The notes below the pieces were generated by a model. That model made no database searches. It was not told the origin of the DNA and saw nothing but the letters and a program-made list of their open reading frames with translations. From positions 1,488,001 through 1,552,000 of the forward strand of contig JASTWF010000034.1 of the NCBI GenBank assembly GCA_030390025.1: a DNA stretch of 64,000 bases. The letters are read 5' to 3'. This stretch comes from Squalus acanthias (taxonomy: Eukaryota). Shown one piece after another: positions 1 to 64,000 of the stretch (the stretch's first letter is position 1; the number at the start of each line of letters is the position of its first letter). The translations under genes and the position numbers were made by a program.

Positions 1-327
1 TAACGGCAAAGTGTGTCTGACAAACTTGATTAAATTCTTTGATGAAGTAACGGAGAGGGTAGATGAGGGTAGTGCGGTTGATGTTGTGTATATGGACATC
101 CAAAATGCATTTGATGAAGTACAATTGAATAGACTTGATAGGACCAAAGGGACAGTGGCAGTGGGGATCTGACATTGGCTAAGGGACAGAAAACCGAGAG
201 TAGTGGTGAACGGTTGTTGTTCAGACTGGAGGGAAGTGTACAGTGGTATCCCCCAGGGGTCGCTATTCGGACCACTGCTCTTTTTGATATATATTAATGA
301 TATAGACATATATATATATATACACAT

Positions 328-364
<37 letters not shown>

Positions 365-411
365 GAGCGGGATAGTAGTAGGCTTCAGGAGGACATAGGC
401 AGACTGGTGAA
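1..411 (+). mobile_element. CR1 LINE ORF2 RT fragment, decayed, interrupted by a (TA)n(CA)n microsatellite at ~305-365
   Basis: Translates to GKVCLTNLIKFFDEVT..GSAVDVVYMD and [25 protein letters not shown], matching the CR1 ORF2s elsewhere in the window. Confidence 0.85.
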
Positions 412-1220
412 ATGAGCAAAGTGATGAAAGGTGCCGTCGACAGTGCTATTATGTGGCACTTACTCACTAATAACCTTCTCACTGATGCCCAGTTTGAGTT
501 CCGCCAGGACCACTCGGCTCCAGACCTCATTACAGCATTGGTCCAAACATGGACAAAGGAGCTGAATTCCAGACGTGAGGAGAGAGTGACTGCCCTTGAC
601 ATCAAGGCAGCATTGAACTGAGTGTTTCATCAAGGAGCCCCAGTAAAATTGTGGCAATGGAAAGCAGTGGGAAAACTCTCCACTGGCTCAAGTCATACCC
701 GGCACAACAGAAGAGGGTTGTGGTTTTTGGAGGTCAATCATCACAGCCCCAGGACATCGCTGCAGCAGTACATCAGGGCAGTTTCCTCGGCCCAACCATC
801 TTCAGCTACGTCATCAATGACCTTCCATTCATCATAAGGTCAGAAATTGGGATGTTCACTGATGACTGCACAGTGTTCAGCGCCATTCACAACTCCACAG
901 ATAATGAAGCTGCCCATGACCGCATGCAGCAAGACCTGGACGACGTTCAGGCTTGGGCTGATAAGTGGCAGGCAATAACTATCTCCAACAAGAGCCACAT
1001 CCCCTTGACATTAAATGGGATTAGCAACGCCAAATCCGCCATCATCAATATCCTGTGTGTCACCATTGACCAGAATCTTAACTGGACCAGCCAGATAAAT
1101 ACTGTGGCTAACAGAGCAGGTCAAGGCTGGGTATTCTGCGGCGAGTGTATCACCTCCTGACTCCCCAAATCCTTTCCACCATCTACAAGGCACAAGTCAG
1201 GAGTGTGATGGAATACTATC
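412..1220 (+). mobile_element. Non-LTR retrotransposon RT fragment, family distinct from the main CR1s
   Basis: Contains LLTDAQFEFRQDHSAPDLITALVQ, VTALDIKAA, AVHQGSFLGPTIFSYVINDL and MFTDD (YADD-like), with frameshifts. Confidence 0.8.
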
Positions 1221-4146
1221 CAGGGGGAGCCAGTAGATGTGGTGGTGTAGAATTCGCAATATATCGCGATTTGATTAATAAGGAGAAAACACAAAGTTTC
1301 GTTCAAACAGCTTTTATTTCAGCAGAATGCTGGCAGGTTTAAATTGGACACAAGCAGCCTGTAAAATGGCCGCCGCACCTCGTGACAGAACATTCTAGAC
1401 TTTTCAACAGGCAGACAAGATGGCGTTCCAATAAACATTTGTGCAAGATCGATTAAGATTCAGCACAGTGAAGATAATACACGAGACATTATGGGTTTGC
1501 AGTATAAACATAGATACTGGAATCGGTCTCCCAGGTACAAAGGAAAGCCATTGTACCGAGTAATCAAGGGCCCATCCAAAAGACATTAATATGTAAAATC
1601 CCAACGACTCTACGATGAGAGAGCCGTTAGCAGGTAGTTATACAGGACACTTGGAAGCCCCAAACCCCTCCAGGGAGAACACCGACCGATTGAACAATGG
1701 GAGAAATATTAACAGGTACTCAGACATTTACGAGTAGCCCCGAAACCCATTAAGAACGGAGATCACCCATACAAGACATTTGGGCGCCAAACCCTAAACA
1801 AAAGAAAGGACATAATAGTTGGGCGGGAAACGGAAGATTTTGCACTATAATTGCAGGCTCCAAACCGTCCATTCTCTCTCTTGCATTCGCTCGCTTGCTC
1901 CTGTGCTTTTATCCGGTCGATTCGTAACCTCGTGGCTGCTCCTGTGTGCTCGTAGTTGGGCTTCTGCTTGCCTGTTGCCTCTTCTGAAAAGACTGTTGAA
2001 CTTTCTGATCCGTTCGGATCTACCTCGTGTCGCGTAACGAAGACCTATGTTGGTAACTGGCAGCGGAACCGAAGGCCCGAGATGAGATGAGATGAGATGA
2101 GATGAGATGAGAAGAGAGGAAGACCATATCCATCGCCACGGTCAGTAAATCCCGACCGCGCCTGTAGGTCGATTAGCCAAGTTTTCCTCGCCAGGAAGAT
2201 TTCTCTTTTGAACTTATAACGAAACATATTGCATCGACGATAACTGGACTGTGTCCAGGGTAACTGGAACGTGAAAACACATCGTATCGATGATATTGAC
2301 AACTGTGCTCCAAGAGTACCTGTTAAGCCAACCAACACAGGTCTTCATCACAGCAGACGGTCCAGCCTGCTAGCCGGAGCAGCAGAAGCAAGTAAACAAG
2401 TGGGACCAGGAGATCTCCTGACCGACACGTGGGTGCTGCGGTGAAAAACATCCGATCAGCTATTCGGAATTTCTCCGAGTTATCACGAGTGGTGAGCATG
2501 ATTCTCGAGATCCTACGAATCTAGTTTAGGATAGATATTGATAGGGGAGGGTTTAAGGATTAAGGATATTTGTAATGTGTGCCCCTATTTACTTTGTGCC
2601 GTTCGTTCCTCGTTTCCCTAAGATCGACTATATAACTGTTTGTAAGATTGTACTGTCATTAATCTGTGCTTATGACATGTACTTCATAATTTTAAGTATC
2701 ATTCAATAAAGATTTTCCATTTCGTACCATTCAAACCAAGTCTACATGAGTTTTATCTCCATTACTGCTCTCGCATCTAAGTCCAGTGTCTAGAACCGTA
2801 AGGGAGAGTGATTCGAACCACTCACAGGTGTGTCTAGTGTTCCCAGACTGGCTGGAGACCAGAACAGGCAACAAGGCCTAGACCCGCACTGACATACAGG
2901 CTGCACAGAGCCGCGTGAATCTCACAGGCTGCGAGACACGCAGGGTCAGGAATCCCTTACAGTGGATTTGGATTTTCAGAAGGCATTCGATAAGGGCCAC
3001 ACAAGAGGTTATTAAACAAAATTAGGGTTCATGGGATTAGGGGTAATACACTAGCATGGGTTGAGGATTGGTTAACGGACAGAAAACAGAGAGTAGCAAT
3101 AAACGGGTCATTTTCGAGTTGGCAGGTTGTAACTAGTGGGGTACCGCAAGAATCAGTGCTTGGGCCTCAGCTATTCTCAATCTACATCAATGATTTGGAT
3201 TAGGGGACCAATAGCAATATATCCAAGTTTGCTGATGATACAAAGCTGGGTGGGAATGTAAGTTGTGAGGAGGATGCAAGGAGGCTTCAAGGAGATACAG
3301 ACAGGCTAAGTGATTGGGCAAGAACATTGCAAATGGACTATAACGTGGAGAAATGTGAAGTTAGGAAAAATAGTAAAGTAGAGTATTTTTTAAATAGTGA
3401 GAGATTGGGAAATGTTGGTGTTCAGATGGACCTGGGTGTACTTGTACGTGAATCACTGAAATTTAACATGTAGGTACAGCAAGCAATTAGGAAAGCAAAT
3501 GGTATGTTGGCCTTTATTACAAGAGGATTTGAGCATAAGAGTAAAGGCATCTTACTGCAATTATATAAGGCCCTGGTCAGACCACACCTGGAGTATTGTG
3601 TACAATTTTGGTCACCTTACCTAAGGAAGGATATACTTTCCAAAGAGGGATTTCAACGAAGGTTCACCAGGCTGGGTCCTGGGATGGGGCGGAGGTTTTT
3701 CCTATGAGGACAGATTGAGTAGACTAGGCCTATATTTCTAGAGTTTAGAAGAATGAGAGGTGATCTCATTGTAACATACAAAATTCTTCCAGGGTACATG
3801 TTAGATGCAGGGAGGATGTTTCCACTGGCTGGGGAGTGTAGAACCAGGGATCACACTCGCAGAATAAGGGGTCGGCCAGCAAGGTCTGAGATGAGGAGAA
3901 ATTTCTTCACTCAGAGGGTGGGGGATCTTTGGAAATCTCTACCTCTGAGGGCTGTGGTCGTTGAGTATATTCAAGACAGAGATCGATAGATTTTTGGATA
4001 TGAAGGGAATCAAGGGATATTGGGAAAGTTCAGGAAAGTGGAGTTCAGGTAGAAGACCAGCCATGATGATCTTATAGAATGGTGCAGCAGGCTCAATGGG
4101 CCGAATGGCCTACTGCTGCTCCTATTTCTTATCTTCCTATGTTCTA
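1221..4146 (+). mobile_element. 5'-truncated CR1 LINE split by an LTR insertion (1246-2961)
   Basis: GEPVDVV before the insert rejoins [10 protein letters not shown] after it. The copy continues through KFADDTK and LVRPHLEYCVQFWSP to a CR1 3' UTR and tail at ~4060-4146. Confidence 0.9.
1246..2961. mobile_element. Solo LTR (~1.7 kb), LTR retrotransposon or ERV
   Basis: TGTA...TACA termini with GTGG duplicated on both sides (1242-1245, 2962-2965). Removing it restores the CR1 reading. No internal gag/pol; (GAGAT)n at ~2079-2110. Confidence 0.8.
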
Positions 4147-4149
4147 ACT

Positions 4150-4752
4150 CTCACTATCTATCCCCATCATTCTCTTTACCTCTGTCTCTCTGTCTGTCTC
4201 TCTCTCTCGATGGCGCTCCCCCTGGCTGTCTTTCTCTCTCTCTCTCTGTTTATATTTCTCTATGCTCACTCTCTTTGTCTTTGACTGTCTCTCTCTCTCT
4301 ATCTTTGACATCCCTCACCCTGAATCTTCCCCTCAATGTCTCTCCCCCTCAGTCTCTCTCCCTCAATCTCTCTCCCCCCTCAAAATCCCTCTCCCCCTCA
4401 ACCTTTCTCTCAACCTCTCCCCCTCACAATGTATCTCCCCCAATCAGTCTCTCCCCCCTCAGTCTCTCCCCCCCTCACACTCTGCCCCCTCAGTCTCTCC
4501 CCCCAATCTCTCTCCCACAATCTATCTCCCCCTCAATGTCTCTCCACTCAATCTCTCCCTCAATCTCTCTCTCAATGGCTCTCCCTCAATGGCTCTCCCT
4601 CAATGGCTCTCCCCTCAATGGCTCTCCCCCTCAATGGCTCTCCCCCTCAATGGCTCTCCCCCTCAATGGCTCTCCCCCTCAATGGCTCTCCCCCTCAATG
4701 GCTCTCCCCCTCAATGGCTCTCTCCCTCAATGGCTCTCTCCCTCAATGTCTC
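4150..4752. repeat. CT-rich low-complexity tract grading into a 16-bp minisatellite (TGGCTCTCCCCCTCAA)
   Basis: Direct reading; clean 16-bp period at ~4575-4745. Confidence 0.9.
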
Positions 4753-4754
4753 TG

Positions 4755-7700
4755 GGCTGAAGGGAGTTATACATTGGAGATCCCCAGGGTTTAGAACAGG
4801 GGGCTGGATTAGGCAAACACTGGACATAACCACGACGCTGTACTGGGGGCTGGCAAGCGGCATACAGTGGATTTCCCCTGTGATCAGTACTGTAGGCTGA
4901 AGGGAGGTATACATTGGAGATCCCCAGGGTTGAGGACAGGGGGCTGGAGTAGACAAACACTGGACATAACCACGATGCTGTACTGGGGGCTGGAAAGAGG
5001 CATACAGTGGATTTCCCCTGTGATCAGTACTGTACGCTGAAGGGAGCTATACAGTGGAGTTCCCCAGGGTCCAGTACTGTGGTCTGGGGGGAGGTATACA
5101 GTGGAGTTCCCCAGGGTCCAGTACTGTGGTCTGGGGGGAGGTATACAGTGGATTTCCCCAGGGTTCAGTAGCAGGGACTGGAGAGAGGTATATAGTGGAG
5201 TTCCCCAGGGTTCAGTACTGGGGTCTGGAGAGAGGTGTACAGTGGAGTTCCCCACAGTTCAGTACTGGGGGCTCGAGCGAGGTATACAGTGGAGTTCCCC
5301 AGGGCTCAGTACAGGTGTCTGGGGGGAGGTATACAGTGGAGCTCCGCAGGGTTTAGTACTGGGGGCTGGAAGGAGGTATGCAGTGGAGATCCCCAGGGTT
5401 AAGTGGCAGGGGCTGGAGGGGGTTTACAGTGGAGTTCCCCAGGATTCAGTACTGGGGTCTGGAGGGAGGTATACAGTGGAGTTCCCCAGGTTTCAGTACT
5501 GGTGTCTGGGGGGAGGTATACAGTGGAGTTCCCCAATGTTGAGCACTGGTATTTGGAGGGAAGTATACAGTGTAGAACCCCAGGTTTGAGTACTGGGCTC
5601 TGGAGGGATGTTATACAGTGGAGTTCCGCAGGGTTCAAGACTGGGGTCTGGAGGGAGGTTTGCAGGTCGATTACCCCGGGTTCAGTACTGGGGTCTGGAG
5701 GGAGGTATACAGTGGAGATCCCCAGGGTTCAGTACTGGGGTCTGGAGGGAGGTATACAGTGGAGATCCCCAGGGTTCAGTACTGGGGGCTGGAGGGAGGG
5801 ATACAGTGCAGTTCCGCAGTATTCAGTACTGGGTGCTGGAGGGAGGTATACAGTGGAGTTCCCCAGGGTTTAGTACTGGGGTCTGGAGGGAGGTATACAG
5901 TGGAGTTCCCCAGAGTTCAGTACTGGGGTCTGGAGGGAGGTATACAGTGGAGTTCCCCTGGGTTCAGTACTGGGGTCTGGAGGGAGGTATACAGTGGAGT
6001 TCCCCAGGGTTCAGTACTGGGTTCTGGAGGGAGGTATACAGTGGAGTTCCCCAGGGTTCAGTACTGGGGTCTGGAGGGAGGTATACAGTGGAGTTCCCCA
6101 GGGTTCACTACTGGGGTCTGGAGGGAGTTATACAGTGGAGTTCCCCAGGGTTCAGTACTGGGGTCTGGAGGGAGGTATACAATGGAGTCCCCCAGGGATC
6201 AGTACTGGGGGCTGGAGGGAGGTATACAGTGGAGTTCCCCAAGGTTCAGTACTGGGGTCTGGACGTCGGTATACAGGGCGATTCCACAGGGTTCAGTACT
6301 GGGCGCTGGAGAGAGGTACACAGTGGAGATCCCCAGGGTTCAGTACTGAGTGGTTGGAGAGAGGTATACAGTGCTGTTCCCCAGGGTACAGTATTGGGAG
6401 GCTGGAGAGAGGTATACAATGGAGTTCCCCAGGGTTCGGTACTGTGGGACTGGAGGGAGGTATACAGTGGATTTCCCCGGGGTTCAGTAGCAGGGTCTGA
6501 GAGTAGGTATACAGTGGAGTTCCCCAGGGTTCAGCAAAGGGGTCTGGAGGGTGGTGTACAGGACGATTCCCCAGGGTTCAGTTCTGGGCGCTGGAGGGAG
6601 GTTTCCAGTGGAGTTCCCCAGGGTTAAGTACTGGAGTCTGGGGGATGTATACAGAGGAGTTCCTCAGGGTTCATACCTGGTGGCTGGTGGGAGGTATACA
6701 GTGGAGTCCACCAGGGTTCAGTACTGGGGTATGGAAGGAGGTATAAAGTTGAGTTCCCCCAGTGAACAGTACTGGGGACTGGAGGAAGGTGCACAGTTAA
6801 GTTCCCCAGTGTTCAGTACTGGGGTCTGGAGTGAGGTACACTGTGAAGTTCCCCAGGGTTCAGTACCGGGGTCAGGAGAGAGGTGTACAGTGGAGTTCCC
6901 CACAGTTCAGTACTGGGGACTCAAGCGAGGTATACAGTGGAGTCCCCCAGGGCTCAGTACCGGGGTCTGGAGAGCTGTGTACAGTGGTGTTCCCCACAGT
7001 TCAGTACTGGGGACTGGAGTGATGTATACAGTGGAGATCCCCAGTGATCAGTACCGGGATCTGGAGAGAGGTGTACAGTGGAATTCCCCACAGTTCAGTA
7101 CTGGGGACTCAAGCGAGGTATACTGTCGAGTTCCGCAGTATTCGGTTTTGGGGGCTGGAGGTAGGTATGCAGAGGAGTTCCCCAGGGTTGAGTGGCAGGG
7201 GCTGCAGGGGGATTACAACGGAGTTCCCCAGGGTTCAGTATTGGATTGGAAGCGAGGTATGCAGCGGAGTTCCCCAGGGTTCAGTACTGGCGGCTGGAGG
7301 GAGGTAAACAGTGGAGTTCCCCAGGGTTCAGTACTGGGGTCCGGGGGTATGTATACAGTGTAGATGCCCAGGGTTCTGTCCTGTGGGCTGGAGAGAGGTA
7401 CACAGTGGAGTGCCCCAGGAATCAGTACTGATATCTGGGGGAAGGTATACATTGGAGATCCCCAAGGTTCAGTGCTGGGTTCTGGAGGGAGGTATACTGG
7501 ACGATTCCCCAGGGTTCAGTACAGAGCGCTGGAGGGAGGTATACAGTGGAGTTCCCCAGGGTTCAGTAGCAGGTGCTGGAGGGAGGTATACGGTGGAGTT
7601 CCCCAGAGTTCAGTCCTGGTGTCTGGAGGGAGGTATACACTGGAGTTTCCGAGGGTTCGGAACTAGGGTCTGGAAGGAGGTATACAGTGTTATTCCCCTG

Positions 7701-8850
7701 GGTTCAGTACTGGGGTCTGGGGGAATGTATACAGTGTAGATCCCCAGGGTTCAGTACTGTGGGCTGGAGAGTGGTACACAGTGGAGTTCCCCTGGGTTCA
7801 GTACTGGGGGGTTGGATGGAGCAATACAGTGGATTTCCCCAGGGTTCAGTTGCAGGGGCTGGAGGGAGGTATACAGGGTAGTTCCCCAGGGTTCAGTACT
7901 GTGGGCTGCAGGGAGATATACAGTGCTGTTCCAAAGGGTTCAGTATTGGGGCGATGGAGGGAGGTATACAGTGCAGATCCGCAGGGTTCAGTACTGGGGT
8001 CTGGAGCGAGGTATACAGTGGAGTTCCCCAGGGTTCAGTCCTGGTGTCTGGGGGGATGTATACAGTGGAGTTCCCCAGGGTACAGTACTGGGGGCTGGAG
8101 GGAGGTATACAGTGGAGTTCCCCAGGGTTCAGTACTGGGGGCTGGAGGGAGGTATACAGTGGAGTTCCGCAGGGTTCAGTACTGGGGTCTGGAGGGAGGT
8201 ATGCAGTGGAGTTCCCCAGGGTGCAGTACTGGTGTCTGGAGTGAGGTATACAGTGGAGTTCCACAGGGTTCCGTACTGGGAGCTCGAGGAAGGTATACAG
8301 TTGAGTTCCCCAGGGTTCAGTACTGAGATCTGGAGAGAGGAATACAGTGGAGTTCTCCAGTGTTTAGTACTGTGATCTGGAGGTAGGTATACAGCGCAAT
8401 TCTCCAGGGTTCAGTACTGGGGTCTGGAGGGAGGTATACAGTGGAGTTCCCCAGGGCTCAGTACTGGTGTCTGGAGGGAGGCATACAGTGGAGTTCCCCA
8501 GGGTTCAGTACTTTGGGCTGGAGGGAGGTACACAGTGGAGTTCCCCAGTGTTCAGTACTGGGGTATGGAAGGAGGTATACAGTGGAGTTACCCAGGGTCC
8601 AGTACTGGAGTCTGGAAGGAGGTATACAGTGCAGTTCCCCAGGGTTCAGTACTGGGGTCTGGAGGGAGGTATACAGTGCAGTTCCCCAGGGTTCAGTACT
8701 GGGGTCTGGAGGGAGGTATACAGTGCAGTTCCCCAGGGTTCAGTACTGGGGTCTGGAGGGTGGTATACAGTGCAGTTCCCCAGGGTTCAGTACTGGGGTC
8801 TGGAGGGAGGTATACAGTGGAGTTCCCCATGGTTCAGTACTGGGGGAGGG
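4755..8850 (+). repeat. 47-bp tandem satellite (~85 units) derived from CR1 RT coding sequence
   Basis: Consensus GGAGGGAGGTATACAGTGGAGTTCCCCAGGGTTCAGTACTGGGGTCT encodes WREVYSGVPQGSVLG; compare the CR1 at 226-270. Confidence 0.9.
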
Positions 8851-8924
8851 CGGAGACATAAATGTTATAGTTATAGTCATACATTTCCATTACTGATTGA
8901 TATTATTTATTATTTATTTCTAAT

Positions 8925-9368
8925 AGCAATTTAATGGGCATATAATTGGCAAATGCAATTGAACACAGATAAATCTGAGATATTACATTTTGGGAAGAAA
9001 AAGAGAGAGGTCACATATTACTTTGAAAATAAGAATCTAAATGGGGCAGAGGAGCAAAGGGATCTCGGAGTACAAATACACACATCACTGAAAGTAGCGA
9101 CACAGGTTAATAAGGTCAGAAAAAGCAAACCAATCACTCGGGTTTATTTCTGGAGGGGTAGAATTGAAAATTAGTGAATTTATGCTAAACGTGTATCGAA
9201 CCTTGTTTAGATCACACTTGGAGTGCTGCGTACAATTCTGGTCGCTATATTCTAAAAAGGATATAGAGGCACTGGAGAGGGTGCAGAGAAGATTTACATG
9301 GATAATACCAGAAAAGCTAGGTATACATATTAGGAATGGATGGACAGGCTTGCTCTCCTTTCTCTTAA
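8925..9368 (+). mobile_element. CR1 ORF2 C-terminal fragment
   Basis: WQMQLNTDKSEILHFG and RSHLECCVQFWS..LERVQRRFT. Confidence 0.85.
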
Positions 9369-9700
9369 TAAGAACATAAGAACATAAGAAATAGGCGCAG
9401 GAGTAGGCCAATTGGCCCCTCGAGCCTTCTCCGCCATTCAATAAGATCATGGCTGATCTGATCCCAACCGCCAATCTACTATCACAGAACCATATCCTGA
9501 ACCTAACAGAATTGGACACACGAAATAGGAGCAGGATCAGGCTACACGACCCCTGGGCCCACTGCGCTACCCACAGGGCCATGACCGATCCGAACCTAGA
9601 CTCATGTGCAAATTCCTGCCCGCTCCCCGTAGCCCTTAAGATCCCTTTACTTCTAGGAAACTGTCTATTTCTGTTTTAAATTTATGCAATGATGTAGTTG
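9369..9700 (-). mobile_element. CR1 3' end (tail and UTR), reverse orientation
   Basis: (AAGAACAT)n tail followed by AAATAGG..CAGGAGTAGGCCA..GGCCCCTCGAGCC, the reverse complement of the CR1 3' UTR. Confidence 0.8.
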
Positions 9701-9764
9701 ATGGCCTGGTTCTGTGCTGTGTACCCCATGTAATCCCCTGTGATAGAGTAATGCTCTCATCTTA

Positions 9765-10008
9765 TACCTCCAGGGCAGGTACAGTGGGTTAGATACAAAG
9801 TTCAGCTCCCTCTACACTTCCCCACCAAACATTCCCAGGGCAGGGACAGCACGGGTTAGGTACAGAGTAAAGTTCCCTCCAATTTGGTTCATCAACACAA
9901 CCAACTGTGATACATCATGTGTTCAATGCAGCGTACAGCTCCCTTGACACTACCCAATGAAGCACAACCAGCTCGGGTACAGCATGGGGTCAATACAGAA
10001 TAAAGATC
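9765..10008 (-). repeat. Degenerate units of the 67-bp satellite
   Basis: GGGCAGGTACAG..GGGTTAGATACA.AGT..AGCTCCCTCTACAC is the reverse complement of the 17.7-19.9 kb unit. Confidence 0.8.
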
Positions 10009-13000
10009 CAAGAGGCAGGGCAATATCAGGAAGGTAGTGCAGGAGTCGTCTTCCTCCAAAACAGATATACCGTTTTGGATTCTGTTGGGGGAAATGACCT
10101 ACCAGGGGAAGGCACCAGCAGCCAGGTTCATGGCACCATGGCTGGCTCTGCTGCACAGCAGGGCGGGAAAAAGTGTGGCAGAGCTATAGTGATAGTGGAC
10201 TCAATTGTAAGGGGAATAGACAGGAGTTTCTGTGGCCGCAACCGAGATTGCAGGATGGTATGTTGCCTCCCTGGTGCAAGGGTCAAGGATGTCTCGGAGC
10301 GGCTGCAGAACATTCTGGAAAGGGAGAGTGAAGAGCCAGCTGTCGTGGTGCATGTAGGTACCAACGATATAGGTAAAAAGCGGGAAGAGGTTCTGCAAGC
10401 AGAATTTCGGGAGCTAGGAGCTAAATTGAAAAGTAGGACCTCAAAGGTAGTAATCTCTGGGTTGCTACCAGTGCCACGTGCTAATCATAGCAGCATGAAC
10501 AGGACAGCGAGATTAAATACGTGGCTTGAGCAGGGGTGCAGGAGGGAGGGATTCAAATACCTGAGGCATTGGAACCAGTTATGGGGGAAGTGGGACCTGT
10601 ACAAAAGGGACGGTCTGCACTTGGGCAGGACTGGAACCGATGTCCTCGGGGTCATATTTGCTAAGGCAGTTCGGGAGGATTTAAACTAATATGGCAGGGG
10701 AATGGGAACCTATGTAGCGAAACAGGGGGAAGTACTATGCAGTCAGAAACAAATGTTAGAAGGGTGAGAAACAATAAGGGTAATCAGAGTAAACAAAGGC
10801 AAGAAACACAAAGGGCCATACTAAATCATAAGTCTAAAAGGACAAAGGGTGTTAATAAAACAAGCCTAAAGGCTCTGTGTCTTAATGCAAGGAGTATCCG
10901 TAATAAGATGGATGAATTGACTGTGCAAATTGAAGTTAACGGATATGATGTGATTACAGAGACGTGGCTCCAGAACAATCAAGGCTGGGAACTGAATATC
11001 AAGGGGTATTCAACATTCAGGAAAGATAGAATAAAAGGAAAAGGGGGTGGGGTAGCATTGCTGGTTAAAAAGGAGATTAATGCAACAGCTAGGAAGGACA
11101 TTAGCTTGGAGGATGTGGAATCAATATTGGTTGAGCTGCAGAACACCAAAGGGCAGAAAACGTTAGTGGGGGTTGTGTACAGACCTCCAAACAGAAGTAG
11201 TGAGGTGGGGGAGAGAATGAAACAGGAAATCAGAGCTGCATGCAAAAAAGGCGCAGCAGTTATCATGGGTGACTTTAATATGCATATAGATTGGGCTACT
11301 CAAACTGGAAGCAATACGGTGGAGGAGGATTTCCTGGAGTGTTTAAGGGATGGTTTCCTAAACCAATATGTTGAGGAACCAACTAGAGGGGAGGCCATCC
11401 TGGACTGGGTGTTGTGTAATGAGGAAGGACTCATCATCAATCTTGTGGTACGAGGCCCCTTGGGGAAGAGTGACCATAGTATGGTGGAGTTCGACATTAA
11501 GATGGAGAAGGAAACAGTTAATTCAGAGACCATGGTCCAGAACATAAATAAGGGCAACTTTGAGGGTATGAGGCGTGAATCGGCGAGGTTAGATTGGCAA
11601 GCGATATCTAAGGGGTTATCAGTGGAAGGGCAATGGCAGACATTTAGAGATCGCATGGATGAGCTACATCAATTGTACATCCCTGTCTGGGGTAAAAATA
11701 AAAAAGGGAAGGTGGCTCAACCATGGCTAACAAGGGAAATCAGGGATAGTATTAAAAGCAAGGAAGTGGCATACAAATTGGCCAGAAGTAGCAATAAACC
11801 CGGGGACAGGGAGAACTTTAAAACTCAGCAGAGGAGGACGAAGGGTTTGATTAGGGCAGGGAAAATAAAATATGAAAGGAAGCTTGCGGAGAACATTAAA
11901 ACGGACTGTAAAAGCTTCTATAAATATGTAAAAAGTGGTTAGTAAAAACAAACGTAGGTCCCCTGCAGTCAGAAACAGGGGAAGTCATAATGGGGAACAA
12001 AGAAATGGCTGATCAATTGAACAAGTACTTTGGTTCGGTGTTTACTGTGGAGGACACAAACAACCTTCCGGAAATAAAAGAGATCAAAGGATCTGGTAAG
12101 AGGGAGGAGCTGAGGGAAATCCTTATCAGTCGGGAAAAGGTGTTGGGGAAATTGATGGGACCGAAGGCTGATAAATCCCCAGGGCCTGATGGTCTGCATC
12201 CCAGAGTACTTAAGGAGGTGGCCTTGGAAATAGTGGATGCATTGACGATCATTTTCCAACATTCCTTAGAATCTGGATCAGTTCAGAAGTAGTGGAGGGT
12301 GGCTAATGTAACCCCTATTTTTAAAAGAGGATGGTGGGAGAAAGCAGGGAATTATAGACCGGTCAGCCTGACATCGGTGGTGGGTAAAATGATGGAATCA
12401 ATTATTAAAGATGTCATAACAGACCATTTGGAAAGTGGCGACATGATAGGTCCAAGTAAGCATGGATTTGTGAAAGGTAAATCATGCTTGACAAATCTGG
12501 AATTTTTTGAGGATGTTTCCAATAGGGTGGACGGGGGGGGGAATCAGTAGATGTGGTGTATTTGGACTTTCAGAAGGCCTTCGACAAGGTCCCACACAAG
12601 AGATTGGTGTGCAAAGTTAAAGCACATGGGATTGGGGGTAATGTGTTGACGTGTATTGAGAACTGGTTGGCACACAGGAAACAAAGAGTAGGAGTAAATG
12701 GGTACGTTTCAGAATGGCAGGCAGTGACCAGCGGGGTACTGCAGGATTCGGTGCTGGGGCCCCAGCTGTTTACATTATATATTAATGATTTGGACGAAGG
12801 GATTAATTGTAATATCTCCAAATTTGCGGATGACACTAAATTGGGAGGCAGTGTGAACAATGAGGAGGATGCTAGGAGGCTACAGAGTGACTTGGACAGG
12901 TTGGGTGAATGGGCAAATGTATGGCAGATGAAGTACAATGTGGATAAATGTGAGGTTATCCACTTTGGTGGTAAAAATAGGGAGGCAGACTATTACCTGA

Positions 13001-13760
13001 ATGGTGGCAAATTAGGGAAAGGGGAGGTGCAACGAGACCTGGGCGTCATGGTACATCAGTCACTGAAGGTGGGAAGGCAAGTGCAGCAGGCAGTCAAGAA
13101 AGCAAATGGCATGATGGCCTTCATAGCAAGGGGATTTGAGTACAGGAGTAGGGAGGTGATGCTGCAGTTGTACAGGGCCTTGGTGAGGCCACACCTGGAG
13201 TATTGTGCGCAGTTTTGGTCTCCTAACTTGAGGAAGGAGATTCTTGCTATTGAGGGAGTGCAACGAAGGTTCACTAGATTGATTCCTGGGATGGCGAGAC
13301 TGACATATCAAGAAAGACTGGATCAACTGAACTTATATCCTCTGGAGTTCAGAAGAATGAGGGGGGATCTTATAGAGACGTTTAAAATCCTGACTGGTTT
13401 AGACAAATTAGATGCGGGCAGAAGGTTTCCAATGTTAGGGAAAACTAAAACCAGGGGTCACAGTCAAAGGATAAAGGGGAAGCGATTTAAGACTGAGATG
13501 AGGAGGAACTTCTTCAACCAGAGAGTGGTGAATCTGTGGAATTCTCTACCACAGAAGGTTGTTGAGGCCAGTTCGCTAAATATATTCAAAAGGGAGTTAG
13601 ATATAATACTCACAACTAGGGGGATCAAGGGGTATGGCGAGAAAGTAGGAATGGGGTACTGAGGTAGCATGTTCAGCCATGAACGCATTAAATGGCGGTG
13701 CAGGCTCGAAGGACCGAATGGTCTACTCCTGTACCTATTTTCTATGTTTCTATGTTTCTA
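10009..13760 (+). mobile_element. CR1 LINE, 5'-truncated in ORF1; ORF1 SGNH esterase plus disrupted ORF2 (APE endonuclease + RT)
   Basis: ORF1 has AIVIVDSIVRG and VHVGTND (ends 10689). ORF2 has LNARS, ITETW, MGDFN, SDH and KFADDTK with stops/frameshifts near 11940, 12290 and 12550. (TTTCTATG)n tail. Confidence 0.95.
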
Positions 13761-13943
13761 CATGTAAGTGTCAAACACTCCCGGGTGAGCTACGGGCAAG
13801 GTTTATCTCCGAGTTAATCTCCGCTCAACTTGACACATCAAAGGCCGAGCCTGATGGCAGATGTTGAACAGCTCCCAGTATCTGGTTAGATTCTCACCTT
13901 GGCAGAATCCTGGACTGATGGAATTCTCAGTAAAGCTACTCAC

Positions 13944-14114
13944 CTTTCCAATCATTGTTGAAGCTTCCCGTTTTATCCCGTCTCCGACACGGGGGATCTC
14001 GATCCCACCAGATCTGCTCTGTGAAACCAGAGACATTTCTCCAGTCCCAGTCAGTGAGGCGATGATTCGACTTCTCTCTCTCCACCTTCCTGAGATATTG
14101 CTCACTCCCAGAGA
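13944..14114 (-). other. Putative second exon (first coding exon, MSLVSQSRSGGIEIPRVGDGIKREASTMIGK) of an unidentified gene, copy A
   Basis: Acceptor ttttctattgacAG ends at 14115. ATG at 14036 gives 31 codons to the donor AAG|GTGAGT at 13944 (phase 0). Paralogous copy at 26150-26313. Confidence 0.5.
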
Positions 14115-14293
14115 CTGTCAATAGAAAAATGATTCATAATAATCCCAGATCCAATACCTGGAATACAGTGGGGCTGTTTTTGTGACTGGGATTGTATCTA
14201 ATTTCATTATATTGGCAATTAATGTGTATTTGAATTACTTACATTAATATTAAATTGGTCCTTTCAGCCCTTTGCCCTGTTTATTGGGACTAA

Positions 14294-14415
14294 ACTCACC
14301 CCCAGTGTCAGCTGTCACTCCAGCTCCTCCCACACTGACATCCCACTGATGGGTCGTAACCAGGGGCGGGGCCCTGTTTCCAAGTGACATCACACAGGAG
14401 CAGGGAGCCAATCAA
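14294..14415 (-). promoter_or_regulatory. Putative promoter and short non-coding exon 1, copy A
   Basis: Donor GG|GTGAGT at 14300/14299, GC box GGGGCGGGGC at 14363-14372, TGACATCA at ~14385, CCAAT at ~14408. Confidence 0.45.
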
Positions 14416-14477
14416 TGAAAGAGCAGCCTGGAAAACTGTTAAAGCGGCCAAGCCCCTCCCAATCCCCCTGGGGCAGG

Positions 14478-17400
14478 TACATAACGAACATACGAATTAG
14501 GAGCAGGAGTCGGCCATTCGGTCCCTCAAGCCTGTTCCGCCATTCAATAAGATCATGGCTGATCTGATTACTCCACATTCCCGCCTACCCCCGATAACCT
14601 TTCACCCCCTTGCTTATCAAGAATCTATCTACGTCCGCCTTAAAATATTCAAAGACTCTGCTTCCACCGCCCTCTGAGGAAGAGAGTTCCAAAGACTCAC
14701 GACACTGAGAAAAAACATTCTCCTCATCTCTGTCTAAAATGGGCGCTCCATTATTTTTAAACAGTGACCCCTAGTTCTTGATTCTCCCACAAGAGGAAAC
14801 ATCCTCTCTGCATCCACCCTGTCAAGTCCCCTCAGGATCTTATAGGTTTCAATCAAGTCACCTCTTACTCTTCTAAACTCCAGTGGATACAAGCCTAGCC
14901 TGTCCAACCGTTCCTCATAAGACAACCCGCCCATTCCAGGTATTAGTCTAGTAAACCTTCTCTGAACGGCTTCCAACGCATTTACATCCTTCCTTAAATA
15001 AGGAGACTAATACTGTACTCAGTACTCCAGATGTGGTCTCACCAATGCCCTCGATAACTGAAGCATAAACTCCCTACTTTTGTATTCAATTCCCCTCGCA
15101 ATAAATGATAACATTCTATTAGCTTTCCTAATTACTTGCTGTACATGCATACTAACCTTTTCCGATTCATGCACTAGCACACCCAGAACCCTCTGCATCT
15201 CAAAGCTCTGCAATCTCTCACCATTTAGATAATATGCTTATTTTTTATTTTTCTTGCCAAAATGCACAATTGCACATTTTCACACATTATACTCTATTTG
15301 CCAGATCTTTGCCCACTCACTTAACCAATTTAAATACCTTTGTAGACTCTATATGTCCTCTTCACAATTTACTTTCCTACCTATCTTTGTCATCAGCAAA
15401 TTTAGCAACCATACCTTCGGTCCCTTCATCCAAGGCATTTATATAAATTGTAAAAAGTTGAGGCCCCAGCATTATCCCTGTGGCACACTACACGTTACAT
15501 CTTGCCAACCAGAAAATGACCCATTTATGCCTACACTCTGTTTCCGGTTAGCTAGCCAATCTTCTATCCATGCCAATATGTTACCCCCTACACCATGAGC
15601 TTCTATTTTCCGAAATAACCTTTGATGTGGCACCTTATCAAATGCCTTCTGGAAATCTAAGTACAGTACATCCACCGCTTCCCCTTTATCCACAGCACAT
15701 GTTACTTCCTCAAAGAACTCCAATAAATTGGTTAAACATGATTTCCCTTTCACAAAACCATGCTGACTCTGCCTGATTACCTTGAACTTTTTCAAGTGCC
15801 CTGCTATAACGTCTTTAATAATAGTTTCTAGCATCTTCCCCAAGACAGGTGTTAAGGTAACTGGCCTGTAGTTTCCTGCTTTCTGTGTCCCTCTCTTTTT
15901 GAATAAAGGAGTTACAATCGCTATTTTCTAATCTAATGGAACCTTCCCCGAATCTAGGGAATTTTGGAAAATTAAAATCAAAGCATCAACTATCTCACTT
16001 GCTACTTATTTTAAGACCCTAGGATGAAGTCCATCGGGACCCGGGGACTTGTCAGCCCGCATCTCCAACAATTTCCTCAGTACTGCTTCCCTGGTGATTG
16101 TAATTTTCTTGACTTCCTCCCTCCCTTCCATTTCCTGATTTACAGCTGTTTCTGGGATGTTACTTGTATCCTCTATAGTGAAGACCGATGCAAAATACCT
16201 GTTCAATTCAACTCCCATCTCCTTATTTTCCATTAATTCCCCAGACTCACTTTTTATAGCACCAACGCTCCCTTTGTTAACTCTTTTCTTTTTAGAATAT
16301 CTATAGAAACTCTTACTATCTGTTTTTAAATTCCTAGCTAGCTTTCTCTCGTACTCTAATTTTTCTCTCCTTATTAATCTTTTAGTAATTCTTTGCTGTT
16401 TGTTTATATTCTGTCCAATCTTCTGACCTGCCACCCATCTTTTCACAATTATATGCTTTTTCTTTAAGTTTGATACTATCTTTAACTTTTTTAGTTAACC
16501 ACGGATGGTGGGTCCTCCTCTTGGAATTTTCTATCTCGTTAGAATGGATCTATTCTGTGTATTCTGAAATATCCCATTAAATGTCTGCCACTGCAGCTCT
16601 ATTGACCTATCGCTTACTCTAGTTTGCCAGTTCACTTTAGCAAGCTCTGCTATCATGCCCTCATAATTGCCCTTATTTAAGTAAAAAAAACTAGTCTTGG
16701 ACCAAATCTTCTCTCCCTCAAACTGAATGTAAAATTCAATCATATTATGATCGCTGCGACCTAGGGGCACCTTCACTATGTGGTCATTAATTAATCTGAT
16801 CTTGTTTCACAATACCAGGTCTGCTCTCGCCTGCTCTCTGGTTGGCTCCAGAACGTGCTGTTCTAAGAAAATGTCCCAAAAACATTCTATGAACTCCTCA
16901 TCTAGGCTACCTTTGCCCATCTGATTTTTCATTTTATATGTAGATTAAAATCCCCCATGATTATTGCCGCACCTTTCTGATAAGCTCCCATTATTTCTTC
17001 CTTGATACTCCATCCTGAACGTGTGGTTACTGTTAGGGGGCCTGTACACCACTTCCACAAGTGACTTCTTGCCTTCATCATTTCTCATCTCTACCCAAAC
17101 CGCTTCTGCATCCTGGTTTCCTGAACTTAATTCATCCCTCTATTGCGCTAACACCATTATTAATTTACAGAGCCACCCCTCCACTTTTTCCGAAATATCA
17201 TGTACCCTTCAATATTCAGGTCCCAATGTTTGTCATCCTGCAGCCATGTCTCTGTAATGGCTATCAGATTGTACTTATTTAATTCCAATTGCGCCATCAG
17301 TTCATCTGTTTTGTTTCGAATGCTACGTGCATTCAGATACAGAGCCTTTAGTTTTGTCCTTTTATTATTTTTGTAACCTTTAGCCTTATCTGTTGATTTA

Positions 17401-17720
17401 CTCTTAGATTTGTGCTCTCTATCCCTTCCCGTCACGGTCTGTTTATCATTTCCCATATTAATACCTTTCTCTCTTGTCTTGTTTCTACTCTTTCAATTAC
17501 CACATCTTCCCAGATTTGATCCCTGGCCCCCAATATTTAGTTGAAAGCCCTCTCCACCGCCCTAGTTATATGACTCGCCAGAACACTGGTCCCAGCACGG
17601 TTCAGGTGAAGACCAACCCAACGGTACAGATCCCACTTTCCCCAGTACTGGTGCTAGTGCCCCAGGAAGCGAAACCAATTTCTCCCATACCAGTCTTTGA
17701 GCTACGCATTCATCTCTCTA
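14478..17720 (-). mobile_element. CR1 LINE, decayed; ORF1 3' part, full ORF2 remnant and tail
   Basis: Minus-strand [47 protein letters not shown] and VQRRFTRLIPG; tail at ~14480. Confidence 0.95.
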
Positions 17721-17721
17721 A

Positions 17722-19958
17722 TTTGATGGAACAGTGTAGAGGGAGCTTTACTCTGTATCTAAACCGTGCTGTATCTGCCCTGGGAGTGTTTGGTGGGACA
17801 GTGTAGAGGGAGCTTTACTCTGTATCTAAACCGTGCTGTATCTGCCCTGGGAGTGTTTGGTGGGACAGTGTAGAGGGAGCTTTACTCTGTATCTAAACCG
17901 TGCTGTAACAGCCCTGGGAGTGTTTGATGGGACAGTGAAGAGGGAGCTTTACTCTGTATCCAACCCGTGCTGTACCTGCCCTGGCAGTTTTTGATAGGAC
18001 AGTGCAAAGGGAGCTTTATTCTGGAACTAACCCATGCACTACATGCCCTGCGAGTGTTTGATGGGACAGTGAAGAGGGAGCTTTACTCTATATCTAACCT
18101 GTGCTGTACTTGCCCTGAGGGTGTTTGATTGGACAGTGTAGAGGGAGCTTTATTCGGTATCTAACCCGTGCTGTACCTGCCCAGTGAGTGTTTGATTGGA
18201 CAGTGTAGACGGAGCTTTACTCTGTAACTAACCCATGCACTAACTGCCCAGCGAGTGTTTGATGGGACAGTGTCGACGGAGCTGTATTCTATATATAACC
18301 ATTGCAGTTCCTGCCCTGGGAGAGTTTGATGGGATTCTGTATTGGGATCTTTACTCAGCATCTTACCTGTGCTGTACCTGTCCTGGGAGTGTTTGATGGG
18401 ACGGTGTATAGGTAGCTTTACTCTGCATCATACCTGTGCTGTACCTAAACTGGGAGAGTTTGATGGGACAGTGGAGAGGGAACTTCTTTCCATATCTAAT
18501 CCATGCTGCACCTGCCCCGGGACTGTTAGATGGGACAGTGTAGAGGGAGCTCTACTCTATATCTAACCATTGTTGTATCTGCCCTGGGATTGTTTGATGG
18601 CACAATGTATAGTGAGCTATACTCTGTATCTAACCCGTGCAGTACCTGGCCTGGGAGTGTTTGTTGGAACAGGATGGAGGGGTCTTTACTCTGTATCTAA
18701 CCCGTACTGTTCAAGACCTGGGAGTGTTTGATGTGATAGTATGCAGGGAGCTTTACTCAGTATCTAACTCGTGCTGTACCTGCCCTGGGAGTGTTTGATG
18801 GGGCAGTGTAGAGGGAGCTTTACTCTGTATCTAATCCGTGCTGTACCTGACCTGGGAGTGTTTGATGCAACAGTGTAGAGGCAGCTTTACGCTGCATCTT
18901 ACCCGTGCAGTACCTGGCCTGGGAGTGTTTGATGTGATAGTATACAGGGAGCTATAGTCAGTATCTAACACGGGCTGTACATGCCTGGAAATATTTGATG
19001 GGACAGTGCATAGGGAGCTTTACTCTGTACCTAACCCATGCACTAACTGCCCTGCGAGTGTTTGATGGGACAGTGCAGTGGGAGCTTTACTCTATATCGA
19101 ACCATTGCTGTACCTGCCCTGGGCGTGTTGGATGGGATTCTGTAGAGGGATCTTTACTCTGCATCTAACCCGTGCTGTAACTGGCCTGAGAGTGTTTGAT
19201 GCAACAGTGCAGAGGCAACCTTACTCTGTATCTTACCTGTGCTGTACCTGACCTGGGAGTGTTTGATGGGATAGTATGGAGGGAGCTTTATTCGGTATTT
19301 AACCCGGGCTGTACTTGCCTGGGACAGTTAGATGGGACAGAGTAGAGGAAGCTTTACTCTGTATCTTACCCTGTGCTGCAGCTGCCCTGGGAGTGTTTGA
19401 TGGGTCCTTTTAGAATGATCTTTACTCTGCAGCTAAACTGTGATATACCTGCCCTGGCAGGTATTGAAACGACAGTGTAGAGGGAGCTTTACTCAGTATC
19501 TAACCCGTGCTGTATCTGCCCTGGGAGTCATTGATGGGACAGTGTAGAGGGAGCTTTACTCTGTATCTAACTCGTGCTGTCGCTGCCTGGGAATGCTTGT
19601 TGGGACAGTGTAGAGAGAGCTTTCCTCTGTGTGTAACCCGTGCTGCACATGACCTGGGATTGTTTGATGGCATAATGTGGAGGGAGCATTACCCTGTATC
19701 TAAACCGTACTCAAACTGCCCCAGGAGTGTGTGTTGGGACAGTGTAGAGGGCTCTTTACTCTGTATCTAAACCTTGCTGTACCTGCCCTGGGTGTGCAAA
19801 AACGGCCAGTGTATTGTGCGCTTTACTCTATATCTAACCCATGCTGTACCTAACCTGTGAGTGTTTGATGGGACAGTGCAGTGCGATCTTTACTAAGAAT
19901 CTAACAAATGCTGTACCTGCACTGGGACTGTTTGATGGGACAGTGTAGTGGGAGCCTT
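17722..19958 (+). repeat. 67-bp tandem satellite (~33 units)
   Basis: Unit GGGACAGTGTAGAGGGAGCTTTACTCTGTATCTAACCCGTGCTGTACCTGCCCTGGGAGTGTTTGAT; period 67 measured at 17741/17808. Confidence 0.95.
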
Positions 19959-20141
19959 ATAACTCTTTATACCGTTAGAATCCTTAATAATCATTTACAA
20001 AAGGTGTATAACGGGTTATTAAGGATTGTAAAAAGGAATAAGAGGAGTACAGTATACATTGGTCTAAGTAAGCTTCGGGAAAACAAAAGTCAATAAATAA
20101 ACTAAAACTAGAAAATTAATAAGTAATATAAGGGTTAAGTC

Positions 20142-21088
20142 ATGGCAGTAGAGCTCGGACCTGTGTCATGCTCCTCCTGTAACATGTGGGAAATCATGGA
20201 CGCTTCCTGTGTCCCTGACAACCATGTGTGCGGGAAGTGTGTCCAGCTGCAGCTCATGTGGGACCGCATGACGGCCCTTGAGCTGCGGATGGACTCACTT
20301 TGGAGCATCCACGATTCTGAGAGGGTTGTGAATAGCACATTTAGTGAGTTGGTCACACCGCAGGTTAAGGCCAGAGTAGATAGTACATGGGTGACCAAAA
20401 GGCAGAGCAAGGGCAGGAAGGTAGTGCAGGAATCCCCTGGGGTTGTCTCCCTCAGCAACAGGTTCACCGCCTTAGGTGCTGTTGTCGGGGGGGATGACTC
20501 ATCGGGGGAAGGCACCAGCAGCCAGGCTCATGGCACCATGACTGGCTCTGTTGCAAAGAAGGGAGGGAAAAGAGTGGCAGGGCTATAGTAATAGGGGATT
20601 CGATTGTAAGGGGAATAGATAGGAGTTTCTGTGGTCGCGACCGAGACTCCAGGATGGTAATTTGCCTCCCTGGTGCAAGGGTCAAGGATGTCTCGGCGCG
20701 GGTGCAGAACATTCTGGAGGGGGAGGGGGAACAGCCAGTTGTCGTGATACATGTTGGTACCAACGACGTAGCTAAAAAAAGGGAAGAGGTCCTACAAGTA
20801 GAATTTAGGGAGTTAGGAGCCAAGCTAAAAAGTAGGACCTCGAAGGTAGTAATCTCTGGATTACTACCAGTGCCACGTGCTAGTAAGAGTACAGAGAACA
20901 GGATAGTTAGGCTAAATACGTGGCTTGAGCAGTGGTGTAAGAGGGAGGGTTTTAAATTTTTGAGGCATTGGGACCAGTTTTGTGGTAGGTGTGACCTATA
21001 CAATAGGGACGGTCTACACCTGTGCAAAGATGGAACTGATGTTCTCGGGGTAAATTTTGATAAAGCAGTTCGGGAGCATTTAAACTAG
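20142..21088 (+). pseudogene. CR1 ORF1 (CxxC..CxxC zinc finger, coiled coil, SGNH esterase) with one frameshift at ~20570
   Basis: CSSCNMWE..CGKC, then AIVIGDSIVRG and IHVGTND in the next frame; one A is missing from an A-run relative to the 10.1-kb copy. Confidence 0.85.
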
Positions 21089-24030
21089 TATGGCAGGGGG
21101 CTAGAAACCCATGTAGTGAAATAGAGGAAAGTGAAAGGCAGACAGAAATAAATGGTAAAAAGGAGAGGAACAAAAAACAAAGGGCCAAACTAATTCATAA
21201 AAAATGTGAGCATAAAAAAAGCCTGAGGGTTTTATACCTTAATGCGAGAAGCATCAGGAACAAGGTAGATGAATTAGCTGTGGAAATAGAGGTTAATAAT
21301 TATGATCTAATTGGGATTACGGAAACATGGTTGCAGGGTGAGCAGGGCTGGGAGCTTAACATACAGGGGTATTCAGTATTTAGGAAGGATCGACAAAAAA
21401 GAAAGGGAGGAGGGGTAGCATTGCTGGTAAAAGAGGGGATAAATGCAATTGAAAGGAAGGATATTAACTCAGTTAATACAGAATCTATATGGGTGGAGCT
21501 AAGAAATAGCGAGGGGCGAAAAACATTAATAGGAGTGGTATATAGGCCTCCAAATAGTAAAATAGAGGTTGGGGAGGGCATCACGAGGGAAATTAGAGAA
21601 GCGTGCAATAAGAGCACAGCTGTCATCATAGGTGACTTTAACTTACATATAGATTGGACTAGCCTAATCAGTAAAAATAATGAGGAGGAGGAATTCCTTG
21701 AGTGTTTAAGGGATGGTTATCTGGATCAATATGTCGAGGAACCAACTCGGGAACAGGCTATATTGGACTGGGTACTGTGCAATGAGAAGGGACTAATTAG
21801 TAATCTTGTTGTACGGGGACCCTTGGGTCAGAGCGATCATAACATGATCGATTTCTCACTCGAAATGGAGAGCGAAGAAATTGACTCAGAGACTCAGGTC
21901 CTGAATTTAAACAAGGGGAATTATGATGCCATTAGACGGGAACTGAGTAGGTCTGATTGGACAACGTTCCTGGGAGGACTGGAGGTAGATAAACAATGGC
22001 AAGCATTTAAAGATAGAATGACAAAATTGCAAAAATTGTTTATACCAATCTGGCATAAAAGGAAATCTAAAAAGGTGACTCAACCGTGGATAACAGGGGA
22101 AATTAGAGACAGCATAAAATCCAAAGATAGGGCGTATAAAATAGCCAAAAAACGCGCCAGAGCGGAAGATTGGGAACAGTTTAAGATAGAGCAAAGGAGG
22201 GCAAAGGGCTTAATCAAGAAGGGCAAAATAGCTTACGAAAGCAAGCTGGCGGAAAATATAAAAACTAACTCCAAAAGCTTTTATAAGTATATCAAGAGGA
22301 AAAGACTGGTGAAAACCAAAGTTGGTCCATTGCAGTCAGATACGGGGGAATATATAATGGGAAATAAGGAAATGGCAAACCAACTAAATGCATACTTTGG
22401 GTCAGTCTTTACGAAGGAAGACACAAAAAACCTCCCTGGGATATCGGGAAAAATAGGGACATTGGCAAAGGAGGAACTGACGCAAATCAATATCTCTAAG
22501 GATATGGTGTTAAGGAAGCTAAAGGGATTGAAGGCGGACAAATCCCCAGGGCCTGATAACATGCATCCTAGGGTACTGAAGGAGGTGGCCCTAGAGATAG
22601 CGGATGCACTAAGCATGATTTTTCAGAATTCATTAGACTCGGGAACAGTGCCCATGGATTGGAGGGTAGCTAACGTTACCCCACTATTCAAAAAGGGGGG
22701 TAGGGAAAAAGCAGGTAATTACAGACCTGTAAGCCTTACATCAGTTGTGGGCAAAATGCTGGAGTCCATCATTAAGGATGAAATAGCCGAGCACTTAGCA
22801 AATGGGGATAGGATAGGACAGAGTCAACATGGATTTACAAAGGGTAAATCGTGCTTGACTAATCTATTGGAATTTTTTGAGGGAGTAACTGGTAAAATAG
22901 ATGGGGGAGAGCCAGTAGATGTGGTGTACCTGGACTTCCAAAAGGCCTTCGATAAGGTCCCACATAAAAGATTAGCATGGAAAATTGAAGCTCATGGGAT
23001 AAAGGGGAAAGTATTGACGTGGATAGAGAACTGGCTGTCAGATAGAAAACAGAGAGTTGGAATAAACGGCTCATTTTCTGAATGGCAGGCAGTAACAAGT
23101 GGGGTACCACAGGGATCTGTCCTGGGTCCCCAGCTGTTCACAATTTATATTAATGACCTGGATCAGGGAGTCGAATGCAGCATTTCCAAATTTGCAGACG
23201 ACACTAAACTAGGAGGGGGGGTGGGCTCAGAGGAGGAGACCAGGAAGCTCCAGAGCGATTTGGACAGACTGGGTGATTGGGCGGATAAATGGCAGATGCA
23301 CTATAATGTGGACAAGTGCGAAGTTATCCACCTTGGGTGCAGGAACGGGAGGGCAAATTATTATTTAAATGGCAATAAATTGGGAGAGGGGGAAGTACAG
23401 AGAGACCTGGGTGTTCTTGTACACCAGTCACTGAAGGCGAGCATGCAGGTGCAACAGGCGGTCAAGAAGGCAAACGGTATGCTGGCCTTCATAGCAAAAG
23501 GGTTGGAATACAGGAACAGGGATACCTTGCTGCAGCTGTACAGGGCACTGGTGAGACCACACCTCGAGTACTGTGTACAGTTTTGGTCGCCTCATCTGAG
23601 GAAAGATGTTCTTGCCATGGAGGGGGTGCAGCGGCGATTCACCAGGCTGATACCAGGAATGGCGGGATTGACCTATGAGGAGAGACTATGTAGTTTAGGG
23701 ATGTACACACTGGAGTTTAGAAGATTGAGAGGGGACCTCATAGAAGTGTATAAAATTCTGACAGGTCTAGACAGATTAGATGCAGAAGGAATGTTTCCCT
23801 TGGCGGGTGAGAACAGAACTAGAGGACATAATTTAAGGATAAGGGCTAAACCATTTAGGACAGAAATGAGGGGGAATTTCTTCACTCAGAGAGTGGTGAA
23901 CCTGTGGAACTCATTGCCACAGAGGGCAGTGTACGCCAGCTCATTAAATATATTTAAGAGGGAATTAGATATATTTCTACAGGCAAAAGGGGTTAAGGGT
24001 TACGGAGAGAAGGCGGGGACGGGATACTGA
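21064..24030 (+). CDS. CR1 ORF2, AP-like endonuclease plus reverse transcriptase; open from 21064, no early ATG
   Basis: No stop from 21064 to 24030. Motifs [46 protein letters not shown] and FADD. Confidence 0.92.
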   Translation, partial: SSSGAFKLVWQGARNPCSEIEESERQTEINGKKERNKKQRAKLIHKKCEHKKSLRVLYLNARSIRNKVDELAVEIEVNNYDLIGITETWLQGEQGWELNIQGYSVFRKDRQKRKGGGVALLVKEGINAIERKDINSVNTESIWVELRNSEGRKTLIGVVYRPPNSKIEVGEGITREIREACNKSTAVIIGDFNLHIDWTSLISKNNEEEEFLECLRDGYLDQYVEEPTREQAILDWVLCNEKGLISNLVVRGPLGQSDHNMIDFSLEMESEEIDSETQVLNLNKGNYDAIRRELSRSDWTTFLGGLEVDKQWQAFKDRMTKLQKLFIPIWHKRKSKKVTQPWITGEIRDSIKSKDRAYKIAKKRARAEDWEQFKIEQRRAKGLIKKGKIAYESKLAENIKTNSKSFYKYIKRKRLVKTKVGPLQSDTGEYIMGNKEMANQLNAYFGSVFTKEDTKNLPGISGKIGTLAKEELTQINISKDMVLRKLKGLKADKSPGPDNMHPRVLKEVALEIADALSMIFQNSLDSGTVPMDWRVANVTPLFKKGGREKAGNYRPVSLTSVVGKMLESIIKDEIAEHLANGDRIGQSQHGFTKGKSCLTNLLEFFEGVTGKIDGGEPVDVVYLDFQKAFDKVPHKRLAWKIEAHGIKGKVLTWIENWLSDRKQRVGINGSFSEWQAVTSGVPQGSVLGPQLFTIYINDLDQGVECSISKFADDTKLGGGVGSEEETRKLQSDLDRLGDWADKWQMHYNVDKCEVIHLGCRNGRANYYLNGNKLGEGEVQRDLGVLVHQSLKASMQVQQAVKKANGMLAFIAKGLEYRNRDTLLQLYRALVRPHLEYCVQFWSPHLRKDVLAMEGVQRRFTRLIPGMAGLTYEERLCSLGMYTLEFRRLRGDLIEVYKILTGLDRLDAEGMFPLAGENRTRGHNLRIRAKPFRTEMRGNFFTQRVVNLWNSLPQRAVYASSLNIFKRELDIFLQAKGVKGYGEKAGTGY

Positions 24031-24384
24031 ATTGAAGGATCAGCCATGATCTCATTAAATGGCGGAGCAGGCTCGAAGGGCCGGATGGCCTACTCCTGCT
24101 CCTATCTTCTATGTATCTATGTATCTATGTAATGATTTATAAAGGGTCATGTCCCTTTATCATATTTTGCATCACTTTGTACCCCATTGAAATCCCTTTA
24201 TAATCCTTTGTCAATCATTATAACACTTTATAAGCCTTTGTCGATCATTACCACCCTTTATATTCCTTAACCATTCATCATAACACTTTATATTATATTA
24301 TCAAACTTTATATATATTATAATACTTTATATTCATTTATAATAATTTATAACCAGCATAATCCTTTATAACCCTTTATAAAGC

Positions 24385-25455
24385 GTCAGGATACAGCGTA
24401 GGGATAATGGGTAAGTACTCAAATTGGCAGGATGTGACTCCTGGTGTCCGGCAGGGCTGTGTTTTGGGGCCTCAGCTATTCACAATATTTATTAATGACT
24501 TAGGTGATGTCATAGAAAGTCATATACCCAAATGTGCCGATGACACAAAGATAGGCAGCATTGTAAGCAGTGTAGGTGAAACCATAAAATTACAAAGGGA
24601 TATTGACAGATTAAGGGAATGGGCAAAACTATGGCAAATGGATTTCAATGTAAGCAAATGTGAGTTCAATCACTTTGGACCCGAAAAGGATAGAACAGGT
24701 TACTTTCTAAATGGTGAAAAGCTAAAAAGAGTGGATGTCCAAAGAGACTTGGGGATTCCAGGTAAATAGATCATTAAAATGTCATGGACAGGTACAGAAA
24801 ATAATCAAAAAGGCTCATGGAATGCTGGCCTTTATATCTAAAGGACTAGATTACAAGGGGGTAGAAGTTATTCTGCAGGTATACAAAACCCTGGTTCGAC
24901 CAAACCTGGAGCACTGTGAGCAGTTCTGGGCACCACACCTACCTTAGGAAGGATATATTGGCCTTGGAGGGAGTGCAGCGCAGGTTTACCAGAACGATAC
25001 CCAGACTTCAAGGGTTAAGTTACGAGGAGAGATTTCACAAATTAGGGTTCTATTCCCTAGAATTTAGAAGGTTAAGGGGTGATCTGAGCGAAGTTTTCAG
25101 GATATTAAGGGGAACAGATAGAGTAGATAGCGAGAAACTATTTCCATTGGTTAGGATACTAGGACTGGAGGCACAGTCTAAGAATTAGAGGCAGTCCTTT
25201 CAGGAGTGAAATTATGAAACACTTCGACACACAAAGTGGTAGAAAGTTGGAACTCTCTTCCACAAACGGAAGTGGATGCCAGATACATTGTTAGTTTTAA
25301 ATCGGAGATTTATTGCTTTTTGTTAACCAAAGGTATGAAGGGATATGGGCCAAAGGTGGGTTTATGGAGTTAGATAGCAGATCAGTAAATGATCGCATTG
25401 AATGGGGCAACAGGCTCGAGGGGCTGAATGGCCGACTCCTCTTCCTATGTTCCTC
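24385..25455 (+). mobile_element. CR1 3' fragment, decayed
   Basis: GVRQGCVLGPQLF, CADDTK and LEGVQRRFT followed by a 3' UTR and tail. Confidence 0.9.
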
Positions 25456-25545
25456 AGTGTAGGATCCGTTGACTTGTTAGCCCTCCCCAAATGCATTACC
25501 TCACACTTCTCCGGATTGAATTCCATTTGACACAATCTTCCTGCA
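25456..25545 (-). mobile_element. Short CR1 ORF2 fragment
   Basis: Minus-strand QMEFNPEKCEVMHLG. Confidence 0.7.
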
Positions 25546-25960
25546 TGTAGCATGAGTTATACACAGAGTAAAGCTCCCTTTACACTGCCCAATCAAACAG
25601 TCCAAGGGCAGGTACAGCACGGGTTAGATAGAGAGATACAGAGTAAAGCTCCCTTTACACTGCCCAATCAAATAGTCCAAGGGCAGGTACAGCACGGGTT
25701 AGATCGAGAGATACAGAATAAAGCTCCCTTTACAATGCCCAATCAAACAGTCCAAGGGATCGAACAGCACGGGTCAGATAGAGAGATACAGACTAAACCT
25801 TCCTCTGCACAGTCCACTCAAACACTCGCAGAGCAGGTACAGCGCGGGTGACATGCAAAGCTCCCTCTAATACAGCATGTGCAGCGTACAGCTCCCTTGA
25901 CACTACCAATGAAGCACAACCAGCTCGGGTACAGCATGGGACGAATACAGAATAAAGATC
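25546..25960 (-). repeat. 67-bp satellite units, reverse orientation, including a 75-bp variant
   Basis: ACAGAGTAAAGCTCCCTTTACACTGCCCAATCAAA repeats with period 75 (25561/25636). Confidence 0.85.
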
Positions 25961-26149
25961 TCACTACATGCAAGTGTGAAACACTCCCGGGTGAGGTACG
26001 GGCAAGGTTTATCTCAGAGTTAAGCTCCGCTCAACTTGCCACATCAAAGGCCAAGCCTGATGGCAGATGTTGACCAGCTCCCAGTATCTGGTTAGACTCT
26101 CACCTCAGCAAAATCCTGGACTGATGGGATTCTCAGTAAACTTCCTCAC

Positions 26150-26580
26150 CTTTCCAATCATTGTTGAAGCTTTCCGTTTTATCCCGTCTCCGACACGGGG
26201 GTCTCGGTCCCACCAGATCTGCTCTCTGAACCCAGCGACATTTCTCTCGTCCAGGTCAGTGAGGCGATGATTCGACTTCTCTCTCTCCACCTTCCTGAGC
26301 TTTTGCTCACTCCCTGTCAACAGTAAAATGATTCATATTAATCCCAGAATACAGGGGGAGCATTTTTGTGACCATAATTATATTCAATGTGATTATTTTT
26401 GCAATTAATCAGTGTATTTGAATTACTTACTTTAATATTGAATAGTTCTTTTCTGTCCATTGCCCTGTTTATTGGGACTAAACTCACCCCCAGTGTCAGC
26501 TGTCACTCCAGCTCCTCCCACACTGACATCCCACTGATGGGCCGTAACGAGGGGCGGGGCTGTTTCCAGGTGACATCACA
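26150..26580 (-). pseudogene. Copy B of the promoter/exon 1/exon 2 module; exon 2 frameshifted
   Basis: Collinear with 13944-14395. Splice sites are kept (26313 acceptor, 26150 and 26488 donors), GC box at 26551-26560. ATG-to-donor distance is 92 nt versus 93 in copy A. Confidence 0.5.
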
Positions 26581-26954
26581 CAGCAGCCAGGAACGAAGTC
26601 ACAAAGCGGCCGGTGCCGCTCCCACTCGAGGTGTCACAGGGTCACATTGACCAGGCTCTGCTCCTGGTGTGCAGTCTCACTGGGCATGAACACAGAGTGT
26701 ACAATCAGCCCCGTCTCCGGGAATGAACCGGGATCCTGCCCTGCATCTCTCCCGAGTTTTATTTCCATCGGTGTAAAATGGGTGGCTGATTCACAATTAC
26801 CCAGTTTGTACTATAGCACCTACTAAACGTCAAACTCTACCCCAGTATTTATTTCCTTCTCTACGTATCTGCTCCCTCACTGTCTCTGCCTCTCTCTCTC
26901 TCTCTCCACAGTGAGGGATGCGTCTGGGGCTGGGATCATACTGTGCGGAAAGGA

Positions 26955-28062
26955 TCAGAATATCAGTTAGCCTCTCTTCCCGCTCCCACATTGTTCCCTC
27001 TGGTGTCCCCCAAGGACCTATCCTTGGCCCCCTCCAATTTCTCATCTACATGTTGCCCCTTGGTGACATCATCCAGAAACAGAGTCAGTTTCCACATGTA
27101 CGCTGACGACACCCAGCTCTACCTCACTACCTCTTCTCTCGACCCCTCCACGGTGTCTAAATTGTCAGACTGCTTGACCGACATCCAGTTCTGGATGAAC
27201 AAAAAGTTTCTCCAAGTAAATATTGGGAAGACCGAAGCCGTTGTTTTCGGTCCCTGCCACCAACACCGTTCCCTTGCCACAGACTCAATCCCTCTCCCTA
27301 ACATCTGTCTGAGGCTGAACCACTCTGTTCGCAACATTGGTGTCATATTTGACCCTGAAATGAGCCTCCGACCACATATCCGCAGCATAACAAAGGCCGC
27401 CTACTTCCACCTCCGTAACATCGCCCGTCTTTCCCTTGCCTCCTCTCATCTGCTGCTGAAACCCTCTTCCATGCCTTTGTTACTTCTAGACTTGACTATT
27501 CCAACGCACTCCTGGCTGGCCTCCCACATTCCACCCTATGGAAACTTGAGGTCATCCAAAGCTCGGCTGCCCCTGCCCTAACTCGTACCATGTCCCGTTC
27601 ACCCATCTCCCCTGTGCTCGCTGACCTACACTGGCTCCCGGTTAAGCAGCACCTCGATTTCAAAATTCTCATCCTTGTTTTCAAATCCCTCCATGGCCTC
27701 GCCCCTTCCTATCTCTAATCTCCTTCAGCCCCACAACCCCCCGAGATATCTGCGCTCCTCTAATTCTGCCCTCTTGAGCATCCCTGATTATAATCGCTCA
27801 ACATTTGGTGGCCGTGCCTTCTGTTGCCTGGGCCCTAAGCTCTGGAATTCCCAACCTAAACCTCTCCGCCTCGCTACCTCTCTTTCCTCCTTGAAGACGC
27901 TCCTTAAAACCTTCCTCTTTGACCAAGCTTTTAGTCACCTGTCCGAATTTATCCTTCTATGGCTCAATGTCAAAATTGTTTGTCTTAAAATACTCCTGTG
28001 AAGCGCCTTGGGACGTTTTACTACGTTAAAGGCGCTATTTAAACACAAGTTATTGTTGTTGT
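26955..28062 (+). mobile_element. L2-clade LINE 3' portion
   Basis: GVPQGPILGPLQFLIYMLPLG, HMYADDTQLYL, LHWLPV and GRAFCCLGPKLWNS; tail GTGAAGCGCCTTGGGACG..AAAGGCGCTAT..(GTT)n. Confidence 0.9.
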
Positions 28063-28077
28063 ACATCTCTGGCTCTA

Positions 28078-28200
28078 TTGAATCATAGAATGGTTACAGC
28101 ACAGAATGAGGCCTTACGGCCCATCGAGCCCGTGCCGGCTCTCTGCAAGAGCACTTCAGCAAGTCCCTTCTCCCCCACCCTTTCCCCGTAGCACTGCAAA
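28078..28200 (-). mobile_element. CR1-type 3' tail
   Basis: ATAGAATGGTTACAGCACAGAA..GGCC..CGGCCCATCGAGCC. Confidence 0.7.
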
Positions 28201-30760
28201 TATACCCCACACCCCTCACTGTAACACTGATATACCCCACACCCCTCACTGTAACAGTGATATACCCCACACCCCTCACTGTAACAGTGATATACCCCAC
28301 ACCCCTCACTGCAACACTGATATACCCCACACCCCTCACTGCAACACTGAAATACCCCACACCCCTCACTGTAACACTGATATACCTCACACCCCTCACT
28401 GTAACACTGATATACCCCACACCCCTCACTGTAACACAGATATACCCCACACCCCACACTGTAACACACTGATATACCCCACACCCCTCACTGTAACACT
28501 GATATACCCCACACCCCACACTGTAACACACTGATATACCCCACACCCCTCACTGTAACACTGATATACCCCACACCCCACACTGTAACACACTGATATA
28601 CCCCACACCCCTCACTGTAACACTGATATACCCCACACCCCTCACTGCAACACTGATATACCCCACACCCCTCACTGCAACACTGAAATACCCCACACCC
28701 CTCACTGTAACACTGATATACCCCACACCCCTCACTGTAACACTGATATACCCCATACCCGTCACTGTCACACTGATATACCCCACACCCCTCACTGTAA
28801 CACTGATATACCCCACACCCCTCACTGTCACACTGATATACCCCACACCCCTCACTGCAACACTGATATACCCCACACCCCTCAATGCAACACTGATATA
28901 CCCCACACCCCTCACTGTAACACTGATATACCCCACACCCCTCAATGTAATACTGATATACCCCACATCCCACACTGTAACACTGATATACCCCACACCC
29001 CTCACTGTAACACTGATATATCCCACACTGTAACACTGATATACCCCACACCCCTCACGGTCACACACTGATATACCCCACACCCCTCACTGTAACACAC
29101 TGATATACCCCACACCCCTCACTGATATACCCACACTCCTCACTGTAACACTCATATACCCCACACCCCTCACTGTAACACTGATATACCCCACACCCTC
29201 ACTTATATACCCCACACCCTCACTGTAATATACCCCACACCCCTCACTGTAACACTGATATACCCCACACCCCTCACTGCAACACTGATATGATATACCC
29301 CACACCCCTCACTGTAACACTGATATAACCCACACCCCACACTGTAACACTGAGATACCCCACACCCCTCACTGCAACACTGATATACCCCACACCCCTC
29401 ACTGCAACACTGATATACCCCACACCCTTCACTGCAACACTGATATACCCCACACCCTTCACTGTAACACTGATATACCCCACACCCTTCACTGTAACAC
29501 TGATATACCCCACATCCTTCACTGTAACACTGATATACCCCACACCCCTCATTGTAACACTGATATACCCCACACCCTTCACTGTAACACTGATATACCC
29601 CACACCCCTCACTGTAACACTGATATACCCCACACCCTTCACTGTAACACTGATATACCCCACACCCTTCACTGTAACACTGATATACCCCACACCCTTC
29701 ACTGTAACACTGATATACCCCACACCCTTCACTGTAACACTGATATACCCCACACCCTTCACTGTAACACTGATATACCCCACACCCCTCACTGTAACAC
29801 TGATATACTCCACACCCCACACTGTAACACTGATATACCCCACACCCCACACTGATATACCCCACGCCCCTCACTGTGACACTGATATACCCCACGCCCC
29901 TCACTGTAACACACTGATATACCCCACGCCCCTCACTGTAAGACACAGATATACCCCACGCCCCTCACTGTAACACTGATGTACCCCACGCCCCTCACTG
30001 TAACACTGATATACCCCACGCCCCTCACTGTAACACTGATATACCCCACACCCCTCACTGTAACACTGATATACCCCACGCCCTTCACTGTAACACTGAT
30101 GTACCCCACGCCCCTCACTGTAACACACTGATGTACCCCACGCCCCTCACTGTAACACTGATGTACCCCACGCCCCTCACTGTAACACTGATATATCCCA
30201 CACCCCACACTGATATACCCCACGCCCCTCACTGTGACACTGATATACCCCACGCCCCTCACTGTAACACACTGATATACCCCACGCCCCTCACTGTAAG
30301 ACACAGATATACCCCACGCCCCTCACTGTAACACTGATGTACCCCACGCCCCTCACTGTAACACTGATATACCCCACGCCCCTCACTGTAACACTGATAT
30401 ACCCCACACCCCTCACTGTAACACTGATATACCCCACGCCCCTCACTGTAACACTGATGTACCCCACGCCCCTCACTGTAACACACTGATGTACCCCACG
30501 CCCCTCACTGTAACACTGATGTACCCCACGCCCCTCACTGTAACACTGATATATCCCACACCCCACACTGTAACACTGATATACCCCACGCCCCACACTG
30601 TAACACTGATGTACCCCACGCCCCTCACTGTAACACTGATATACCCCACGCCCCACACTGTAACAATGATGTACCCCACGCCCCTCACTGTAACACTGAT
30701 ATACCCCACACCCCTCACTGTAACACTGATGTACCCCAAGCCCCTCACTGTAACACACAG
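28200..30760. repeat. 30-bp tandem satellite (ACTGATATACCCCACACCCCTCACTGTAAC)n
   Basis: Direct reading; ~85 units with variant blocks. Confidence 0.95.
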
Positions 30761-30782
30761 AAATAGCCCACAGCCCTAATAG

Positions 30783-31210
30783 TGCAGCTGCTGGTTGCGT
30801 GGGCCGGGCAGCTGCTGGTTGCGCGGGCCGGGCAGCTGCTGGTTCCGCGGGCCGGGCAGCTGCTGGTTCCGCGGGCCGGGCAGCTGCTGGTTCCGCGGGC
30901 CGGGCAGCTGCTGGTTCCGCGGGCCGGGCAGCTGCTGGTTCCGCGGGCCGGGCAGCTGCTGGTTCCGTGGGCCGGGCAGCTGCTGGTTCCGCGGGCCGGG
31001 CAGCTGCTGGTTCCGCGGGCCGGGCAGCTGCTGGTTCCGCGGGCCGGGCAGCTGCTGGTGGTTCCGCGAGCCGGGCAGCTGCTGGTTGCGCGGGCCGGGC
31101 AGCTGCTGGTTGCGCGGGCCGGGCAGCTGCTGGTGGTTCCGCGGGCCGGGCAGCTGCTGGTTCCGCGGGCCGGGCAGCTGCTGGTTCCGCGGGCCGGGCA
31201 GCTGCTGGTT
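30783..31210. repeat. 24-bp GC/CpG-rich minisatellite (CAGCTGCTGGTTCCGCGGGCCGGG)n, ~18 units
   Basis: Direct reading; near-identical units with two 27-bp variants. Confidence 0.95.
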
Positions 31211-31374
31211 TAGTGGGGAGGTGAGCTGTTATCATTCATTGTGCTTGCCCATTAATCTCTATCAGTTTGTTCTTTACCCTCCAACAAAGGATTGTTCATT
31301 ACCTGCTTCTGTAACCTTCAAACCCTCACAGCTTCCAATGTCCTTTACAAAAGGGACTGATTCTCTGTCCACAC

Positions 31375-34300
31375 TCCGCAGCAGTCGGACGGTTTGCACC
31401 TGAACCAGAGCGGGACAAATATCCTTGCGGGGAGGTTTGCTAGCACTGTTTGGGGGGGGGGTGGGTGGGTTTAAACTACTTGGCAGGGGGATGGGATACA
31501 GAGTGGAGCTACAATAGGGGCTGATGTACAGTCAAATATAGAGAAAAAAACAAGTCAGCTTGGAAGACAGGGCAAACTTGTAAGAGCAAGGCTGGAAGGC
31601 ATCTATTTTAATGCAAGGAGTCTAGCGAATAAGGTGGTTGAACTGAAGGTGTTGATAAACACATGGGAGTATGATATTGTTGCTATCACGGAAACATGGT
31701 TGAGGGAGGGGCAAGACTGGCAGCTCAATATTCCGGGGTACAGAATCTTCAGGCGAGACAGAGGGGGAGGTATAAGAGGAGGGAGTGTCGCAATATTAAT
31801 TAAGGAATCAATTACTGCCATAAGGAGGGATGATATATTAGCAGGTTCCTCCAATGAGGCTATATGGGTGGAGCTTAAAAACAAAAAGGGGGCAAACACT
31901 TTGCTGGGAGCGTACTATAGGCCCCCAAACAGTCAGGGGGAGATTGAGGAACAGATATGTAGGCAAATCTCAGAGAAATGTGCAAATAATAGGGTAATAA
32001 TAATGGGGGATTTCAACTTCCCCAATATTAACTTGGATAGTCAGAGTGTGAAAGGCTTAGAGGGTTCAAAATTCTTAAAGTGCATCCAGGAGAGCTTTTT
32101 GAGCCAGCATGCAGAAAGTCCTACAAGAGAGGGGGCGGTACTGGACCTAATTCTAGGGAATGTGGCCGGCCAAGTGGAAGAAGTGGTAGTAGGTGAGCAC
32201 TTTGGTGACAGTGACCATAATACGGTGAGATTTAAGGTGGTCATGGAAAAGGACAGGGATGGGCCGGAAATAAAGGTTCTAAATTGGGGGAACGCCGATT
32301 TTAATAGGATAAGGCAGGATCTGGCCAAAATGGACTGGGATCAGCTGCTTGTAGGAAAATCCGCATCGGAGCAATGGGATTCTTTCAGAAGGGAGATTGA
32401 GATCATACAATGGCAGCATGTTCCCGTAAAGGTCAAGGGTGGTTCCAAAAACCCCAGGGAACCTTGGATGTCAGGGGATATACGAGAATGGATTAGGAAA
32501 AAAAGGAGGGCTTTTGGCAGATACAAAATGCTAAAGACAGAGGAAGCACTAGAGGAGTACAAAAAGTGCAGGGAATACTTAAAAAAGAAATTAGGAGATC
32601 AAAGAGGGGCCATGAAATAACACTGGCGAGCAAAATAAAGGAAAATCCTAAGATGTTTTATAAGTATATTAAGGGTAAGAGGATAACTAGGGAAAAAATA
32701 GGGCCCATTAGGGACAAAAGTGGCAATCTGTGTGTGGAGCCGGAAGATGTAGGTGGGGTTCTAAATGAATATTTTGCATCTGTTTTCACTATGGAGAAGG
32801 ACGATGCAGACATAAAATTAGGGCAGGGGGACTGTGATATACTCGAACATTTTAACATCGAGGGGGAGGAGGTATTGGCGGTTTTAGCAGGTCTAAAAAT
32901 GGATAAATCCCCAGGCCCGGACGAAATGTATCCCAGGCTGCTGTGTGAGGCAAAGGAGGAGATTGCAGGGGCTCTAACACATATATTCAGAACCTCTCTG
33001 GCCACAGGGGATGTGCCAGAGGACTGGAGAACCGCTAATGTAGTACCATTATTCAAGAAAGGGAGTAGGGAAAAACCGGGGAACTACAGGCCAGTGAGCT
33101 TAACATCAGTGGTAGGAAAATTATTGGAAAAAATTCTCCACTTGGAGAGGCAAGGATTAATCAGGGTTAGCCAACATGGCTTTGTCAAGGGAAGATCATG
33201 TCTGACTAATTTGATTGAATGTTTTGAGGGGGTGACTAGGTGTGTGGATGAGGGTAACGCAGTGGATGTGGTATACGTGGATTTCAGTAAGGCCTTCGAT
33301 AAAGTCCCGCACAGGAGACTGATCAAGAAGGTAAGAGCCCATGGAATCCAGGGTGCCTTGGCACATTGGATACAAAACTGGCTCAGTGGCAGAAGGCAGA
33401 GGGTGATGGTCGAAGGTTGTTTTTGTGACTGGAAGCCTGTGGCCAGTGGGGTACCACAGGGATCGGTGCTGGGTCCCTTGCTGTTTGTGGTCGACATTAA
33501 TGACTTGGATATGAATGTAAAAGATATGATCAGTAAGTTCGCGGATGATACAAAAATTGGTAGGGTGGTAAATAGCGAGGAGGGTAGCCTCAGTCTGCAG
33601 GATGATATAGATGGGTTGGTCAGATGGGCGGAACAGTGGCAAATGGAATTTAATCCGGAAAAGTGCGAGGTGATGCACTTTGGAGGGACTAACAAGGCAA
33701 GGGAATACACAATGAATGGTAAGACCCGAGGCAAGACGGAGGGTCAGAGGGATCTTGGTGTGCAAGTACACAGATCCCTGAAGGCGGCGGAACAGGTGGA
33801 TAAGGTGGTAAAAAAGGCATATGGGATACTTGCATTCATTAGCCGAGGCATAGAATATAAGAGCAAGGAGGTTATGATGGAGCTGTACAAAACGCTAGTT
33901 AGGCCACAGCTGGAATACTGTGTGCAGTTCTGGTCGCCACACTACAGGAAGGATGTGATTGCATTGGAGAGGGTGCAGAGGAGATTCACCAGGATGTTAC
34001 CTGGGCTGGAGCGTTTCAGCTATGAAGAGAGACTGGGCAGATTGGGTTTGTTTTCCTTGGAGCAGAGGAGGCTGAGGGGGGACATGATTGAGGTGTACAA
34101 AATTATGAGGGGCATAGATCGGATGGATACTAAGCAGCTTTTTCCCTTAGTAGAGGGGTCTATAACAAGGGGGCATAGATTCAAGGTAAAGGGCGGGAGG
34201 TTTAGAAGGGATTTGAGAAAGAACTTTTTCACCCAGAGGGTGGTTGGAGTCTGGAACTCACTGCCTGAAAGGGTTGTGGAGGCAGGAACCCTCACAACAT

Positions 34301-34452
34301 TCAAGAAGCATTTGGATGAGCACTTGAAATGCCATAGCATACAAGGCTACGGACCAAATGCTGGAATATGGGATTAGATTAGACAGGGCTTGATGGCCGG
34401 CACGGACACGATGGGCCGAAGGGCCTCTATCCGTGCTGTATAACTCTATGAC
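31375..34452 (+). mobile_element. CR1 LINE (second subfamily): ORF1 end plus ORF2 with one frameshift at ~32580
   Basis: YFNARS, AITETW, MGDFN, SDH, GVPQGSVLGP and KFADDTK; frameshift in an A-run, small deletion near LEKILHLERQ; 3' tail at ~34440. Confidence 0.95.
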
Positions 34453-34674
34453 AGTCCTCCAGACACCCTGCTGGCATTAAATTCAATCTTCACACTCACC
34501 CCTGCTTGGCAGCAGATGTGTCTCTATCTGGAGTGTGTTTTAAACTAACTTAATCCCCAGTTATTCACGCTTAATATTGAAATAATTGTATTTGTCAACC
34601 AGTGTATTCTATTTAATAATCTATACATAGCAATACTTACAAGAACTTTTAAAATGTCTGCTTTCAGAGTAAAT

Positions 34675-35344
34675 TCGCTGGTGTTTCAGCAGACTGGATG
34701 ACCTTGTGAATCCCTTCGCACACACGGAGCAGGTGAACGGATTCTCTCCAGTGTGAACATGCTGGTGTTCAATGAGGTGGGATGACTGAATCTCTTCCCA
34801 CAGTGAAAGCGACTGAACAGTCTCTCGTCAGCATGAACTCGCTGGTGTTTCAGCAGGATGGATGACCGACTGAATCCCTTCCCACATACGGAGCAGGTGA
34901 ACAGTCTCTCCCCAGTGTAACTGCGCCGATGAATTTGCATCTCAGACGGTTAACTGAATCCCTTCTCACAGTCCCCACATTCCCATGGTTTCTCCAAGGC
35001 CCATCTGTCTCTCCAGGTTGGACGATCGGTTGAAGCCTTGTCCACACACAGAACACGTGTACGGTTTCTCCCCGCTGTGAATGGTGCGAAGTTTTTTCAG
35101 TCTGTGTAACATGGTTACAGCTCTCTCCACAGTCAGTGCACTGGAACACTCTCGCTCAAGTGTGAATGGGTCTCGGTGCTTTCCCAGTCACATGATGTTT
35201 GAAATCCTTTCCCACACACAAGAACAGTGAAAGATTTCTCCTTCCACATTCAAAGGCCGGTCCTGATGAATCGAGTGACTCTGTCAGATCTTGGCGTGAT
35301 GTTTGGTTGAGTTTCTTGTCTGAAAATCCTCCCCTTCCAATACC
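34675..35344 (-). pseudogene. C2H2 zinc-finger array exon, decayed
   Basis: HRRSYTGERLFTCSVCGKGFSRSSILLKHQRVH, FQCTDCG and TGE-type linkers broken by frameshifts; acceptor ctccttttttcAG at 35345. Confidence 0.85.
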
Positions 35345-35574
35345 CTGAAAAAAGGAGATTACAAAATTCATCACTAAGTACAGGACAGAAATTCAGAACA
35401 GACAATTCTAGTTTCTATGGAACAATCTTTCCTCTCTTGTTTCCCCCAAATGCTGTAAATTCCTGTCCCACACACTCTCCCTCTCCCTGTGTTGAAATCC
35501 TTACCCATTGCACCATATCTTTGCACCTCTCCCTCCCTCTGCTCTGCTTGGCTCCAGTTCTACAGACCCTGTGT

Positions 35575-36096
35575 GCAATGAGTGTGATGGAATACTCTCC
35601 ACTTGCCTGGATGAGTACAGCTCCAACAATACTCAAGAAGCTCGACACTATCCAGGACAAAGCAGCCCGCTTGATTGACACCCCATCCATCACCTTAAAC
35701 ATTCACTCCCTCCACCACCGGCGTACTGTGGCTTGTACCATCGACAAGATGCACTGCAGCAGCTCGCCAAGGCTTCATCGGCAGCACCTCCCAAACCCAC
35801 GACCTCTTCCACCTAGAAGGACAAGGGCAGCAGGCACATGGTAACACCACCACCTCCAAGTTCCCCTCCAAGTCATGCACCATCCTGATTTGGAATTATA
35901 TCGCCGATCCTTCATCGTCGCTGGTTCAAAATCCTGGAACTCCCTCACTAACAGCACTGTGGGAGTACCTTCACCACACGGACTGCAGCGGTTCTAGAAG
36001 GTGGCTCACCACCAACTTCTCAAGGGCAGTTAGGGATGGGCAATAAATGCTGGTTTTGCCAGGGATGCCCACATCCCATAAACGAATATTAAAAAA
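35575..36096 (+). mobile_element. 3' end of the LINE family seen at 412-1220
   Basis: SVMEYSPLAWMS..LDTIQDKAARLI..SLHHRR; ends CAATAAATGCTGG..CCCACATCCCAT..AAAAA. Confidence 0.8.
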
Positions 36097-36099
36097 TGC

Positions 36100-36700
36100 T
36101 TCTGCTGCAGCTGCTCTGGGAGAGGGCCGCGCATGCGCCCTGACACCCGCCCTGTCCAAGATGGCGGCGCGGGGACAAGTCCCGCCTACCTTCACCAAGA
36201 TGGCGGTCGGTTGCCGGGGTAACCCGGGCCTGTAGCCGCGGTGAAAGCCTTCAGCAAGGTGGCGGACAGTCGCCCGCTCACCCCGGCGGCCGGGCCAGGC
36301 GCCGCGGCGGAAACACTTGTCCCGCCGGGTCTTATTCCGTGCCTGAGGCCTACGCCGGGTGTTTATTAGGTTTCGCAGTCCAGCCGCGGCGCCTATTCCT
36401 CCCCGGCCCCCACAATCTCCTCCCGCCTCCCGAATCGCTTGTTCCGCCATTAGTACAACAGGAAATGCTCTGACGAAGGTCATCGACCTGAACCGTTCGA
36501 TCTGCTTCTCTCGAATCGTTGTTGTTGTTGATCTTTCATTGATTCTAAACGTCATCACCCGCACTGCGCTTGCTCGGACCACGCCCCGGACCCGCGCCTG
36601 CGCACTTGGCTCCTGTAGTCATTGATAGGGCACTTTCTGCCGCGCGGGGGATCCTGGGTAAATACACCGCCATTGAATGCTCCAATTGGTGAAACGAACA
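36100..36700. promoter_or_regulatory. CpG island, likely promoter of the ZNF locus
   Basis: CpG-dense; NRF1-type GCGCATGCGC at ~36129; two YY1-type CAAGATGGCGG at ~36157 and ~36197; CCAAT at ~36682. Confidence 0.6.
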
Positions 36701-36825
36701 TTCACATATTCAGATTGGGCCGTTGTTCACTATCTGTAGGGGGGTGACATTAAGTTGCCCCAGTGTCAGCAGGCGGGAAAATAACCCATTAAGGCAAGTG
36801 TCCCAGCACACCACAAATCTCCAGT

Positions 36826-36932
36826 AACAGTTCTGACAAAGGGCCATCGACCCGAAACTTTGGCTCTGTTTCTCTCTCCTCGGTGCTGCCTGACCTGCTG
36901 AGTGTTTCCAGCATTTTCGGTTGTTTTTCCAG
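36826..36932 (+). mobile_element. Isolated Penelope terminal fragment with degenerate hammerhead
   Basis: Matches 46389-46490 (CAGTTCTGAC.AAGGG.CATCGACC.GAAAC..GCTGCCTGACCTGCTGAG). Confidence 0.75.
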
Positions 36933-37039
36933 TAATAAGTATGTACAATACAGACACACACACAAACAATGAGGATCGATTATCACCTCACTGATCTGCG
37001 GTGCCCTCCGGGGCCACCTGGGCACGGACAAGACCGCGG

Positions 37040-37315
37040 AAGAGGAGCTGGAATCCAGAGACACCCTCGCACCCCATGGGCCCCGCCTACCCTGAACCTA
37101 CAAATTGCTGATTCCGCCAAGTCCAAAAGCAGGTCCAGGAGAAGATCTGCCGCCTCACTCACCCCACTCTGCACCAGGCGGCCAAAGATTAGGAGCCTGG
37201 GGCTAAAATGTAACCAAAAGTTGAGCAGCTGCCACTTCAGGTAACGATACTGAGGCTGCAACCTCTCACATTGAAAATACATATGGCCCATGGAATCCTC
37301 AAGGCCGTAAAAACC
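37040..37315 (-). mobile_element. Tx1/L1-type ORF2 C-terminal fragment
   Basis: SMGHMYFQCERLQP (H-x4-C end of a CCHC knuckle) followed by LLNFWLHFSPRLLIFG..LLLDLAESAI. Confidence 0.6.
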
Positions 37316-37596
37316 ACGGCCGGAATTGTGCCTACCTGGGCAGGTCTGGTGCGGGCGATGGCAATGACGGGTCGTGACCCCGCTGCTGAAAATGACTTTA
37401 TGTTAATCGGGCCTATTAAGCCCGCCCAGCGCGTTACCCGGTCTAATTAAATGATGCGGGTCTGGTCTGTTGACGTAATCGATGACGCCTTTTCAGCCGG
37501 GAGCTTAAAAGGGGCCATGGCCACGTTGGATTTGAATGTCAATGTAACATAGTGCTGCCGGTGCACTGCAGCATTGGAGTGCTGCAAACACTGACA

Positions 37597-39180
37597 ATGA
37601 CTGCACAGAGGCAGAGGGCTGCTCCCAGGTTGTCCGATGGCTCCCTCCATATGATTATAAAGTGAGTCAAAACACCAAGTGTGGTCCTCTCCTCTTCCAA
37701 TGGATGGAAGAGGCCTCCCCAGGACACCAAAATAGCCTGGTTGGAGATTGCAGAGGGGGTCACCAGCAGGGATGTTGTCAGGAAGACCTGGGTGCAGTGC
37801 CACAAACATTTCAATGATCTCATTAGATCAGGAAACGTGAGTACAAAGCCACACTCACCTTCATCTTGCTGTGCCTCTCATCACACCCCCATCAATCTGC
37901 CTTCCCAACCCTACCCCTGTACATTCTTACTCACACCAACAAACCTTGCACATCCACCCACTCCTCTCTTTCTATTTACATAATCACATCCCCATCTCAC
38001 TAGTCACCCCTCGCACTCACCGTCATCCTAGTGCAATCATACCAAATAACAACACACAAGGAGGCCACTTGTCTTTGGCACCCCACTCCATCATATTCAC
38101 CCTCTAAATATCTACCCCATCCATTCCTGACATTCATTCCATCACTCTCACTCAAACTTCTCTTCTTTCCCTCCTTGCAGGAAAAGAGAGCCCACAATAA
38201 GAGGGAGAAGGGGTGAACTGGTGGTGGCACTCCATCATTTGTAAACCTTACAACAGCAGAGGAGGCTGCTTTAGAAATATCTGGAGTTGCCGAGCAGCTG
38301 GAGGTGGGAGGAGAGAGTGGGACATCTCAGCAACCTAGTGACAGAGTTACATATCATACAGCTACATGGCATACATCAGTCACTCATATGGGCACTGATC
38401 TCACTGAATGGTCATCATGTGCATAATGGTATCTGTACCCATTCTTCATATGACATATCTAACTCATATCTTCACTCTCCCACAGGTCCATCAAGAGCTC
38501 CGCCCCTTCACTGTCCAGGAGGAAGAGGAAGATGACGCCTCAGAGGAGCCGCCAGCCTCTGAGGGTGCACCATCACCAGAGATAAGCGCACCCAGCACAA
38601 GGGCAGACACGCACACCTCGGTGGGTCCCACACGAGATAGAGCAGTGTTGTCACCTGGTGTCTCACAACTCACAAGTGTGCAAGAGCAGATGCTGGAGAG
38701 AGGGAAGGCAGTGGAGACTCCGTGCCGGAGGGCGCAGGATGCTCCCAGCTCTGCTCAGCTGCATGCAGACGTTGAGCCTCGGGGGCCATCTAGAAAGAGT
38801 GTGATCCTGGAGGTGCAGCAAGAAGTGCAGGGGGGCTCCGACAGGTTTTGCGAGCGCGAAGTCTGCAAATGTTCAGCGAATGGAGGAGTCCATCTCCAAT
38901 ATGACCACTACCATGTCACAGACGATGGTGACTGTAGGCTCCTCCATGGACAGAATGGGCATCTACATGGAGCAGCTAATGCGTCACTCGGAGGAGCACA
39001 TGGTCTTTATGGAGGATAGATGGCTATGTATAGAGAATAGTTGGCAGAGGCTCATAGACCTCCTCTCTAGGAAGGATGTCAGCATAGACGTGGGTCCTCA
39101 TGGCCTCACTGCTGTGCAGCAAGGAGCTCTCCACCTCCTTGGCAGCAGGGAAGTGAGCAGGCTGCCTCTACTCTGCTGAA
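37597..39180 (+). pseudogene. Harbinger-type Myb/SANT-like DNA-binding gene with three exons, decayed
   Basis: MTAQRQRAAPRLS..AWLEIAEGVTS..KTWVQCHKHFNDL, donor at 37836/7, acceptors at 38180 (EKRAHNKRE) and 38485; premature TGA at ~37663. Confidence 0.75.
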
Positions 39181-39233
39181 GCCACTGGTGAGCACCTCGT
39201 AGATGCATGCAGAAGAGAAAGATGACACACAAG

Positions 39234-39972
39234 TGTAAGATCTTTATGATCTCTCAGAGTTTTTGGACAAGACACCAATAGGCAGCAGCCAGTATGTTTG
39301 AGCAATAGATCAAGATTTATTAAGCTTACAGCGTAATAGACTGAACAGCAGGCGATAGTTTAACGAGTAGCTCGCAGCCCTTGGACTCTGGAACCTCTCG
39401 GACACAGGTGACGTCATCTTCAGTCTGTTCCTTTGTTCTTGCAGTAGGTCTGTGTAAAGTTGTTATTCGAGTATCAAGGTTTTAACCCATTTCTTATCAA
39501 AAGTTCATGCGGGCATTGTCCATATATGGTCTTTAACAAAATCACCTATTTTAATTGTTTCTAATGGTCAAAATACCATCGTCACTCAGACTAAGTTTAG
39601 CATCTTGGCCCTGCTGTTCCAGTATTTTTCCTACAACTTTACCCTGTTCATCGTCATCTTGTTTATAGTTCTTCACCCCACTGGAATTTACCTTATCTCT
39701 CTCATTTCTAGCTTCCCTGATACAGACATTACAAGGCCTCATAAGCTGCGTAAGCTGCGATACTGTCCGTTATCAGAGCTAGTCTTGACTAGTCCTGGCT
39801 GTCTTTGCAGTGATATTTTGAGCAAGCCTTAGCTATTTATGCACAAGTCATTACAGGTCACACTGAATATAGATATTGGGTTAATGTGAAGTTCAGTATT
39901 CTACACTCACACTTATACATGTTATTACTAAAAACATCCAAGTATCAGTCTTTCGTGCAAAAGTATAATTCA
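39234..39972 (-). mobile_element. Solo LTR (~740 bp)
   Basis: TG...CA termini, CAAG duplicated (39230-39233, 39973-39976), minus-strand AATAAA ~85 bp from its end. Confidence 0.65.
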
Positions 39973-40289
39973 CAAGGGTAGCCACTTGGGTGTTTTAGCG
40001 AATGTTTATGTAAAGTTTCCGTTAATGTGCTGTCAAACATCAAAATTCATATTTTCAACACTTTCCGGTCTTGGACAGATCTGTGTGCACCTTTGCAAGT
40101 GGTTTATGAGTTGCGGTGAATGGTGAGACATAACGGTACCTCCAGCAATGGTGGTGAGTGTGAAAGGAATGGCTTGGTCATTGCAGGGATGCTTTACGGT
40201 GTTGCTGTGAGGGGGTGCCAACCTGGAGCATCATGTGGCAGCTGTAAGGGTGAACAGCGTCAAGTGAAGTAAATCTGGCCATGGTGAGG

Positions 40290-40476
40290 CCATCCCTGGC
40301 CTGCCGGACAGCAATGTGCTCGGGTGTTGATGCGCTCTGTCCTCTGCAGCATCAAGTGATTGCGGAGAAGGTTGGTGGTGTTGTTGTTGCTGTTGTTGTG
40401 CCTGGTGCTGCTGGTGTTGGGGTTCACCGTGGTCAGATTCTGAGGACCAAGGTGAGACGGTATAAACGGCACCCAT
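40290..40476 (-). pseudogene. Probable N-terminus of a Harbinger transposase, core deleted
   Basis: MGAVYT..poly-Q/H low-complexity start, convergent with the Myb gene; no DDE core seen. Confidence 0.35.
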
Positions 40477-40831
40477 GCTGATGGAATAGATGGCAGGTGA
40501 AGTAGAGATGACGGAAGCAATCTGTCAATGGTGAGAGAGGTTCTTCCGGTGAGGTGACACTGGATGGAGACTTTGCTGGAAAGACTGTAACCTGCAGAGT
40601 CTGTGCTGGGAATGCAGTGAGAAACAGCTTCTGCTGAGGAAAGTGATCATCTGTCAGGTGGGAGTTTTTATGCTACATTTGATGCTGGCAAGTAATCAGC
40701 TGGAGCAATGTCCACTGAACTCCTGCCTCAGGTTGTCAGACGTGGTTCCCGAGCAGCGTGCATCCCGTGGCCATCCAATTCAATTTAAAAGGTAAGGTTA
40801 ATCCCACTCTTAAATGTCTGACAGCTACTAA

Positions 40832-42990
40832 CTACGATGGTATGAGGTGCGAGTTGTGTAGGATTGATTGGGGAATGTCACTCAAAGGGTTGACGGTGGA
40901 TAGGCAATGGCAAACATTTGTTCATCCCAGATTGGCATAAGAATAAAACAAAAAGGATGACTCAACCATGGCTAACAAGGGAAATTAGGGATAGCATAAG
41001 ATCCAAGGAGAGGGCATATAAATTGGCCAGAAAAAGCAGTAACCCTGTGGATTGGGAGCAGTTTAAGATTCAACAAAGGAGGACAAAGGGATTAATTAAG
41101 AAGGGGAAAATAGAATACGAGAGTAAGCTTGCAGGGAACATAAAAACTGACTGTAAAAGCTTTTATAGATATGTGAAGAGAAAAAGATTAGTGAAATCAA
41201 GCATAGGTCCCTTGCAGTCAGAATCAGGGGAACTTATAATGGGGAACAAAGAAATGTCAGACCAATTAAATACATATTTTGGTTCTGTCTTCACAAAGGA
41301 GGACACAAATAACCTCCCAGAGATGTTGATGAACATAGGGTCTGATGAAAGGGAGGAACTGAAAGAAATCAGTATTTGTAGGGAAATGGTGTTAGGGAAA
41401 TTGAAGGGATTGAAGGCCGATAAATCCCCAGGGCCTGATAATTGACATCCTAGGGTACTTAAGGAAGTGGCCCTAGAAATAATAGATGCATTGCTGATCA
41501 TCTTCCAACATTCGATGGAATCTGGAACAGTACCCATGGATTGGAGGGCAGCTAATGTTACCCCACTATTCAAAAAGGGTGGTAGAGAGAAAACGGGGAA
41601 TTACATCGGTAGTGGGGAAAATGCTAGAGTCCATTATAAAAGATGTAATAGCTGAGCACTTGAAAAACAGTGACAGGATCGGACAAAGTCAACATGGATT
41701 TACAAAAGGTAAATCATGCTTGACTAATCTATTGGAATTTTTTGAGGATGTAACTGGTAAAATAGATAAGGGAGAACCAGTGGATGTGGTGTATTTGGAC
41801 TTCCAAAAGGCTTTTGATAAGGTCCCGCATAAGAGATTAGCGTGTAAAGTTAAGGCACATGGGATTGGGGGCAAGATATTGACTTGGATAGAGAACTGGT
41901 TGGCAGACAGAAAGCAAAGAGTTGCAATAAACGGGTCTTTTTCCGAGTGGCAGGCAGTGACTAGTGGGGTACCGCAGGGATCAGTCCTTGGACCCCAGCT
42001 ATTCACAATATATATACATGATCTAGACAAGGGAACTAGTTGTAATATCTCCAAGTTTGCAGACGACACAAAACTGGGTGGGCCTGTGTGCTGCGAGGAG
42101 GATGCCAAGAAACTCCAGGATGATTTGGACAGGTTGGGTGATTGGGCAGAAGCGTGGCAGATGCAATATAACGTGGATAAATGCGAGGTTATCCACTTTG
42201 GTGTCAAAAACAGAAAGGCAGACTATTATCTGAATGGCAATAGATGGGGAAAAGGGGAAGTGCAACGTGACCTGGGTGTCCTTGTGCACCAGTCGCTGAA
42301 GGTAAGCATGCAGGTGCAGCAGGCGGTTAAGAAGGCAAATGGTATGTTGGCCTTCATAGCGAGAGGGTTTGAGGACAGGAACAAGGATGTCTTGCTGCAG
42401 TTGTACAGGGCCTTGGGGAGACCACACCTTGAGTACTGTGTGCAGTTTTGGTTGCCTTATCTGAGGAAGGATGTTCTTGCCATGGATGGAGTTCAGCGAA
42501 GATTCACAAGGCTGATACCTGGGATTGCAGGAATGACGTATGAAGAGAGATTGGGTCGATTGGGCTTATACTTGCTGGAGTTTAGAAGAATGACAGGGGA
42601 TCTCATTGAAACTTATAAAATTCTGACAGGACAGGACAAACTAGATGCAGGAAGGATGTTCCCGATGGTCGGGGAGTTCAGAACCAGGGGTCACAGTCTA
42701 AGGATAAGGGGTAAGCCATTTAGGACAGAAATGAGGAGGAATTTCTTCACCCAGAGAGTGGTGAACCTGTGGAATTCTCTGCCACAGAAGGCAGTAGAGG
42801 CCAATTCATTAAATAGATTCAAGAAGGATTTGGATATATTTCTTAAGGCTAAAGGGATCAAGGGATATGGGGAGAAAGCAGGGACAGGGTACTGAATTTG
42901 GATGATCAGCCATGATCTCATTGAATGGCGGAGCAGGCTAGAGGGGCCGAATGGCCTACTCCTGCTCCTATCTTCTATGATCTATGATCT
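40832..42990 (+). mobile_element. 5'-truncated CR1 LINE with 9-bp TSD
   Basis: AGCTACTAA at 40823-40831 and 42991-42999; RT motifs; (TCTATGA)n tail. Confidence 0.95.
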
Positions 42991-43307
42991 AGCTACTAAT
43001 AATTTAAACAGAAAATGCTGGAAATACTCATTTTCTGGTGTGGTCGCGGGTGCGATCGGAGGTGGGTCAGGTGGGAAAGTTGTAATTTCTTGGAGCGGGT
43101 CGGGAACCTACTGTCATCCCGCTCCCTCACACCTTTCCCCCAGGTGCGTCTATCAGCATGGATCCGACCTGATCAGCAGAGGCGGGCGAGCCAATTTAAA
43201 TTATTAGTACAAAAACAAAATACTGCGGATGCTGGAAATCTGAAATAAAAACAGAAAATGCTGGAAGTACTCAGCATGTCAGGCAGCATTTGTGGAGAGA
43301 GAAACAG

Positions 43308-43346
43308 AGTTAACGTTTCAGGTCAATGACCCTTCGTCAGAACTGG
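43308..43346 (-). ncRNA. Minimal type I hammerhead ribozyme
   Basis: AGTT-CTGACGA-A-GGGTC(ATT)GACCT-GAA-ACGT-T-AACT: catalytic boxes, stems I and II, palindromic stem III. Confidence 0.7.
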
Positions 43347-46300
43347 AAAATGTTGGAGATGGAACAGGTTTTTAAGCAAGTGTAGGGGCAGGGAAAGGGC
43401 GAAGGGGGGAAAGAACAAAAGGGAAGGTCTGTGATAGGATGGAAGGCAGGAGAGATTAAGAGACAAAAGGGATGATGGTGCAAGGCAAAAGGAGATGGTA
43501 ATGGGACAAATTAAGAAACAAAAGATGACTCTAGAAGAAGTGTAAATGGCAATGGCAGAATGATCGACAGCTGCCATGTGAGAGAGAGGAAAAAATGATA
43601 GGGGCAGAGGTTATGGTCTGAAATTGTTGAACTCTATGTTGAGTCCAGAAGGCTGTAAAGTACCTAATCGAAAGATGAGGAGCTGTTCCTCGAGCTTACG
43701 TTGAGCTTCATTGGAACAGTGTAAGAGGCCGAGGACAGAGAGGTCAGAGTGGGAGTGGAGCGGAGAATTAAAGTGACAGGCGACCGGAAGCTCAGAATCA
43801 CGGACTGAACGGAGGTGTTCCGCAAAGCGGTGACCCAATCTGCGTTTGGTCTCCCCAATGTAGAGGAGACCGCATCGTGAGCAGCGAATACATTATACTA
43901 AATTGCAAGAAGTACAAGTAAATCGCTGTTTCACCTGGAAGGAGTGTTTGGTGCCCTGGACAGTGGGAAGGGAGGAGGTAAAAGGGCAGGTGTTGCATCT
44001 CCTGCGCTTGCACGGGAAGGTGCCGGGCGAAGGGGAAGGGGTGTTGGAGGTGAGAGAGGAGTGGGCCAAGGTGTCGCGGAGGGAGCGGTCCCTTCGGAAT
44101 TCTGAAAGGGAAGGTGAGTGGAAGATGTGTTTGGTGGTGGGATCATGCTGGAGGTGGAGGAAATGGCGGAGGATGATCCGTTGAATGTGGAGGCTGGTGG
44201 GGTGAAATGTGAGGACAATGGGAACACTATCGTGGTTCCGGGAGGGAGGGGAAGGGGTGAGAGCAGAGGTGCAGGAAATAGAACGGACACGGTCAAGGGC
44301 CATGTCAACCACAGCAGAGGGGAATCCTCGGTTGAGGAAAAATGAAGGCATGTCGGAAACATTAGTATGGAAGGTGGCATCGTCAGAGCAAATGCGGCGG
44401 CGACAGAGAAACTAGGAGAATGGAATAGAGTCCTTACAGGAGGCGGGGTGGGAGGAAGTATAGTCCAGGTAGCTGTGGGAGTCATTGGGCTTGTAGTGAA
44501 TCGTTGTCAATAGCCTACCCCCAGAGATGGAGACAGAGAAGTCGAGGAAGGGAAGAGAAGAGTCGGAGTTGGACCGTGTGAAGGTGAGAGAAGGGTGGAA
44601 ATTGGAAGCAAAGTGAATGGAATTTTCTTGTTCTGAGCGAGAGCAGGAAACAGCACCAATACAGTCATCAAAGTCCCGGGAAAAGAGGTGAGGGAGAGGA
44701 CCTGAGTAGGACTGGAACAAAGAATGTTCCACATATGCGACGAAAAGGCAGGCATAGCTAGGACTCATGCGGGTTCCCACAGCAACACCTTTAATTTGGA
44801 GGAAGTGAGTGGAGTCAATGGAGAAGTTGTTCAATGTGAGAACAACTTCAGCCAGGTGGAGGAGGGTGGTGGCGGATGGGGACTGGTTGGGCCTCTGTTC
44901 AAGGAAGTAGCGGAGCGCCCTCAGGCCATCCTGGAGGGAGATAGAGTTGTAGAGGGATTGGACGTCCATAGTGAAAAGGAGACGGTTGGGGCGAGGACAC
45001 TGGAAAATGTCGAATTGGTTGAGGGCATCGGGAGAGTTGCGGATGTCGGTGGGAAGAGACTGGACAAGGGGAGAAAAATAGGATCGAGATAGGAAGAGAT
45101 AAGTTCCGTGGGGCAAAAACAGGCAGAAACGATGGGTCTCCCAGGGCAATCCTGTTTGTGGATCTAGGGAAGGAGGTAGATGCGGGCTGTGCGGGGTTGG
45201 GGCACTATGAGGTTGGCGGCCGTGGAGGGAAGATCTCCAGAGGAGATGAGTTCAGTGATGGTCTTGGAAACGGTGGTTTGATGTTCGGTAGTGGGGTCAT
45301 GGACCAGGTGGAGGTACTAGGAGGTGACAGCGAGTTGACGGTCAGCCTCCGCTAGGTAGAGGTCGGTTCGCCAAACAACCACAGCACCAGCATTGTCAGC
45401 AGGGTTAATGACAATGTAGGATTTGGATCTGAGAGAATGGAGTGCTGCAAGTTCAGAGGGAGGTAAGTTGGAGTGAGTGAGGGGAGCAGAGACGGTCGAT
45501 GTCACGCCGGCAGTTTGCAATGAAAAGATCTAGAGAGGTTACGAGGCCAGAGGGAGCGGTCCAGGTAGAACGAGAAGTCTGAAAACGGGAGAAAAGGTCA
45601 CCTGTGCGGGGGGAAGACTCCTGGCCAAAGAAGTGGGCACGGAGACGAAGGCAGCGGAAAAAGAGCTCAGCATCGTGCCAAGCTCGAAATTCATTCAGAT
45701 GGGGGCGTAAGGGGATGAAGCTCAGCCATTTGCTACCTCCACCCATCCCACTGTCCAGAGCCTCAAACACTCCTTCCAGGTGAAACAGCGATTTACTTGT
45801 ACTACTTACAATTAAGTATACTGTATTCGCTGTTCACGATGCGGTCTCCTCTACATTGGGGAGACCAAACACAGATTGGGTGACCGCTTTGCAGAACAAC
45901 TCCGTTCAGTCCGTAAGGGTGACCCCGAGCTTCCAGTCGCCTGTCACTTTAATTCTCCGTTCCACTCCCACTCAGACCTCACCGTCCTCGGCCTCTTACA
46001 CTGTTGCAATGAAGTTCAACGTAAGCTAGCGGATTAGCACCTCATCTTCCGATTAGGCACTTTTTAGCCTTCTTCACTCAACATCGAGTTCAACAATTTC
46101 AGACCATAACCTCTGCTCCTATCCTTTTTTACCCATTTTTCTCCCTCACATGGCAGCTGTCTTTCATTCTGCCAGTGCAATTTACACTTCATCTAGAGCC
46201 ACCTTTTATTTCTTAACTTGTCCCATTACTATCTCCTTTTGTCTTGCACCATCTCTTAATCTCTCTTAATCTCTCTTAATCGCTTCTGCCTTCCATCCTG

Positions 46301-46388
46301 TCACAGACCTTCGGTTTTGTTCTTTCTCCCCTCTTCCCTATTCCTGCCTCTACACTTGCTTAAAGACCTGTTCCATCTCCAGCTTTTT

Positions 46389-46428
46389 CCAGTTCTGACG
46401 AAGCGACATCGACCTGAAACGTTAACTC
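46389..46428 (+). ncRNA. Minimal hammerhead ribozyme, stem II mutated
   Basis: AGTT-CTGACGA-AGCGACATCGACCT-GAAACGTT-AACT. Confidence 0.55.
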
Positions 46429-46994
46429 TGTTTCTCTCTCCACAGATGCTGCCTGACCTGCTGAGTATTTCCAGCATTTTCTGTTTTTATTTCAGATTTC
46501 CTGCATGCGCAGTATTTTGCTTTTGTGCCGTTCTGATTCTGCCTTGTCCATTGATATGTTCATCCCTTAATAGCCCAAGGCAGCACTGCTCTGACCAGGA
46601 CATTTTCTTTGCTGATTTAAAACCTTTACCTCTGGCCCTTGTTGTGAAAATATCAAACACTGATCCCACACGAGCCCCAGCCCTTTCTCTTCTGTTCCCT
46701 CCCTCTGTTAAACAGAAGAGAACGGGCGGAGATACAGAGGGTGAGAGTAACAGATACTGAAACTAATATACAGAATATACAGAATCAGTGAGAGGGACTG
46801 AGAAACTGAAACAAGAGAAAGAGGCAATATTTTAAACCAGGCAATGTCGGATCAGAGGGAGATACAGAAAGAGGTGCAGAGAGACCCAGAAATAATGCCA
46901 CACTCAGAACCGCATTAAAATGGCCACCACACATCTCACTTAACAGTCACAATCATCGCATTGTCCAAAACACCAGCCTTTAGACCGTTCATTT

Positions 46995-47118
46995 TGAGGA
47001 CTTTAATTTCACAACTTCAGGAGCGCTTTGCAGCCAATGAACTCATTGTTGTAATGTAGTCACTGTTGTAATGTAGGAAACGTGGCAACCAATTTGTGCA
47101 GAGCAAGCTCCCACAAAC
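46995..47118 (-). mobile_element. Deu-domain SINE fragment (AmnSINE1/SacSINE1-like)
   Basis: GCGCTTTGCAGCCAATGA..GTAGTCACTGTTGTAATGTAGGAAACGTGGCAACCAATTTGTGCA.AGCAAGCTCCCACAAAC, recognised from memory of the Deu core. Confidence 0.7.
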
Positions 47119-47304
47119 TGGGATTAAGCTGCTGATTCCTTTGGGACACTTTTTAAACTCGCCGTCCCAGGATTTAGTTTTAAATCAGACATTCTGGAAG
47201 GGTGTGACAGAGGGGCTCTCCTGCTGAGGCTGGGAGCTGGGCAGTGACTGCACACTGGAGACCCCCAGAGCCTATGTGTCTCCCTGTGTGTTTAACGCAG
47301 TCCA

Positions 47305-47483
47305 CTCCTTCTGTCTTTAAGACGCTGCTTGAAACCGACCTCTGATCAAGCTTTTGGTCATCTGTCCTAATATCTCCTTATGTGGCTCGGTGTCAAATTG
47401 TGTTTGTTAATATTCCTGTGAAGCGCCCTGGGACATTTTACTACTTTAAATGCGCGATATAAATGGTTGTTGTTGTTGTTGTT
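47305..47483 (+). mobile_element. L2-type 3' tail
   Basis: Similar to 27890-28062 (GTGAAGCGCC.TGGGAC..TTAAA.GCG..ATA..(GTT)n). Confidence 0.8.
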
Positions 47484-48307
47484 GTCTCTCTCTCTCCCTC
47501 TGTTTCTGTGTCTCTCTCTCCCTTTGTTTCTCTCATTGTTTCTCACTCCCTCTCTTTCTCTGTCTCTCCTTCTGCTTCTCTCTGTCTCTCCCTTTGTGTC
47601 TCTCCTTCTGCCTCTCTCTCTCTCTCCATTATTCCAGCTGCATCTTTCTGCATCTCCGTTTCTCTCTCTCTGCTTGTCTCCCCAGCTGTTTTTGCCTCGT
47701 TGTAAAAACACAAACACTGGCGATCCCCGTGCCTCTCCCTCTCATTGGCCCGTACCCGCTCGGCCCAGGGTTGGTGCTGTGCGTACATTAAATGTTGCAG
47801 TGCATCTTCCACTTCTGGCATTTAACAGTCACCGCCATCTCTCTCTCTGTATCTCTCCCTCTCTCCCCCCTCTCTCTCTCTCCCTCTCTTTTGTTCTCTC
47901 TCCTCCTCTCTCTGTTCCTATCTAGGTCCCCATCTCTGTATCTGTCTACCATTTAAAATAAAGACAAATCGCTTTGCTGTATGTGGCATTTTTTATATGT
48001 TAAAGGTTTAGAGAGGGAGACAGAGAAAGATGGAGAGAGACAACAACTAGTATTTATATACATCCTTTAACAAAGTAGAACCTCCCAGGGCATTTCACAA
48101 GAGTGTTATAAAATAAAATTTGACATCGAGCCACATAACAGGGAAAGATAGAGTGAAATAGACACCGAAATAAGTCCGCACTCGGAACCCCAGTAAAGTG
48201 AATTAAAATGGCCACCGCGCATCTCACTTCACCGTTAAAATCATCGCACCGTCCAAAACACCAGCATTATTCTGGAATTATAAAAAGCCTGCAGTCGGGT
48301 CATGGTG

Positions 48308-48510
48308 AGGACTTTAATTTCACAACCTCAGGAGCGCTTTACAGCCAGTGATCTCATTGTTGAAATGTATTCACTGTTGTTCTATAGGAAACGTGGCAGC
48401 CAATTTGCGCACAGCAAGCTCCCAGAAACAACAGTGTGATACAAACAGTTGGGTCTGTTTCAGTGATGTTGGTTGAGGGATAAATATTGTCCTCAGGAAA
48501 TCCGGGATAC
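48308..48510 (-). mobile_element. Deu-domain SINE fragment, second copy
   Basis: Same core as 46995-47118, extended by TGATGTTGGTTGAGGGATAAATATTG. Confidence 0.7.
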
Positions 48511-49054
48511 ACCAGCAGAGGGGGGTAGAAATAGGCATGCAACTAAGTGTGCTGTGATAGAGAGAAACCAACAGAGGGAGAGAGAGAGAGAGAAAGGTAG
48601 TGATGTGTAGTGATGATACAGAAGGAGAGAGAGAGAAACCATAGGCCCCACACAGGGGAGAAGACCAAGAACAGGCCCCAGTGAAACAGCTCGATTCCAC
48701 CCACAGCTCACACCCAACCTCACAGACAGGCTGGAAGGAGCTTGGGGAATGGGACCTACTCCTTCCCCATCCTCCATCCTCCCGCCCTCTCTCACCCGCT
48801 GTAACCCGCCCTCCCGCGGCGTGTATTCCAAGGCTGTGGACAACCTCGCACTCCCCAGAAAGTGCGAAACTCTCTTTAAAAAGGGGTTAAGCTGCTGATT
48901 CCTTTGGGACACTTATTAAAATCACCGTCCTTTGATTGATTTTTGAATCTTGACATTCTGGAAGGGTGTGGGAGAGGGGATTTTCTGCAGAGTCTGGGAG
49001 CTGGGCAGTAACTACACACTGGAGACCCCCAGAGCCTTTGTATTTAACCCAGTC

Positions 49055-50062
49055 AACTCCTCTCTCTCCCCCGGTTTCTCTCTCTCTCTCTTTTGTTTCC
49101 CTCTTCCTCTCTCTCTCCTGGTTTCTCTGTCTCTCTCTCTGTCTCTCCCCGTTTCTCGCGCTCTCTCTTTCCCGGTTTCTCTTGCTCTCTCTCTCCAGGT
49201 TTCACTCTCTCTCTCTCTCTTTCTCCGAGTTTCTCTCTGTCTCTCCCGGTTTCTCTCTCTCTCTCCCAGTTTCTCTCTCTGTCTCACTCTCTCTCCCGGT
49301 TTATCTCTCTTTCTCTCTCCCAGTTTCTCCCTCTCTCTCCCAGTTTCTCTCTCCCTCTCCCACTTTATCTCTCTCTCTCTCTCCCAGTTTTTCTCTCGCT
49401 CCCAGTTTCTCTCTCTCTCTCCCAGTTTCTCTCTCTCTCCCAGTTTCTCTCTCCCTCTCCCACTTTATCTCTCTCTCTCGCCCAGTTTTTCTCTCTCTCC
49501 CAGTTTCTCTCTCTCTCTCCCAGTTTCTCTCTCCCTCTCCCACTTTATCTCTCTCTCTCCCAGTTTTTCTCTCTCTCCCAGTTTCTCTCTCTCTCTCCCA
49601 GTTTCTCTCTCTCTCTCCCAGTTTCTCTCTCTCTCTCTCCCAGTTTCTCTCTCCCTCTCCCACGTTATCTCTCTCTCTCTCTCCCAGTTTTTCTCTCTCT
49701 CCCAGTTTCTCTCTCTCTCTCTCCCAGTTTCTCTCTCTCTCTCCCAGTTTCTCTCTTTCTCCCAGTTGCTCTCTCTCTCCCAGTTTCTCTCGCTTTCTCT
49801 CCCAGTTTTTCCTCTCTCTCTCCCAGCTTCTCTCTCTGTCTGTCTCTCTCCCAATTTCTCTCTCTGTCTGTCTCTCTCTCTCCCAATTTCTCTCTCTGTC
49901 TCGCTCTCTCTCTCCCAGTTTCTCTCTCTGTCTGTCTCTCTCTCTCCCAATTTCTCTCACTGTCTCACTCTCTCTCTCCTGGTTTATCTCACTCTCTCCT
50001 TGTCTCTCTCTCTCTCTCTCTCTACTGGTTTCTCTCTCTGTGTCTCTCTCTCTCTCTGTCTC

Positions 50063-50107
<45 letters not shown>

Positions 50108-50540
50108 TTGTTTCTCTCTCTCTCTCTCTCTCTCTACTGGTTTCTCTCTCTGTCTCTCTCTCTCTCTCTCCCAGTTTATCTCTCCCTATCCCAGTTTCTC
50201 TCTCTCCCAGTTTTTCTCTCTCTCCCAGTTTCTCTCTCTTTCTCCCAGTAACTCTCTCTCTCCCAGTTTCTCTCTCTCTCCCAGTTCCTCTCTCTCTCCC
50301 AGTTTATATCTCTCTCCCTCTGTCTCTATCACTTTCTCCCAATTACTCTCTCTTTCGCTCCCAGTTTATCTCCCTGTCTCGCTCTCTCTCTCTCCCAGTT
50401 TCTCTCTCTCTGTCTCTCTCCCGGTTTCTATCTCTCCCTCTCCCAGTTTCTCTCTCTGTCTGTCTGTCTCTCTCCCAATTTCTCTCTCTGTCTCTCTCTC
50501 TCTCTCTCTCTCCCGGTTTATCTCTCTCTCTCCTGCTTTC

Positions 50541-50573
<33 letters not shown>

Positions 50574-51740
50574 CTCCTTGTTTCTCTCTCTGTCTCTCTC
50601 TTTCTCCCCCGGTTTCTCTCTCTGTCACTCCCAGTTTCTCTCTCTGTCTCGCTCTCTCCTTTTATCTCTCTCTCTCTCTCTCTCCCAGTTTCACTCTCTC
50701 TCTCTCCCAGTTTCTCTCTCTCTCTCCCAGTTTCTCTCTCCCTATCCCAGTTTCTCTCTCTCCCAATCTCTCTCTCTGTCTCTCTTTCTCTCCCGGTTTA
50801 TCTCTCTCTCTCCCGGTTTATATCTCTCTCTCTCTCTCTCTCTCTCTGACTCTCTCTCTCTTTTCTTTTCTCTCCTTTTTTTTCTCTCTCTCTCTCCCGA
50901 TTTCTCTCTCTGTCTCTCTCTCTCTCTCCTGGTTTCTCTCTTTGTCTCTCTCCTTCTCTCCCGGTTTCTCTCTCTGTCTGTCCCAGTTTCTCTCTATGTC
51001 TCGCTCTCTCCTTTTATCTCTCCCTCTCTCTCCCGGTTTCTCTCTCTCTCTCTCCCAGTTTCTTCCTCTTTCATACTCTCTCTCTCTCTCCCAGTTTCTC
51101 CCTCTCTCTCCCAGTTATCTCTCCCGCTCCCTGTCAGTTTCTCTCTCTCGCTCCCAGTTTCTCTCTCTCTCCCAGTTTCTTCCTCTTTCATACTCTCTCT
51201 CTCTCTCCCAGTTTCTCCCTCTCTCTCCCAGTTATCTCTCCCGCTCCCTGTCAGTTTCTCTCTCTCGCTCCCAGTTTCTCTCTCTCTCTCCCAGTTTCTC
51301 TCTCTCTCCCAGTTTCTCTCTCTCTCTCCCAGTTTCTCTCTCTCCCAGTTTCTCTCTCTCGCTCCCAGTTTCTCTCTCTCGCTCCCAGTTTCTCTCTCTC
51401 CCTCTGTCTCTCTCTCTCTCTCCCAATTTCTCTCTCTCTCCCAATTTCTCTCTCTCGCTCCCAGTTTCACTCTCTCTCTCTCCCAGTTTCTCTCTCTCTC
51501 TCCCAGTAACTCTCTCTCTCCCAGTTTCTCTCTCTCTCCCAGTTCCTCTCTCTCTCCCAGTTTATATCTCTCTCCCTCTGTCTCTATCACTTTCTCCCAA
51601 TTTCTCTCTCTTTCGCTCCCAGTTTATCTCCCTGTCTCGCTCTCTCTCTCTCCCAGTTTCTCTCGCTCTGTCTCTCTCCCGGTTTCTATCTCTCCCTCTC
51701 CCAGTTTCTCTCTCTGTCTGTCTGTCTCTCTCCCAATTTC

Positions 51741-51774
<34 letters not shown>

Positions 51775-54700
51775 CCGGTTTATCTCTCTCTCTCCTGCTT
51801 TCTCTCTCTCTCTGTCTGTCTCTCTCTCTCTCTCTCTCCTGGTTTCTCTCTCTGTCTCTCTCTTTCTCCCCCGGTTTCTCTCTCTGTCTCTCCCAGTTTC
51901 TCTCTCTGTCTCGCTCTCTCCTTTTATCTCTCTCTCTCTCTCTCCCAGTTTCACTCTCTCTCTCTCCCAGTTTCTCTCTCTCTCCCAGTTACTCTCTCGC
52001 TACCAGTTTCTCTCTCTCCCTCTGTCTCTCTCTCTCCCAGTTTCTCTCGCTCTCTCTCCCAGTTTTTCCTCTCTCTCTCTCTCCCAGCTTCTCTCTACAC
52101 CTCTGTCTCGCTCTCTCTCTCCCAGTTTCTCTCTCTCTGTCTCTCTCCCGGTTTCTATCTTCCCTTCTCCCAGTTTCTCTCTCTGTCTGTCTTTCTCTCT
52201 CCCAATTTCTCTCACTGTCTCACTCTCTCTCTCCCGGTTTATCTCACTCTCTCCTTGTCTCTCTCTCTCTCTCTCTCAAGGTCTCTCTCTATCTCTCTCT
52301 CTCGGTTTCTCTCTCTCTCTCTCTCTCTCTCTCCTGCATTCTCTCCCTCTCTGTGTCTCTCTCTCTCTCCCTGTTCCTTTCTCTCTCTCTCTCTCTCTCT
52401 CCTTGTTTCTCTCTCTGTCTCTTTTCTGGTTTCACTCACTGTCTCTCTGTATCTCCCGGGTTTCTCTCTCTCTGTCTCTCTCTCTCTCTCGGTTTCTCTC
52501 TCTCTCTCTCCCAGTTTCTCTCTCTCTCTCTCCCAGTTTCTCTCTCCCTATCCCAGTTTCTCTCTCTCCCAATTTCTCTCTCTGTCTCTCTTTCTCTCCC
52601 GGTTTATATCTCTCTCTCCTGGTTCTCTCTCTCTCTCTCAAGGTCTCTCTCTCTCTCTCTCTCTGTTTCTCTCTCTTTCTCGCCTGCTTTCTCTCTCTCT
52701 CTCTCTCTGACTCTCTCTTTTTTTTTCTCTCCTTTTTTTTCTCTCTCTCTCTCCCGATTTCTCTCTCTGTCTCTCTCTCTCTCTCCTGGTTTCTCTCTTT
52801 GTCTCTCTCCTTCTCTCCCGGTTTCTCTCTCTGTCTGTCCCAGTTTCTCTCTCTGTCTCGCTCTCTCCTTTTATCTCTCCCTCTCTCTCCCGGTTTCTCT
52901 CTCTCTCTCCCAGTTTCTTCCTCTTTCATACTCTCTCTCTCTCTCCCAGTTTCTCCCTCTCTCTCCTAGTTATCTCTCCCGCTCCCTGTCAGTTTCTCTC
53001 TCTCGCTCCCAGTTTCTCTCTCTCTCTCCCAGTTTCTCTCTCTCTCCCAGTTTCTCTCTCTCGCTCCCAGTTTCTCTCTCTCTGTCTCTCTCCCGGTTTC
53101 TATCTTCCCTTCTCCCAGTTTCTCTCTCTGTCTGTCTCTCTCTCTCCCAATTTCTCTCACTGTCTCACTCTCTCTCTCCCGGTTTATCTCACTCTCTCCT
53201 TGTCTCTCTCTCTCTCTCTCTCAAGGTCTCTCTCTCTATCTCTCTCTCTCGGTTTCTCTCTCTCTCTCTCTCTCTCTCCTGCATTCTCTCCCTCTCTGTG
53301 TCTCTCTCTCTCTCCCTGTTCCTTTCTCTCTCTCTCTCTCTCTCTCCTTGTTTCTCTCTCTGTCTCTTTTCTGGTTTCACTCACTGTCTCTCTGTATCTC
53401 CCGGGTTTCTCTCTCTCTGTCTCTCTCTCTCTCTCTCGGTTTCTCTCTCTCTCTCTCCCAGTTTCTCTCTCTCTCTCTCCCAGTTTCTCTCTCCCTATCC
53501 CAGTTTCTCTCTCTCCCAATTTCTCTCTCTGTCTCTCTTTCTCTCCCGGTTTATATCTCTCTCTCCTGGTTTCTCTCTCTCTCTCTCAAGGTCTCTCTCT
53601 CTCTCTCTCTCTCTGTTTCTCTCTCTTTCTCGCCTGTTTTCTCTCTCTCTCTCTCTCTGACTCTCTCTTTTTTTTCTCTCCTTTTTTTTCTCTCTCTCTC
53701 TCCCGATTTCTCTCTCTGTCTCTCTCTCTCTCTCCTGGTTTCTCTCTTTGTCTCTCTCCTTCTCTCCCGGTTTCTCTCTCTGTCTGTCCCAGTTTCTCTC
53801 TCTGTCTCGCTCTCTCCTTTTATCTCTCCCTCTCTCTCCCGGTTTCTCTCTCTCTCTCCCAGTTTCTTCCTCTTTCATACTCTCTCTCTCTCTCCCAGTT
53901 TCTCCCTCTCTCTCCTAGTTATCTCTCCCGCTCCCTGTCAGTTTCTCTCTCTCTCTCCCAGTTTCTCTCTCTCTCCCAGTTTCTCTCTCTCGCTCCCAGT
54001 TTCTCTCTCTCTCTCCCAGTTTCTCTCTCTCGCTCCCAGTTTCTCTCTCTCTCTCCCAATTTCACTCTCTCTCTCAGTTTCTCGCTCTGTCTGTCTCTCT
54101 CTCTCTCAGGTTCTCCCGCTCTCTCCCAGTTTCTCGCTCCCTCTCCCAGTTTTTATCTCTCTCTCTTCCAGTTTCTCTCTCTCTCTCTCTCCCAGTTTCT
54201 CTCCCTCTCCCAGTTTCTCTCTCTGTCTCTCTCTCCCGGTTTCTATCTCTCACTCTCCCAGTTTCTCTCTCTGTCTGTCTCTCTCTCTCCCCCAATTTCT
54301 ATCTCTGTCTCGCTCTCTCTCTCTCCCGGTTTATCTTTCTCTCTCCCAGTTTCTCTCTCTCTCAAGGTCTCTCACTCTCTCTGTTTCTCTCTCTTTCTCG
54401 CCTGCTTTCTCTCTCTCTCTCTCTGTCTCTCTCTCGCTCCCTGTTCCTTTCTCTCTCTCTCTCTCTCTCTCAAGGTCTCTCTCTCCCTGTCTCGCTTTTT
54501 CTCTAACTCTCTCCTGCTTTTTTTCTCTCTTTATGTCTCTCTCTCTCTCCCTGTTCCTGTCTCTCTCTCTCCTTGTTTTTTTTCTCTCTCTCTCTCTCTT
54601 CTGGTTTCTCTCTCTCTGTCACTCTCTCTCTCTCTCTCCCGGTTTCTCTCTCTCTGTCTCTCTCTCTCTCTCTCCCGGTTTCTCTCTCTCTCCTGGTTTA

Positions 54701-56120
54701 TCTCTCTGAATGTCTCTTTCTCTCTACCGGTTTCTCTCTCTCTCCCAGTTTCTCTCTCTCCTGGTTTCCCTCTCTCTCTCAGTTTCTCCCGCTCTCTCCC
54801 AGTTTCTCTTTCCCTCTCCCAGTTTTTATCTGTCCCTCTCCCAGTTTCTCTCTCTCTCTCTCCCAGTTTCTCTCTCTCCCAGTTTCTCTCTCTCTCCCAG
54901 TTTCTCTCTCTCTCTCCCAGTTTCTCTCTCCCCCTCTCTCCCAATTCTCTCTCTCTCTCTCTCCCAGTTTCTCTCTCTCTCTCTCCCAGTTTTTCTATCT
55001 CTCTCCCAGCTTCTCTCTCCCCCTCCGTCTCTCTCTCTCTCTCTCTTTCTCCCGGTTTCTCTCTCTCTCGCTCCCAGTTTCACTCTCTGTCTCTCTCTCT
55101 CTCTAGCCCAGTTTCTTTCTCTCTTTCTCTCTCCCGATTTCTATCTCTCCCTCTCCCGGTTTCTCCCTCTGTCTCTCTCTCTCTCTCTCCCAATTTCTCT
55201 CTCTCTCCCAGTTTCTCTCTCTCGCTCCCAGTTTCACTCTCTCTCTCTCCCAGTTTCTCTCTCTCTCTCCCAGTTACTCTCTCTCTCCCAGTTTCTCTCT
55301 CTCTCTCCCAGTTACTCTCTCTCTACCAGTTTCTCTTTCTCCCTCTGTGTCTCTCTCTCCCAGTTTCTCTCGCTTTCTCTCCCAGTTTTTCCTCTCTCTC
55401 TCCCAGCTTTTCTCTACCCCTCTGTCTCGCTCTCTCTCTCCCAGTTTTTCTCTATCTGTCTCTCTCCCGGTTTCTATCTTCCCTTCTCCCAGTTTCTCTC
55501 TCTCTATATCTTTCTCTCTCCCAATTTCTCTCACTGTCTCACTCTCTCTCTCCTGGTTTATCTCACTCTCTCCTTGTTTCTCTCTCTCTCTCTCTCTCAA
55601 GGTCTATCTCTCTATCTCTCTCTCTCGGTTTCTCTCTCTCTCTCTCCTGCTTTATCTCCCTCTCTGTGTCTCTCTCTCTCCCTGTTCCTTTCTCTCTCTC
55701 TCTCTCTCTCTCCCTGTTTCTCTCTCTGTCTCTTTTCTGGTTTCACTCTCTGTCTCTCTGTATCTCCCGGTTTCTCTCTCTCTCTCTGTCTCTCTCTCGG
55801 TTTCTCTCTCTCTCTCTCTCTCCCAGTTTCTCTCTCTGTCTCTCTCTCTCTCCGGTTTATCTCTCTCTCTCCTGGTTTCTCTCTCTCTCTCTCAAGGTCT
55901 CTCTCTCTCTGTTTCTCTCTCTTTCTCGCCTGCTTTCTCTCTCTCTCTCTCTGACTCTCTCTCTCTCTCTTTTTCTCTCTCCTTCTTTCTCTCTCTCTCT
56001 CTCTCTTCTGGTTTCTCTCTCTCTGTCTCTCTCTCTTTCTCCTGGTTTCTCTCTTTGTCTCTCTCTTTCTCTCCCGGTTTCTCTGTCTCCCAGTTTCTCT
56101 CTCTGTCTCGCTCTCTCCTT

Positions 56121-56151
<31 letters not shown>

Positions 56152-56400
56152 CGGTTTCTCTCTCTCTCTCTCTCTTCCAGTTTCTTTCTCTTTCATTCTC
56201 TCTCTCTCTCTCTCCCAGTTTCTCCCTCTCTCTCCCAGTTATCTCTCCCTCTCCCTCTCCCTGCCAGTTTCTCTCTCTCGCTCCCAGTTTCACTCTCTCT
56301 CCCAATTTCTCTCTCTCGCTCCCAGTTTCTCTCTCTTGCTCCCAGTTTCTCTCTCTCTCTCTCTCTCCCAGTTTCTCTCTCTCCCTCTGTCTCTCTCTCA
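49055..56400. repeat. 7.3-kb polypyrimidine compound array, CCCAGTTT(CT)n units with kb-scale internal duplications
   Basis: Direct reading; marker strings such as CCTGCATTCTCTCC and CTTTCATACTC recur about 1 kb apart. Confidence 0.95.
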
Positions 56401-56677
56401 AGATCAACCTTCCCCTTTAAGAACTGGCAGGCGCCATTGTGTCTGTGTTCCATTGCTAACTGACATCTAATGAGTTCGACGGCACACTGAGGTAACGCCT
56501 CGCTCCTCGGCATTTGCACCTTAAGACAGCTGTGAAAAGCATGATTTAGCGCTCCAATCAATTCCAGGGGCGATAAAAGCCAAGTTTGCAATCAGAGGCG
56601 ATAATTAGCGCCAGGCGCTAATTTTTGCGCCCGGCCGATAATTGAGCCCCAAATGGTGCGGTACTGAATTTCTCCCG
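56401..56677 (+). mobile_element. Harbinger right-end fragment
   Basis: Collinear with 62248-62525 (CCCCTTTAAGAACTGG..GATAATTAGCGCCAGGCGCTAA..CCCCAAATGG..ATTTCT.CCC). Confidence 0.8.
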
Positions 56678-56679
56678 AT

Positions 56680-58315
56680 ACATTTTTAGTGCCCGAGCGC
56701 GGCTAATTTAGCACTGCTCGGGAAATTGACTAGTTGTTTTGCGCTGCCAATAAACACTACCACCACGATCTCCTGCGCCTGCAGATCATGACGTCAGTCG
56801 AGCGTGCAACGCCCCGGTAGCGCCCCAGACTGGATATTGAGTCGCGTCCCCTGCCTTAGTGCTTGCCACTAGGAACGACAGGTAGAAGGGAACGTTTTCA
56901 AGACGGGAGGGGCTGGGGGAGCACTAATTAAAGGCAGCCGCTTCCTGCCTTTTCTTGTCGGCACAATTTTTGGTACACGCATGTTGAGAGGGAAAGAGAC
57001 GCCTGGAGAGATTCGAAGCTGACCGAACAAGATTTGGGTCCTGAGCACCACTTTGGAGATTCATTTTTATGTCACCTTCCTTCTGACGATATTTAGAAGC
57101 TTCGATGGGGGCTGCACTAACTCGGGCCTCGTCGTCCAGCTTCACCTTCAGAGGCAGCAGAGGCGCAGAGTGAGAGTGGCAAACGTGGCCAGAAGGAGGA
57201 GGGCCATCAGGCCTCTGCACAGGAGACCTTACCCTCCCAGGGTATTCAGGAACCAATTCTCTTCCTATATCCATTTGACTGAGGAGCAGTGTTTCCAATG
57301 GCTGGGCTTCAGAAAGGAGGTGGTCACTGAGCTCTGCCGCCACCTGCAACCAGATCTGCAGCCTCAGCTCAGGACCAGGACATCTCTGTCGGTGGCAGTG
57401 AAGGTGACAGTGGCTCTGAATTTCTCAGTCAGCGGTTCCTTTCAGGCTTCTACTGGGGACACAGTGAATATCTCCTGTTTCCCTGTTCATTGTTGCATCC
57501 GGGAGGTGACAAATGCTTCGTAGAAGAGGAGACACCAGTACATCTCTTCCCATGACCTGGGACAAACAGGGTGAACGCACATGTGGTTTTGCGAGGATAG
57601 CGGGCTTCCCCATAGTTCAGGGCACCATTGACTACACGCATGTGGCGTTGCGGGCAACTCATGAGAATGCAGTTGTGTTCCGAAACCACAAGGGCTTCCA
57701 CTCTCTGAATGTGAAGTAGGTCTTTGAACACAGACAGCTCATACTCGCCGTCACTGCCCTATATTGTGGCAGTAGCCACGATACTTTTATCCTGCGCCAG
57801 ACAGGTGTCGTCAACATCTTCCAACACCGCATCAACCTAGTGGATGGTTCCTCGGGGAGTAAAGTTATCCACTCTGCACCTGGCTGATGACACCGCTCTG
57901 TAACCCCAACACTCCTGCAAAGCTCCAACACAATGAGAGCCATAGCGCCACCAGGAACCTCATTGAGCAGACGACGGGTGTCTTGAAACAACGGTACCGG
58001 TGTCTGGACCACTCAGGGGGAGCCCTGCAGTACTCTCCCGAGCGAGTCTCCCTCTTCATTTTTGTGTGCTGCATGCTTCCTAACATTGCAATCATGAGGA
58101 CCCAGCCATTGCCACCAGGGATTGGTGCACCACCTGAGGAGGAGGAGGAGGAGGAAGAGGGAGAGGAGGAGGATAAGGAGGATGAAGAGGAGGATCAGCA
58201 GCACCAACGTGGGAGGGAGGCGCACAATGTTGCCACTGCAAGCACCGTCCGTGAATGGCTCATAAGACACCGATTCTAACCCTTTACTGAGAAGATGGCT
58301 TCTGGGATGAAGAAG
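56680..58315 (+). mobile_element. Harbinger left end plus decayed HARBI1-like DDE transposase (~57105-58279)
   Basis: RRPYPPRVFR, LSVAVKVTVALNF, GFPIVQGTIDYTHV, FRNHKGFHSLNV, GSSHD and RNLIEQTTGVLKQRYRCLD, with stops and frameshifts. The upstream part resembles 61690-62095. Confidence 0.9.
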
Positions 58316-58317
58316 CA

Positions 58318-58705
58318 TAGAAGCATAGCATAGAAGATAGGAGCAGGATTAGGCCAATCGGCCCCTCGAGCCTGCTCCGCCATTTAATGAGATCATTGCT
58401 GATCATCCAAATTCAGTACCCTGTCCCTGCTTTCTCCCCATATCACTTGATCCCTTTAGCCTTAAGAAATGTATCTATCTCCTTCTTGAATCTCTTATGC
58501 GGGACCTTATCGAAAGCCTTCTGAAAGTCCAAATACACCACATCCACTGGTTCTCCCTGATCTATTCTACCAGTTACAGCTTCAAAAAATTCCAGTAGAT
58601 TAGTCAGGCATGATTTACCTTTTGTAAATCCATGTTGACGTTGACCGATCCTGTCACTGTTTTCCAAGTGCTCTGCTATTACATCTTTTATAATGGACTC
58701 TAGCA
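58318..58705 (-). mobile_element. CR1 RT segment fused to a CR1 3' end (inverted block)
   Basis: Minus ORF MLESIIKD..DKVPHKR|FKKEIDTFLKAKGIK skips ~1 kb of ORF2, then 3' UTR and tail. Confidence 0.9.
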
Positions 58706-59852
58706 TGTAAAGTTAAGGCACATGGGATTGGGAGCAAGGTATTGACTTCGATAGAGAACTGGTTGGCAGACAGAAAGCAAAGCGTTGGAATAAACGGGTC
58801 TTTTTTCCGAGTGGCAGGCAGTGACTAGTGTGGTACCGCAGGGATCGGTCCTTGGACCCCAGCTATTCACAATATATATGAATGATCTCGACAAGGGAAC
58901 TAGATTTAATATCTCCAAGTTTGCAGACGACACAAAACTGGGTGGGCGTCTGTGCTGCGAGGAGGATGCCGAGAAACTCCAGGATGATTTGGACAGGTTG
59001 GGTGATTGGGCAGGAGCGTGGCAGATGCAATATAACGTGGATAAATGCGAGGTTATCCACTTTGGTGTCAAAAACAGAAAGGCAGATTATTATCTGAATG
59101 GCAATAGATTGGGAAAAGGGGAAGTGCAACGAGACCTGGGTGTCCTTGTGCACCTGTCGCTGAAGGTAAGCATGCACGTGCAGCAGGCGGTTAAGAAGGC
59201 AAATGGTATGTTGGCCTTCATAGCGAGGGGGTTTGAGTACAGGAACAAGGATGTCTTGCTGCAGTTGTACAGGGCCTTGGTGAGACGACACCTTGAGTAC
59301 TGTGTGCAGTTTTGGTCGCCTTATCTGAGGAAGGATGTTCTTGCCATGGAAGGAGTTCAGCGAAGATTCTCAAGGCTGATACCTGGGATGGCAGGAATGA
59401 AGTATAAAGAGAGATTGGGTCGATTGGGTTTATACCCGCTGGAGTTTAGAAGAATGAGAGGGGATCTCATTGAAACTTATAAAATTCTGACAGGACAGAA
59501 CAAGCTAGATGCAGGAAGGATGTTCCCAATGGTCGGGGCGTCGAGAACCAGGGGTCAAAGTCTAAGGATAAGGGGTAAGCCATTTAGGACAGAAATGAGC
59601 AGGAATTTCTTCACCCAGAGAGTGGTGAACCTGTGGAATTCTCTGCCACAGAAGGCAGTAGAGGCCAATTCATTAAATAGATTCAAGAAGGAGTTGGGTA
59701 TATTTCTTAAGGATAAAGGGATCAAGGGATATGGGGAGAAAGCAGGGACAGGGTACTGAATTTGGATGATCAGCCATGATCGCATTGAATGGCGGAGCAG
59801 GTTAGGCGGTCAGAATGGCCTACTCCTGCTCCTATTTTCTATGATTCTATGA
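58701..59852 (+). mobile_element. CR1 3' portion, close relative of 40832-42990
   Basis: VPQGSVLGP and FADD through GYGEKAGTGY; (TTCTATGA)n tail. Confidence 0.95.
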
Positions 59853-59854
59853 TA

Positions 59855-60950
59855 CCAGCAACGCCCCCACCTCTCCCACCAATTGCGAGAACATTGGTCC
59901 CCGCTCTGTTGATATGCAACCTCGCCGACCTGTACAGGTCACAGCATCCCCAGGACCGGTCCCAATGTCCCAAGAATCTAAAGCATTCCCTTCTGCACCG
60001 TCTCTCCAGCCAAGCATTCATCTGCTCTATCGTTCTATTTCTGTACTGACTAGCTCGTGGCACCGGGAGTAATCCGGAGATTACAATCTTCGAAGTCCTG
60101 CTTTTTAATCTCGCTCCCAATTCCCTATATTTTGCCTGCAGGATCACATCCCTCTTTCTACCTATGTGGATGATACCAATATTGACCACGACTTCTGGCT
60201 GTTCACCCTGCCCACTCAGAATGTCCTGCAGCCACTCAGTGACATACTTTACCCTGGCGCCAGGGAGGCAACATACCATCCTGCAGTCACGTCTGCGACT
60301 GGAGAAAAGCCAGTCTGTTCCCTCACTATCTAATCCCCCACCACTATTGCTTTCCCAATCTTCCTCCTCCCCCCGCACCGCCCCCCCCCCCCCCCCCGCT
60401 ACAGCTGAGCCACCCGTGGCGCCGTGGACTTGGCTCTGGCTGTTCTCCCCAGAAGAGCAATTGAGTACCAGTTAGAGAGTGAGATGCACTCAGGGGACTC
60501 CTGCATTACCTGCCTGGTCCTCATTGTCTGTCTGACGGCCATTCATTCCCTCTCTGCCTGCGCTCTCTTAAACTGCGAGGTGACCACCTCCTGAAACGTA
60601 CTATTCACGGAGCTCTCAGCCTGACGGATGCACCGCAGTGACGCCAGCTGCTGCTCAAGCTCCGAAACCCATGGGAAGTGTCCTGGAGTTCCTACATGGC
60701 AGAAGATGTGCATTCCACGGGACTGATGTGCCCTGCCATGCCTCTTTTTAATAGACTATTAACTAACTTAACAGAATTAAACTCAGGACTTAAATTAATC
60801 AAAATCTACTAACCATTTATTTTATTTTCAGGGCATTCCCTTGTGCTGACGTCACTTACCTCGCACCTTGCTCTCCTCCCCGCTCCGGGTTCTGTGGCCT
60901 AACTTTATCTCCGGCCGCTCATCTCGCTCTCTCCTCCTTCTCCCTCTGCC
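59855..60950 (-). mobile_element. CR1 5' UTR and ORF1, decayed
   Basis: Minus RMVCCLPGARVK..LKSRTSKIVISGLLPVPRAS; ORF1 start near 60738; TGACGTCA at ~60847. Confidence 0.85.
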
Positions 60951-61167
60951 CATAATTGCTTATCTCTCCAAATTCACAACCTTAGCACTCTGTTTCTAAC
61001 CAGTCCTTTTAGGATCACTCTGTGCAGATCACTGAAAAAATGGATTTCCCCACTCTTGTTCTCTGATTTATTCCATACCAGTCCATCAGAATAAAAAAAA
61101 CATTAAACAAATGGTCCTCAACGGCAGGATCTGAGAGATTATCCCAATGATGGAACGATGGGACTCG

Positions 61168-61468
61168 CCTACATGACATTGCTCCCGCCTCAATCCAGGA
61201 ATTTCATTCCCAGGGCCGCCTAGTTTACATTGCTCCCGCCTCAATCCAGGAATTTCATTCCCAGGGCTGCCTAGATTACACTGTTCCCAACTCAATCCAG
61301 GTATTTCACACCCAGGGACACCTAGATTACACTGCTCCCAACTCAATCCAGGAATTTCACTCCCAGGGACACGTAGATTACACTGTCCCTGCCTCAGTCC
61401 AGGAATTTCATTCCCAGGGCCTCCTAGATTACACGGCTCCCGCCTCAGTCCAGGAATTTCATCCCCAG
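61168..61468. repeat. 51-bp tandem repeat, ~6 units
   Basis: CTCAATCCAGGAATTTCATTCCCAGGG..CCTAGATTACACTGCTCCC; period 51. Confidence 0.9.
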
Positions 61469-61625
61469 TTCATTTCTCTATTGCCTGAAACTAGAACAAG
61501 AATAAGAACAACATATTTAGAAAGAGTGATCTTGCCCAGACAAACATGTCATTGTGTTTGACCGAGGTAAAGTAAAATTAAAAGGAACAAAGGTTTGATA
61601 TCAAGGAATCAAAGGAAAACATTAA

Positions 61626-62525
61626 GGGGTAAAAATTCACTTGGTTGCGCCACCCGTTAGCGCCTTAAGAGGGCGCTAATGGGGCGCAAAGCCGCTAACG
61701 CCCGGGCGCAGCGATGTTTGCGCCGCTCGAGAACTTAACTTGAGATTGTGCGGCGGCGCTAAAACTTACCGCTGCGACCACCTGCGCGCGCAGATTGTGA
61801 CGTCATTCCATGGTGCAACGCCCTTGGGGCGCCCCGTAGCGGAAATTGAGTGGCGCCCCCTGCCTTACCGCCTGGCGCTTCCAACGACCAGAAGACTGGA
61901 ACGCTATCAATCGCTGTGGGGCTGGGGGGGGCGCTATTTAAAGGGGGCCTCTTCCTGTCTTTTATTGTGGTGGCATTTTTGAACTACGCATTCTGAGAGA
62001 GAGAGGGAGAGACTTCTGGAGAGATTCAACGTTGTGTGAAGGAGTTTTGGGTACTGAGCAGCACTTTGCAGGTTCATTTTGATTTGCCATTCCTTGTATC
62101 ATTGTATCGATTTAGCAGAGACCGTGGGAGCTGTACTCTGAGCTCTTTGCCTGGTGCTCTCCATTGTTCTTTCCAGCACATTTGATGTGCAAGTCTCTCC
62201 AGGCCGAGATTCAAGGCAGCAATGAACAGGATGTGGATGGAAAGCAAGATTAACCATCCCCTTTAAGAACTGGCCCGTGCCATTGTGTGTGTGTTCCATT
62301 GCTGACTGACATTACATGAGCTTCGCCAGCGCTCCGAGTTAGCGCCTCACTGCTCGGCCTTTGCGCCTTAAGAGAGGTGTGCAGCACCTGCTTTAGCGCT
62401 CCACTCACCTCCCGGGGCGGTAAAAGTGAAGTTTCCCGTCAGTGCCGATAATTAGCGCCAGGCGCTAATATTTGCGTCCGGACGATATTTGCGCCCCAAA
62501 TGGGGCGCGACCTGATTTCTACCCC
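61626..62525. mobile_element. Non-autonomous PIF/Harbinger element (900 bp)
   Basis: TIRs GGGGTAAAAAT / ATTTCTACCCC, TAA duplicated on both sides, GC-rich subterminal GCGCC motifs, no transposase. Confidence 0.9.
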
Positions 62526-62589
62526 TAAAACTATTAACCAATGACATAAATACCCTGTAAGGACCCAATACTCAATGAAACGCTCTGGA

Positions 62590-62985
62590 AACATTGAATT
62601 CTCACATAGTCATACTCACAGAATCATAACTATCAGTCAACATTCTCGAATCCTCCTTCACCATCCCAGGCTGTGTCCTGTTCCACTGGCAGCACAGGCC
62701 AACCAGAGGTGGGGGCACAGGGGTATACAGTCGCGTGGGTGAGCACCTGCGAATCCTCAACTTTGCCTAAGGATATAATGAAGTCTCATGACATCCAGTC
62801 AGACATGGGCAAGGTAACCTCCTGCCGATTAACAAATATCGCCATCCCTCAGCTGATGAATCGGCACATCTGAATGATGAACACTAGTTGATGGGAACAC
62901 CGAGAGCAGAAAGGGCACAAATTATGCTCTTGGTCGGGAGGAGGAAACGTCTATGTCCATCACCAAAAGTGGCTCGGAATTACCA
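62590..62985 (+). mobile_element. Decayed LINE endonuclease fragment (probably the 412-1220 family)
   Basis: IVILTES..TIPGCVLFHWQHRPTRGGGT. Confidence 0.55.
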
Positions 62986-62989
62986 TCAT

Positions 62990-63680
62990 TCATAAAACGG
63001 GAGAAAATAGAATGAGATAAAACTAGCAAGATATATAAAAGCAGATAGTAAGAGTTTCTACAAGTATCTAAAAAGGAAAAGAGTAGCAAAAGTAAACATT
63101 GGTACATTGGAGACTGAGAAAGTAGAAATTATGGGGAATAAGGCAATTGCAGAAATGTTCAACAAATATTTTGTATCTGTCTTCAAAGTAGAAGACACAA
63201 AATGCATACCAAAAATGGTGGGAACCAAGGGTCTAATGAGAGTGAGGAACTAAATGTAATTGTTATAAGCAGAGAAAATGTACTAGAGAAACTAATGGGA
63301 CTGAGAGTCGACAAATCCCCTGGACCGGACGGCCTACATCCTAGGGTTCTAAAAGAGGTGGTTGATGAGTTAGTGGATGCATTGGTTTTGATCTTCCAAA
63401 ATTCCCTAGATTCTAGAATGGTCCCAGCGGATTGGAAGTTCGCAAAGGAGGGAGAGAAAAGAGGGAACTACAGGCCAGTTAGCCTGACATCAGTCGTCGG
63501 GAAAATGCTGGAATCCATTGTTAAAGAAGTGGCATCAAGTCACTTAGAAAATCATTACATGATTAGGCAGAGTTAACATGGTTTTATGAAAGGGAAATCG
63601 TGTTTGACAAATTTATTAGAGTTTTTAGAGGGTGTAACAAGCAAGGTAGATAAAGGGGAACCAGTGGATGTAGTATATGT
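62990..63680 (+). mobile_element. CR1 ORF2 internal fragment
   Basis: DKSPGPDGLHPRVLKE, NYRPVSLTSVVGK and GEPVDVV. Confidence 0.9.
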
Positions 63681-63699
63681 TCTTGTTAGAGCAGAGAAG

Positions 63700-64000
63700 C
63701 TTAAGAAACATAGAAATATGCAATCCTAGAAATTTATGGCACAGAAGGAGTTCTTTCGGCCCATCGAGTCTGTGCTGGTCGCGAAAGAGCTATCCACCCT
63801 AATCCCACTTTCCAGCTCTTGGTCCCTAGTCCTGTAGGTTGCGGCACTTCAATTGCACATCCAAGTACTTTTTAAATGTGATGAGGGTTTCTGCCTCTAC
63901 CACCCATTCCGGCAGTGAGATCTAGAGCCCCACCGCCCTCTGGGTGAAAAAGTTCGCCTCATCTCCCCTCTAATGCTTCTACCAATTACTTTAAATCTAT
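63700..64000 (-). mobile_element. CR1 3' end, running off the window
   Basis: AGAAACATAGAAA tail, GGCCCATCGAGTC, reverse of FTQRAV. Confidence 0.8.

Follow-up and report, generated by a model that had tools for sequence, protein, structure and literature searches.

In the Squalus acanthias sequence analysed here (the window, a whole stretch of 64,000 nucleotides; GCA_030390025.1, JASTWF010000034.1:1488001-1552000), positions 4757-8846 on the plus strand hold a tandem array of 87 units of 47 bp, the source of which is a stretch of CR1 ORF2 coding WREVYSGVPQGSVLG. Judging from its sequence and from related public contigs, the array is probably a member of a non-coding, CR1-derived minisatellite family that is common to several cartilaginous fishes. 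Most likely, the array would have no sequence-specific function beyond its repetitiveness, and its DNA is probably silenced.

TRF placed the array at 4757-8845, with a period of 47, 87.0 copies, 80% matches, and 1% indels, and segmentation divided 4757-8846 into 87 units with a mean identity of 88.6% to the majority unit. Most of the units are 47 bp long (75 of 87), while the others measure 48 bp (seven units), 46 bp (four units), or 45 bp (one unit). The majority 47-bp unit translates in one frame to WREVYSGVPQGSVLG, which bears out the GVPQGSVLGP-type reverse transcriptase (RT) motif that a preliminary description had read from the unit. The most diverged units of the array are units 1-6 at its left edge (4757-5036, plus strand; 75.5% identity to the majority unit), where units 1-3 (4757-4896) have been copied as units 4-6 in a 140-bp higher-order repeat. 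The two copies are 94.2% identical across 138 bp, in agreement with the three-unit duplication of about 140 bp that had been noted at this edge. The most homogeneous block comprises units 21-32 (5695-6258, plus strand; 96.3% identity to the majority unit), followed by units 72-87 (93.6%).

Origin of the unit in a CR1 reverse transcriptase motif

Elsewhere in the window, the best ungapped match to the unit lies at 226-272 (plus strand), in a CR1 copy that belongs to the source lineage and has decayed. This match extends over 35 of 47 positions (74%), whereas the top score reached by 500 shuffled units was 30/47; among the CR1 motif sites on the plus strand of the window, the seven others score 27-32 of 47. 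The earlier statement that the unit closely matches the CR1 at 226-270 holds insofar as this site is the best in the window and lies above chance, but "closely" is too strong a word for 74% identity. Between the unit and the 226 site, mismatches at the first, second, and third codon positions number 3, 0, and 8, respectively, and the third codon position is the commonest mismatch class at all eight CR1 motif sites. Since the mismatches at the 226 site fall mostly at third positions, the pattern is the one expected of coding relatives.

Protein comparisons and public contigs point to the same origin. A protein search with 173-307 gave 17 matches among 21 candidates, the top match being P0023, a CR1 RT of Callorhinchus milii that carries RVT_1, with 82% amino acid identity, and the unit peptide is identical to P0023 at 14 of 15 residues. 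At least four contigs from run X6 depart from the unit at 8844 into CR1 ORF2 of the 226 type, as found after the motif at 273-300, and at least 26 contigs from run X2 leave the unit with a mixed consensus, the start of which resembles the 226-type CR1. Derivation of the unit from the RT motif of CR1 ORF2, the origin proposed for the satellite in the preliminary description, is thus supported by the score of 35/47 against a shuffle maximum of 30, by the P0023 match, and by the contigs that lead from the unit into ORF2. The match to P0023 and these contigs further indicate that the source was an old lineage of CR1 in cartilaginous fishes, related to the elephant-shark element. In the window, it is represented by the fragment at 1-420.

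The best phase of the unit relative to CR1 (36/47) lies two bases before the TRF phase, which suggests that the first duplication may have rested on a microhomology of 1-3 bases. Where TE-derived minisatellites are defined by a unit at least 70% TE-like, the unit shows 74% likeness to a decayed CR1 copy, and its likeness to contigs continuing as CR1 is at least 85%. An overlap of the array with a TE by one period, as used in the available text of PMC3389668, was not found at the locus.

Tandem forms of the unit in public contigs

Words from the array were present in 19 of 22 runs, belonging to eight studies and carrying nine organism labels; the largest word shares were 0.43 (organism A) and 0.35 (organism B), and none amounted to half or more. 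Contigs from four of the 22 runs (X2, X6, X14, and X16; organisms A, B, and H) were aligned to 8777-9400 at 85% likeness, and organisms C, D, E, F, G, and I, which have small word shares, were left out of the tandem count. Unit ends at 8843-8846 run into another unit in at least 34 + 60 + 61 contigs of X2 (organism A), at least 12 + 21 contigs of X6 (organism B), and at least 45 contigs of X16 (organism H). Summed contig depths were not taken as a measure of copy number or expression. Among the matches listed, joints that step back by 47 bases occurred in all four runs examined, and the tandem form was present in all three organisms examined (A, B, and H). Therefore, the tandem form predates or spans organisms A, B, and H, and it does so in many variants.

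The 30-mer tandem consensus past 8846 is identical in organisms A and H. This identity could mean constraint rather than slow evolution, and it counts against the explanation favored here. In X14, a run merely guessed to be RNA, at least 6 + 1 contigs carry the 47-bp back-joint, although transcription is not thereby established, and three runs of organism A that were also guessed to be RNA contain 0.00-0.02 of the array words, which is evidence neither way. The unit pattern gave no matches in metagenome, viral, and prokaryote contigs, which are microbial collections and hence uninformative here.

Turnover of the array and its probable history

Within units 7-87, 35 pairs of units share at least three derived variants, whereas 200 permutations gave 4.5 such pairs on average and 11 at most. 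Blocks of two to four units also recur at a distance, with units 11-12 resembling units 46-47 and 50-51, units 14-15 resembling units 52-53, and units 56-57 resembling units 64-65. Both the shared variants and the distant recurrence of blocks fit unequal exchange and gene conversion, mechanisms of tandem-repeat evolution that are reviewed in the available text of PMC6947457 and PMC3389668.

The family history that we favor would comprise three steps: (i) a 47-bp stretch of ORF2 in the old CR1 lineage described above, the relative of the elephant-shark element, would have been duplicated out of frame in an event that killed the copy; (ii) as the shared variants suggest, unequal exchange and gene conversion would have enlarged and partly homogenized the array, an outcome visible in the divergence of its edges, in its homogeneous blocks, and in variants common to units that are not adjacent; and (iii) the family would be older than the divergence of organisms A, B, and H. 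The present setting of the array is dense in repeats and contains a zinc-finger pseudogene, and rearrangement and segmental duplication may have brought the array there or left it behind. With rearrangement and segmental duplication at work in this setting, the present neighbors of the array would not be its parent.

Relation to known tandem repeats that arose from transposable elements

According to the available text of Ahmed and Liang 2012 (PMC3389668), the human genome holds 7,276 TE-derived tandem arrays, equal to 23% of its minisatellites and satellites; some TE regions (AluS and LTR12) are hotspots, and known mechanisms account for 6% of TE-derived tandem repeats. The shark array is like these human minisatellites in having a unit of more than 20 bp whose similarity to a TE is 70% or more and, presumably, in having grown by local duplication. 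It is unlike them in that the human repeats for which that text gives no known mechanism mostly consist of two units, whereas the shark array has 87 units, stems from the RT core of CR1, and is found in three organisms.

Satellites that originate in LINE ORF2 are described in the available text of a review (PMC9659126), namely chicken HinfI (SCR1), which derives from CR1, and Phodopus PROsat and seal Pvc20, which derive from L1 ORF2. The shark array shares an origin in LINE ORF2 with all three and an origin in CR1 with HinfI. However, as described there, HinfI combines the 3' UTR with a portion of ORF2, and the likeness of PROsat to L1 is confined to a small region, whereas the 47-bp shark monomer is the RT motif in its entirety, repeated out of frame. 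Chicken Cen2, 3, 4, 7, and 11, which derive from CR1-C, are likewise CR1-derived tandem repeats but are centromeric in the available account (PMC6947457), whereas the shark array is a 4-kb interstitial one. A description of the 47-bp repeat, or of such a satellite in cartilaginous fishes, was not found in the literature searched, the scope of which excluded most subscription journals and repeat databases. With a monomer that consists wholly of a conserved retrotransposon coding motif, the array is a clean example of its kind, and it is usable as a marker of repeat evolution in cartilaginous fishes.

The motif as a possible site of recurrent tandem duplication

It is possible, though unlikely, that the stretch coding for GVPQGSVLG is a recurrent hotspot of tandem duplication in LINE RTs, owing to its G-richness and to a short inverted repeat that reaches from the P-Q to the L-G codons. 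When the longest open frame of the array (345 amino acids; see below) was compared with 1.84 billion protein representatives, 14 matches were obtained, and motif tandems in frame were found in three unrelated RT proteins: six 16-aa copies in P0003, four 18-aa copies in P0005 (seven cluster members), and a longer duplication of the motif in P0014, a wood stork CR1. The 16-aa repeats of a further protein, P0006, may also be derived from the motif, but this protein was not counted because it has no RVT_1 match. The clear cases are, however, only three of the 14 matches, and the query, being a motif tandem too, favored such matches, with no control motif for comparison.

The unit folds a 6-bp stem, which speaks for the proposed hotspot. 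The fold is no better than that of shuffled sequences (z ~ -0.6) and is intact in 20 of the 87 units, and a conserved hairpin was rejected. Against the hotspot, a strong G-quadruplex is unsupported: a canonical G4 motif is absent, and G4Hunter gives a mean of 0.47. If the motif truly were a general hotspot of tandem birth in LINEs, the array would be more important, given that known mechanisms explain 6% of TE-derived tandem repeats in the available text of PMC3389668.

Flanks of the array and its birthplace

To the left, a CT-rich minisatellite with a 16-bp period (4325-4753; TRF) lies directly against unit 1, at the place expected for the CR1 5' flank, and no 5' part of CR1 ORF2 joined in register to unit 1 was found left of the array. 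The CR1 at 2962-4149 (plus strand) is a separate element, truncated at its 5' end and complete at its 3' end. It has a 3' tail of its own and, at 3119-3165, a motif copy of its own that scores 30/47 against the unit, and it is not the 5' flank of the array. To the right, the array gives way to an 87-bp AT-rich non-CR1 spacer (8847-8933), which is unique in the window, whereas contigs from organisms A and B show it to be multi-copy and joined to the CR1 piece. The spacer is followed by a decayed internal piece of CR1 ORF2 (8934-9370, plus strand) and then by an adjoining inverted CR1 3' tail (9371-9459, minus strand). The downstream CR1 ORF2 that had been placed at about 8925 is thus present and on the same strand, but it truly starts at 8934, behind the spacer. 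The array region is repeat-dense, with a C2H2 zinc-finger pseudogene at a distance of 26 kb.

Aligned to three CR1s of the window, the ORF2 piece begins 148 nt beyond the end of the motif, which means that the FADD catalytic region is missing, and it breaks off with about 310 nt of ORF2 still to come. On moderate evidence from short, decayed sequences, the piece probably belongs to a CR1 lineage other than the source of the unit. Its protein is identical to the source-lineage protein P0023 at 12 of 28 residues, compared to 17 of 29 for two unrelated CR1s of the window. Its sole match among five candidates was P0022 (34 of 62 residues identical), in which the motif region reads SYSDRQRVGSV, rather than WREVYSG, before an apparent frameshift. 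Furthermore, at least 11 contigs of X6 extend the piece upstream as QEDINKLA-type, P0022-like sequence, whereas the source lineage reads QEDIGRLVK (362-420) or QEHIDRMVK (P0023) at this position.

We therefore consider it quite unlikely that the array arose in place, within the CR1 that now lies 3' of it, and that the 5' part of this element and the 148 nt were lost afterwards. The 3' CR1 piece does lie on the same strand, in the correct order, and 87 bp off the array, and the spacer-CR1 join is old enough to occur in organisms A and B, such that an ancestral locus with this layout is possible. Yet the left neighbor of the array is the 16-bp minisatellite rather than a 5' ORF2 flank, and the protein of the 3' piece resembles P0022 and unrelated CR1s of the window more than it does the source lineage, with an upstream extension of a type other than that of the source lineage. 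The absent 5' flank, the 87-bp spacer, the 148 missing nucleotides, and the difference in lineage together leave birth in the flanking LINE without support. Consequently, of the proposal that the satellite was born inside a LINE, the origin in an RT motif is supported, and the birth in the CR1 at this locus is not.

Joins between the spacer and CR1

SVA-type composite retroelements contain a central VNTR. The shark locus is like SVA in that a GC-rich tandem array is joined to a piece of another retroelement and that a join, here between spacer and CR1, is multi-copy. The array, the spacer, and the 3' half of CR1 might accordingly be read as a non-autonomous retroelement of the SVA type, the CR1 3' end of which would let the CR1 machinery copy the array. 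To count a join as bridged, at least 31 letters were required on either side. Among the matches listed, the spacer-CR1 join is bridged by two X2 and three X6 records, which differ from the window by 5-17 letters. Also among the matches listed, one variant at 8928-8929 is carried by 16-17 X2 contigs, and five X2, three X6, and one X16 contigs carry another, which lies five bases inside the spacer at 8851. Several contigs run from the spacer towards the unit.

While the spacer-CR1 block is multi-copy, the composite that includes the array is decidedly doubtful. The array-spacer join is represented by one record among the matches listed, with 26 letters on the unit side versus the 31 required, and most of the listed unit ends lead to further units. 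Unlike SVA, the block has no 3' tail of its own at the locus, where the CR1 piece falls about 310 nt short of a complete ORF2 end. In addition, segmental duplication is a simpler cause of the multi-copy join, because a neighboring block (9927-10008 plus 13758-14401) is duplicated in the window at 25880-26587 with 87-95% identity, and such duplication next door accounts equally well for multi-copy joins. A fuller version, in which a shark RT-motif array of one CR1 lineage, joined through the spacer to the 3' half of another lineage, spreads as an SVA-like retroelement and seeds arrays genome-wide that possibly feed anti-CR1 small RNAs, seems improbable. If it were true that the array moves as a composite retroelement or makes anti-CR1 small RNAs, the finding would be more important.

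Proposed small RNAs or decoy against CR1

There is little chance that the array has been retained because it would supply small RNAs, or would act as a zinc-finger repressor decoy, against the source CR1 lineage, as far as its sequence can tell. Some CR1 contigs are at least 85% like the unit, the unit is in tandem in all three organisms examined, with tandem joints in one run guessed to be RNA, and the C2H2 zinc-finger pseudogene is 26 kb off. Against this, the longest exact matches between the array and the eight motif sites of the window, which include an intact 988-aa ORF2 at 21064-24030, are 8-12 nt long, and the best 26-mers have 4-8 mismatches. With so many mismatches per best 26-mer, the array would be a poor guide against the CR1 lineages of the window, although closer copies of the source lineage exist elsewhere (the contigs of at least 85% likeness). 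Moreover, the array covers 47 bp of an element of several kb, the unit hairpin is no stronger than that of shuffled sequences and is mostly not intact, and an Rfam search of the array gave no match.

Open reading frames

All plus-strand frames of the majority unit are free of stops, and the minus strand has one stop in each unit. Over the array, the longest plus-strand stop-free runs in the three frames are 211, 345, and 290 codons, so the earlier observation that all three plus frames stay open over long runs was correct; these long frames follow from the stop-free unit and reflect no coding selection. The longest of them (345 codons; 5590-6627, plus strand) is as long as under neutral models (P = 0.34 by column permutation and P = 0.22 under a neutral model), and its out-of-frame peptides have no protein homologue.

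A hint of coding selection, which counts against the explanation favored here, was a deficit of plus-strand stops, of which the array contains 36, compared to 49.6 and 59.8 expected under two simple null models. Among 222 isolated substitutions, stop-creating changes number 24 on the plus strand (~40 expected; P = 0.016) and 10 on the minus strand (21 expected; P = 0.012). Counts as low as those observed also came from 12% of the random triplet sets. The deficit is equally strong on the minus strand and is therefore not strand-specific, and coding selection on the array was rejected on the basis of this two-strand control.

Translation of the array through its long open frames into a repetitive protein is extremely improbable: although stop-free runs reach 345 codons, plus-strand stops lie under the simple null expectations, and units 7-87 contain 19 ATG triplets, the minus-strand stop deficit is as strong, 12 of the 87 units have a frame-shifting length, no homologue of the 345-aa frame was found among 8000 candidates of 189-604 aa, and no Pfam family was found for the array frame. 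The frame-cycling repeat was absent in the 11 that were examined of the 14 matches to the 345-aa frame. The top matches are bacterial repeats of the WD40 type and of a type that we take to be FG-GAP-like, which align to the frame as repeats.

RT motif tandems and CR1 context

The GVPQGS-type motif of the array is also tandemly duplicated, in frame, in RT proteins from other genomes (P0003, P0005 and P0014, matched in the protein search with the array's 345-aa frame), where the duplications span 16 aa, 18 aa or longer. Within the window, the CR1 ORF2 at 21064-24030 is intact over 988 codons and includes both endonuclease and RT; its lineage is therefore considered young, and its motif agrees with the 47-bp majority unit of the array at 31 of 47 positions. 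An older LINE fragment carries an insert of ~1.7 kb (1215-2880) that has no second copy in the window and, judging from its appearance, is possibly of LTR type. At 8915-8933, where the spacer between the array and the decayed CR1 piece to its right ends, a run rich in T leads into an AG immediately before the CR1 piece, an arrangement that resembles a splice acceptor.

Other features of the window

A tandem array with 33 copies of a 67-bp unit, which served only as a control in the analysis, and its shorter inverted relatives, among them a 75-bp variant, occupy 17722-19959, 9770-10000 and 25563-25849. At 28200-31210, a 30-bp array (86 copies) adjoins a GC-rich and highly homogeneous 24-bp array (17.5 copies, 95% matches) in which several frames are open. 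Further along lies a degenerate TC tract of 7.3 kb (49077-56399), near the start of which 434-631 codons run without a stop.

There is also a segmental duplication, in which 9927-10008 and 13758-14401 match 25880-26587 with 87-95% identity; a CR1 of nearly full length, at about 10009-13757, interrupts the first duplicate. Both duplicates contain a GC-box region and what may be an exon on the minus strand that has a GT donor, at about 13880-14117 in the first and about 26140-26315 in the second.

A frameshifted exon at 34650-35350 (minus strand), labeled C2H2 zinc finger from its translation as judged by eye, has a CpG-rich, promoter-like region upstream (36100-36700). Finally, two GC-rich stretches, 56420-58290 and 61640-62510, are related to each other; we take them to be putatively Harbinger-like, and the first contains a decayed transposase-like region.

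What the first reader, a model, noticed from the sequence alone, without database searches (positions are those of the whole stretch)
21064..21120. Candidate -1 programmed ribosomal frameshift fusing CR1 ORF1 to ORF2
Seen: ORF1 ends CAT TTA AAC TAG, placing T_TTA_AAC (21079-21085) in the correct phase directly before the stop. A -1 slip reads TTT AAA CTA GTA TGG CAG, which is the open ORF2 frame. That frame has no in-frame ATG until the end of the endonuclease domain (DHNM). The same phased heptamer is at 10680-10686 (GAT TTA AAC TAA, -1 frame continuous with ORF2, although that copy has an ATG at 10737). It also occurs in another subfamily at 31470-31476 (one base lost just after it, ORF2 start again ATG-less), and as T_TTC_AAC_TAA in the decayed minus copy (17546-17537). 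Three copies have TGGCAGGGG a few nt downstream, while the following sequence diverges. Known: U_UUA_AAC is the coronavirus X_XXY_YYZ slippery site; studied LINEs such as L1 and SART1 use reinitiation or translational coupling for ORF2. Inference: these CR1s may make a gag-pol-like ORF1-ORF2 fusion. I do not know whether this has been reported.
Basis: partly seen in the sequence, partly recalled or inferred. Interest (0 to 1): 0.8.

Follow-up and report, generated by a model that had tools for sequence, protein, structure and literature searches.

The report
Slippery frameshift site in vertebrate CR1s
An abundant jumping gene (a CR1 LINE) in this shark-like genome ends its first gene with a virus-style slippery sequence and a stop, and its copying-enzyme gene, often lacking a start codon, continues one base back, so it is likely made as a fusion by ribosomes slipping one base, which would answer how these widespread vertebrate elements translate that enzyme.

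Summary
Confirmed. ORF1 (zinc finger + SGNH esterase) ends T_TTA_AAC TAG at 21079-21088; the -1 frame is open for 983 codons through endonuclease and RT, first Met at 21844. Genome-wide, 137 of 153 junctions carry TTTAAAC before the stop; in 13 subfamily representatives the three codons are NNT 13/13 (five amino acids), TTA 12/13, AAC 13/13. The divergent 47-71-codon linker stays in frame and stop-free; four subfamilies have no Met before the endonuclease. ORF1 ends Leu-Asn in 81 of 87 homologs from sharks to turtles; bird -1 frames read Phe-Lys-Leu, a frog Val-Lys-Leu; distant relatives end Gln-Gly-Asn (G_GGA_AAC-compatible) or join the ORFs by in-frame UGA-C. Against: no 3' stem, pseudoknot or (in this family) G-quadruplex, only a G-run at +11; many families have an in-frame Met; no translation data. 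Best reading: -1 ribosomal frameshifting giving an ORF1-ORF2 fusion (0.8). Ten paper searches found no CR1 report, but four key papers were not held; a review states -1 frameshifting for Dictyostelium TRE LINEs. This scan noted the same site earlier in this genome and another.

The parts
20142..20588 (+). ORF1, 5' part: ATG, Cys-x2-Cys-x16-Cys-x2-Cys finger and basic linker; in this copy it runs out of frame after a one-base break in an A-run near 20568-20571
   Evidence: intact 316-codon frame in sister copy L016
20498..21088 (+). ORF1, 3' part: SGNH esterase ending His-Leu-Asn-stop
   Evidence: Pfam Lipase_GDSL_2 E 4e-12; sister-copy ORF1 matches PDB 4c1b_A E 1.5e-29
21079..21085 (+). slippery heptamer T_TTA_AAC (X_XXY_YYZ) in ORF1 phase; predicted -1 shift site
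21086..21088 (+). ORF1 stop directly after the heptamer (TA invariant, TAA or TAG in 13 of 13 representatives)
21096..21100 (+). G-run at +11 to +15 after the heptamer; candidate unstructured stimulator (or Gly codon constraint)
   Evidence: G at +11, +12, +13 in 13/13, +14 in 12/13 representatives
21085..21240 (+). -1-frame linker (54 codons from the heptamer to the Asn-Ala-Arg-Ser motif), no Met, no stop
21241..21840 (+). ORF2 APE endonuclease domain; first in-frame ATG only at 21844
   Evidence: Pfam Exo_endo_phos
22699..23331 (+). ORF2 reverse transcriptase domain; ORF2 ends at 24030
   Evidence: Pfam RVT_1 E 1.5e-31
24031..24131 (+). short 3' UTR ending in an 8-base microsatellite tail
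   Evidence: same end in L388
10680..10700 (+). same junction in a second subfamily (TTTAAAC TAA, G-run at +11; Met at linker codon 20)
31470..31490 (+). same junction in a third subfamily, decayed (one base missing in the stop, ORF1 disrupted)
17537..17546 (-). decayed junction TTTCAAC TAA in a dead copy amplified with its flanks

Best explanation
These CR1 LINEs end ORF1 in the slippery heptamer U_UUA_AAC plus a stop, with ORF2 open from that point one base back, and likely make ORF2 as an ORF1-ORF2 fusion by -1 programmed ribosomal frameshifting. Shown: the heptamer, its phase, its codon-level conservation, the open and in-frame linker, the lack of a conserved start codon, the G-run at +11. 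Inferred: most ribosomes stop at UAA/UAG and release the ~315-residue zinc-finger/esterase ORF1p; a minority, with tRNA-Leu on UUA and tRNA-Asn on AAC, re-pair on UUU and AAA, read CUA as Leu and continue through a 47-71-codon (95 in stork) flexible linker into endonuclease and RT, giving a ~1,300-residue Gag-Pol-like protein at a low ratio. Since no folded 3' stimulator is found, the pause is inferred to come from the adjacent stop codon and the G-run at the ribosome's mRNA entry, so efficiency is probably low (a few percent), which suits a LINE.
For: 137 of 153 junctions TTTAAAC before own stop; 16 of 18 in position-picked DNA. 13 representatives: NNT 13/13 over His, Ala, Asp, Gly, Thr; TTA 12/13; AAC 13/13, against 21% T3, 13% TTA among Leu, 42% AAC among Asn; only 2 of 43 conserved-residue columns use one codon. 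Of 134 copies with site and endonuclease motif, 115 are in frame and stop-free; modal distances 141-216 nt are all multiples of three; stops occur at 119 of 1267 codons in the other two frames. Four subfamilies lack any Met before the endonuclease; first Met at codon 256, 167, 133, 179. 81 of 87 homologs end Leu-Asn. Bird -1 frames read Phe-Lys-Leu in 13 of 13 anchored models, forcing T_TTA_AAY; a frog reads Val-Lys-Leu, forcing G_TTA_AAY, a deviation a review lists as tolerated. Among 83 further cluster representatives 50 end Leu-Asn, Gly-Asn or Lys-Asn at tail lengths 24-39, and 9 of 10 Gly-Asn ends follow Gln, as G_GGA_AAC would need. Relatives with the ORFs in one frame have UGA-C at the junction in 34 of 38 UGA cases.
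Against: No stable structure 3' of the site: 1 of 26 folds has z below -2, the consensus fold of +1..+45 is empty, and a two-tier G-quadruplex pattern is in 0 of 31 and 0 of 39 copies of the two best-sampled families; no conserved long-range partner. Invariant third bases are not unique to the site: 9 of 55 upstream columns have them, 7 with amino-acid change, so shared ancestry and G/T bias explain part. Eight of 12 clusters do have an in-frame Met in the linker, and duck/goose ORF2 models start at a Met 15 or 7 residues before the endonuclease Asn. The depletion of Glu/Lys/Gln/Met/Trp at position -3 is matched at -6, -7 and -13 to -15, so it proves nothing. 33 of 83 distant representatives have other ends. 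No DNA outside shark-like genomes was seen for the heptamer; no translation data.
Confidence: 0.8

Rival explanations
1. Termination-reinitiation without AUG, as proposed for mammalian L1: ribosomes stop at the ORF1 stop, stay on the RNA and restart at a non-AUG codon in the -1 frame at or near the junction, giving a separate ORF2p.
For: L1 ORF2 is described as using an AUG-independent initiation (PMC5009743 passage). It explains the open linker, the missing Met and the missing 3' structure.
Against: It does not call for X_XXY_YYZ: the fixed NNT-TTA-AAC codons, the bird and frog -1 frames and the Gln-Gly-Asn ends would be coincidence. No near-cognate start (CTG, GTG, ACG, TTG) lies in the first 10 linker codons of any of 12 clusters.
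Confidence: 0.1
2. ORF2 starts at family-specific AUG or near-cognate codons in the linker (reinitiation, leaky scanning or a shorter RNA); the heptamer is an ancestral relic or serves only some families.
For: In-frame Met at linker codons 17, 19, 20, 27, 31, 45, 53 in 8 of 12 clusters; annotated duck/goose ORF2 begins at such a Met.
Against: Four clusters, among them families with 30 and 18 near-identical intact junctions, have none; the stretch between heptamer and Met is also open and in frame; the heptamer is equally fixed in families with and without Met.
Confidence: 0.05
3. The conservation is at protein or other level: ORF1p needs a C-terminal Leu-Asn, or the site is a splice or other RNA signal, and ORF2 is made from a processed RNA.
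For: Leu-Asn sits 26 residues after the catalytic Asp-Gly-x-His motif in most vertebrate homologs; third-base invariance occurs elsewhere nearby.
Against: The solved LINE esterase type and other relatives end otherwise (P0114/P0119); Leu-Asn persists at tail lengths 25-39; codons, not just residues, are fixed. No AG is conserved after the site, and no joint was seen in contigs of four runs, two guessed RNA runs bridging the junction (weak, contigs only).
Confidence: 0.05

Closest known systems
Canonical -1 programmed ribosomal frameshift signals of retroviruses, coronaviruses and arteriviruses (X_XXY_YYZ + 3' stimulator; PMC3542737, passages)
   Same: Heptamer of the defined form in phase at the end of the first ORF; polymerase in the -1 frame without its own start; GUU variant (frog CR1) is one the review lists as tolerated in equine arteritis virus. 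That U_UUA_AAC is the coronavirus site is recalled.
   Different: No stem-loop or pseudoknot 5-9 nt downstream; stop codon directly adjacent; a short G-run at +11 instead; host is a LINE.
Dictyostelium TRE5-A and TRE3-A (APE-type non-LTR elements; PMC5911963, figure-legend passage)
   Same: The review states both require a -1 frameshift to translate ORF2.
   Different: Different clade and ORF1; I saw neither the primary papers nor their shift site, so whether it was measured is unknown to me.
Vertebrate CR1 subgroup 7 with type IVB ORF1 (zinc finger/leucine zipper + esterase; PMC4120745, passages)
   Same: Same ORF1 and ORF2 architecture; this element most likely belongs here.
   Different: No frameshift, readthrough or overlap is mentioned in that paper's main text (0 occurrences).
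L1 (AUG-independent ORF2 initiation) and SART1 (UAAUG stop-start) (PMC5009743, PMC3708506, passages)
   Same: Bicistronic LINE RNA, ORF2 made at low level after ORF1.
   Different: They give a separate ORF2p; here no stop-start and no spacer, the frames overlap at a slippery site.
Paramecium LINEs (PMC5405496, passages)
   Same: Recoding (+1 shift, reinitiation or readthrough) suggested from consensus layout.
   Different: +1 or same frame, ciliate clade, suggestion only.

Membership tests
Canonical -1 PRF signal | X_XXY_YYZ heptamer in the zero-frame phase | tested here: met
   T_TTA_AAC at 21079-21085; 137 of 153 junctions
Canonical -1 PRF signal | -1 frame open from the heptamer into a conserved coding region | tested here: met
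   115 of 134 scorable copies in frame and stop-free to the endonuclease; 983 codons in L388
Canonical -1 PRF signal | Heptamer conserved beyond the needs of the protein | tested here: met
   NNT 13/13, TTA 12/13, AAC 13/13; tempered by 9 of 55 other columns with invariant third base
Canonical -1 PRF signal | Stable stem-loop or pseudoknot 5-9 nt downstream | tested here: not met
   1 of 26 folds z below -2; empty consensus fold; no conserved distant partner in 8 copies. The folding tools do not predict pseudoknots, but no first stem exists to build one on.
Canonical -1 PRF signal | Transframe product, lost on heptamer mutation | not testable with these tools
   needs reporter, profiling or mass spectrometry
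Vertebrate CR1, ORF1 type IVB | ORF1 with zinc finger and SGNH esterase | tested here: met
Vertebrate CR1, ORF1 type IVB | ORF2 with APE endonuclease and RT; short-repeat 3' tail | tested here: met
Vertebrate CR1, ORF1 type IVB | RT phylogeny places it in CR1 subgroup 7 | not tested
   only esterase trees were built; no reference RT set on hand
SART1-type stop-start reinitiation | AUG overlapping or next to the ORF1 stop | tested here: not met
   no in-frame Met before linker codon 17 in 12 clusters
L1-type AUG-independent reinitiation | Separate ORF2p started after ORF1 termination | not testable with these tools
   needs N-terminal or reporter data
Type II stop-codon readthrough (UGA-CUA/CGG) | Both ORFs in one frame across a UGA-C | tested here: not met
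   window family is -1 with TAA/TAG; met by metagenome relatives

The most novel reading that the evidence does not exclude
The whole vertebrate esterase-CR1 lineage, from sharks to birds, makes its reverse transcriptase as an esterase-endonuclease-RT fusion through a -1 frameshift that needs no folded RNA: it is driven by the adjacent stop codon and a single-stranded G-run at the mRNA entry channel, bound by a host G-run protein or by ORF1p itself; and esterase LINEs at large switch between U_UUA_AAC, G_GGA_AAC and UGA-C readthrough to keep the same Gag-Pol-like fusion.
Probability: 0.35. Interest if true: 0.9.

Novelty: new variant of a known kind. Interest (0 to 1): 0.76.

Why it matters
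How LINEs translate ORF2 is unsettled (PMC3708506, PMC5009743, passages), and CR1 is the dominant repeat of birds (PMC11835228 passage) and abundant here (54,000-92,000 first-look candidates). A defined seven-base site makes the question testable with one reporter. If true, ORF2p carries a membrane-binding esterase at its N-terminus, CR1 particles would be assembled like Gag/Gag-Pol, 'full-length' CR1 ORF2 annotations that begin at an internal Met are truncated, cell-culture CR1 constructs would need the native junction, and a natural -1 shift without a folded stimulator would be added to recoding biology.

Tried and rejected
Local stem/pseudoknot: rejected. G-quadruplex as the general stimulator: in the minimum-energy fold of 7 of 13 representatives, but absent from the two best-sampled families; control windows show the pattern in 219 of 2079. 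Long-range partner of the G-run in ORF2/3' UTR: best duplexes fall at different places in 8 copies, several of them broken by insertions. Protein-level test at position -3: not discriminating. TTTCAAC as an active variant: rejected. Splicing: no joint in contigs of four runs, weak. DNA of CR1 junctions from other vertebrates: not obtained from viral contigs, prokaryote genomes (one short irrelevant hit), plasmids, or supplements of three papers; the metagenome scan gave only distant relatives. DNA for Gln-Gly-Asn-ending relatives: none; their clusters bear no organism names. One search returned nothing because my E-value cut was too strict. Raw reads of one run laid nothing. No structure prediction or complex job was run.
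Full report
Observation. The window copy is a CR1-type LINE: ORF1 with a Cys4 finger and SGNH esterase, ORF2 with APE endonuclease and RT, and an 8-base microsatellite tail. ORF1 ends CAT TTA AAC TAG; TTTAAAC is at 21079-21085. The -1 frame is open from 21064 to 24030 and its first Met is at 21844, behind the endonuclease domain. This copy's own ORF1 is broken by a one-base frameshift near 20570, but a sister copy has both frames whole: 316 codons for ORF1 (L016) and 983 codons from the heptamer for ORF2 with first Met at 256 (L388). The genome is 3.7 Gb; the nearest named ORF1 homologs are from sharks and rays, so I call it shark-like.

Within the genome. The 30 best loci for the window family all have TTTAAAC TAG; a second search, whose query left out the ORF1 end, gave 27 of 30 TTTAAAC, 1 GTTAAAC and 2 without a junction. 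To avoid choosing by the heptamer I built a profile of ORF1 residues 235-304 only and ran it over 140 position-picked stretches (1.4 Mb; 20 of them flank the window): 16 of 18 candidates carry TTTAAAC+TA, 1 TTTCAAC, 1 has lost the junction. With the searched loci added there were 156 candidates in 17 clusters; the queries included the Leu-Asn end, which biases residues but not codons. Of 153 that could be read to a stop, 137 have TTTAAAC directly before it.

Codon test. I took one natural copy per cluster, the one with the longest open -1 frame, and dropped four clusters (one chimeric, two with indels at the site, one duplicate family), leaving 13. Their last three codons are NNT in 13 (His, Ala, Asp, Gly, Thr), TTA in 12, AAC in 13; backgrounds in the same ORF1 segments are 21%, 13% and 42%, and only 2 of 43 conserved-residue columns use a single codon, one being that Asn. 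The one exception belongs to a cluster of three decayed copies. Control: in 12 of these, four-fold sites are 43% identical (median), yet 9 of 55 upstream columns also have an invariant third base, 7 with amino-acid change, three of them at -9, -5 and -4. So the T alone is weak; the run of fixed bases forming exactly X_XXY_YYZ plus TA is the signal, and the clusters are related, not independent draws.

Frame test. In 12 clusters with a findable endonuclease, the linker from the heptamer is 47-71 codons, hardly alignable beyond its first ten residues, with 0 stops in the -1 frame against 2-8 and 1-12 in the others. Because those copies were chosen for openness, I counted all 156: 115 in frame and stop-free, 7 in frame with stops, 12 out of frame, 19 without the motif, 3 without the site. 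Four clusters have no Met in the linker; eight have one, at codons 17 to 53, never at a shared place. Contigs from three other organisms show a second subfamily differing at many linker sites and at the bases just before the heptamer and in the stop's third position, with no difference listed at 21079-21087.

Other vertebrates, protein level only. Of 120 ORF1 homologs, 87 had an anchored complete end and 81 of these end Leu-Asn, in sharks, rays, coelacanth, bony fish, frogs, turtles, lizards and a snake. Bird ORF1 models end Ala-Leu-Asn and bird gene models that run through the -1 frame read Phe-Lys-Leu-x-x-Lys/Arg in 13 of 13 that my anchor caught among 120 (12 stork, 1 ibis; a godwit model seen by eye agrees), open for 94-101 residues to the endonuclease. 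The two readings together force T_TTA_AAY. Five frog models read Gly-Val-Lys-Leu, forcing G_TTA_AAY; PMC3542737 lists GUU as a tolerated deviation. These are gene models and may contain false splices. Duck and goose ORF2 models start at a Met 15 or 7 residues before the endonuclease Asn, which favours the AUG rival for those families.

More distant esterase LINEs. A profile search (built from Leu-Asn-ending proteins, so biased) gave 128 new representatives; 83 had a tail of 20-45 residues after the catalytic motif. Fifty end Leu-Asn (39), Gly-Asn (10) or Lys-Asn (1), at tail lengths 24 to 39, against 0.9% for such dipeptides internally; 9 of 10 Gly-Asn ends follow Gln, which fits CAG GGA AAC, i.e. 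G_GGA_AAC; 33 end otherwise. No DNA or organism names were available for them, so this is inference. In 80 metagenome loci, 43 had an anchored ORF1 end; 38 stop at TGA, 34 of them followed by C (17 CTA), and the endonuclease is in the same frame in 20 of 33 where it was found, some without any Met before it. UGA-CUA is the type II readthrough context. Related elements thus seem to reach the same fusion by readthrough.

Stimulator. None of the usual kind. One of 26 folds of the 3' 60 or 100 nt has z below -2; the consensus fold of +1..+45 is empty; no shared distant partner appears. What is fixed is G at +11 to +13 (13 of 13), +14 and +18 (12 of 13), among the G-richest 3% of windows in 12 of 13; birds and frog keep Gly at the same codon, so a protein-level reason is not excluded. 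A two-tier G-quadruplex is predicted in 7 of 13 representatives but in 0 of 31 and 0 of 39 copies of the two best-sampled families. PMC5009743 says natural G-quadruplex stimulation was not known in 2016 and describes protein-stimulated shifting in arteriviruses; that the arterivirus motif lies about 11 nt downstream, and that a bare U_UUA_AAC slips at a percent or so, is recalled.

Mechanism. Most likely a low-level -1 shift at U_UUA_AAC, helped by the adjacent stop and the G-run, giving ORF1p-Leu-linker-EN-RT of about 1,300 residues (0.8). AUG-independent reinitiation (0.1), family-specific AUGs (0.05) and protein-level or splice constraint (0.05) remain; contigs of two guessed-RNA runs bridge the junction without a joint (weak).

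Literature. Ten full-text searches listed no paper linking CR1 to frameshifting. I saw passages only of PMC5009743 (first 300,000 of 449,034 characters; CR1 0 occurrences), PMC3542737, PMC3708506, PMC4120745, PMC3905857, PMC4255032, PMC5911963, PMC5405496, PMC5006619, PMC13405545, PMC11835228 (first 300,000 characters) and term searches in PMC8665684; supplements of three papers were searched without hits, the supplement store not answering. Haas 1997, Kojima 2005, Kapitonov and Jurka 2003 and Alisch 2006 were not held; a prior remark on CR1 could be there or in Repbase. PMC5911963 states that Dictyostelium TRE5-A and TRE3-A need a -1 frameshift, so the idea is not new for LINEs as a class. 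This scan's earlier notes report the same site in another piece of this genome and similar junctions elsewhere; they are not independent support.

Verdict. A real, deeply conserved feature; works like a Gag-Pol -1 frameshift, fails the structured-stimulator criterion, untested at the bench. New variant of a known kind; interest 0.76.

Noticed in passing
L062-L139 (e.g. L065, L069, L097, L139), ORF1 stop 33 codons after the Asp-Gly-x-His motif: Esterase-ORF1 LINEs in metagenome contigs have ORF2 in the same frame across TGA-C (CTA, CCA, CCT); L111 and L140 have TAG-G, L086 TGA-CTA. Likely stop-codon readthrough; no 3' stem stood out (1 of 13 z below -2).
   Followed up: partly
proteins P0299, P0308, P0325-P0327, P0333, P0337, P0367, P0378; P0323: Distant esterase ORF1s ending Gln-Gly-Asn or Ser-Lys-Asn, compatible with G_GGA_AAC and A_AAA_AAC shift sites; P0349 and P0374 end Phe-Phe-Arg. 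No DNA seen.
   Followed up: partly
window 4757-8845: Tandem array, 47-base unit, 87 copies, whose consensus resembles the CR1 RT segment coding Ser-Gly-Val-Pro-Gln-Gly-Ser-Val-Leu-Gly: a satellite apparently born from a LINE.
   Followed up: no
window 17330-17700 (-) and L357-L381: One dead CR1 copy amplified at least 40 times at 98-99% identity on unplaced contigs together with a neighbouring 67-base tandem array (17722-19959): segmental amplification.
   Followed up: partly
window 21050-21078 and equivalents: Third codon positions at -9, -5 and -4 before the stop are also invariant in 12 representatives, leaving a purine-rich stretch just 5' of the heptamer; a possible 5' element.
   Followed up: no
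window 49077-56399: 7.3-kb (TC)n-rich array that creates long spurious open frames.
   Followed up: no
protein P0014: A protein filed under Pseudomonas aeruginosa is a 56% identical esterase CR1 ORF1 ending Leu-Asn, probably host contamination.
   Followed up: no
window near 59847 (-) and L202: CR1 ORF1 whose last residues and junction are replaced by another repeat, the same chimera at two places.
   Followed up: no
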